Shown: positions 1-64,000 of the stretch, in pieces
Layout: each line of letters starts with the position of its first letter
How positions within the stretch are numbered: the first letter of the stretch is position 1
Notes under the pieces: model-generated
What the model saw: only the letters and a program-made list of their open reading frames with translations
Database searches by the model: none
Told to the model about the DNA's origin: nothing
Assembly: GCA_965649765.1 (NCBI GenBank)
Contig: OZ287751.1
Coordinates: forward strand, 73,532,001-73,596,000
Source of the DNA: Bispira polyomma
Lineage: Eukaryota
DNA length: 64,000 nucleotides
Direction: 5' to 3'
Translations under genes and position numbers: made by a program

Positions 1-12265: not shown

Positions 12266-12882
12266 AGTTGTATCCACCAGAAAACTACGGTGGATACATT
12301 GGATTACACTTCATTACGCTGCCGCGTTTGTGTGTGTAGAGATTTTACTGTTACCGCTCTCCTGGAAAAATTTCTATACCTAGACTCCTGAAATTTACAG
12401 GAAATGTTCTTTATTACAAAAACTTGCCTGAGTAATTTTTGGCCTCTTTTTGAAAAACAAGATTGCCGCCACAGGTGTTTCTTTGGAAATAATCAGGCTT
12501 TTAACCGTCTGTTTCTCAGCTGTGGAAGGTTGAATCTTTTTACGGGCATACGTCCTGTATAAGCATGCAGAGCAAACTTAAAACTGCATATATCTCACTT
12601 GATATTACTCCTGGAGGTTCAGGATCTGAAACTAACCTATGGGAAATCATAGAAATATTTTGTGGTGGTCAGATTCGACCTTGGACACCTTGTGCAATGT
12701 CAAACGGGTAGGCCAAACTTTAAAGTGCCTATCCCACAGTTTTTATTGTCCCACAGGTTTGCAATGTGAAACCCACTTATGCCTTTCAAGGCTTTAGCAT
12801 AAATGCCCTATAGAAAATTATAGGCTTCTAGCTTTGGTGCTTGTACCTATGGTGCTTTATCTTTCCGGTGGATACAAATATG
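12266..12882 (+). mobile_element. Second, shorter copy of the Helentron-like element, lacking the terminal hairpin
   Basis: Colinear reverse-complement similarity to 53678-54705; ends TTGTATCCACCAGAAA ... TTTCCGGTGGATACAA. Confidence 0.75.
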
Positions 12883-15800
12883 TATAGGCTCTTTGATTGG
12901 CTAAATCTAGTTAAATTTATCTTTACTTGAAGAATCTGCAATTTTGACTTCTTTTTGAGCATATCATTGCATAGTTAATTTAGGAGGGATTGGGAGGCGA
13001 TTTACCACCTTTGTAATAAATTACCACAAGAGAAAAAGATTCCCCAAAGAATTCTGTTAATTACGCAAAGTAAAACCAGTGAAATAACAACTTTTTAATT
13101 CTGCATAATACTTTTATTCATGCATAGCAGAATAACAAATTTTTTTTCCTCAAAATGTAAAATATCTCCTATACATCAGTAATTTGTAAAAAAAAAAAAA
13201 GAAAAGGCAAGAATTATTAAAAAAACTTTTAATTTTTGGAACCTTACTTTTATCTTAATGTGCTTTGACTTGTATTACTTTAAACAAAAGAACTCTAATA
13301 TAACATGTATTATAATAATAAAAATTATTAAAACCTAAAACACATAACATTATCAATGAAATATACTTAACAAACAAAAAATTAAAAAAAAAAAATTATA
13401 TCTAATATCACTACTTGCCAAAACTAATTGTACACTATGTATAACACTCCCATTGTTATCACCAATACCACTCTTTGACACAATTCTATCCCCCAATTAG
13501 TAAGGTGACTCTACATTTTAACACCTTGGACCTACAGGAACTGCAAATTGATTGTCCATGTTTGTATTTTAACAACAAACACGCTACTACTGCTTTTAAT
13601 TCTCCACTATTTTTTCACCATTACTTTCAATTTCCTACAATTGATAGTAAACCGTTTTGCTACTGTCACCAATTTCACCATTACAGAAAACCAAAAATCT
13701 AATATTTTAAATGACCTCTAAGGAATATTCTAAAATGTTGAGTCTTTACAAAACCATAGAGGTAATTTCTATTTAGTCATATCAGAAGCTGAAGTGATAA
13801 AAAAAAAAAAGAATATTTCGACAGAAATATTTTAAGCATCAATAACAGTGATTGTAATCTTTGTAAAAGTCCCTCTGTTTCTCCTAAATCTTTTCTTTCC
13901 ATTTTAGTATATTTCCCAATCACAGAATGACACCAGATAGCAAAGATGACCTTCACACACACAACAAACAGTGAGTGTATACTAAACCTCTAAAACGACT
14001 CAACATCTACTTGTTCCTCTATAGATCTACAGTTTAATAGCAAAAAAAAAAAAAAGAGAAAAACAAAATCAATATAAAAGTGTGAGAGAATACATCATAA
14101 TGTACTTGTTGTCTGTACAAGGTGTTAATGAAACTGAATACACAGTCCAAACTGGGAATAATGGGAATAAAGACGACCCCCCCCCCCCCCCCCCCCCCCC
14201 CTCGTAAGGCCATAATGTGGTCTTTGTAAACAAGTCGTCTTTTTAACTATAAGAAAACAGTAGGAAATGGTTTACGTTGACTGGGGGGGTCTTTATGGAG
14301 AAGTGGTCGCTTTATACAGGTGGTCCTTCAAACATGATTCAACTGTACTCAGTCACTCATTCTATATGGTCATTTTATATTAATTTTTTAGTATTCATTA
14401 CTAGTCATTAGTACTTTTTTTTCACCTTTTTAATACACAGCTGAAAACCACTTATTATCTGAACTTCTAATATCCAACAATTCAATTTTTCAAATGACTA
14501 TTTTACTTTCCAACACTATTACATTGAAATGCCTCTTTATTTTTATTGAACCTATCATTCAAACCAATTCTTGCTCTACAGAAATGTTCAGATAACTGGG
14601 GTTCTACTATATTTTATATTATCACACTCCAAAACTCTCTATACTGTATAACTCATTTTTAAACCATGGGGATTTTACTAGTAAAATGGTGTTAAAAGCA
14701 ATAAGGTCTTTCTAAACACATAACGCGTGTTCATTTTATTGGAAATACATTATGTGTAAGTGTAATAATACATATACACAGATTTTACAGGAAAGAAAAA
14801 AAAAAAAAAAAACAGATTAAAAACGTAGTTATATATCTACAGTATAAGCAGGTAACAAAAAAACCTTTGCGTGAAGAATACACAGAACTGTACAAAATAT
14901 AACAAAATGTTTTTACGTTCACAAAGCAGTACCGTTGCAAAGATACTGAGTTAACATGTAACTAAAAAACTACTGCACTTTTCTAACTGACACTATTTTA
15001 TATACACAAAAAAGGGTAGTTAGGATATACATCTCATCATTGGATTATACACAGAAACATTTGGGTGTGAAAACCAATTAAACACACAAGAAGTCAATCT
15101 GGTTCGATCCATTATTGTGTGGCCTGTGATTTTTGGAAGATACAAAAAAACAATATATATATATATGCCACTAGTAAGTGAACATTGCACTGACGACATA
15201 GCAAACGGAGAAATGTGCATGAACTCTAATGTGTAGTTTTAACAATTTTCAGACATTTTGTTAAATAACTAATTTGTTAGTAGTGCAAGTAACTTCTCTA
15301 TAATCACTCTAGTAATATAGGATCAGAGCTTCAACTTGTTCGGGTAGGTTTTCCCTGTAGTTAAGAGTAAGAAATTTAACTTTTATCACCTCTACAATAT
15401 TTGGTTATTTAAAACTTTATATCACCATGGGCAGTATACTAATGGAATTTTTTATTCATTAGACTTTTTAAGTCATTTTCAACAGTTTAGGTCATATTAC
15501 GACTTACTATTACGATTTAATGGTATGAGAAACAAGTGCTGAGGCACTGTAAACTACTGACCTACAAAGTAACTCAATCCATTTGCCACATGAAAGAATG
15601 AACAGGATTCAAACCCACATTGGTGAGAGGCCAGAGATTGTGAAGCAAACAATTCTGACCACTAGACCACATTCAACTGTTAAAAAGTTTTCTTACATTT
15701 TATCACTTGGCTAACTCACTACAAAATGTGGCAAATTTTAAATTCCTTACTCTAAACCTAATGGGAAAATAATAGGATCAAACTATGCAATATAATAACA

Positions 15801-17779
15801 TTTATTGCATCCGACAGAAAATGCATACTGACACAAAATGCTACTTCAACACAAGACAACACAGGGTTACTTGTTAAGAGCTGTGGTTTTTACTTTTTAC
15901 AAACACAAGGCCCGTTTATGTAATAGATCAAAACTAGTCAAATAGGAGTCAACCACCGTTTGTAAAAGAGACACGCAATATACATAATTCTATGATTGAA
16001 TAAAAAGTATAAACTGTGCATTGTTTACAAATTAGGACTTCTTCGTACCCTCCTATCGTAATATCTTTAATAACAAAGGACTTATATTTTCCATTAACTC
16101 CTTAAGACACTCTCACATATAAAAAGATGACGTACATAGAACAACATCAGCACCTTTTTTTTATTGATAAATACACGAATTAACAACACAAAACGTCTTC
16201 TACGAAAATATATGTGTTCAGACATTACAGCTCTATTTGATCTATATTTACAAGAGTGGTCCGTTTCTTCTGGTATACTAGATTATAAACTCCACTATGC
16301 CTGCACCGCATTAAGTAATGCTTCTGATCAAGAACTACTTCAACACACTTAGGAAATCGATATGTTTGGTTTCTCTATTTATTACTCTGCAGAATGTTAA
16401 CAGTACAACATTTGAAGATGTTTAACAGGAATACTTGAGAAGTAGTCATGCAGTTTGGTAATCTATTTAATAACGACCTGAAACATGTGTATCTAACTTC
16501 AAATGTTAAAATATATAAACAAGCGTACGTATAAATGTGCAATAGAGCTAAAAACGTTTTATTAACTACATAGTACATACAAAAAAAAAGCAGTCATTAC
16601 TGTGCTTAGAATGAGTAATCTAAAATTTGCCGCGGTGTCTGAAATTCGCCAACTACAAAATGTTGTGTTTTGGGTAGAATTGTGGGTAGTATTTGCTGAA
16701 ATTGAGATTTTTGTGACTATTTGCTCAATTCCAGTTATTTTTTGCCATTTTTTTTTTATTTGGCTTCAAGTTTAGGGGTGGTGAACTTTAGATTCCTTAC
16801 TCTATATAACAAGTAAAGTATGTAGTAAGCTCCAGGAAGTACACGTAACATCTTGTGAATGTAAGCACAACATTCATTTTTGCTATTTTATGGGACTAAA
16901 TCAGACCATCGCCCGATCAGATATCAAAAAAACTAGTTTCAGTATCTTTTGTTGAGGTATTGCTACACATAAATGTATGTTATAATACACATCTCTAAAG
17001 ATTGATTATAGTTGAACAAAAGACACCTATTTACAGATTCCAAGACACGTAAAAACCTGTACAATAAAAATGGCAGTTGACTCATCCAACACAGATTTGT
17101 TTATTTTTTTAACACTTATTCATACATTGCCGTACTGTGGAGTATATTTAGGTCCATTTTGTAACAATTACCATAATAATAGGACATATTTTACATTTAA
17201 AAGGCTTTCCATAGAAACAAAGTAACAGATCGTCCACTTTAAACTGTAAATCTAATACCAGTAGAAAATGTAAATCTTTTTCTCGAAAATCACTTTTTAT
17301 TTACTAAATCAACTCTATGTCAACGGCATATTTACAACTATGAAATCAACAGCTGCTCTGAAGTTCTCCTCATTTCTAAAACGTTAGGCCAATCAACAAT
17401 GTTTGTTTTTTTTACAATAAATCTTTTTGATTTATTTAAAGAGCTTCCTTTTTTTTGCCATCATTTCTTAGTATCGGAATAAAACCTCTCCAATTACTAA
17501 GGCAGGCCTTAAATTAATTAACACACAAAATTGCAATTCCCTATGGTTTTTCAAGAGAATTACACTTATATCATCTAATCATTATGTCTCCAGATTTACT
17601 AGCACCAGAATGACCCTTTTTATTTTTTTCTAAACTATCATCCTTATGAATCATCCTTTTTATAGAACAAACAAATTACAAAACTTAGATATCTTTTACT
17701 ATCTTTTGTCTCTATAACAATCTATATATGTTGCTGCTTTTCATTTTGTTTCGTCATTTCACCATAAATTGGTAGACAT

Positions 17780-17967
17780 TTAAGAACAGCTGACATGGAA
17801 GGGACTGCCCGGCACATCTTTGTCGCCATACCTCACCACGATCACGTAGTCTCCTGCCTCCTCCAGTTTGTAGCTCACGTTATAGATACGTCGACCCATA
17901 TGTTTGACCACGACCTCCTGACACGGTATAGTGGGGCCCATGATACCCACTAGGAGCATGTTAAACC
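17780..17967 (-). CDS. Filamin terminal coding exon, dimerisation repeat ([11 protein letters not shown]...FHVSCS*)
   Basis: acag|GG ... TAA. Confidence 0.92.
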
Positions 17968-20900
17968 CTGTCAAATACAAAGAGTTATCTACAGATCTGT
18001 GTACTGGGGGCCATGATACCCACTAGGAGCATGTTAAACCCTGTCAAATACAAAGAGTTATCTACAGATCTGTGTACTGGGGTCTAGGATACCCACTAGG
18101 AGCATGTTAAACCCTGTCAAATACAAAGAGTTATCTACAGATCTGTGTACTGGGGCCCATGATATCAAATAGGAGCATGTTAAACCCTGTCAAAAACAAA
18201 GAGTTATCTACATATCTGTGTACTGGGGCCCATGATATCAAATAGGAGCATGTTAAACCCTGTCAAATACTAAAGAGTTATGTAGGAGTGTACTGGGGTC
18301 TAGGATACCCACTAGAAGCATGTTAAACCCTATCAAATACACAGAGTTATCTGCAGATCTGTGTACTGGGGGCCCATGATACCTACTAGGAGCATGTCTA
18401 TAACAACAGTTATAGACATGTCTCAGCCAAATAGTTCTAGCGGTTTTACACTTTGATTTGTACTCTATAATTAAAATATCAGGTTACTAAGCACACTACA
18501 ACTACTGACCAGTCTAAGAGGCGTCCACTTGGAACGTCTGCTCCTTGTTGACAAAGTCCCACAATATAAGTGTTACAAATTAGAGCTATAAACAGGTAAC
18601 CGGTGATCGGCTTGCGGCGAGATATTTTAATACCGTCGGGTACATCTGTACTATTTGGAGTCCTTGAGACATCTTTTAAAACAAATACAAACTACCTGTT
18701 TAATATGGGTGTTTTTTTCATCAAAACAATAGCTTTGGTCTAATTTTTGCAGCTAATACGTTGGTTTTTTTCTTATAGCTACGTGTTCCTCATAATTTCC
18801 AATATTACCCCACATATTTGCTAGCTTTTGTTTGCAAGACTTTGTTTACATCAGCCGCTATATTGCTAGACTGGTTTCTAAGATTGGTGGATACTAAATT
18901 TATGGGAACCCAGTAGAAATGAGTTAATTCCGACTATACCCCACACAAGAGCCGTCAACTAAGCACACTACTAGCACTGACCAGCGTTAGAGGTGTCTAC
19001 TTGGAAGGTCTGTTCCTTGTTGACAAAGGCCCTCGTCAGTCCCGCCCCTCTGCAATTCACTTTGGTAGCGTCAGATTCGGCCACCTGTTGTAAAGCTGCA
19101 TAGTTCTGTGTGGTGGTCGACTTGGTGACTGTCTCCACGACTACCTGGGACTGCTCCGTCCACGCTCCAGGGTGAATCTTACCCGGACCTGTAACCATGG
19201 GCAAAAGAGTTTCAGATAGTTCTCTTATTAGCTGGTTTGTGTTTGTTTGTGCATATGTAATTGAAACACTCCAGTGAACCATAAACATACAGTAGAACCT
19301 CCATTATCGGAACCAGTTGGGGGGAGCAAGATGTTGTTTGGATAATAGAAGGGGTCGTAAATAAAAGAGGCCTTTCTGTATCAAACTATAGGAAAACCTT
19401 AACTTGGGAGAGTGGAAATGAGTCCATAAAATTGAATATTCAGATAATACAAGTTTAGACAATAGTGGCTCTACTGTTCTGGCTTTAATAATTAAACTAT
19501 AAATAATCCCTACTTCTTAAGACATGTATTTACACAATGTTAATAAACAATAGTTTTATCGGGGTTTTTTTTTTGTGAGACATAGAAGAATTTTTATTCT
19601 CTTAATGGCTTTAAAGTTTTATATTTCCTTTTTATCCTAAAAGTCAAAAGAAAAAAATGACTTTTACATTCTTAACAAATGGAAGTCTAATATTATAATG
19701 TCATAAAAAAAATACTGTGTTAACTTGGAGACCAATATATGAAATTGTTGATAAAATAATGACACATTAATTTGTTTTTTTCACAAGTTGGAGATATGGG
19801 TGTAGCTAGATGTGCCAAATATGATTCACCTCCTTAGACACAGTCAAAACAAAGGTTTCTCCTGGCAGTCAATTCATTTTAGAAACATTTGACCTGTTAT
19901 TGCCCTAAAATCAATTTTTAATACATATACTAAATATTTGTCACTGTGGCTCAACATTGTTACACACGTTTGACCATTACTTAGCAATTGCAGTATATTC
20001 TAACCACTTCGTTCTTTTAGTATTCGCCAAACAGGGCAGTAAAATGTAAAAATTGCCAGTCGCAAGAGATATTACACAAGTTGATGTTCAATATTAATTG
20101 ACTATATACACACGTTATTCTTTCAGAGAAGCGAGTATTACATTGTTTTATTGGTTCTTATTAAAATTGTTTTTATTAAATAATCAAAGTTCATAGCCGT
20201 ATACCCTTTAAGAATAATCATATATTTGTCGTATGGTCAACTCACTCATTGCGCGGTCTACCTAAATACAACACATGATAGACTTAGTGCAATGTAAACC
20301 AAAGTGCATACACACATATATCACTGACATCAAATGTAGCCAAAGAGTGCCTACTTCTAAAATATTAACTTAAAACAAGTGTGGAACAAGTTTCTGCAAA
20401 TATAACGGCAGAAAAATAAAAGTCAGGAAAAACTTGTAATGTGAAAGATGTGGGGCTTAGGCATCAACTTAAAGAGAAAATAAACAAGTTTTTAAAATTA
20501 CAAGTGTCAAACTGACAAAAAGAAGATATTTTGTTAATAAAAAGTTGATAGGTGAAAAGGAACAGTAAACAAACCAATTCAAAAATGTCTTCTGATCAGA
20601 ATTCGAGTCACAAATTTAAAACATTTCTTGTCCCCATTTAAACCTTCTCAAAATGTTCAAATTCAACACCCCCCATATTTTACCCCTATATGACACCTCT
20701 GTATTATTGTAAATTAGGATGTAAAGTAGATGTTTAAGATTAAGTTTATCTACTTTGTGTTTGCTTAGTGTTGTAACAGTTAGGTTCAAGTTATTTCAAG
20801 TTACTTCAAACAGACACAATTATTTCAGCACTAGTAAATGTCAATGCAGCAGGTGTAAATTTAGTACTCAACTACATGGTATTGATTTATGGTCATCCAT

Positions 20901-23900
20901 ATATTTGATCTCATGTATGTACATGTAGTTACATTAATTTGTTTGCATTGTGTACTGTTTTTAAAGTGCTATATAAGCTCACACAGGGCTGGGTAACTTG
21001 TTTTCTCAATTTATTTATGTAAAATACATGTCACTATAACAAATAAATCTAATAAAAGTTATTATTTACCAGAGATTATCACAAAGGGTGCTTTACAAAA
21101 ATATTTAATGTATGTAATAACTTCAACAAATATACCAACAACCTAAATTCTACCTGTGTAACTAACTGTTTGTGCTGAACATTTGACAATAGTAAATAAA
21201 TGATCATGACACTTGCACCATATGACAGAGACAATGTCTTGTGGATCCTTATATTACTTTATAATAACTAAACATTGTACAAGATAAAAGAGAAGATCAA
21301 ACATCGAACATCCAACAAAATAAATAGGAAAATACTTAAGAAAAATTCTATATAAAATGTACCATGCAAATGCCCCTTGACACTATTTGGGGCTTTTTAT
21401 ACCTTTCTGTTTGACTATCAGATTTTTTTTTATTAATTCCAGTCTATTATTGGAGCCTTCATTGATGTTGTCATAATCTAAATAACTGGGATTGAGTCCA
21501 TACAAAGCGCTGGCTGCAAAGGCAAGGACCAGTCAATATAAGGTTACACTGAAAATACCCTACATTGTCCTGTTTTTATACCTTGATATATATATATTTA
21601 TTTATTTTATTGTGGGGGGATCCAACAAAGTTCAAACAAGGTCACATGTAACTAGATGTTTTAAAAATTATTTTTCGACAACATTACCACAATTTTCATG
21701 GGGGGTATAGGATAGCCTGACTGGCAGTCAACCTGTATAGCATGATCTCAGTGTAGAGACTTCTCTCTAAAATCAGATTACGGCACTTAATGTAATGCAA
21801 AAAGGACCTCTATGAGAATGGTGATATGTAGCACATATTACCTTTATGCCCTGGTTATAGTAGAGACAATTTTTTATCTTTCTCTTGGGAAGTCTGTACA
21901 TTGGACTTTGACATTTATATTTGATAATTACAAAAGTCCATTTTGATATTAAAAAAAAAATTCTCTTTAGGTGTTATAAACTAATCGTCTGCTTACAATA
22001 CCTCTTCAATAGGACTATAATAATACAAATACTTGAAGAAATACACAGTCAGAACTTGCACAAGGTTAAGACCTCCTCAATTAAAATTTCTAATATAACT
22101 GGTTGTATGTAACTTAAAAAACATTGCGTAACTGGATGCAGTTATTTTTAATACTCATATTGAGCAGTGTGTGAACTTCGCGGAATAAGTGTGGTGGCCC
22201 TTTGGGCCACCAGATTTAATAGCTTGGTGGCCCGGATTAGAATCAGGTGGCCCAATACTTGGTAATGAAAAATTAAGCTATAAAATGTTTTTTAGAATAT
22301 GACTTAAATTTTTTAATGCATAATAAATTATACATTGTGTAATTTAAAAAAAAATTGGCTAAAAATTTATCAGCCCCTTGGCAAGAAGGGTCGAGTTGAC
22401 TGTAAAACACTGAATTTGAAATTTAATAATTAAGCAAGCCCAGTCATTTTAACCCCAAAGTGAGCGCCATGGGATGGACTAAAAATTTATTTATATACAT
22501 TGTATGTTTATTTTCAATGAGGGGGCGAGAGGGGTCGAGTTGACTGTGAAAAACTGAATTTGCACTGAATTCGAAATTTAAAAAATAAGCAAGCCCAATT
22601 ATTTATCCCCAAAGAAAGGCCACAAGATGGGCCGAAAATATATTTATTTATATATTTATTTCAAGTAAGGGGGCCAGATGGGTCGAGTTAACTGTGAGAC
22701 ACTAAATTTGCACTGAATTGAAATTTAAATCAAAGCAAGCCCAGTTATTTAACCCTAAAAAGAAGGCCACAAGAATCAAGATGGGCCGAAAATTTATTTA
22801 TTAAAATATTTATTTTGAATGAGGGGGCCAGAGAGATTGAGTTGACTGTGAAACACTAGATTTGCACTGAATTCGAAATTTAAAATTAAAGCAAGCCCAG
22901 TTATTTAACCCCAAAGAGAGGGCCACAAGATGGGCCGAAAATTTATCAGCCCCTCTTATTTATCAGCCCCGAAAATTTATCAGCCCCTCTTATTTATTTC
23001 GAATGTAGGAGCAGGAGGGGTTAAGTTGACTGTAAAACACTGAATTTGGAATGAATTTGAAATTTAAAATTAAAGCAAGTCCACTTATTTAACCCCAAAG
23101 AAAGGGCCACAAGATGGGGTAAAAATTTGAAAATTAAAGCACTAGCACAGATGAAGCTAGTCGGTTAGCGGTGAGAGCACTGGGCGATAATAGATGAATT
23201 TAGTAAAATATGCATAAAATTTGCTTTTAATTCGAAAGTATAAAGATCACATACAAAACTACTTACAAATATATAAAATCTTCATTTTATTTAACAATAA
23301 GAGGGTTTCTCATCCATATCCCTGCTTTTCAATAAAATAAAAAGTTTCACGGTAAAGTTTTGTCTGCGCTTGCGCGCCGAAGAAAAATGGAACAGTCTGG
23401 TACCCATATTATACTGTTAGCGCGTGTAGCAAAAAAAAAAAATCGAAGCCCCGGAAACAAGGTGGCCACACAGGCCACCAAAATTTGAAAGGAAGTGGCC
23501 CTTCCTATAAAGTGGTGGCCCCGGGCCACAGGGCCACCGGCAATTTCGCACACTGATATTGAGGTATTTTACAGGGGGATTACTATTATTAATACTTGGG
23601 CATTATAAAACTATTACACTTTAAACATTACACAATCTACATTAAAATTAATGACATCACCTTGGTTTTAATGTTCCAGAAACACATTTTGTTTTCTGGT
23701 GGGAAACCCTTTATCCTACCATTCTACCACTGACAGTTGAAAAGTGACAGGATAAAACTTAAATACTATATATCACATTATTAAATTGATATAAAACTCA
23801 ATCAACCAATGCAAATGACAGAGCTTCCAATCATAACACATAAACTGTCTTAAAGTGGGTGACTTATGGCCTAGTCTTCATCTCGTATTATATATTAGAT

Positions 23901-26900
23901 CACACCTACTTCATCACCCCACCTATCCACCCTTAAAGTGGATTGCATATGGACTAGTTTGAACCTTGTATTTTATTAGATCAAACCTATTTCACCTCTC
24001 CATCTGAAGCATGTTCTTACCTTCGATGTGTGCTTTGAAGGGGCTGCAAGGGATGTGCATGTTGCCTGCATACTTGATGGTGATCAGATAGTCTCCAGGT
24101 GTGGAGGGTGTGTATGTGAACTCATAGCCCTCCTCCACCTCTCTACAGTTCAGTTGGACCTTGGACGGCCCATCCACCGTCACTGCCAAGGCCCCAGAAC
24201 CTGCATTCTGAGTGTTCACTATGAACTTGCACTGCTGATCTAGAAACGACCAAAGAGTTTCCTGATTATTGGTAATACAGTAGAGCCCTTATGATCCAAA
24301 TTACCAAAATCCCCCAGATATAATAACAATATGGAAAACCCCACAGGATTTGGATTGGCCGATTACATAAAACCACTAAATATTTCCACAGGAAGTAGCA
24401 TTTCATAAGCCGATTATTGAATTCCATGCTTACTATATGTTTAAATTTGCATCCATCAAATATGTCTCCTCATTAAAGGCCCATCACAAATAACAGTAAC
24501 TGTAGTATCTTGTTATATATATTTTTAAAGCAAGCTGCACTAATATTTTGTTAACATTTTAGTTTTAAAAGCACTTTTTATTTTCTTCATGTGGTTCAGT
24601 GTGTTGGACCATAGATATGTACTTTATACAAATATTACAACTATGCAGGTACCCAGATTCGTACATCCGTATTACCCCGGTGCACCTACTTACCCAATGT
24701 TATATTTAGATTAAGCCAATCAACCATATTCACAAAGTTTAATCAACCACTAAAATTCATTAATACAAAAAAATTCAAAAAGATAAAGAATCTCTGAAAA
24801 TACCACAGCTGTAGTAGTTAATGTTAAAATTATTGTCATAAAATAACATTTTTTTTTAAATTTATTTTTTTTGAAAATTCTCTCACTATTGGCACAATCA
24901 ATTGCTACAATCTCATCAGCCAAACATATTAGCACACTAAAATGATCACTACGCACTTGTTTTTCCCCTGCTCAGTCCATCCCCGTAAGCTCTGACCAGA
25001 CTGGCGTCTGCGTCCTGTTGGCCCACCGGTACTCTGAAGGGACTGCCCTGGATGTGCTGGCCGTTCAGACGCACGTGGATGTAATGCATACCGTTCTCAC
25101 GGGGGATAAAGTTCACAGCATAGCGATCTGAAGGACACACAATAGAGGTTGTTACATCTCTAAACAGGTTGGTGCACACAGTGTGGATACTCGTACATTA
25201 AGGAGAAATATACGTTAACATACAAAGCATCCAATAAATATAGGTCAGCCCTGTAATGAAGGAATAAAACAGAACATGAAGAAATATTGTACTAGTCAAC
25301 CCCCTTTAAGTAGAACTCTGTTAACTCAATTTCTCTTTTATGTGAAGTGAAATTTAAGGTCCCACAAAGGCACTTTCTTCAAAAATCTACCCTGTTAAGT
25401 CTTGTCTCTCGAGGTTTGACTTAAAGGGGTTCAACTGTATAGTGATACACCACAATGCAATTGTACAGTATTAATGCACTAGTTGGAATGAAATTGAACT
25501 AATTTCTACTCTTTCTCAAACCTTGTCGTCTTTTTTATTAATAACAGATCAATTTTGAAAAAGCAGTAGCTTTAGAGGCGTATTTTAAACCAATCATACT
25601 TATTATTAAAATTTGCAGAAAACAAAGCTTTAAAATGGTTATACTAAACTTGTACAGCATTCTATACACGATACGGCTTGCCATATTTATAAACAACAAA
25701 CTATCTACACTGGAGATCAATCAGTTAAACTCCTCATGGTTTGAAGATTAAAGTTATAAAAATTGTTATTGTGCAAATCAAATTTATTAGTTTGTGTAAA
25801 ATCTGTGTCTTCGATGAAGTAAATAAATGAAAGAAAATTATTTAATAATTTAATCCAACTACAGGACAACAATAATAAACTGACACAATATGTGTGAAAT
25901 GTATAATTAATATTCTTCTGTAAGTCAGCGTCAAATTTAACTGAACAAAAATAAAGGTTAAAAGTGTATTAAATATGAATTCAAGAAACAGAATTACAAT
26001 ATAATATGTTCAACAAATAATAGTGGTAAAAACAATTTAACAAAACCAAAATTTTCTCAAAAACAAAAGTAATAAATCTCAATTTTTGTTAAACTTTTTT
26101 TTCTTTTTTTTTTTCTAATTGCAGTCAGCATTTCTTGGGGTAACCAGAAATGCAAGTAGCTTTTCTCATATACTTTCTGTGTTGGGATTTAAAAAAATAA
26201 TAAAGAACCATGTGTACGAGAATTGTGCATCTGTATTAGTGGGTATATGGTTATTAATATCGCCAGTATTTAAGGGTTTTGGCTCGTTAGCGTCGATATC
26301 GATGTGTAAAATATCCATACTGCTGTCATACATAAAACATATTTCACCACCGGGCAAATTTTATACCATAAATATAATGGCATTTTACATAATTTACACC
26401 TTTTCCCATATTAGAACACATTAAAGCTATCTTTACTTGTAAATAACATTTTTACAACTTAGCCGTTTCCATTTCCCTGTTTCATTCGGGGCATACTTAT
26501 TTTTTGATAAAAAGTTCCTGTATTTGGTACATCCCGACACCAGCTGATATTTGCATAATTTTGTCTTTGATATCAATCTTATGGCACATAAACCATTTAC
26601 CCACAAATCTATATTAACTAGGTTTTTTTACCTGATTTCTTCTTTTTACCTAGAGACACGATCATCACAACATGTAGATTAGACAACAAACTAAGTTCAC
26701 ACATTGTGCTTTTCAACAAACTTCTCAAGGATACTAAGCCTAGATATACAGTTCTTTTACATACTTCTGACCTCCAATTTTTGGTTAATTTGGATACAAC
26801 AATGGTTACAGGATGACAAAAGAAAATAAACTAATGACCCATGCTCTATTACCCATAAAGTTCTGTTTTTTTAAAAGTTTAATGTCCTTTCTAAGTTATA

Positions 26901-29900
26901 CCAAGTTTTTTAATCACACAAGCATGCAACTACATCTCAGAACATACAGAATAAGTAAAAATAAAATGTAAATGGCGATCTGCCTGTTTAATCTGTTTGT
27001 GTAAAATTAACCAATAATCCCGTTTTCTAGACCCTAACAGTGATGTGAGCAAATTCATACCTGGCTCCACTTCCTGTACAAAAGCATGCTCCTCAGCTCC
27101 AGAAGGAGACACAACACGAGCATCCAGCTTGCCTTGAGCACCATTGAAATCAATGGTAAACTGGGCTGGTTTGTTGATCTGTGAAATATAACAAACGTCA
27201 CTAGGTTTATTTGAAGCATTCATGTAGCGCCTTATTGATACTATATCTTCTAAGGTGCTTGTTATCCAAGAAGGGATAAAGTCCGGAAATATAGCATTAG
27301 TCCTCATTAGTAGGCAATGGTATGTTCACATCTTGCCCAAGGATGTTATCCTCACAGTAACCATTATGGCATGACCAGGAGTCAAACCTGGAACGTTCTG
27401 ATCATCAGACCAACTCGCTAAACCCTAGAGCCCACCTATTTATTGCAATGTAGTTCCGGTTCATAAACATTGGAAGAAATTTGCACTTTCATTTAATGCA
27501 ACTTCCATGTCTTATCTGGTGCTACAGTTGTACAGGCAAATACAATACACTGTGCACATGGCCAAAGGCCACTGGGATGGCCTAGTTTAAACAATGTCTT
27601 ACTACTGGAGAACCTCTATTATCTGAATATTCAATTTTATGAACCCATGTCCACTCTCCCAATGTTTTGCCATTGGATTCATACAGAAACACCTCATTTA
27701 TTTGATAACCCTTTCTATTACCCAAACAAATTCGTCCCTCTCCTAACATGTTCAACATGTTTAACATGTAGGTTCTGTGCTATTAGTTACCTGTGTATAT
27801 GATGTACACTCACCTGTAGGTTCTGTACTGTTAGTTACCTGTGTATATGATGTACACTCACCTGTAGGTTCTGTACTGTTAGTTACCTGTGTATATGATG
27901 TACACTCACCTGTAGGTTCTGTACTGTTAGTTACCTGTGTATATGATATACACTCACCTGTAGGTTCTGTACTGTTAGTTACCTGTGTATATGATGTACA
28001 CTCACCTGTAGGTTTTGTACTATTAGTTACCTGTGTATAGGATGTACATTCACCTGTAGGTTGTAATCCTGTAGGTTCTCTACTATTAGTTACCTGTGTA
28101 TATGATGTACACTTACCTGTAGGTTGTAATTCTGTAGGTTCTGTAATGTTAGTTACCTGTCTATAGGATGTAGACTCACCTGTAGGTTGTAATCCTGTAG
28201 GTTCTGTACTATTAGTTACTGTGTATATGATCTACACTCACCTGTAGGTTGTAATTCTGTAGGTTCTGTAATGTTAGTTACCTGTGTATATGATCTACAC
28301 TAACCTGTAGGTTGTAATCCTGTAGGTTCTGTAATGTTAGTTACTTGTGTATAGGATGTAGACTCACCTGTAGGTTGTAATCCTGTAGGTTCTGTACTGT
28401 TAGTTTCTTAGTATCCCCAGTAGATGGAGACACATACACCTTAAATGGAGAGTCCGGGATGTGCTGGTCATTGAACTTCACAGACACCAAGTATTCACCT
28501 GTGTACACAGATTGGAACCATGTTATACAAAACACAAGTGTGTATCTAACTCTTATGCTATTTCAGCCTATACATTAACTCGCCGCAAATTTCCGTTAAC
28601 AACATTGAAATTTTCACAATTTCAATTAATTTCTATATCAATATGCAAACGATTATTTAATGATAAATCTTATGATGATAAATTGTCTGAATTGTCAGTA
28701 ATATTGTCTACTAGGGAACGGAAACGTCACCTGCCTTAAAATGTTCAATACACCAAAATAAGATTGCACCACCAAAGTAAACTAAAATCACATCAAAGCC
28801 CGAGTCATACTGAGAAAATAAAGAATTCCAAAATTGGCAAAAGTAGAATTAATATCAAACCGATAATGGGTAATTTAGAAAATACTAAAACAGACGCTCT
28901 ATATAATTTAAGCAAGGTTGTCTTCTAGTGGTGATTGAAAGATGGATTATCAGTATCTGTCTAATATTAGACCAGATGCCTGTGCTTTAATTGTCAACTA
29001 TGCATGATGGGACTTCAAATGTAGATTTTTTTATGTTTTCCTGCTATACATACCAGGTTCAGTACAGGTATAGTTCACTCCACATGAACCGTCTTTCCTG
29101 TCCTGGAAGTCTATGTCCGCCTTGGAGGGTCCTTCACAGGCAATAGACAAACCCCCAGCACCGGCCTCACGCGTGTAGATGTTAAAGTGACCTGGTAACA
29201 CAACAGGTATATTGTAAATAGGTCACCACAAAATGACATCATAGAAAAACAGGAGATTTGATCATACTGTGAACACAAACTTACCATGTAAGAATAGATT
29301 TTATACTCTAGAATCAACAACTTTCACATATAATATTTTATTACACTTACAAAAGTTCTATTTTACATTGTTCTCTCGACCACTGGGTTATACCTAGTTT
29401 AAACTGAGTGTTCACATATTTGTGGCTCCCACTGACAATATGATCTGCAAGGGCCAATATCTAAAGACATTCAAAGGCTGTCTTTCTTTAAATTTCTCAG
29501 TATTTAATCATTAAATTCATATAATTTAAACTACTCAATGATCTTGCCTGCACTAAAATACTCACAGCCAATAAAATTGGTTTTAAACTACATAATGAAA
29601 ACACAAACACAAAAATTCAGAACCTAGGCATATTTTCAATTCAACCCCTGTACTTAAATGACCTAGCCAATCCGATTGGTTTATAGAATTTAAACTAGCC
29701 AATGACATTTGTCAAAACAAATATTCAAGATCAAGGCATATTTTTAATCCAACCCCTGCACTAAATACCCAGCCAATCAGATTGGTTCATAGAATTTCAA
29801 CTACCCAATGAAATTTGTCAATACAAAACAAGGATATTTTTAATAGAACCCCATACTAAAATGACCCAGCCAATCAGATTGGTTCATAGAATTTCAACTA

Positions 29901-32900
29901 GGCAGTGAAAATTCTCCATGTGTTCTCTAAAACTCCCAGCCAATCAGATTAGTTCATAGAATTCAAACTAACCAATGACAATTCTTAATATATTGTATTT
30001 TCTAATATACTCACATGGCTTGTCCACTTCGCCTCTTTCCAGGCCTGGTCCAATGGCTCTGACCTTGTGAGCCCCACCATCAGTGATGGGCCCGACTGTG
30101 AACTGGAAGGGACTGCCTGGGATGTGCATGCCCCTGTGTTTGACACTCACTGTGTGCACTCCCATCTCCTTAGGCACAAATTTGATGCTATAGTGACAGT
30201 TGTCAATCTCCTGTATGTCACAAAGCTCAGTCACACCACTGGGACTGGTCACATGGGCCTCCATTTCTTGTACTCGGGTGCCTGAGTGGAAAAACGCAAA
30301 TAAAAGTTCTGACTAAGAAGAAAGTGATCAAAATGGGGAACTTTTAACTGCCTAAAGGCCATATACAGTTTGATATTGTCAAATTTAAAAACTTTTGATA
30401 TTTTTTCTCAAACCTTTCTCAGCAGGTTCTAAACACTCTTGTAGGACAAATAATAAGGGATAGGAAAAATCCAACAAGCATTTTGTAATTGTTACAGTAG
30501 ATATGCTTAATCAGTACATACGCTTAATCACTGATTTGGTCAGTCAATAGGCGATTTCCTGAAATTTTGATTAAATACGAGTGAATAAATGTCTAGCTTT
30601 GCCTTCAAGTTGAAATATTATTTGAATGCTTCCTTTTATCGATTCCTAAGCTATTAAATCAAGTGACATGCGATGTTCTAGAGCATTCATCAACATGTCC
30701 ATACAAAGCTTTAAACACAATCTCCTACAACTTATCCCAAATTAAATTTTTTCTGAGATTTTTTTAAAGCCCTTTTAAATATTACACTTAAACCGCTTTA
30801 AGTCAAACCCCTAAGGACCAGGATGAATATGTCTACTAAAGCAGGATTTCTCCTAACACGGTAGTCAAACAAAACGACTTTGTGGAACAGAGACATTAAG
30901 TAAACAGAATTTTACTTAAAGGAGTTTAACTCTATTTTCTTGATGTCGCAATCAATGTATTTTTTAAATATGGACTTTTAGGGAACATGTGAAGTATACC
31001 TCGTTATACAGACCTGGTATCTTTAAGCTCAGTTCACACTGAATACACCCAGTAATACACACCTGGTATCTTTAAGCTCAGTTCACACTAAACACATACA
31101 GTAATACAGACCTGGTATCTTTAAGCCAAGTTCACACTGAATACACCCAGTTGTACACACCTGGTATCTTTAAGCTCAGTTCACACTGGCTGCCCACTTG
31201 GGTGACATCTGCCGCTTCACGCTGTCTCATAATTCTCTCTGTCAGACGACCTGATGGCTCGCCACCGATCTTAACCAAGTAGGGACTGCCTAAAAAGTCA
31301 AGGGGAAATAAAGGTCAAACATTGACTGTACATGAGCTGAATTTAACATCACTATCAACAACTATTTATGATGGAGCAACAGGCACTTTATCGATAGAGG
31401 ACAGAAGAATAGGGTAATTGGATAAGATTTCTGAACTGCAAACTCAGCAAAGTCTACCACCTACTACTTCCCCACATATATTCCATGGCCAATAATCAAA
31501 ACCACAAAAATAAGAGTAAGAGGTAAGAAAGTTAGCTCTATATCACAGAGGCACCCCTGTACTAGATAGCACAGTGATGCAATAAGCTAAACACAAGTCT
31601 CAAGCACTAACTCAATGAAACTACACAGCAAATAATTTCAAGTCAACTTCTGTCCAGGAATTATTGTTTAACAGTCTTGTTAATACCAGTAATGTAAGGC
31701 TTATCGGTTAGAACTTTCAGCATTATACAAAATTTCCTATTTTTTTTACCATTATTTTAACCATCTACAAAGGTTGAAATTTACTCCAATAAATTAAATT
31801 AGACTAGTTCAGTAGTCAAATTGAAATGCTAGTCAAATCGAAATGCTACATGCTATACTGTCTATACCTGGAACATGTTCATCAGCAAACTTCACGTTGA
31901 CGATGTAGTTTCCTGGTTCGGTGGGTTTGTAGGTGACTCTACAGGATCCATCCTCGTTGTCATGACACTCAATGTCAGCCTTACTAGGGCCTTCAATGGA
32001 GAGGCTAAGACCACCGTAACCTAGCAACACACAGTAACCTTAGTACATCTGTCTCTTATACAGTACACAGTTTAGGACAATGTCAGCCTAACTGGGGCCT
32101 TCAACAGATGAACTCAGACCACAGTAACCCATAGTACAACATACATACATGGTAACCTTAGTGAACCAAACACACCATCCTTCTATCATAGTATATAGGT
32201 CATTGATGCACATAATGCTGGCAACTACATCCATACACAAACATGTAACAATTCATTTATAATACTAGTGTCTCAGTTTTAATGTGACCCGATTCCTGGG
32301 ATGTTCAAACTGTTTATTAAAAATTTATTGTAAACTAGAAACTTTTACATCGTTCAGCGTACACTTATATCTGTACACGGTAGCACACCACTACTATTAT
32401 TAGGCTTAAATTTTTGCTTCAGGCAATTTGATTGGCTGAAATATTGTTTTAAATAATCTGATTGGCTAAGATTAGGAAAACACTATTACATAAAGAATTT
32501 AGCCTGGACATGAGGAGTTTGTATGTTTGTATGAAGTTCTCTCACCTGCATCCTTGGTGTTGACACTGAATTCATTGAGTTCATTTGCCATGCCTTCAAC
32601 CAGGCCCTTTCCACTGACCTTCACCTTCGAGGCATTACCAATCTCGCTCTCACCGACATAGATCTTGAATGGGGAGTTAGGGATGTGACAACCATTTCTG
32701 AACACGTTAACCAGATGTTCTCCGACCTCGTGTGGGGTGAATGAGATTCCTGGGTTAAATAGAGGTGAAATAGAGGTTAAAAACAGGTCATATGAGACGC
32801 TTGGGTAAATATAGGTAAAACAAGTACTGAAGTTCAATTGATAGGATGGTCAAATAAGATGCTTGGGGAAATTGTAGGTAAAGCATAAACTAAAAGAAAT

Positions 32901-35900
32901 CTGAGACGCTTTGGTTTTATATATGAAAAAACAAACTGAATGTTCCATATCCTCATCTTTAAAATATGAATAAAGTGGACATTTTTTTCAGATAATAGCA
33001 GTTTACCTAGATGTCCGTTGGCCAGTCTCTTGAGTACACAGTGTTCCTCTACTCCAGATGGAGACTTGATGGTAGAGGTCAGGTTACTGATGTCTGCCTC
33101 CGTAACCTTCAGAGAAATCTCAGAACTTGTCCCCACAGACACCTGCGCCCTCTGGCGGTCACTGCTTGGTGCTAAACGGAGAATTAGGTCAACATACAAT
33201 GTGATTTTATACATATAGAATCAGGTAAACATTTAGATATTTATACATGTCTATATAATCAATTAAATAGATGTAGTACATATTTACTGAAAAATCGCTC
33301 TAAAAAGCCCATTTTTTTTGTAAGAGCAAACCCCTAATTTTATACACACAGTTAAAATTTTAATTGATAAAAGCACCTGGTTATAACAGCCCATCTCTTA
33401 TTTTGTCTAAGTAAACAGCCCATGGGCTTTATGAAGAGAGTTTAGATTATACTCTAGCATGTTCAGACAGCATCAAAGTTATTTCACTGGCCAACTTCAT
33501 GTGACACAATGGCGTAATATTTTCTAATATGGAGATTTATGCGACTATTTTGCCTTAGTTACCTAGATTCCAGTTATTTTTTGCCAGTTTTGATTGATTT
33601 GGCTTAAATTTTATGGATGGCAAATTTTAAGATTCTTTACTCGCAATCTATTTTAAACAAAGCTATTTATGCAAGTATAACACTGGCCTTTGAGCAACTT
33701 ACAAGGACTGGTGATCTTGGCTGTGTATGGGGATCCAGTGATGAACTTGTCTGCAAACTTGATGACAATACTGTACTCTCCTGGCATGGTTGGCATGTAG
33801 GTCACAGAACAGGTGCCGTCTTTGTTGTCTACACAGTTGATCTCAGCTTTAGAGGGACCTTCTACAGCCAGGGACAGGCCACCTGGGGGGATAGAGGGTG
33901 TGGTGTAATAAATAATGTATAGACAGTTGTTCTCAGCCTTAAAAGGGCCTTCTACAGCCAGAGACAGGGATATAATAGGCATTCAGAGACCCATGGATCA
34001 TTCAACACATCTCAGATGTGATGTAACAAACTAGTTAGATCGGATAATCTGTCTCTTTTAGCGAGATTCCTTGATGCTATTCAACGGCAATGCAGGCAGC
34101 TCTGTCGCCAATCGCCATTCCATCAATAAACAACAGACGTCAATTGGAGGCAGAACACTTGGTCCAACCTCCAGTAAACCACAGTCTCTAGCCAAATTTT
34201 CATTTATTTTCCCTCACAGAAGTGCATACTAAACCTCAGACAATTGCTACCCCACTCCTGGGCGGTTGGACACAATACGGCACTGGCGGAACCATTCTTT
34301 AAGTTCTAAGCAAATATTCAATAAAATTATTTTTCTGTAAAACAAACCAGGAAGTATAACAATTAATCTGTCAGGACAGATACTCCTTAAAGTTATAGCG
34401 TCAGTGACCACAGAGATATCAAAATTTAATCTATTCACCCAAAAACTTTTAATTTCACTCGTGTACGATTGGTTTGTTTGTCACTAGGATTACACAAACA
34501 TTCTGTACAGTGTAAATGAATTTTGCAAAAGATCCAAGTAGATGGGTGAATCAATTAAGTAGTTGTGTTTTCTTAACTTTTTTGCATTGTGACACCTTGG
34601 CGGCGGTATGAAATCTACTGAGTGCCCTTTTTAGCTGATTAGATATCACCACCTAATTAAATAGGATCCCCTAACCTGGACGCATTAGTTACCAAACTTC
34701 ATCAAAAACAAACATACCTGCTCCTGCATCCTTGGTGACAATAGTGAACTCGGTGGGGTGCCCAGCTACACCGTGACTCAGACCTGGACCATAGGCGTAC
34801 ACCTTCCCAGGGGTGGGGGTGTCTACATAGAACTACAATAGAGAGACAGGGAGTTAATGAAGTACACAAACTACTAAGACCTTGGACATACCTTTAATAT
34901 ACACTAAAACCTGACATGTTTCACTGTTACACATTTATCGATCCTATTGTTTTAAACTAAAATGTCTATACTCTGTTCCAATGTTTTTAGTGATGGTCAC
35001 TCTGTCACAAAGGTTTTCAGTGATGGTCACTCTGTCACAAGGGTTTTCGGTGATGGTTATACGGTCCCCAAGTCTCAAGGACTTGACCATTGAGTCCAAC
35101 AAGAAAACTTTTGGTTTAACTTCGATGTTCATAATCCTATTTAGACTTAAATATACTGGTATATCAGAGGCAGATCTAGGGACCTAGAAGACACACCCCC
35201 AAATCTTCTTTAACACATTTCCTGTTTAAATCAATAAGCACATTTGTAATTCTCACCTGGAAGGGGCTTCCACTGATGGGTTCATTATTGTAGGCCACAT
35301 CTAGTTTGTGGAGTCCAATCTCTGAAGGCTTGTAACGGATGGTCACTGTACCGTCTTTGTTATCGTCCACCTTGGGGTAGTGCTTCTTTCCAGAAGGAGT
35401 GGTCACCACCACTGTGTATACGGAGGGAGAACAAGTATAGACTTCGAGCACATCAGGGTATCCATGGTAAACTAAACTTAAGCTAGAACTCATTTGATTG
35501 ATTATTGGGGTTTAACGTCGCTTTTAACACATTGTATAGGTCACATCATGATGGGCATTATTACTGGTGGGGGAAAGCAGTGTATACCAGTTGGTCAAGA
35601 TTCTGCACTGTAAACCTTGAAAGAGGCTTGCCTGGGATTCGAACCGGGGCTTTTGCGGATCTTGAGATTAATAGTCGCATGCACTAACAGTTGAGCTAAA
35701 GGGGAAACCCTCAGAAGCCCCAGCCTTTAACGCACTGAGATACACTGATATTAAAAAAACCCTAAATCTGTTGTATTCAATTAGTAGACCTACTACCTGG
35801 GTCTGTAGTGGTGATCTTTAAATTACAGCAGAACCTTTATTATCCAAACTTCCATTGTCCAAATATTTAATTTTGATTAACTTAATTTCACTGTCCCAAA

Positions 35901-38900
35901 TTTGCATTTAGGTATTGATTCATAGTAAAATGCCTCTTCTATTTTATGAACATTCTATTACCTCAACAGATTGTTACTCTAAGGTATTTGGCTAATAAGA
36001 TATTTCTACAGTTCAAAATCAAACTGTAATTCATTTTCTCAATGTGGAAATATCCAATGGTTGTTGAGGTTGTATTCCAATAGTATAGCTTTTAATGTTG
36101 ACCTGGACTATGGACTAAGATTGCCTGTTTTTACTGTTGGCAGAAATTATATAGCGAGACCAAAGGGCTTGTATTTATCAAAGTTGTCAATTTCACAATA
36201 ATCTCAAAATATGTCCAGCTATATCTTTGTTTACAAGCGAGATGTCTAATAACAGACTACATACTGGAGTTCTTAACTGAAAGCTCTATGAAAATGAATG
36301 GTTATTGTATGCCTTGGGTATTGTGTGGGAGTTTATACCTTTGCAGAATTGGATTTCATCCCTACTCTTTAGTCTGGTACACGTATTACGCTGCTGGTTA
36401 CCCACAGTCCGACTTAACTGCTACCCCTACCCTCATTCCATCCCCCCCCACCCACCCCGCCCCACACACACACACTTACCTGAGACAAAACCGTCACTCC
36501 TCACCCCCCACACTTACCTGAGACAAAGCTGAAGATGGGTCCCACAGGTATACAGAAATCTACTGGTTCCAGTAAGTCAGAGGACACGGGTGCGCTCCTT
36601 ACTGAGTCCACTTGATCTGGCATAATCATGTCCTCCCCAGCCTGGAGAGAGAAACATGGCACAGGTTATAATACAGTAGTAATACAGCCTCTAGTACACA
36701 AACACTGTGTGAACAGAGAAGATAGGTCAAGTATAAAATAAGAAAATAAGAGAGAAATAGTCAAATTGGGGAGAGGGCAGAAAAACAAGTTCCTAAAATG
36801 TAATACAGTAGACTCTATAGGAGTGTTCATAGGATTTGGTTCTACTTATGGTCAACTTGTACTTATACCTAATTTTTTTTTTTTTTTATTAAAAACTAGT
36901 ATTTTTGAATATGGGAACAAGTTAAAATTGGTTCTAGTTACACAGAAAGTTGAATTATTATACTGGTTCTACATTACAGAGAGTCAACTGTATTGACGTG
37001 ATAAAGAGGTTTGGATATAAGAGGGACTAGAAAGTGGGTCTCATTCAAAATGTAAACACTAAATGTATACACTCCTCCTGTTGGTAAATATCAATGGAGG
37101 ACTGATCCTAATAGAAAAAGGGAAACCAAACAAAAAGGCATATAAAATGTTAATTGATAAGGTTGTGATGAAAAGTAAACAGGACCAGGTAACTATGAGC
37201 ATGTTTGTCTTTGTTGGTCAGTGCATCCAAAGCATAAGAATCAGGGTTGGAACCACAAGGATGTGCTCCTCTGAGTTTAAAATTGCTTCTTTTAACTATC
37301 CTCTTGAGCACGATTTCAAAGATGGCGGCCAATATCCGCATCAAAAATTAGAAATCAATTTTAAATGGTTTATTAATTTTTTAATGTTTTATTTGGAAAA
37401 TTAGACATTTAGAGCACCATCCATTTTCACCTCTTTGTTTACTATATCAGTCAGTGCAAACTTTATCTGCGGAGCACTGGATGCACAAAGCCAAACACGC
37501 TCTATAAGACTGCGCCCCACTCTAATCCATATATTCACATGTTTAGAATATACCTTATCTCAAAAAACTGAACTCTCTACTCTCTCTAAACAAAAAAACC
37601 TAAAGGTGAATGTTAAAACTCCACTGCTTTTAATGACATCATACTAACTTTTTATTTTAGTGTATTATCCTTAAAATTGTTGGGTTTTTAATGTCAGTTT
37701 TTTACAAATTACCCATTATAGTAAAAAATTAAAACTAGAAAATCTGTCAATTGACTTAAAGAGCAATGAATCTATTATTAAACATTGAAATACTTTTCTA
37801 ACTTTTGTCACTATAGCTACAATATACACTACTGCCCAGGTCACTCTAACATGTTATCACCCAAAACGTAAGGTTACTATACTACAAGCTACAAAACAGC
37901 AAAGTCCTAAAAACAACTGGAGATTTAGCTATTAAAACATGTACTGAAACTAGAAAACTACCATTAATAGAGTTATACACAATATGTAAGTAATTATATC
38001 AACTATATTAGTAACAAAAAAAAACACATAAAAACTAAATCTGCTGTCTCTAAAACAGGAAAAAAACACAAAAATATCCAGGGACCTCTATTTAGCACAG
38101 GTTTCAAACTTAAACTCACAATTATCTCAAAACAACTGCTGTATCTGTATGAAAAATAGATATCTAAAATGTGACTACATATTTGAGTTCCTCCCTGTAA
38201 GTTCTGTTAAAATGAATCGTAACATGTCTTGGTTCTTCCCATTAATAAGGAAATTGATACATGTTGTTTATGAGTTTAAGCATGAGTTTAAGACCACTGA
38301 TCAATACAAACCCTGTAAACATACGGTCAATCTTCCACAAAGCCACTTCTTGGCAAGAAATTATCAAAATTTCATGTGGGGACAGAAACGAATATATATG
38401 TTGTGACAGAAATGTCAAACATGACAAGATATGACATTCTGTTGACAGAAACTCCAATCCTAGTTGATTTAACAATCACACGCATATTTAACTTAACGGG
38501 TGTTGGATTACTTCAAGTAAAATTTTAGATTACTTCTGTAAGTAATTAACACTACACTGACATGAAATTTTGTCATGTTTACCAATGGATTGTAGTACCT
38601 ATTATTATTTGTTGTCTCATTTCTCCTTTTTTTAAACTGACAATTGTATATCTCTGTCCAGTGACTGAAGTAAAATACTAATTTGGGGCTGGCGACTGCT
38701 TGCCGAGAAACAAAGTTCCTGCGAATAACAAACACTGTCGACTGCTAGGCCACAATGTTGTTGTTAAAGTTTATCTAGCTGAACACACACACCCTGGCAT
38801 GACAACCAATTACAATTTAACTATGTTTTAACTTCTGAAGCAATATTAATGATACCCTTTGCTGATTTATCTTGGGGTACAGTAATTTAGATGATTTCTC

Positions 38901-41900
38901 TTGGGGTACAGTAATTAAGATGATTTCTCTTAGGGTACAGAAATTAAGATGCAAATTATCATGAAATAGAGAGTCACTGTTAGCTGAGAAAACAGTGATG
39001 TATTATGAAAATCTGGCTGGACATTTGTGCACATTGGTACATCCAATGGACTGTGCTGCTCTATACTATTGCTGGAACTGATGAATAATTTAGTGCAGAC
39101 TGCATAGGAAGTAAACACCTAGAGATATACTCAAAATGCCAATCAGGCCTGGTGTAATCAGTGGGTCATATACAGAAAATATGAACTTAAGCTGAATATA
39201 CAGTAGAAATGGTTTACACAAAAAAGTTTCTGCACTTCGCAAATATATAATATACTAGGTGCAGCTATATTTGTTTTATGTGCAAAATTTCAACATGATA
39301 GAGAAATTAGAATATTATTGATTTATTCAGCTTGAAGACCAGACACAGAAAACTATCACTGTTGAGTTGAATTAGAACAAAAGTTAAGTTGGGTGTTTTT
39401 TTCATTTTGTGCTGGTAGATTAGACAGCAAATTAGACAGAAACTTACACAATAGAATTAAAGAAGTATAAAACACATACTTTACACTGATTTTCTATATA
39501 ATTATCTTAGTATGAACAGACTTATGCATATGTGTAGGGCTAGATATAATGAAGTAATCACAGAAATTATATATGTACCATAATTATTCATATAAAATTC
39601 CAGGGCGTTGTATTTTTCCAAAGATTGAGAATTTGACTGCAGTGGATGACAATTAAAGTAAAGTTGCATTTCACAACACAAATACACTGTAATCAAATCA
39701 CCTACCTTATGTTAGTTTTATTATTTAAGATTCCGGTTACTAAGTAGGCTAATACTAGCACTGCTTTTCCAACAAAATTCCACATATATATTAACTAAAA
39801 TACTTTTTTTAAACAAACTTAAATCTGCAACAGACATTAAAATTTTTCTCTATGATATTATAAACTAGTAAAAAAAGTTAATTAAATCTATAACTGAAAC
39901 AAACTACAAAAAAAGAAAATAATAATAAAACCTGTTATTAACAAGTATTACAAATATTAAGACACACACAAAATAAGAAAAACTGCACAAATCTTGGAAT
40001 AATATATAAACACACAAAGAGACATAGAGATCATTATCAAACAAATTCATGAAATACACCAATTTCAACAACAAAAAGTAGAGAAATCAATAGTAAAAAC
40101 ATCAAAAAGAAAAAGTTTTATTTCACAATTAAATACACCTATATAACAACCACATTAAGATTAGTTAATAAAGAAAGAACACAGATGTGCTAGTAGTGTG
40201 CGTACATAAAAAACCCTGTAAAAAGTGCATGTTTGTGCATCCTTTGCTTGTATTAAAGTCTCAAAGAGGAAACTCTACAATGAGCAGTAATACTAGTAGT
40301 AGTAGTAGTAAGTAGTAATATAAGGGGCAGCGTGTGATGTCGTGTATGTATATATACCAGTTTTTCTGCCAATCGTTCCTCTTCCAAGATCCTAAGGTAT
40401 TCTTCAGGGACTACTGCCTGTGTGGATGTATATATAGAGACACACACTCAGAAATACATGCAAGCAACAACTCTCTTATTAATAAATCACTATACCACCA
40501 AAAACCCTCCGCAATTAGGTCCCTAGTATGTCTGCTAACAAGCAACGACTCAACGATCCACAGCAAAACCCTAAGCAATTAGGTCCCTAGTATATCTTAC
40601 CTATGAAGCCACCTAACAAGCAACAACTCAATGATCCGCAACAAAACCCACCGCAATTAAGTTGCTAGTATGTCTTAACTTGAGAGCCAGCTAACAGGCA
40701 ACAACTCAACGATCCCTATTCAAAACCCTCCACAATTAGGTCCCTAGTATGTCTTAAACTGAGAGCCAGCTAACAGGCAACAACTCAACGATGCCTATTT
40801 AAAACCCTCCGCAATTAGGTCCCTAGTATGTCCTAATTATGAAGTCACCAAACAATTAACGAATCAACGATCCACAACAAAACCCTCCACAAGTAGGTCC
40901 CCAGTATCCAATACACACCAAAACCGCTGCACTTAGGTCCCTAGTAAGTCTCACCTTGTAAGCAACCTAACAAGCAATGGTTCTCTTAGCTATCACTACC
41001 ACTAAACCCCTCTTTACTAAATCCCCATTACATCCTAACTCGGATGAAATGATGACTCTTTTAATCAGGACATCAGTAAGTATGCTTTACTTTATTTTCA
41101 CTTCCAGATTTCAAATGTTGATTATAAATTATTCTCAGAAAGCTTAATCATGATCCCTTGTAGTAATTTGCAATAAACCCAAAGCACTGGTGCTTAAAAA
41201 TAAGGAAGTGTGCATGTGACATGCAACAGCAAAATGTACAACTGATCAGCCAATAAAGGCATAAAAATATAACAAAATTATTGGAAGTTGAGTTGTTGAG
41301 GCCTTGACATACCATATAGAGAGTAAGAATTCTTTTCTTCAGTGCCTCAGGGTCAAACTTAGTTTTTAGCTGGCTGGGTGACATTACTGGACTTGCAACA
41401 TCTCTATTAGCCCCAGAAAACCCTGGCTCGCTAATATTGGTTTGTTGAGTGTAACTGGTTTCCCTTTTTGCGTAATTCTTCGGCCGTATTGGTGCTAGCC
41501 GTTCCTCCCACAGTTTATAGTATGCATGAAACGGGCTGGAGGGGTCTTTACTATCAGGGCTTTTGATTGGACTCCTTAAGTTGTTCAATGGACTTTTAAA
41601 ACGATTGTCTATTTCTGATCCCCAATCGGCTGAAATTTTGTCAGGACTCTTTATGCCATTTACTGGACTTTTTATGCTGTAAACAGGGCTTTTTAAACCA
41701 CTGTTTTGTGGAAGTGTGCTTGAGCCATGGGCCCCTGACAGTGGATTATCTTTGTGCTGGTTTCTGCTATAGGTGGTCTGTATTCCACTCAAACCTTTAT
41801 TTCCGCCATAAGTACTACTGGATCCGGTTGTATATTTGGAATCACTCTTCTCTGGACTTTTGCCAAAACTGGTCCTGATGTTACTTAATCCTGTGGGAAT

Positions 41901-44900
41901 TTTATTTGGGGTGTTAGGCCCTTGTGAAAAACTGGTGCCAAGAATTTTTACTGGAGTGTTTGTTGTAGAACTGGTAGTTGGGCTACCTCTGTATGGACTC
42001 TCGTACACTGCCGATCTCTGAAGCGTTTTTGAACCCGAATAGGAGTCCCCAAATCTTAATGGTGTATATCCAGAATTGGTACTTCTATTTGCAGAAAATC
42101 CAAAATTTGAACTTTTTGAGCTACCTACTTGACTTCGTGGAGATTCTGCCGTATCATTGGATCCGGTATGCCTATTGTTAGATTCTCTATCAGGAACAAG
42201 GCCAAAGAACTTGGCCCTTTCGTGTCTCAATTTGTACGTGCCAGGAAGCTTGCTTTCTATATCTTTACTACTGTCACTGGAGCTTGCAGCGGGATTTCTT
42301 CTGCTATTTGTACTAGATTCCAGTATTTGGTTGTAGGAACCCTGAGCCTTGGTTTCTGGTTCGTGACTACTGTCTAAGCTCTTTACATTACCTGATGAAT
42401 ACGAGGTACTGGGAGATGGAATCCTCTTCTCAGTGGAAGCTGGTATTACAATGCTCTTTATATCATTTACAGAAGATGAAGCCTTGGGGGACATATGGCT
42501 ACTACTTTGATCTGGACTACTTACTGTATGCACATTGTTCCAGGTATTTGGTATTTTGCTCAATTTGTCTAGTGAATCTTTACCAGTTTCTTCTGTTTTC
42601 ATAGAGTAGGAGCCTCTGGAAAACATAGACCTGATTTTACTGAATCCTCCGAATGTTTCAGTTGGACTTTTACCCGGGCTTGTGAGAACCGTGACTGGGA
42701 TCCTGGTAGATTCTGTGGAATCCTTACTCTCACTTGTACTTTCATTGCCAGCCTCTTTCTTGATGAAGGCACTCCTCACTGAACTGCCATCAGGACTTCT
42801 TCTGGGACTTTTTCCACTCTCAGCAAATCTCTTCTGCCCACTGCCTTCTACGGGATTGGGTAATTTGGACATTTTCTTGACCTTAGTCTCAGTTCTAGCC
42901 GATTCTTTCTTTGGACTTGGACTGCTGCATCTATCTGGCGAGTACCTTTTGGATTCCTTCCGTGGGCTGTTTTCACCAGTCCTGGTGACCTTGCAATTTC
43001 TCCTGGGACTACTTGAACCAGGACTATTTCTTGTGGGACTAGAGCTCTCCTGTCTGATTATAGAGTATGTGTATTTGGACTCCTTTTTAGGGCTTCTCTC
43101 ACGACTCTTAGGACTAGAATTGTTACTCCTTGGACTGGGCAGCTGTTTCACTCCACTCCTCTCTGAAGCCTCTGTATTTGTATACACAACTGGTCTGGGA
43201 CTTGGACTTCGCCTATGTGATATGGGGATACCTCTAGCTTCTCTCTTTGGGCTTCCCTCACCACTTTTCTTCCTGTTATACTCGTGACTAGGACTCCTAG
43301 TCGACTGATAGAAGTCTCTCCCCTGTCCATTCCTTTCAGAATTCCCACCATATCCCCCTCTTGTTTGACTTTGAGGTTCGCGGAGCCTCACAACGTTGAC
43401 TTCCTCTGATGATTTCCTTTCAGATCTACCCTCCTTATTAACTACACCGTCCTTGTGGTATCCAAACCCATCTTGCATCGGGCTTCTACTCGGTATAGAT
43501 GAATGCTGGACAGGTATCCGTCTAGCAGCATCAACAGTGGCGCCACCTTTACTGTCGACACCACCTTTGCTTCTCGAATTATAAACAGGGATCCCTTTAG
43601 CACTATAACTGGAATTCATCATTCTCTGGCCGAATGCTGAATGTAAACTGTGTGTTGTCATGGGAACCAGGGGACTTTCCGGTCCAGTTTTCACGATATC
43701 GTAACCAATTACAGGATCTTGTTTATTCTCAATATCATTAACCAAAAGCAGTGGCTGTGATTCTTTTAAAGTCCTGCGGTCAAAACTCCAGTTTTCCTTG
43801 TTCCTGTTGTGAACTGGACTAACTTTGCTGTGCTTTATATGTCTAATAGGAATCTCCATAATTCTCTAAATTTAGGTAGCATGCCTGCATTATTATTTAG
43901 AATATCCTTTATTTAAACTTCACATAAATGTATTTTTGCCCTGAACTTCCAGGTCATTTACTTAAAATGAAGATAATCCTGTATGAACTATAAGGTTGAC
44001 ATTTCTTAAGTTCTTGATAAATGTATAAGTTCTCTGAACTACGCACTTTTTATAAAAGTAGACTAACAAAACTGTTGTCTTACTAAATGTAGTTTGTGGG
44101 AAAATGCATTTAAAACATATATATATATATCAGCTGCAATAAACCAGTTTTGATATATGTTGTACATGGGAGGTTGTTTATAGCATCCTGGGTTCATTTC
44201 ACAGCTTAGCAGAAAAAGTAGACAATACTTAGGAAGAAATTAATTACACTGCCCTCTCTTTGTAATAAATGTCAAGTTATTTGACATTCTTCACTTCTAT
44301 TCAGAAAGAGATATATTGCACCCCATACCATCGGGCCTTCAGAACCAGGGAACTACAAACATTGGTGGCATCACAAACTTAAAGCAGTATCTTAGCTTTC
44401 GCTTATAAATTCAGAACCAATCATCCTGTGACCTTTCTGTTTTATACTAGACTTGCATCCTACCTCATTATATATTTATTTAAGAGAGTTTTTGCACCTT
44501 AACTTTTATGGTTAACTATAAAATAATAGTTTAAAACAAGACTAAATCCTGCATACTTTACTCTTGACTTAAGTTTTAAAGTGAGTTCCAGTAGTTCTTA
44601 CAGTTTAAGCTCCAAGCCTTTAATCTGCCAGTACAATGACGTCAGCACAGGCTGGTATTTATTTAATCTACCACCAGCTGTAGAATGGTATTTACTTAGA
44701 GATATAAGCCCGCTCAAAAAGGGTCTACCCTTCCTAATTTTATCAGGTACTAGGGAATGTATTTCTCCAAAAAAGTTGATTGATGAAAACGCTAAAATAA
44801 ACCCAAAGCTTGTCAGATCACCAGTGATGAAACAAGAATATTGTGAGAACTGTATAGACTTGTGATGTCATCATCTCACTGACAATAGATGAAAGTTTGA

Positions 44901-47900
44901 ATTAAGTTTGAGCAGTAGGCACACACTGCAGATTACTCTTATTCTAAAGGAAATAACCCTCAATACAACCCTCAATACATTGTACACCTAGGACTGATAT
45001 CCTTAATCAACCGAACACTTCTTAACCTATTGCAAACTCTTTTTATCAATGTATTAGAAAAGAATCAAACAGCTTATTGTTTGTCATATCAAATCTACAA
45101 GAATATCACCAATATTAATATAAAGATTTCGTGTTTTAAAGTTAGTATAAAAATTAAAAGAGCTTGCAGTTTAGAGTGCTCTGCCTTTAATCTGTCACTC
45201 CATTTGTTCACATAAATAGCTTAGGCATCTTACTACTACACTTGCAAGTAAGTTAATATTAAATATACCCATAACAATAGAAATGTATATAGAGTACACT
45301 GCAAGGTTTAATACTTTTTAAAAGAGAGATACAATTGTAAAATGGAAAAACATGCATAAAAGTGCAAAAGTTTTCAAAAGTTTTTAAGAAAAAAAAAGTT
45401 AAAAGATACATAGTAAGATTGTAAAATCCATTCCCAAATGGTCGCCTCCCACTTTCACGTTGGCCTTGCAATTATCTTCGCTTACCCATCTTGCATATCT
45501 TGCAGGTTAAAAATGGCCAACTAATTCCCATATTTCGTCGTGGTCAGTTTTGATCATATTACGGATGGAGGAAAGTATAGTGATGCCCTCTGCTGTGTCA
45601 TGTTCATTGCAGAAATTTAGGATTTTTCTAAATTTCCACAATGGTCATGGAGATCTATGCTTACCCAGGGTTTCAGAAGGAAATCCCTGTGGGATCAATA
45701 TATTATCCTGGTTACTTAGAGGGATCTCTATGCAACCAGCTAATCATCATCGTTGGTTAAACTCTTATAAGTGGGAGGCGGGCATAAGGAAAAATAGAGA
45801 TGCTTAAAACTTGTGTATATAAACTAAACATATTATATATAATATAAGACAATTTTATACAGCACTGAAATCAGATCACAACAGCTTTAGTATGCACCAA
45901 GATTCTTTAAACTGATGCTGCTGTATACTTAAATATAGTTAACTCTATTACAAGCACTGTTTCCATATAACATATACAACTAAAACTTTTCAATGTCACA
46001 TTTTCTGTAAAGCCTCTCAGAATTTATTCAATTAATTGAAGAAAAAAAAACTTATGTGACTTGTGTACAATGTCAAAGTAGTAAAATGTTGGAATCATCA
46101 GCACGGAATAACTCCAGACACAATACATTCTTAACAATTGTTGTAAACTTACTAAGATTAAAATTCACTTCACAGAAATCAGATATAGTGTTTACAGTAG
46201 ACTGTATAAATAGAACCAGTTTTAAGGTCCCAACATCAGAAAATGCTATATTTTTGTTGGTACAAGTGGAAGTTAGCTATAACTAGAACCCAATACTGTG
46301 GATATTGGAGGTTCTAATTATGCAGAGTATACTGTAATATATACATTAATTGAACTGTATTCAACAGAATAATATAATTTATACCATTATTTCAATGAGA
46401 AAACACAACAGACTGCAATAAAATTCTTTTAAAATTTGGTACATAATTTTTCTTAGCATGTAACTTGCATCATTTAAAAATGTATTTAGAAAGGGGCAAT
46501 TGCACTAAATAGAGGTAACTTTTAATGAATTCTAAAAGTCTGGCACTATTTTAACAAATCTGACCTCTGTGAACCTGTTAACTAATTAACAATACTAAAA
46601 ATTGCTTATAATTTAAGACTTTTTACTAAATTAGAAACAGTGAAAGTTGCACCCACCTCCTGTACAATCTCCCCATTGGGAACAGGCTGTCCACCAAACT
46701 TGATACTCAGGGTGTAAGCGCCAGGGACACGTGGGGTGTACATAATGCTCACTGTACCGTCTCCATTGTCAACTATGTCAATGTCCACATCACTGGTAGC
46801 GTTACTATGGATACGACATGTCACGTTACCATAGCCAGCCTCAGAAGCATTGACGTTGATGACGCATTCTTCGCCAACTGGGATAGTGGTCCTGATACCA
46901 TCTGGTGGTAAGAAACAGAACTACATGTACATGATAGAATGGGAAACTTTATATACTGTAATGTTTACTTATTTATACGCGTGTGATCCCGATACTATCT
47001 TGTGGTGAGAAACACAAGTACGTAATAGAATGGGAAACGGTATACATACTATAACTAGACTTACATAGACTTATCTATACTCATGTGGTCCTGATACCAT
47101 CTGGTGGTGAGAAACAGAACTACATGTACATGATACTGTGGGACGCTGTATACTGTAAAGTTTACTTATTTTTACTCAGGTGGTCCTGATACCATCTGGT
47201 GGTGAAAAACAGAACTACATAATTGAATCGAGCATGTCTAATGCCAGCTTTTCCATATGTATGCCAGAGTGGAAATTTAAACCCATGATTACAGAGGTAG
47301 GAGCCTAGTAGTATGTTACCACTACACCAACGAGGCCCCCGTTATAAATTGTAGAATTTAAAAGAAAGTTTTCTTTGAGCCGAAAAAGGTATCCCCTATA
47401 AAAGAGGAAACTAATTTCTCAACATAGTTTTCTACTTAAGGTATAAAGAGTAATTACATTCTGATGATATATCCTGAAGATGCAACACAAAGTACATCAA
47501 ACATTCTACACCTTTTGTCTGGCAAATCCTCAAACCATAACGTTTTAATCTTAGAACCTCTCAAGATTTCTGTTAAAATTGCCTGGAGTCTCAAAAATAA
47601 CTTAAAAACTAAAAAGTACTATTTACAAATGATTTTTTATTTACATTAGCTTAGAATTTATACTGATTTTCCTCAGGGCATATCTCTTCCGAACTAACCT
47701 GCAATCTTGACTTTGCTGGCGTCCCCAGTTGGACTGGTCATCACACTGAAGGGAGCGCCAGGGACAGGCTGACCACCAAACCTGACCCCCACAGAGTAAG
47801 GGCCAATATCCTCTGGTGTGTAACTCACTCTGTAGGTGCCGTCCCCATTGTCTTCTATCTTTGGGCGCACATAGTTACCACTAGGATCCTGTAACCAGAC

Positions 47901-50900
47901 ACAGCCACATTAATGATCCACAAGTGTCAATTTTTAAAAAGATTTTCAAAAAACTGAATTGTACTGAAGGATGACCCCTTAGCTCCAAATCACTGTTTTA
48001 AATATCAGACGTTTTACAAAAAGTCACAAAAATCTAAGATGGCTACAAAAATTTGAAATTTCGAAAATATTTCAAAACTTAAAATACAGGGAACTCTCAA
48101 GTATCTCCCAAGCTTTTACAACAAAACCATGTTCTATGAAAGCCCACTCCGTACTTAGTTGATGAAAAAATTCCATGTATCACAAAATCTATGTAATATG
48201 CACAAGTTGTAGTATTTTAAGTTCTACTATCCCAATTTTCTTATCTTTCTGTTATGGTATACTTACCTTTGACATTCATGCTACGAAGTCCAAACTGATT
48301 TATATCAAAACTAATTCTGATACTTCCAAACAGTTTAAGATACATTAGTTCAATAGCTTTTGATGTACAATAATCCCAAAAACAAATTGCACCACATTTT
48401 ACAAATGCAGTATTTCTGTCCAGTGATACAGTTAATTGAAGCTCAAATTTTCACCAATTATTTTCATTTTTTTAACAAAATTTTGAATTTGCAAAGCTTG
48501 CACATACATCACGGACCATTTCATAGACTTTTTCATATCCAACAAAAAATTACTCATGAGCCTAGGATGATACATGTTTTACGATTTTTTGCAAACCGTA
48601 ACTAGGAAACTAAAACTATGCCAACAACTATTTATGCATCACTGTAAGCAAGCGTACTTTTCTTATCCACTAACACATCTTTCACAGCCAACAGAAAATT
48701 AACACAAATGACTGGAGATACAATTTTTTTACACTACTGTAACAATACCAAATCACTTCGGCCTGTATGCATCATTACCAACCTGTAAAATGTGCACTTT
48801 CACAAATAAGGCCCCTATTATTACATTCAGAGAATATGATGACTTAATTCTTTCTTAATTGGACATATAAACACTACTTTTTTTGGTTTTTAAATGTGAC
48901 ATTACTGTCATCAGAAATCGAGAGAAATATTGTTTCCTTTCAAAATATAAATGTTTTATACGTCACTTCTTAAGAAAACTTACCATCAGTTTAATGCAAA
49001 AATTTTAAATACAATATTAAGACCAATTCTCCTGCCACCAAATACTTTTCCAGCCTTTTCCGCCTGAAGGTATCCCAATCACTCAGCCCCCTTCTTGTAC
49101 TTGTGAATGTTGTTTCTGATTGATACAAACTCTGCTTAGATAACTTTAAGGACATTTCACACTCCATTAGGTTTCAATACATATTAACTCTCCACCAAAA
49201 TGACAAAGGTTTTCGCACAGCAACAGAAGAACTAAGAATGGATTTACAGCTAATTAAACCTATTTAACTAAAGCCACTAATAAGGCTGTCTGGTTATAGT
49301 CTTTCTGATAAGAGTGATTGTATACAGAGCATGCTCACAAAGAGAATGCACGGAATTATCAGTTTGTTTGAGTAACCAATGCAATGAGGTGAATTATGTC
49401 TGAATATTACAAGATTAGTGATACCATGTGTATCAGATTGGCTCATTTGTCTTTAAAGCCCAACATAAATCACCCTACCTTTTTACATCTTTCTGTACAT
49501 GTGACAATAATTTTTTTAAATGCTGTACTATTGAGAATATGTCTACATCCTTATGTATGCTGTCATTACTGTGTCTGAAAACGGGAACATGTCGCAACAT
49601 TTTCCACATAGTACTATTACCAAAATTTACCGGAAAACAGATCTTAACAGCAGGAATCTTTTAGCTCGAATAAAAACATTTCTACAAAATGAAAACTGTA
49701 AGATTTGTACTTTAACTGTACACCATTGCCCCTGCGCATCTTTACTACACCCTATAGGTTTGGAACTGTACCACAATTTTCTATTTCAAAACAACCACAG
49801 GTATAATTCTGAAACAACAACAATGATGAATTTAGTCAAATCCTGAGAACACCCTGTTTGATCATATAAAAAAATCTTCTCTTTGGGACAGTAAAATAAA
49901 GCAAACTTAATCTTTGCCAGTCTAACAATAAAAGTGTACCCACCCTGATAACGACGTCCAGATCTGCATTTCCAGCCTCTTTAGTGTCCACATTGAAGGA
50001 CACAGGGACACTGGCCAGTACTCCCACTGGTCGCACACCATCTCCAGTCACCTTGACCTTGGAGGGGTCAAATCCGGGCAGGATCTGGGTGTTAAAGGGA
50101 CTGCCAGGCACGTGCTGGTTGGCATAGCGTACTTCCACCTTGGCCTTGCCCTCCACTTGTGGGACATAGGCACAGTCATACATCCCCTCCTCAGGACGGG
50201 GGTGGATTTCTACAGGGCGCCTCTGGCCTGCAAAATAAAAACTAGATCATCAGCAAAACACAGCATAATGCAAAATTTTAAAACTATTTTCAAACATGGA
50301 TAGAGATCAGTCAACTTCAAATGAGTACCCACTACACAGGATTCAGTTAAAATGGTCACTTGCACAAAAGATCACTGTTCTAGACACCACTGTCATGTAA
50401 TCCTTATTTCCTTAGTCTAACATATTTATCTACACATGGAAGTTTATATCTTAGTACAAACATCAAGAGGATGATTTAGCATAGTCAGGGCTGATGATAG
50501 CTATCCTTGGAGAGTGGTCGCATGGCCAAGTTTGACAGCATCTCTTAGCTTTTCCTTTGTGTATCATGTACCATACATTCCTCAACCATCTGATCAGTGA
50601 CCGTAGCCTCCAGTAGAGCAGTCTTTACCTAATTGGTCAGTGTCATTAGTACTCATTACCAGTGTCTTTACTTGGTGGTCCATGTCCAAACTGGTCAGTG
50701 TACTTTACTTACCAATCTGATCAGTGACTGTCGCCTCTAGGAGAGCTTCCCCAGCCTCTGTAGCGTCCACTGTAAACCTTGCAGGCTCCAGCGCTCTCAC
50801 TCCCTTGGGGTCAAGGCCCTGACCTTCACACTTCACCAACCGAGGGTTGATCTCGTCAGCAATCTTCACATTGAAAGGACTGCCAGGGATGTGCTGTAAG

Positions 50901-53900
50901 GTATAAAATCTGGTATCAGAAATATAGTCTTGTATTGTAGAGGAAGAAACTTCTTGTTCGAAATACATTTTAGTCTGTGTTTCCATGAAACAGATGACCG
51001 ACCGCTGATACCAATTCTAATACATTTTGTTTCCATACAAAGTGTCGCCATGTACCCAATGACCGGCAGCTAACTCCGGCTGACTCTGTCAGCATACCTA
51101 TTAACAAAATCAGCCGGAAAAATCACACACACCCATGGAAATACTGCAATCTGGTGTTGGATGTCAGCTATCTGCTGTCAGCTATAAGCAGTCTGTTACA
51201 TGGAAACATAGGCTCATTTTATATACCAATCCCATTTCTCTCAATGTTGCCTCTCTTTTGAGATTTAACATAGATTTTAAAGCATACATCTAAAATCAGC
51301 GGGAAAAAAGATGGTTTTAAATCATATAAGACATGACATTAAATGATTAGCAGTCAACATATAAAATATGTATGGATACAAGTTCCAAGTACTTACTTGC
51401 TCAGCAAACTTGACTGCGATGTCATATTCTCCCTTCTTTGTGGGCAAGTATTCCACAGTACAACTACCATCCCTGTTGTCCCTGCAGGTCATCGTAGCCT
51501 CAGAAGGTCCCTCAATAGCCAGACCCAGCCCTCCTTTACCTGCACCTCGCGTCTCTACAGTGAACTGTTGGTCAGTGTTAGTATAACCGCCCTCAAGACC
51601 TACACAAAACCAGGGACACAGGTTTTAACTTACCTGTGTGTTTAATTATTTTATCAAGCAACACTTTAAATTTACAAAAACAAATGTTTCTCAAGTAAAA
51701 AACATAGTGACCAAGATGACCACCTCGAGTTATTAGGTCCTATTCCCAGTGGCAGGCTAAAGAACCTCAGCAATACTGATAAAGGGTGTGATCTTCAAGC
51801 CTCTCTGTCTCTTTCTTCAGGGAATGGGAATGACAGTTAATGGTGCTAGTTAGCTCTACCCGGGCAGCTAACAAAAGTTTAATTGGCACTTTAAATACCA
51901 GACAAAGGTAGCTGCTACATGCAGAGAGTGTAAATTTGAATGTAATACCTGGACCGTAGGCCTTGACCCTGGTAGGGTCACAGCCAGGGACCACGCCCAC
52001 AGGAAAGGGACTGCCTGGTACCTGGAGACCCTCGTAAGTCACGTCGATCTTGTGCGGTCCTGGTGATGAAATCAAGACATACAGAAGATATATTATAGCA
52101 CTAGTTTACTGAATTTAAAATTTGGCGTTTTGGCATATGAATACACACAAGGCTAAACCTTAAGGAGAACACTAAAACCCTAATGCTGTGGCTATAGTAG
52201 GAAGAACTACTTTTCAATATGGAATTTTAGCCGCAATAATCTGAGCCACTTAGACTTCCAAAAAGGATATCCATTTTATACATTCTATAAAACTATCCAC
52301 TTCTACATCAATCTTAACTAAACACGTACTTGAATATATTTCGCAATGACAAAAAAATTTTTAAATTTATTTTGTGTTTGACATGTTCAATATATATGTG
52401 GACACTTTTTGCTATTGTTGGGACTCAATTTTTACCAGGTCGATTAATCGTAAAGATTTACAACCGACTCACCTACTTACCTACTCGTACTTAATTTTTT
52501 TTTAAGTGCAAGAAATTTCAGATCGGTTTGGTTGTTAGTTTTCACCAAATATAGTGGTAAATAGAGATGACTGCAAGTTTTAACAAATTTGCATTAAATT
52601 TCATTAGATATTAAGGATTTGGTAAACGGATTACAATATTTTTCTTTGCCAGGTTGGTTTTATATAAGTTTATTAGTTTTGGTTAAATAATCGATCAAAA
52701 TATTTTTTCTAACAAACAGACATTTGTGGCTTCTTACACCAACGATTGCTTAGACGTTTGTTCAATTGTCGCAACACTACTTACTATTTTCAAAAGTTAA
52801 CTGACTACCTTAAATGGGTGTACACACACACCCGAATAATTAGGAACTAAACAGTTGTCTCACCTTCTTCAAACGGTGTGTACATGCATTTGTAGGTGCC
52901 GTCATTGTTGTTGTTTGCCAGAGCCTCCATCCTGACTCCAGTCGGTGCGGTTACAAAGGCCTTGACTTTACCCTCACCACTAGGGGTCACACTTGTGGCA
53001 TCCACAGTGAAGTCGGTGGTTGACTCCAGGAACACGCCTAAAAGAAAAGACACAAGATAGAAGTTAAAAACACTTTCAATATACGTGAAGAGCTAGTATT
53101 TTTATAGAACCGTCAGGTTATTAACATAAAATAATCTGAAATACCAAAGTGATTAGGTTTAATTATATCATATTATTATTATTCTTGTTTTCTGACAGCA
53201 GATATAAAAAGATTGTGCTTGAATGATTTCATTATTGATTGCATAGATTAGGAAATAAATTATTGTAAGTTATCACATCACAACTAAATTCACACATTGC
53301 ATGTCAAATACTTGATCCCAAGATAATTATATTTATTTCAGAAATAACGATTCTTTACATTATTTTTTTTTTTTTTTTTTTTTAATTTGGATATTTAACG
53401 TCCACTCTAGTACCTGTTTAGGTTATATTGGGACAGGTAGTTAGAAACGCTGGAAGAAACACTGCATACAGTTGATCAAGGTTCTGCACTGAAACCAGCG
53501 GCACACAGTAAGGAACTACCACCTTTCCCACATAGGTATCGACGGGATTCGAACTCACGCCGCCTAGAGGTGAGAGACCAGTGATTGTGAAGCGCAATGC
53601 TTGCTAACAACTAGGCCACTTGCGGCCCAATTCTTTACATTGTACAAACTAGACCTAGTGCATCGGAGAACCGATGCATATTTGTATCCACCAGAAAGAC
53701 AAAGCACCCTAGGTGGCAAGCACCTTAGGTAACAAGCACCCTAGCTAGCATTCAAGCTAGAAGCCTACGATTTCCTAAAGGGCATTTATGCTAAAGCCTT
53801 AAATGGCACAAATGGGTTTCACATTGCAAACCTGTGGGACCAATATTAAGTGTGAGATAGGCACTTTAAAGTTTGGCCTAACCATTTGACCTTGCACAAA

Positions 53901-56900
53901 TGGTCCAAGGTAAAATCTGACCACAGCAAAAGATTACCCGCCCATGATTTCCTACAGGTTGGTTTCACAACCCAAACCTCTTTGACCAAAAATAAGCATG
54001 ATACAGGCACTTTTAAGTTTGACTAAGACTGACATTGAACGAGAGGCCCAAGGTCAAAACGGACAACATAAAAAGATTCCCAGGTCTTGATTTCCTACAC
54101 GTTGGTTTCATATTCCAAACCTCTAGGACCAACGTTAAGCGAGATATAGGCACTTCTAAGTTTAGCCATCCACATTTGACCTTGAACGAGGGGTCTAAAA
54201 TCAAATCGGAGCACATCAAAAGATTCCCTGCTCATGATTTTCTTTAGGTTGGTTTCAGATCCAAAACCAATATTAAGCGACACATAGGCACTTTAAGTTT
54301 GGCCAAAATCGGTCACAAAGGACGAAACTTTATCACTTTGTCGATGTCATGATGACCTTGAATAAGGAGATTTTTAAGGTCAAATGTCTGCATGCTTATA
54401 CAGGACATATATATCCGTTAAACATATCACAAAAAGAGATTCAACTTTCTACAGCTGAAAAACAGACACAGTTAAAAGCCGGATAATTTTTAAAGAAACA
54501 TCTGTGGCGGCAATCTTGTTTTTTAAAATGACGCTAAAATTACTCCCAGGCAAACTTTTGTAATAAAGAACATTTCCTGTAAATTTCAATAGCCTAGTTG
54601 TAAAAGTTTTTCCAGGAGAGTGGTAAAGGTAAAATCTCTACACACACTGGCGCGGCGGCATACCGAAGCATAAACCAATGAATCCACCATTTTCTGGTTG
54701 CTGCAAATACACATGCAAACAAACCTAGGGAAAAAAACAAAAATAAACTACAAACACAAGCTCAAAAAAGTCAGATCTGCAAACCTGAAAGAAAATGTAC
54801 TAAAGAAACAGATGTCAACTAACAAAACTGTAAACTGATAAGGTTTGTACGAGTATGTACTCGGACAAGGTCTCAATATATACTCTGACAAGACTGCACA
54901 GTGTTGTATGTACATGTATTCAGTCTTGTAATAATAACCAAATGCTACAAACAGTCAACAGAGTACCTGAACAACACATGCTAAAAACTAAAATCTGAAC
55001 TGTCCATTTCAAGAAAAAACAATCCTCCTCAAAGGACAACACTGGAAACAAAAGACAACATCTATAGCAGGGACTGTGTCTCTGTGGTAGTGAACAACAC
55101 TAGATTTGAAGCATGCATTAGGTAAAGATCATTCTACAACAGAACATAATCTAATCACAATCTGTATATATGTTCAAGTTAGTGAGGGGGCGCTTTCATC
55201 TAACAAACACGCACGTGTTTCTTATCCATGCTGACTTAGTGTTATATAACACACATATCAAAACAGCAGGCATGTTGTCAGTGAAGATTACCCGAGGGTT
55301 GGATTCCAGGTCCTGACACCTTGATGCCACTCACATCCACTCTCTTACTGGGGTTGACCTGTGATTTGAATGGAGCGCCAGGGATGGGCTTATCGGCAAA
55401 TGAGATGTTGATGGTGTACTCTCCCGGTTCAGTGGGCCAGTACCTCACATCACAAGTACCATCCCCTCGATCAAACGCGTCAATCTTGGCCTCGCATGGA
55501 CCCTCAATCGTCAGGCCCAAACCCCCAGTCCCGGCTTCACGGGTATCGATGGTGAAATCGGCAGGGGTGTTGGCAATGCCTCCCTTCAATCCAGGGCCGT
55601 AGGCCTTCACTTTCCCAGGGTTGGACTTGGGAGCCGGGGCTTTATCCTTGATTCCCATGACCTTCTTGGGCGTGCCCTTGACTGGCTGGCCAGCAAAGGA
55701 CACGTATACTTGGTGATTTCCGGGCTCGGCCAGCGTAAACTTGGCGCCAAAGCCGTCGATGGTTTCCTCTACCCTGGCGGGCATGCGAGCACCAGACGGG
55801 CTGACTATACTGACTTCTACCTGGCCTTTACCTGCACCGGTCGTTATGATATCAAAGTCCTGCTCTTTACCAATAGGGATTTCTGTGTGTGTACAACAGA
55901 AACACTTAACAGTACCCACCACACATAGAGAAAAGACACTTTTACCTAAGAATCATAGTCTTAGGTAGAAGCTTGATAGTTTGGTCGTTTTTTGTTTTTT
56001 TTTAAAAAATTACAAGAAATAAAGAAGAAAATAGTAAGAAAAGAGAAAAGCAAATGAAATGGTATAAAAAAATAGAATAATGCTCTGCCTGACAGAAAAT
56101 GGTGTGTACAAACACAACACTTGTACACCAATATAGGAAGGGGCGCTTGTAAGGGGAATCTCTCTAGGAAGGAGCTTTACAGTTTTTGTTAAGGCACAAG
56201 GTCGAAATTTAAAGAGAAAAATTACAAGAGAATACAAGAGAGAATAGTAGATGGAAGAAGAGAGAAAAGAATGAACAGGTACATGGAAATACATATATTT
56301 ATCCATTCCTGTAAAAAACAATGATGCACATTGCACAAATATCAGCAGCTTCAATAATACCTAAATCCAGGGAGGGGGAAAAAAAGACTGTAATTTTATA
56401 TCAAACGTACATTATTATTATTATTATGAATTTTTAACACGCTTTATTGATGCCAGGCATCTTCTAAAGCGCAACAGCAGAATCAGTGATCCAATCGCAA
56501 AGTCCATGGGCACAGCAAGGTACATGTATATAATATGTTTTTACATATTCTTTGGAAAAATATGTCTTGATGCTACACATTTTTATAGACTTTTGGAGAG
56601 TTTTAGAACATGTCATTCAAGCCTGTACTAATACTCATTCCAGTCCCCACTCATACTTACTGTCATCCAATCCCTGTATCTTGACCTTGCTGATGTCTAT
56701 GCTGGGCACTACTTTGACCTTGTAAGGACTGGTGGGAATCTCCAACTCGGCAAAGAACACGTTAACGTTGTAGTCACCGACGGTCTCTGGACTGAAGTCC
56801 ACCCTGAAGGTGTTGTTCTTCTGGTCAGTAGTCTTGACAGGCACGTCCACTCCTCTCTCATTGGTCAGTGCTATGGCAACATCACCTGAGTGACACAAGG

Positions 56901-59900
56901 TAACAGACAGGTGAAAGATGAAGTCTGGTTTACAATAACAGCTGGGGATGGAGAAGTTTTTTCACTATATATGTTTAGGGAAAAACAGTATAGCAATTTT
57001 AGAACTACTTGATGCTATTCATAAAACATAACCAGATATTTCAAAACAGAAGACAATTTTGTACTACACAACCAACAATGGTTACTTTGTAGTTTAGCAT
57101 TATTACTTTCACACAAGACAACTTCAGACTCTGGAACCTTACAGTGCAAGTAACTAGGGTAGGATTACACCCTCCAGGTGGGATTTGATACATATATCAT
57201 CTAACAAGGGAAAAACATTTAAAAGTTAAATTTTTAACTTGTTTAAGCAAAATATAAGCACATTGCAAACCATGGTGGATAGCTTTATGCCTTAAGGATG
57301 TGTGGTATCCACATTCTTTAGGTATCCACATTGCTAATATCACTATATCATGTCAATTTAGGAGAGTGAATCAAATCACTTTAGGTTATTAGGATGGGTT
57401 CTAATTGTGGATACCTCTCCTCTTACGACAGAAAGGTAGCCACAATTACATGGTATACAAAATTACATGGTATCCACAATTGCAGGAAATGGTATTTTTT
57501 ATACTGTTTAACAAGTCGTGTCCATATACCCATAAAGTACTCAATAAGCTAACCTGGCCCTGCATCTGAGCAGTCTACCACTAAGTGCGTGGGCTCGAAG
57601 GTCTTCACATAGCATACATATTAAGTAGATTGCCATGTAGTCATTATACATGCTGTCTTATATACACTCCACAAAATATCTACTGTTCTACATACCCTTG
57701 ACACCTATTAAGCTTACCTGGCCCTGCCTCTGAGCAGTTCACCACTAAGTGTGTTGGCTGGAAGGTCTTATGTACACTCTGCAGAATATCCTCTGTTCTA
57801 CGTACTCTTGACACACCCATAAAGCTTACCTGGCCCTGCCTCTGAGCAGTCCACCACTAAGTGTGTTGGCTGGAAGGTCTTGACGGGTTTCTCCACAGCT
57901 GGACCATACACCTTGACCTTGGCTGGGTTGGAGGCCTCCTGTACCTGTACTCTGTACGGACTGTTAGGTATAGACACACCACCGTAGCTGATGATAATCG
58001 TGTGCTTGACGTTCTTCTTAGGCATATAACGGCATCGGTAAGTCCCATCTTTGTTGTCACTGACAACCACCTGGTAGTTATGTAAAAGACAAGGCTGTAT
58101 AGAACAGACGTGAACGATGTCTTCGCTTAAAGACTAATATTATTATCTAAAACTTACCAACTTGCTATGTATAGTAGAACCTCTAGTATTGGATCTTCTA
58201 TTATCTGAATATTTCATTTTATTAACTCATTTTCATTCTCATAAACTTTTGTTTTCCTATTGTTTTGTGCCAAATATTTTATGAATTTTCTTTTGTTAAA
58301 AAAAAATGGCTCTCCCAACATTTTTAGATAAACTAAGTTATACTGTACTTGGTACACCTTTCCAAAATTCTTATTTACAAAGTGAAGAATGTATACTCTG
58401 AACCTTGTCTATGATTAAAGGCGGACATCAAAAACATAGTTAATCTTAAGGATTTTATTCAGTAGTTAGAACACCTGTCAGGTGATAAATTGTCCATCAC
58501 ATACATCTATGTATTCTAAAGTTATTAAAGTCACACACCTAGTTTAGACGTATATTTGGAAGTTGTTGTTTAGAATAATTAGCCATGTTCAATGTCAAAG
58601 TGACCGTTTGTAAACCTACCTCCACAGGGTTGTAGTCAGCATCCATGGCGGCCACATGTAGAGTGGCTTTCCCAGCCTTACGCGTGTCCACGGTAAACTC
58701 TGCCCACTTATTGACGGTCACTCCAGTTTTCTCCAGACCAGGTCCTTGGGCTGTTGCCTAGAGAACACACAAATAAACGCACTTAAAACTGTCACAAGTG
58801 TACAAGAAAAATTTCTTTGTAAATTGTGAAACTGACACATAACAACCATGGGCTGTTACATGAAGAACACAGTCACCCTAAACCACAACAGATGTTGAAC
58901 ATAACACTTACAACATGCCTAGAGAACAACAAACTATACCCCAAACACCTTTTTTTACTTGGGTTTTAATAAGATAAAGAAAAGAATATTCTTGGATAAC
59001 CTTGTTTAATTCATCTCACAAATCCAGATTAGTTAAAACTGAAGTAACATGCTCCCAATACGAGCTTATGGTGGCTTATCTGCATTGGTGGGTGATACTT
59101 GAGGATTTCAATTAATTATTATTGTATTGGGTTATATATAGAATACAAACCTTATAAAAAAACATTTCTGCTTAAAGTTGTATTTTATTAAGATAAACAA
59201 AATCACTTGACAAGGATTTTTAGATTTAGCTTGGTTTTAATGCTGATTTCAACAACTAAGTAGGCAGTTAGTGCTGCAAGCAGTATAGGGTAGTTGGTCA
59301 ATATTTATAAAATGCAAATCACCAGCCTTCAGCAAGACTACTGCGAACGTATCCACATATATATCACGGCTGAGATTAAAACCCTCGACTGCAGCAGTGA
59401 GAGGCGACACTGGTACTTCTACACTTCACCATCCGACATATTTTCTTACAGTGACGGTACCCCTTACTTACCTTAGAAGAATCAAAAGCCCCCATATTGG
59501 GCTGTACATCTGTCATGTACTTACCTTGCTAGGATCAAAAGCCCCCATATTGGGCTGTACATCTGCCATGTAAGGAGACTTGGGGATGTCCTCCTCATTA
59601 CACAGGATATGTACAGCGTATTCACCAGGAGCAGTGGGCCAGTAAGAGATGTCTGCAGATCCATCCCCATTGTCCTTACAGTCAATCTTGGCTTGAGATG
59701 GTCCCTCAATAGAAAAGCCTGGAGAGTACATAGATGTACAAATACATACAATTTATAGTTTGAACTGACCCTTGTTGAGGTCTCTGGTAAAGAGCCAAAA
59801 ATTGTTGATTGATAAAAAGTGCATAATCTTTTGAGATGGTCACTCAAAAGAATAAACATGTGTATATAAATACATCTAGTAAAGTTTAAATATATCCTTG

Positions 59901-62900
59901 AGAAGATCACTTGTACAGAGCAAAAAAAAAGGATTATATCAAATCGATATGTAGTATATGTCTACCCTGGTTAACATGGCTTGATTCAAAAACCAAACTT
60001 ATTATGAACCCAAATCGATATTATCGACAAACATGAAAGCTCTGGAATCCCCTGAGATGGTATTTATGGGTTGATAGGACTTGATATGGTCCCTCAATAA
60101 AAACATTAATTTGTATGACAAAGTCTCACTCAAGCCGAAACCCCAACAAGTTTTTTAAAATGTTCCAACCTTAAATAAACAGTTTCAGAAAATTGTATGG
60201 CCATTGAAAAAGAGTTTAACTGTGACATTTTGAACATATCTATTGCAAATAACCTAAAACTTTCAGCTCTTTTCAAAATGTTTAACAAGCCCATTACTGG
60301 TACAGGACAAGAGGCTACTGTTAACAAATGCTACAGAGGCCAGAGATACAAGGGAAGATAAACCACCTAATGTGTCCTATTTGTCATAAATGTAACAACT
60401 ATGAAGCCTAAAAACTGCTACTTTGAATGACAAAGTATGATCAAACAGATACTTTTTTTACTACTCTTCTTCAACAGGGGAATAATCACCCAGAAAACAT
60501 CCCTTCAGTCAGTTCATACACACACGTATATAATATCAGTTGGCTGACACACTGTACACGAGTAGTATTTACCCAAGCCAGAATACCCACATGTTATTAT
60601 GACAGTAATAAATCACAGGGCACTTCACAAAGTACCACAATACTTGACATCACCCATTAATCCACATTTACACACACAAAGGGCGGCCGACGCCACTTGA
60701 TCACCAACACTGATGACCGACAACTGTGTATGCATGTGTGTTTAAAATCTCAGATAACAATGCATACATGTTTTAGTTTTAAGAGAATAACCTGTTTACA
60801 AGTGCTAGACTCTTCACCCTTTTTGAGATTTGTACAAAGTTTACACAAATGTACATAACTATTGCAAGTATGTTTTAAGTATATTTAAAAAACGTTTACC
60901 AAGACTTTCTTTAAAAGGGTCATCTATACAGTAACACTAATTCAGACAGAGCTGCATGCGATTCAAATGTATCTTACAATAAATTCAAGTACTATTGCAC
61001 TGTCTCTTCATTTTAGCAGTCATACAGTAGGGTTGATTGACTGATACAAATGTTTGTTATTACCAGGAATAAATCCATCTGATAATAATCTTGTGTATTT
61101 TAAGTAGATTAGTATTTCCTAGTTACAGTATGTACAGGTTAAGGTGTAACAGTTATCAACCTCAACAATCTCAACATTCTTTAACAATGAATCATATCCT
61201 ATATTAAACATCAAGTTTTGTCTATGTATTACAATATCATGAAAGAATTTCGTTTATTTTTTTAAGAATAGTTCAACAATAACATTAACAAAACAAACCT
61301 CTAAAACTGAAACTGTAAATTTGTTTTTAACTTTTAAAGTCAACTAAATAATTTTTAGTGATAATCGAGAACGGGGCCACTTGTGCATGCTGTAGGTAAA
61401 ACCTCTATTATCCAAACTTCCGTTATCTGAATATTCAATTCAATTTTCACTTTCACTCTAACAGAATTTATATTATCCTACTGTTTTATACTAAAATACT
61501 TCTTCTATTTTACAAAATTATGCTGTGTTATGAACTGTCCCATACCTAAAGCTCCCGTTTCCCCATTGGTTTCCACGGTGAAGTTTGCAGGGTAACCGAC
61601 CACACCAGCATCCAGACCTGGACCATAGGCTCTGATCTTTGACACCTTCACTGGACCAACCTCCACCTACAGGAAGCAATTGGAATTGGAATTTAGTTTC
61701 TACCTTGTTTCTAGGTTACTTTTAACAGCTGAACAGTGCTGAATCACTTTTAAACCATCAGCCTACAACAAGTACCTGAAAAACTTTCTCACATGAAGGA
61801 ACAAACACCTAGCTAGATGAAGGAATGAAGTCACACAGTCGCATTACACTAGCAATGAGAAACCACAGAGAGGTTCCACATCCCTGCTGCAAAATTTTAC
61901 AAAATTGCGATGGATCAAGTTGGTCAATTATTTTAAAGGTGAATTAGTGAATTGATCCACTTAATATAAATTGAATAACTAGGAATCAATGTAAGTATTT
62001 GTTAAAAAAATAAATGTTATTGCAAGGTGAGCAATATTTTGTACATATGGATACAGATAGATACAGCCACTTCCAAATATCTTCGCAATGTAATGTAGTG
62101 GCGAAAACAACCTTGTAAAGCTTATCTAACTGTAATGGACATTGATTTTACAAACATGAGATGATGGATACTTATGGGTTATATCAGTATTCTTGTCAGT
62201 ATCTTAACTTTAACCATTCCCACCTATTAACTCTGTTAAGATAAAGATTTAAATTAAAAAAATTAAATAGCATACAGGAAATGGGATAATAATAATAAAT
62301 CAAAATGCATAACTTTTCGCCTCAAAGCCTGTAGATCACCTGTATTCAGCATAAAATAACAAAGGCAATAAAATGAAACTTTCACAAACAGAAATAATAA
62401 GAACAGGAGTCTTTCAAAAACAAATAGTGTCCATAAAATAACTGTTTTTGGTAGAAATGTTAAATCAGAAATAGATGAAAGAAAATGTACGAGAGGAAAG
62501 TGAGTAGGTATAAGCCATTAACTTCCATATATATGAATATGCATGCGGATTACCTTAAAAGGGCTTTTGTATAATTTTCCCTGAACCTATTCAGACATAC
62601 ACAGAAGTTTAGGAGTACTTCAAGACACTAGGAATTGAAAACATTCAAATCTTTAAAAGTAGTTTAATATTATTAAAACATTGTCGAAGCATTATTAATG
62701 TCAATGTGAACTATATTTGAGCTTTATTAAAGTAGTATTTAACCTTAATATTCACACATTTTTAAATAAGGACAGTGAAACTACACTCTAAACAGGTACA
62801 GGAAACGGAACTCATTTAATGTACAGAACACGGGACTCATTTAATATAAAATCAATTACAGTCGAACCACTTTATTTCAGTAAAACCTGTTAAAGTTGAT

Positions 62901-63397
62901 TTCCGTTTGATGTGGAGAAAAATGTGTACTTCAACAGAAGCATTTTCATCTACTGAAGTCAAGGTATTTCTAAATGGCCCCTAGGAGTTTGATTTAAAGG
63001 GGTTCAACTGTATGTACATCAATTTGATCACAACGTATCTTAAATACCACTATTGATAGCAAAATGTATAATATCCAATTATTAACCCCTCCATTCATGA
63101 GAAGTAACTTTGCATAGCTATAATGCATGTTATCAAAATAAACACAAAAGCACATACATGAACTACATCTGTATTCACCTATAATATTTAAGTGCTTTCA
63201 TTACAAAATATTTTACATCCTATTGGCTATAAAACGGTATGACTGACCTTGAAAGGACTCTTGGTGATGTGTTGTCCTCCATAGGTCACGTTGATGACGT
63301 AGTTTCCTGGTTTCTTGGGGATGTAGACGCATTCAGACACATACTGACTGACCTTTGTAATCTTCACTGTCTCGTCTTTACCACCAGGTCCAATCAC
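17780..63397 (-). CDS. FLN: Filamin (FLNA/cheerio-like), rod Ig repeats (about human repeat 3 to 24); actin-binding domain lies beyond the window end
   Basis: 30 exons splice in frame via GT-AG. They encode typical filamin repeats ([35 protein letters not shown]) in vertebrate order and end [11 protein letters not shown]. Confidence 0.97.
17934..18397 (-). repeat. ~73-bp tandem array copying the acceptor of the last filamin exon
   Basis: 5 full and 1 partial extra copies of ...TTTGACAG|GGTTTAACATGCTCCTAGTGGGTATC. Confidence 0.95.
18982..19188 (-). CDS. Filamin exon, hinge 2 and start of last repeat (PGKIHPG...VDTSNA)
   Basis: acag|GT ... GCTG|gtcagt. Confidence 0.9.
19288..19476. mobile_element. 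MITE family CAGTAGAACCTCTATTATC; copies at about 2247-2433, 7440-7572, 14437-14610, 27600-27760, 35824-36010, 58170-58347 and 61392-61520
   Basis: Shared termini and internal AATATTCAATTTT...ACTCATTTC motifs. Confidence 0.65.
22165..23555. mobile_element. Non-autonomous hAT-type DNA transposon with internal ~150-180-bp tandem repeats
   Basis: TIRs CAGTGTGTGAACTT / CAGTGTGCGAAATT (rc). Perfect 8-bp TSD ATATTGAG at 22157-22164 and 23556-23563. Subterminal GGTGGCCC/GGGCCAC motifs. No transposase ORF. Confidence 0.9.
24021..24239 (-). CDS. Filamin exon (QQCKFIVNT...KAHIE)
   Basis: ctag|AT ... GAAG|gtaaga. Confidence 0.9.
24957..25127 (-). CDS. Filamin exon ([12 protein letters not shown]...SRGKT)
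   Basis: tcag|AT ... ACAA|gtgcgt. Confidence 0.9.
27061..27178 (-). CDS. Filamin exon (INKPAQF...QEVEP)
   Basis: acag|ATC ... CCAG|gtatga. Confidence 0.9.
27768..28405 (-). repeat. 48/63-bp tandem array copying a filamin exon end and donor
   Basis: ~10 extra copies of CTACAG|GTGAGT. Confidence 0.95.
28368..28498 (-). CDS. Filamin exon ([12 protein letters not shown]...DYNLQ)
   Basis: acag|GT ... CAG|gtgagt. Confidence 0.9.
29054..29191 (-). CDS. Filamin exon ([13 protein letters not shown]...TCTEP)
   Basis: ccag|GT ... CCTG|gtatgt. Confidence 0.9.
29625..29978. repeat. Degenerate tandem repeat rich in CCAATCAGATTGG
   Basis: AGCCAATCAGATTGGTTCATAGAATTTCAACTA about 4 times. Confidence 0.75.
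30015..30281 (-). CDS. Filamin exon ([10 protein letters not shown]...EVDKP)
   Basis: tcag|GC ... CCAT|gtgagt. Confidence 0.9.
31005..31188 (-). repeat. 49-bp tandem array copying a filamin exon end and donor
   Basis: ACCTGGTATCTTTAAGCTCAGTTCACACT at 31012, 31061, 31110 and 31159 (live). Confidence 0.92.
31161..31289 (-). CDS. Filamin exon (SPYLVKIGG...CELSLKIP)
   Basis: ttag|GC ... CCAG|gtgtgt. Confidence 0.9.
31868..32020 (-). CDS. Filamin exon ([12 protein letters not shown]...DEHVP)
   Basis: ctag|GT ... CCAG|gtatag. Confidence 0.9.
32546..32749 (-). CDS. Filamin exon ([11 protein letters not shown]...NTKDA)
   Basis: ccag|GA ... GCAG|gtgaga. Confidence 0.9.
33007..33171 (-). CDS. Filamin exon ([10 protein letters not shown]...LANGHL)
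   Basis: ttag|CA ... CTAG|gtaaac. Confidence 0.9.
33703..33882 (-). CDS. Filamin exon ([14 protein letters not shown]...KITSP)
   Basis: ccag|GT ... CCTT|gtaagt. Confidence 0.9.
34718..34832 (-). CDS. Filamin exon ([18 protein letters not shown]...KDAGA)
   Basis: gtag|TTC ... GCAG|gtatgt. Confidence 0.9.
35257..35411 (-). CDS. Filamin exon (VVTTPSGKK...SGSPFQ)
   Basis: acag|TG ... CAG|gtgaga. Confidence 0.9.
35493..35705 (-). mobile_element. Related tRNA-derived SINE copy; further degenerate copies near 15470-15670, 27300-27430 and 47240-47340
   Basis: GGGATTCGAACC (B-box, rc), shared TTGxTCAAGxTTCTGCACTG body, TTTAACGTC tail. Confidence 0.55.
36518..36641 (-). CDS. Filamin hinge/repeat-16 start exon ([11 protein letters not shown]...[16 protein letters not shown])
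   Basis: tctctccag|GCT ... TCAG|gtaagt; phase 0 to 1, bridging the flanking exons. Confidence 0.85.
40358..40417 (-). CDS. 60-nt cassette exon in filamin hinge 1 ([20 protein letters not shown])
   Basis: cacacag|GCA ... CTG|gtatat; phase 0-0, matching both flanks; protein-like charged helix. Confidence 0.65.
40500..40978. repeat. ~65-80-bp degenerate tandem array (~7 units) between the giant exon and the cassette exon
   Basis: AAAACCCTCCGCAATTAGGTCCCTAGTATGTC units. Confidence 0.85.
41313..43859 (-). CDS. Giant alternative exon in the filamin hinge-1 intron (849 codons; Ser/Pro/Lys/Arg-rich, disordered); either an alternative first exon or an internal cassette
   Basis: 903-aa ORF on the filamin strand in AT-rich intron. 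Phase-0 donor ATG|gtatgt at 41313 falls exactly where the composition becomes intron-like. Possible phase-0 acceptor tttag|AGA at 43865. Confidence 0.75.
46657..46901 (-). CDS. Filamin exon, repeat-15 equivalent, last before hinge 1 ([11 protein letters not shown]...EIVQE)
   Basis: ccag|AT ... GAG|gtgggt (phase 0). Confidence 0.9.
47699..47888 (-). CDS. Filamin exon ([19 protein letters not shown]...SKVKIA)
   Basis: acag|GAT ... GCAG|gttagt. Confidence 0.9.
49944..50227 (-). CDS. Filamin exon (QRRPVEI...LDVVIR)
   Basis: gcag|GC ... AGG|gtgggt. Confidence 0.9.
50713..50893 (-). CDS. Filamin exon (HIPGSPFNV...TVTDQI)
   Basis: acag|CAC ... ATTG|gtaagt. Confidence 0.9.
51397..51599 (-). CDS. 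Filamin exon ([14 protein letters not shown]...KFAEQ)
   Basis: gtag|GT ... CAA|gtaagt. Confidence 0.9.
51949..52059 (-). CDS. Filamin exon (PHKIDVTY...KAYGP)
   Basis: ccag|GA ... CCAG|gtatta. Confidence 0.9.
52864..53037 (-). CDS. Filamin exon (VFLESTTDF...TPFEE)
   Basis: ttag|GC ... GAAG|gtgaga. Confidence 0.9.
53362..53629 (-). mobile_element. tRNA-derived SINE, full length, with poly(A) tail
   Basis: Minus strand: A-box TGGCCTAGTTGT, B-box GAGTTCGAATCC, poly(A) at 53362-53383. 12-bp TSD ATTCTTTACATT at 53350-53361 and 53630-53641. Confidence 0.85.
53648..54705 (-). mobile_element. Non-autonomous Helitron/Helentron (HINE-like) element with internal ~140-bp tandem repeats
   Basis: Minus-strand 3' end is subterminal repeat + hairpin TGCATCGG-ttct-CCGATGCA + CTAG. 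Subterminal inverted repeats TTGTATCCACCAGAAA. About 4 internal units. A second copy lies at 12266-12882. Confidence 0.7.
55292..55882 (-). CDS. Filamin exon (IPIGKEQDF...GPGIQPS)
   Basis: acag|AA ... TCGG|gtaatc. Confidence 0.92.
56661..56885 (-). CDS. Filamin exon (DVAIALT...IQGLDD)
   Basis: tcag|GT ... GACA|gtaagt. Confidence 0.9.
57830..58070 (-). CDS. Filamin exon ([11 protein letters not shown]...CSEAGP)
   Basis: ccag|GTG ... CCAG|gtaagc. Confidence 0.9.
58620..58757 (-). CDS. Filamin exon ([13 protein letters not shown]...NPVE)
   Basis: ctag|GCA ... GAG|gtaggt. Confidence 0.9.
59525..59718 (-). CDS. Filamin exon ([11 protein letters not shown]...FDPSK)
   Basis: ccag|GC ... AAG|gtaagt. 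Confidence 0.9.
61546..61666 (-). CDS. Filamin exon ([18 protein letters not shown]...ETGAL)
   Basis: gtag|GTG ... TTAG|gtatgg; not in ORF track. Confidence 0.9.
63248..63397 (-). CDS. Filamin exon (VIGPGGKDE...KSPFK)
   Basis: cag|GTG ... AAG|gtcagt. Confidence 0.9.
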
Positions 63398-64000
63398 CTG
63401 TGACGATAGAAACCACAAGATTTGATAATGACACACAGATGTATCAATGTCAGTGTGCAAAATCTCTGGTGGCCAGGTCTACCGAGGCCATACACTTTTT
63501 ACTCAGGCTGTGAAAATAAGAAAGTATGAGACTCTCGATGGCTCGTTCAGGTATATGTACATCTATCGACATATCCATTTTGCTTTGGCTATACATCCTG
63601 TGTGCATCCCTTCTGCCGCATTTTTTTCATCAAGTTAAAAATGCAGTATATGAAAAAGTTAGCAACAATAACAACTTTCTAAAAAGTGAGGAAAACACTA
63701 GATAGTTTAAACTTTACTAAGAATTGTCTAAACAAAGAAGTTAAGAACTAAGGTCAAGAACTATTGAACTTCAGAACCATGTACATGCAAAAATATCAAG
63801 GTTACTAATTTTTGATAAAGGCGGTTATAACTACACCAAGACTGACGGTCCAAGTAAAATTATCCAGAGTAGCTTATCTCAATTCTAAAATGACTGCACA
63901 ATTACTTCATCTGTCCAAATTGTTTTTGAAAATAAAGATTCTGCATAACTCATTAAGTTAGTATTTCTGTTTAACATCACTTTCAACAACTGTACCTGAT

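What the first reader, a model, noticed from the sequence alone, without database searches (positions are those of the whole stretch)
41313..43865. Giant (~850-codon) disordered alternative exon hidden in the filamin hinge-1 intron
Seen: a stop-free 2.7-kb frame on the filamin strand, in the intron between the repeat-15 exon (donor 46657, phase 0) and the hinge/repeat-16 exon (acceptor 36641, phase 0). After codon 849 there is a phase-0 donor ATG|GTATGT (41313); the remaining 54 ORF codons look intronic. The in-frame TAG 6 nt upstream of the ATG is also a possible phase-0 acceptor (aaatttag|AGA ATT ATG), although its pyrimidine tract is weak. Two isoforms are therefore possible. One is an internally initiated filamin with no actin-binding domain, made of an 849-aa disordered head plus repeats 16-24. 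The other is full-length filamin with an 851-aa hinge insert. Known context: hinge 1 is the alternatively spliced region of vertebrate filamins, and Drosophila cheerio makes a short C-terminal isoform from an internal start. A single hinge exon of this size is not something I recognise.
Basis: partly seen in the sequence, partly recalled or inferred. Interest (0 to 1): 0.88.

Follow-up and report, generated by a model that had tools for sequence, protein, structure and literature searches.

The report
Giant disordered first exon in filamin

Summary
The 849-codon frame is real: single-copy, identical in three DNA runs, and far longer than chance. The genome is a sabellid fan worm; its mitogenome statistics match Bispira sp. 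2. An orthologue (834 aa, 53-56% identical) lies in the same filamin intron of a second species, with dN/dS 0.21. Conservation starts at Met1 and ends at a shared phase-0 donor, so it is a selected coding exon that probably splices on into repeats 16-24. Best reading: an alternative first exon giving an actin-binding-domain-less filamin (about 1,750 aa), like fly FLN90 but with a giant disordered basic head. The head is enriched in [IV]P[IV] (5/5 conserved), SxIP-type and CDK-type motifs. No RNA data exist, so transcription start, splicing and function are inferred. Complete hinge introns of more distant animals lack it, whereas the adjacent 60-nt micro-exon is widespread. The scan noted these motifs only on this same stretch, not on other DNA.

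The parts
41313..43859 (-). Giant coding exon, Met1 to Met849: disordered, basic, Ser/Pro/Lys/Arg-rich head (93 kDa, pI 10); probable alternative first coding exon
41307..41312 (-). Phase-0 splice donor GTATGT; orthologue has GTAGGG at the same codon; the last 15 exon bases are identical in both species
   Evidence: score 7.1, above all 164 intronic GT sites tested; orthologue 4.3
41148..41312 (-). Read-through tail (54 codons, orthologue 9), not conserved; its stop and a nearby AATAAA lie in a dispersed repeat at about 41177-41071
43866..43868 (-).
43878..43887 (-). Conserved CAGGCATGCT, with the AG ending 25 nt before the ATG in both species: possible acceptor for a non-coding leader exon (weak score); contains an upstream ATG
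43835..43882 (-). Out-of-frame 15-codon upstream ORF overlapping the start codon, present in both species
43626..43628 (-). Conserved phase-0 CAG (codon 78): candidate internal acceptor for a hybrid first/internal exon; no excess over other phases
44196..44281 (-). Conserved non-coding block 340-420 nt upstream of the ATG (TGACATTT, TAATTA); candidate promoter or enhancer element
45297..45377 (-). Conserved intronic block with TGCATG (45356)
41220..41250 (-). Conserved TCAGTTGTACAT and TGCATG (41225) just downstream of the donor
40358..40417 (-). 60-nt phase 0-0 hinge-1 micro-exon, conserved (dN/dS 0.16), with a TGCATG 45 nt upstream; homologues in many other animals
46657..46901 (-). Filamin repeat-15 exon (phase-0 donor), upstream flank
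36518..36641 (-). Hinge-1 / start of repeat-16 exon (phase-0 acceptor), downstream flank

Best explanation
The ORF is an alternative first coding exon of the sabellid filamin gene. Inferred: an internal promoter in the hinge-1 intron, about 67 kb downstream of the actin-binding-domain exons, drives a transcript translated from the ATG at 43859. It splices from the donor at 41313 to the hinge/repeat-16 exon, with or without the 60-nt micro-exon. The product would be about 1,750 aa: an 849-aa disordered basic head, then repeats 16-24 with the dimerisation repeat, and no actin-binding domain or repeats 1-15. Shown: the exon is protein-coding, under purifying selection, and bounded by the ATG and the donor in two species. 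Inferred: promoter, splicing, protein and function. Most likely the dimer is a scaffold whose rod 2 binds the usual filamin partners, while the head tethers it through short linear motifs switched by proline-directed kinases. My odds for the head's main role: EB/microtubule binding through SxIP-type motifs 0.3; small heat-shock-protein docking through [IV]P[IV] 0.3; generic anchor or spacer as in Zasp52 0.25; nuclear or DNA binding through SPKK-type motifs 0.15. These roles are not exclusive.
For: The orthologue P0001 sits between the same filamin exons. dN 0.33, dS 1.56, dN/dS 0.21 (bootstrap 0.16-0.28); nucleotide identity by codon position is 0.73/0.73/0.47. dS equals that of the flanking filamin exons (1.51). 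Amino-acid conservation starts at Met1 and stops at Met849|GT. There is an in-frame stop at codon -3 in both species and no shared phase-0 acceptor before the ATG. Both ATGs have a purine at -3 and G at +4. The donor scores above all intronic GT sites tested, and its phase fits both downstream exons. Conserved TGCATG elements and an upstream non-coding block are present. CH-domain exons lie upstream on C4. Motifs: [IV]P[IV] 5 against 0.5 expected, 5/5 conserved (p about 0.002 against the class baseline); [ST]x[IL]P 6 against 1.4; [ST]Px[KR] 16 against 2.9, 12 conserved. Precedent: Drosophila FLN90 (PMC5173320).
Against: No RNA run exists, so no junction, start site or protein is observed. The orthologue's donor score is only moderate (4.3). 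The splice model is crude (about 20 sites). No promoter was located; the 300 nt upstream hold many ATGs, so a leader would need splicing or a close start. Only two species carry the exon. Conservation of the SxIP motifs (4/6) is not above background (p 0.11), one has an acidic residue just before it, and shuffle nulls overstate motif enrichment in disordered proteins.
Confidence: 0.7

Rival explanations
1. Hybrid exon: besides or instead of starting a transcript, the exon is entered from repeat 15 through the internal phase-0 CAG after codon 78, giving full-length filamin with a 771-aa hinge insert.
For: This is the best conserved phase-0 AG in the exon (scores 3.8 and 8.4). A TTTAC branch-point-like word lies about 20 nt upstream in both species, and synonymous identity is slightly raised near it.
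Against: A CAG there is simply a conserved Gln codon. An equally good conserved AG occurs out of phase (6.2/6.6), so there is no excess. Codons 1-78 are the best-conserved protein part (dN 0.13 over codons 1-100), so they must be translated in some isoform.
Confidence: 0.14
2. One reading: a cassette exon using the TAG acceptor 6 nt before the ATG (851-aa insert in full-length filamin).
For: The TAG is an in-phase YAG in this species.
Against: It scores at background and is absent in the orthologue, where the nearest AG gives the wrong phase and an in-frame TAA closes the frame.
Confidence: 0.04
3. A nested single-exon gene that ends at its own stop (41148) and is unrelated to filamin splicing.
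For: It has its own ATG and stop, and an AATAAA at 41096. An unrelated 506-codon frame sits in the same intron of another worm (L091), so nested ORFs may occur there.
Against: Conservation ends exactly at a shared GT. The tails differ (54 and 9 codons) and are unconserved. The stop and AATAAA lie in a dispersed repeat. The last 15 exon bases are identical, including synonymous sites.
Confidence: 0.08
4. Poison or truncating use: repeat 15 splices to the conserved CAG at -25, reads out of frame and stops (after 14 codons here, 2 in the orthologue), giving a decay substrate or a rod-1-only filamin. This would accompany, not explain, the long ORF.
For: CAGGCATGCT is conserved at the same distance from the ATG.
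Against: Weak acceptor scores (-1.7 to 0.2 here, 2.4-3.2 in the orthologue). It cannot account for dN/dS 0.21 over 849 codons.
Confidence: 0.03
5. Chance ORF, transposon remnant or assembly artefact.
For: No Pfam family and no distant homologue.
Against: Single copy, confirmed in three DNA runs, far beyond chance length, and under purifying selection at dS 1.5.
Confidence: 0.01

Closest known systems
Drosophila cheerio FLN90 (PMC5173320)
   Same: C-terminal filamin from a separate shorter transcript, no actin-binding domain, nine predicted Ig repeats; acts as a postsynaptic scaffold.
   Different: FLN90 is about 90 kDa from a 3-kb transcript and is described as the C-terminal portion of FLN240. 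Here a unique 93-kDa disordered head would roughly double the protein. FLN90 is experimentally shown; this isoform is not.
Drosophila Zasp52 exon 15e (PMC13521563)
   Same: A single very large alternative exon (4,429 nt, 1,475 aa) encoding a disordered region in a cytoskeletal scaffold; anchors the protein at the Z-disc.
   Different: An internal exon lengthened by 5' splice-site choice, in a different protein family and with acidic clustering. Here a basic exon that carries the start codon. No sequence homology was tested.
480-kDa ankyrin-G (PMC6839619)
   Same: A large isoform whose tail carries many SxIP motifs that bind EB proteins and tie microtubules to a membrane scaffold.
   Different: Ten SxIP motifs, tested by mutation, and it keeps its N-terminal domain. 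Here six [ST]x[IL]P matches, four conserved, none tested.
BAG3 IPV motifs / small HSP IxI/V motifs (PMC8047445)
   Same: [IV]P[IV] motifs in a disordered region; five, all conserved.
   Different: No WW or BAG domain (no Pfam hit). BAG3 has two motifs and is a separate co-chaperone. Binding is untested here.
Vertebrate filamin hinge-1 splicing (own knowledge)
   Same: Alternative splicing between repeats 15 and 16; the 60-nt micro-exon fits this kind.
   Different: Vertebrate hinge variants are tens of residues; the giant exon appears to begin the protein, not extend the hinge.

Membership tests
Filamin (host gene) | N-terminal CH actin-binding domain | tested here: met
   CH hits at C4:73,643,282 and 73,629,306, same strand, upstream
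Filamin (host gene) | Tandem Ig-like filamin repeats with hinge 1 after repeat 15 | tested here: met
   PF00630 hits along the locus; the flanking exon best matches the second domain of PDB 7OUU
FLN90-type C-terminal filamin isoform | Own transcript starting inside the gene | not testable with these tools
   No RNA run holds the stretch; only a conserved upstream block was found
FLN90-type C-terminal filamin isoform | Start codon downstream of the actin-binding domain, in frame with repeats 16-24 | tested here: met
   Conserved ATG behind an in-frame stop, and a phase-0 donor matching phase-0 acceptors, in two species
FLN90-type C-terminal filamin isoform | Consists only of the C-terminal part of the long isoform (about 90 kDa) | tested here: not met
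   Adds a unique 849-aa head, so it works like FLN90 at most and is a variant
Internal giant cassette exon (hinge insert) | Conserved in-phase acceptor upstream of the coding frame | tested here: not met
   TAG acceptor unconserved and at background score; in-frame stop at codon -3 in both species
Internal giant cassette exon (hinge insert) | In-phase acceptor inside the exon (hybrid exon) | tested here: inconclusive
   CAG after codon 78 scores 3.8/8.4, but there is no excess over other phases
SxIP-type +TIP | SxIP motif in a disordered region rich in basic, Ser and Pro residues | tested here: met
   SKIP at 434, SKLP at 331 and 536, plus non-canonical NKIP at 652, all conserved; net charge +57; context as defined in PMC3649978
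SxIP-type +TIP | Motifs conserved above local background | tested here: inconclusive
   4 of 6, p 0.11
SxIP-type +TIP | EB binding and plus-end tracking lost on SxNN mutation | not testable with these tools
   Needs experiment; flanking residues decide affinity (PMC12695022)
IxI/V small-HSP ligands (BAG3-like) | [IV]x[IV] motif with central Pro in a disordered region | tested here: met
   Five motifs at 3, 90, 115, 211 and 387, all conserved, 0.5 expected
IxI/V small-HSP ligands (BAG3-like) | Binding to the alpha-crystallin domain groove | not testable with these tools
   Needs experiment
BAG3 family | WW and BAG domains | tested here: not met
   No Pfam family in either head

The most novel reading that the evidence does not exclude
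Fan worms have replaced filamin's actin-binding end with a giant phospho-regulated disordered head that binds EB proteins/microtubules (and perhaps small heat-shock proteins), so that the same gene makes a dimeric microtubule-to-membrane linker as well as the usual actin crosslinker.
Probability: 0.22. Interest if true: 0.82.

Novelty: new variant of a known kind. Interest (0 to 1): 0.62.

Why it matters
If spliced as predicted, this is a filamin architecture I found no description of in the searchable literature (subscription journals are mostly missing from that library). Half of the protein would be a lineage-restricted disordered domain. It would be a datable case of a 2.5-kb coding exon present in one worm lineage and absent from the same intron in others, held at dN/dS 0.2. 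It gives direct tests of whether a filamin rod 2 can be redirected from actin to microtubules or chaperones. Gene predictors are likely to miss it or call it a separate gene. The limits are its narrow range (two species so far) and the lack of expression data.

Tried and rejected
RNA evidence: no RNA run holds the stretch; DNA contigs showed no variants in the ORF, so no polymorphism test was possible. Distant homologues of the head: phmmer of the C-terminal 196 aa against 1.84 billion representatives gave only P0001 plus one weak primate low-complexity hit (E 5.5e-4, 25% identity), rejected as chance. Word-index searches of the whole head and of residues 1-82 gave only P0001; these see only proteins of about 500-1,580 aa, so the predicted 1,750-aa isoform itself was out of reach. 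A JGI scan found nothing; the ESM Atlas gave no usable hit. No paralogue or transposon copies. No internal repeat by self-BLAST. No conserved CArG or MEF2 site. TGCATG is not enriched in the intron overall (3 forward, 3 reverse); only its positions are conserved. The L091 ORF is not homologous. No fold search was run, because the model is low-confidence.
Full report
Observation. The minus-strand frame 43865-41151 is open for 905 codons, with ATG at 43859. The other five frames carry 26-87 stops, and composition-matched simulations never exceeded 234 codons. The stretch is single-copy at protein and DNA level. It is identical in 4.67-kb contigs of three DNA runs from at most two samples of one study. 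The first 849 residues are 18.6% Ser, net charge +57, pI 10, and have no Pfam family. AlphaFold2 gives 789 residues under pLDDT 50 with a few short helices; with a two-row alignment this is consistent with disorder but does not prove it.

Host gene and organism. The flanking exons encode filamin repeats. The upstream exon best matches the second domain of PDB 7OUU, which I know as filamin-C repeats 14-15, and CH-domain exons lie about 53 and 67 kb upstream of the ATG. The intron is therefore hinge 1 of a full-length filamin. The mitochondrial contig is 15,503 bp with 38.7% GC and skew 0.22; cox1-3 and nad3 lie on one strand and the other genes found lie on the opposite strand. These figures match 'Bispira sp. 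2' in PMC13602327 (15,503 bp, 38.8%, -0.22, type III). The animal is thus a sabellid fan worm, by statistics rather than by sequence comparison.

Orthologue. One relative exists in the protein collections: P0001, 834 aa, 53% identical. It lies on a 1.4-Mb ENA contig (L006), between the same filamin exons. Over 806 codons dN is 0.33, dS 1.56 and dN/dS 0.21 (95% 0.16-0.28), and third codon positions are the most diverged. Flanking filamin exons have the same dS (1.51) and dN/dS 0.03. The frame is a selected, fast-evolving coding sequence.

Boundaries. At the 3' end, conservation stops at Met849. Both species have GT next, the last 15 exon bases are identical, and the read-through tails differ (54 and 9 codons). 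The window's stop and a nearby AATAAA lie in a dispersed repeat. In a splice model built from this gene's own exons the donor scores 7.1, above all 164 intronic GT sites tested; the orthologue scores 4.3. It is phase 0, as are the micro-exon and the repeat-16 acceptor. At the 5' end, conservation starts at Met1, and both species have an in-frame stop at codon -3. What is conserved upstream is CAGGCATGCT at -25. Used from repeat 15 it would shift the frame and stop, so it could only serve a non-coding leader exon. It also holds an ATG that opens a 15-codon overlapping upstream ORF in both species. A conserved non-coding block lies 340-420 nt upstream. One conserved in-phase CAG after codon 78 could act as an internal acceptor (3.8/8.4), but an equally good conserved AG occurs out of phase.

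Range. Hinge-1 introns covered from repeat 15 to repeat 16 or beyond show no similarity to the head and no plus-strand frame above about 205 codons. These are L008, L010, L011, L012, L013, L053, L090 and L092, and several JGI contigs such as L030, L036 and L048, which I take from their accession series to be gutless oligochaetes. L007, L009 and L015 were only partly covered. The 60-nt micro-exon, by contrast, has candidate homologues in nine fetched loci, seven with GCATG within 65 nt upstream. Intron-less, transcript-like contigs of other animals either skip it (L023, L050) or include it (L066, L068). The micro-exon is an old hinge cassette; the giant exon looks lineage-restricted, on thin sampling.

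Mechanism. The best-supported reading is an alternative first exon: internal transcript, translation from 43859, splicing from 41313 into repeats 16-24. This gives about 849 + 20 + 885 residues, the last figure taken from the L023 guide protein. The coding status and boundaries are shown; promoter, splicing and protein are inferred, because no RNA run exists. The head has five [IV]P[IV] motifs, all conserved (0.5 expected; p about 0.002 for conservation). It has six [ST]x[IL]P matches (1.4 expected; four conserved, not above background), sixteen [ST]Px[KR] sites (2.9 expected; twelve conserved), eight KSP, and three SP[KR]KES repeats. An earlier scan note on this stretch (s1-596239) named the first two motif classes; I tested their counts and conservation, not their binding. 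SxIP motifs in basic Ser/Pro-rich disorder bind EB proteins (PMC3649978, PMC12695022), and IPV motifs bind small heat-shock proteins (PMC8047445). SPKK-type words also occur in DNA-binding sperm proteins (own knowledge), and C-terminal filamin fragments can act as co-activators (cited in PMC5173320), so a nuclear role is a real alternative. Shuffle nulls overstate enrichment in disordered proteins.

Comparison and verdict. It would work like Drosophila FLN90 (no actin-binding domain, scaffold role) but is not simply an FLN90, because it adds a unique 93-kDa head. Giant disordered exons are known in Zasp52, and SxIP-rich giant isoforms in ankyrin-G. I found no report of such an exon in a filamin, within a library that lacks most subscription papers. 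Verdict: real, conserved, probably a first exon; a new variant of a known kind; interest 0.62.

Noticed in passing
L091:8833-10350 (+): An unrelated 506-codon stop-free frame (57% GC, basic stretch, one strongly hydrophobic segment, mean KD 2.75) lies downstream of the repeat-15 exon of another worm and has a phase-0 GTATAG just before its stop. No Pfam hit, no similarity to the head, no match in this genome or in the other fetched loci. It could be a nested gene or an independent large exon; the contig ends before repeat 16.
   Followed up: partly
window 40358-40417 (-): The hinge-1 micro-exon has candidate homologues across many animals with GCATG (Rbfox-type) motifs just upstream; it is included in some transcript-like contigs and skipped in others.
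   Followed up: partly
G000:C75 (L021, L022): Mitochondrial contig with protein genes on both strands, matching the statistics of Bispira sp. 2 in PMC13602327.
   Followed up: yes
window 40534-40907: 79-bp tandem repeat, 4.7 copies, between the giant exon and the micro-exon.
   Followed up: no
window 45440-45770: Very high-copy dispersed repeat with inverted-repeat character inside the hinge intron.
   Followed up: no
window 33920-33968 and 59289-59910: Partial duplicated echoes of neighbouring filamin exons; the scan has a note on similar echoes at 50584-57609.
   Followed up: no
window 40803-45472: A 4.67-kb unbroken contig without variants in all three DNA runs suggests low heterozygosity here, or that the runs come from one individual.
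   Followed up: no
G000:C10 5.84-5.98 Mb, C8 16.88-16.92 Mb, C3 41.99-42.00 Mb, C14 20.54-20.55 Mb: Further loci with filamin repeats, three of them (C10, C3, C14) with a CH domain nearby; possible filamin paralogues.
   Followed up: no

Follow-up and report, generated by a model that had tools for sequence, protein, structure and literature searches.

What does a very long open reading frame in the middle of a filamin gene encode, and how would it be joined to the rest of the protein? The question is raised by a 64-kb stretch of the Bispira polyomma genome (64,000 nucleotides, "the window" below), across which a filamin gene runs on the minus strand with, in one of its introns, an open frame of 905 codons (43865-41148, minus strand). 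The reading that we favor, with a probability of about 0.4, is that this frame provides an alternative first coding exon of a short filamin, consisting of repeats 16-24 preceded by a predicted-disordered head in which five IP[IV] motifs would serve as binding sites for small heat-shock proteins (sHSPs).

Position of the open frame in the filamin gene

A full-length filamin from a relative (P0017) gave 36 collinear tblastn matches (residues 198-2717) in the window and three upstream stretches, and the filamin family PF00630 (Pfam) was matched on three exons of the host gene, which identifies it as a filamin. A 10-kb intron, bounded by one exon that ends at 46657 and another that starts at 36641, houses the giant frame, and matches to solved structures map the exons flanking this intron to filamin repeats 15, 16 and 17. 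The upstream neighbor (46657..46901, minus strand; P0017 residues 1747-1819) is a repeat-15 exon that ends in phase 0; its best structural match was the second of the two repeats in chain 7ouu of filamin C, a chain that we take to be repeats 14-15. On the downstream side, the end of the hinge and the start of repeat 16 are encoded behind a phase-0 acceptor at 36518..36641 (minus strand; P0017 residues 1839-1879, 63% identity), followed by the remainder of repeat 16 (35257..35411, minus strand), which was matched best by the first repeat in chains 2k7p (filamin A) and 5dcp (filamin B); the downstream exons best matched the first and second repeats of these two chains, presumably repeats 16-17 of filamin A and filamin B. 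With the structures assigned in this way, the host intron corresponds to hinge 1, and the proposal of an earlier note on this DNA, that the exon adjoins the mechanosensing repeats 16-21, was right: the exon sits between repeats 15 and 16.

Relatives splice hinge 1 in alternative ways: the flanks of P0017 and P0002 are the same, but the hinge peptides between them differ. One hinge microexon of 60 nt was located in the host (40358..40417, minus strand, phase 0-0), being the best of 9970 intron positions compared with the P0017 hinge, starting exactly at CAG and having a donor at the 96th percentile; the second hinge microexon of P0002 had no clear match in the host hinge-1 intron.

A conserved 849-codon coding exon

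From its ATG to its splice donor, the exon spans 41313..43859 (minus strand, 849 codons) and encodes a Ser/Pro/Lys/Arg-rich segment that is predicted to be disordered. The earlier note had described it as 42240..43859; the start at 43859 holds, but that range stops after the first 540 codons, and the exon goes 309 codons further to 41313. Given how often stops occur locally, 849 open codons would arise by chance with a probability of about 1e-26. One copy of the exon is present in the 1.04-Gb host genome, and DNA contigs of three runs span it unbroken, with neither a splice joint nor a variant in it. An orthologue (P0001), the sole one among 7984 near-length candidates scored, shares both the initial Met and the donor and is 53% (BLASTP) or 56% (MAFFT) identical over the whole length; similarity begins at that Met and halts exactly at the GT donor (41313), and the read-through tails beyond the donor are unlike in length and sequence.

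Further orthologues were not found among 7959 longer candidates scored, P0001 was the single hit when 1.84 billion representatives were searched with a profile, and the Atlas gave no usable match for the whole exon (top score 0.80) and none for residues 760-849. Animal proteins and isoforms may be under-represented in these collections, and a lack of matches there is not equivalent to absence; since P0001 was the only orthologue recovered, the exon is either lineage-restricted or missing from the collections, and its conservation rests on two sequences.

The encoded segment is basic (pI 10.1), with negative FoldIndex values in 88% of the exon windows versus 12% for filamin repeats, and AlphaFold2, run with an input alignment of 2 sequences only, gave a pLDDT below 50 for 789 of the 849 residues (mean 35). 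Pfam detected no family on the exon, WW and BAG domains included. On this sequence evidence, the 849-codon frame is a conserved coding exon in the hinge-1 intron. A conserved 2.5-kb exon in a filamin hinge amounts to an annotation gap with several unexplained conserved blocks, even if its motifs bind nothing of what is proposed below. No report of a giant exon in a filamin was found in the titles and abstract beginnings consulted, a coverage that stops short of subscription papers on molluscan filamin isoforms.

First coding exon or internal cassette

The donor that closes the exon (41307..41315, minus strand, phase 0) scored 7.7, at the 97.8th percentile of all GT in the window and within the range of the 24 constitutive donors, and its phase is compatible with both downstream filamin exons (the microexon at 40417 and the exon at 36641). 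Judging by the donor score, its phase and the point at which conservation ends, the exon is very probably spliced onto repeat 16. Upstream of the ATG, the sole in-frame (phase 0) AG (43860..43885, minus strand), from which the exon would start at 43865, lies six bases before the Met and scored -3.1; it is very weak as an acceptor, outscored by every one of the 27 constitutive sites (leave-one-out range -1.7 to 12.9) and standing at the 43.5th percentile among all AG of the window. The splice-site models behind these scores were built from 27 acceptors and 24 donors of this one gene, with borders set by eye. Counting from the start of the open frame, the Met is the third codon; a cassette would have it there with a chance probability of 0.04, versus 0.18 for a chance in-frame AG so near. 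A first coding exon is favored over a cassette because the acceptor falls below all the constitutive ones, the donor is good and the Met stands at codon 3, and we consider it the probable arrangement. High identity from the Met onward (76% over residues 1-50) and the short C-terminal filamins that fly and worm make from separate transcripts point the same way.

Short promoter words were counted upstream. For a MEF2-like word at the exon edge, 487 of 1000 shuffles did as well, which is chance level. Nominal excess was seen for a CRE, for TATA-like words and for two E-boxes (11, 11 and 25 of 1000 shuffles, respectively); these words were chosen afterwards and compared with mononucleotide shuffles only, and were therefore set aside as promoter evidence.

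The same exon might instead be a giant cassette between repeats 15 and 16 of a full-length filamin of ~3,400 residues, in which hinge 1 would become an 850-residue spring or spacer with the same motifs. Several features agree with this arrangement: like the neighboring exons, the exon is in phase 0 at both ends, and an in-frame AG precedes the Met by six bases; weak acceptors are common among regulated exons; four further ATGs are present upstream, within 120 bases of the Met; and the different hinge microexons of P0002 and P0017 mark the hinge as a splicing hot spot. The low acceptor score and the improbable position of the Met count against it, as does, more weakly, the fact that no filamin with such an insert was encountered among the 7959 longer candidates scored, and overall we judge a cassette unlikely. 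A cassette within full-length filamin was also the implicit model of the earlier note.

IP[IV] motifs and small heat-shock proteins

Ten motifs had been named in the earlier note, and all of them were recovered from the minus-strand frame, their positions agreeing with those reported exactly or to within a few bases. Five are IP[IV] motifs, all on the minus strand: IPI at residue 3 (IPIRH, 43845..43853), IPV at residue 90 (IPVYN, 43584..43592), IPV at residue 115 (IPVQH, 43509..43517), IPI at residue 211 (IPISH, 43221..43229) and IPV at residue 387 (IPVTV, 42693..42701), the last overlapping a TRIP. Enrichment was evaluated with 3000 composition shuffles of the 851-codon frame for 14 patterns, which were picked after viewing the sequence. 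IP[IV] was strongly enriched in the exon (5 observed vs. 0.26 expected, reached in none of the 3000 shuffles) and equally in P0001 (5 vs. 0.24, none of 3000), as was IP[IV]xH in the exon (3 vs. 0.004, none of 3000). The [IV]P[IV] core was present five times in the exon and six times in P0001 (five of them IP[IV]), whereas generic [IV]x[IV] was not enriched (9 vs. 6.2 expected, 468 of 3000 shuffles); shuffling in 50-residue blocks gave the same picture as shuffling the whole frame. Since the pattern was picked post hoc and Pro-centered motifs are generally favored in disorder, an outside rate from human proteins was also used. The available portion of PMC8047445 describes [V/I]P[V/I] as generally over-represented in disordered regions, and subtraction from its Appendix Table S4 gives 1,868 such tripeptides in 2,945,909 human disordered ones; at this rate 0.54 [IV]P[IV] would be predicted in the exon, compared with the five observed (about 9-fold, P=2.4e-4).

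Aligned with P0001, four of the five IP[IV] cores show no change, and at residue 387 P0001 has VPIPV, shifted by two residues. Between residues 80 and 200, where identity is 35%, 5 of 118 four-residue words are kept, and three of these correspond to the two IPV sites at residues 90 and 115. The conservation of the IP[IV] sites exceeded that expected from per-residue rates (p=0.012, from two sequences only), but not that of the remaining tripeptides in which Pro has a hydrophobic neighbor (4 of 5 IP[IV] sites kept vs. 17 of 29, p=0.63, not significant), and the mean identity of their flanks (0.60) was higher than the exon mean (0.53). Of the conserved islands that the earlier note proposed to look for, the two IPV sites within the divergent zone are examples; the IP[IV] sites as a set do not stand significantly above other tripeptides of the same kind. 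FoldIndex was negative around four of the five motifs and +0.04 at the remaining one, and pLDDT was low at all five.

A His at +4 (IPVxH) is a feature of the BAG3 motif. It is present at three of the five exon sites and kept at one of these in P0001, that at residue 3, being replaced by Asn at residues 115 and 211. The motif of this exon is therefore IP[IV] and not IP[IV]xH: of the BAG3-like IP[IV]xH motifs proposed originally, the IP[IV] core is enriched in both species and mostly identical, but the His is not maintained.

Similar motifs were present in chaperone genes of the host. The single BAG-domain match in the genome lies 3 kb behind a WW exon of compatible phase, and this BAG3-type gene, located elsewhere in the genome, carries REIPIMH and RQIPIQR (His at +4 in one of the two), comparable to the MEIPIRH with which the exon begins. 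Host sHSPs gave 22 matches, of which 20 loci were fetched, yielding 17 distinct frames; R-[IV]-P-[IV] occurs ahead of the first crystallin domain in two of the 17. One sHSP (L019) has STRIPVNV, to be compared with STRIPVTV in the exon, and another (L002) has RVPIR near its start. In the accessible text of PMC6119766, an N-terminal EIPVR motif of human HspB3 is discussed as a groove ligand, and in that of PMC5478690 BAG3 binds sHSPs via two IPV motifs, and filamin normally receives its chaperones through separate adaptors, namely BAG3 with HSPB8. An IP[IV]xH tail in the host sHSPs themselves was also considered and was not borne out among the 17 frames, the single-domain proteins ending in LQI-type words.

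From the motifs, the chances that the IP[IV] sites of the exon bind sHSPs appear about even. Wild-type HSP27 failed to pull down several proteins that bear the motif, as far as the available portion of PMC8047445 goes. When exon residues 84-124 were modeled together with a host alpha-crystallin domain (L004), without alignments and with controls not folded, the score was 0.04, a value given no weight for or against binding. Separately, a MAP-kinase docking reading of the sites (basic residues 2-4 before a hydrophobic pair) fitted one of the five by eye and was discarded.

SxIP-like motifs and proline-directed sites

The other named motifs resemble the SxIP ligands of EB1, a protein that is present in the host genome. 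SKLP at residue 331 (42858..42869, minus strand), SKIP at residue 434 (42549..42560, minus strand), the only strict SxIP conserved, and SKLP at residue 536 (42243..42254, minus strand), which is followed by a conserved predicted helix (residues 541-551), are identical in P0001, and so is an NKIP outside the range of the earlier note. SSIP at residue 120 (43491..43502, minus strand) and TRIP at 42707 are lost, the former being SAAP in P0001. Strict SxIP was not enriched in the exon (2 vs. 0.55 expected, 310 of 3000 shuffles) or in P0001 (1 vs. 0.47, 1112 of 3000), unlike [ST][KR][IL]P, which was in excess in both (4 vs. 0.22, 1 of 3000; and 3 vs. 0.24, 10 of 3000, respectively), and [ST]x[IL]P in the exon (6 vs. 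1.43, 6 of 3000). The [ST]x[IL]P sites were conserved in three of six cases (p=0.098, not significant), and two of the three conserved SK[IL]P sites have flanks of just 30-40% identity. The EB1 idea of the earlier note is on weaker ground than its sHSP idea, three of its five sites being conserved, and the comparison with shuffles that it called for separated IP[IV], IP[IV]xH and [ST][KR][IL]P, all enriched, from strict SxIP.

The surroundings of these sites were less uniform than the basic context attributed to all of them: TRIP has two acidic residues and one basic within 5 positions, SKLP at 42254 has two acidic ones, and all three conserved SK[IL]P sites have 1-2 acidic residues within 5 positions. 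The residues that follow the conserved sites are NPVEGSG, NTWNNVH and GTYKLRH, with a basic tail at the last only. According to the text available from PMC12695022, the bare SxIP motif has very low affinity for EB1 and has to be followed by hydrophobic and basic residues; an SRLP ligand binds tightly. The dozens of S/T-P sites mentioned originally were confirmed, with 40 counted (17.8 expected, in none of 3000 shuffles).

A filamin that tracks microtubule plus ends would result if the head bound chiefly EB1 through its tandem SK[IL]P motifs, with phosphorylation as the off-switch. The excess of [ST][KR][IL]P in both species, the identical SKLP, SKIP and SKLP with the retained NKIP, the basic (pI 10) and disordered nature of the head, the SRLP precedent and the presence of EB1 in the host all point in this direction; strict SxIP at chance level, the loss of two sites, the non-significant conservation, the NPV, NTW and GTY that follow the motifs, and the acidic neighbors point away from it, and make EB1 an improbable main partner. 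Some weak EB1 binding might tentatively be attributed to the three conserved SK[IL]P sites as an addition to the sHSP sites.

Conserved blocks outside the motifs

Eleven islands at 84-89% identity were detected between the exon and P0001, most of them without any named motif. The longest cover residues 1-79, 647-698, 716-736, 771-800 and 834-849, and are mostly not IP[IV] or SxIP-like motifs. The N-terminal block (residues 1-79; 43623..43859, minus strand) includes three islands at 84-88% identity, with 76% identity over residues 1-50, and the block at residues 771-800 (41460..41549, minus strand; 87% identity) contains a predicted helix. Short helices were predicted by AlphaFold2, from a shallow alignment, at residues 541-551, 776-788 and 837-848, coinciding with conserved stretches. 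Both proteins have 40 S/T-P sites, and 16 full CDK consensus sites were counted in each.

As the best-conserved blocks mostly lack named motifs, the head may have a main partner other than those proposed above. The head would then be a basic, phospho-tuned scaffold whose conserved blocks and helices bind a lineage-specific cytoskeletal or nuclear partner, with IP[IV] binding something other than sHSPs and the named motifs being secondary. The islands, the helices in conserved stretches and the equal numbers of CDK sites in both species are in line with such a scaffold. It leaves unaccounted for, however, the five IP[IV] motifs of each species and their survival in the least conserved zone, and no partner can be named for it (Pfam gave none and the Atlas no usable match), and we hold it to be quite unlikely. 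That the frame is not joined to repeat 16 at all, but closes an N-terminal fragment of filamin as its alternative last exon or belongs to a separate nested gene, is hardly tenable: the frame does run 54 codons beyond the donor to a stop, and worm FLN-1B ends in its own exon (PMC3143143, in the part available), but conservation halts at the donor, the read-through tails differ and the donor phase fits both downstream exons.

Proposed short filamin and its significance

The preferred reading, a short filamin beginning at the giant exon, would work as follows. An internal promoter in the hinge intron would drive a short transcript, in which the donor of the exon is joined to repeats 16-24, giving a product of ~1,750 residues, of which the exon would supply 849, the microexon optionally 20 and repeats 16-24 ~890 (the last figure estimated from P0003). 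The basic, predicted-disordered head would take the place of the actin-binding domain and repeats 1-15, and its five IP[IV] motifs would engage the beta4/beta8 groove of sHSPs. Filamins dimerize through repeat 24, and their repeats 16-21 open under force; a dimer would therefore display ten IP[IV] sites beside the force-sensing repeats, as a built-in chaperone dock, which proline-directed kinases might tune through the 40 S/T-P sites (16 of them full CDK consensus). In its most complete form, which we regard as doubtful, the proposal is that of a lineage-specific filamin with a head of ~850 residues that acts as a BAG3 mimic, the dock being within the client, and whose SK[IL]P motifs may hitch it to plus ends under kinase control.

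If this were true, the locus would be a natural test of whether local recruitment of sHSPs protects a force sensor without BAG3, and would extend the short-filamin design of FLN90 and FLN-1C with a large, swappable head that replaces the actin-binding domain. The reach is so far a narrow lineage, of two species.

Comparison with known systems

The closest layout is that of the nine-repeat C-terminal filamins with their own transcripts, Drosophila FLN90 (CherA-B) and C. elegans FLN-1C, which serve as scaffolds in muscle and synapse (PMC5173320, PMC3143143, PMC5521747, PMC11221683; available portions). As described there, and like the product proposed here, for which the start is inferred, they start at the hinge, ahead of the final nine repeats, without the actin-binding domain but with the force-sensing and dimer repeats; they are proteins of 90-100 kDa (836 residues in FLN-1C), for which those portions give no long head, whereas the host isoform would add a disordered head of 93 kDa.

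The IPV motifs of BAG3 and sHSP motifs of the IxI/V type share with the exon an I-P-[IV] core in several copies on a disordered chain (PMC5478690, PMC8047445, PMC6119766; in part). The exon differs in that the client itself would carry the five copies, that the His is poorly kept between the two species and that binding is a prediction; having no WW or BAG domain, the head would not provide the link to Hsp70 that BAG3 makes. In ankyrins and skNAC, one very large exon adds a disordered, motif-bearing segment to an isoform of a scaffold; those giant exons are internal cassettes in other genes, and the likeness is one of layout, with no sequence kinship claimed. The SxIP ligands of EB1 MACF and CK5P2 (PMC12695022, portion available) are similar in having S-K-[IL]-P in several copies, in basic Ser/Pro-rich disorder and on a dimer, but the exon has one strict conserved SxIP, acidic neighbors and, after the motifs, residues unlike those of high-affinity ligands. 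The layout resembles that of FLN90 and FLN-1C and the motif that of the IPV region of BAG3, and a filamin head that docks sHSPs would be a new means of keeping chaperones beside the force-sensing repeats.

Hinge 1 and the filamin gene

A hinge microexon of 60 nt (40358-40417, minus strand) was homologous to the hinge of P0017, the full-length filamin of a relative. Another relative transcript (P0002) had a 14-residue hinge different from that of P0017, and these differing hinges indicate alternative splicing of hinge 1 in the group. P0017 also carried extra near-identical repeats in rod 1 (residues about 880-1160); no counterpart exon for them was found in the filamin gene of the window.

Several short tandem arrays in the window (57655-57881, 59465-59572, 17932-18397, 31006-31188 and 46886-47220) adjoined or overlapped the borders of filamin exons, and splice sites were thereby duplicated. 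A partial copy of an exon start, similar to these border arrays, was located at about 33900-33970. Long repetitive open frames were present in other tandem arrays, with 22 units of 36 nt (2758-3565) and with 48- and 63-nt units (27767-28405); by their look, these frames were repetitive sequence, not genes. Two protein-like open frames that lay downstream of the filamin gene and on the strand opposite to it (8612-8938 and 5816-6142, plus strand) were perhaps exons of a neighbouring gene, and neither gave a match in Pfam.

Chaperone genes of the host

The host BAG3-type gene (L021:910-1938 and L023:6989-7312) comprised a WW exon followed by an exon that carries the BAG domain together with two IPI motifs. 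The host genome gave at least 22 matches to the crystallin domain (loci L001-L020 among them), many of them accounted for by two-domain sHSPs; one locus, L013, contained a stop within its match.

Possible starts of short isoforms

The 1 kb upstream of the giant exon Met contained a CRE in the form of a perfect palindrome, together with TATA-like words and two E-boxes (44637-44644 on the minus strand, 44054, 44136 and 44680), at a frequency weakly above chance. In the repeat-16 opening exon (36518-36641, minus strand), positions 5 and 7 are Met codons, possible starts of a plain isoform the size of FLN90, the short C-terminal filamin of the fly.
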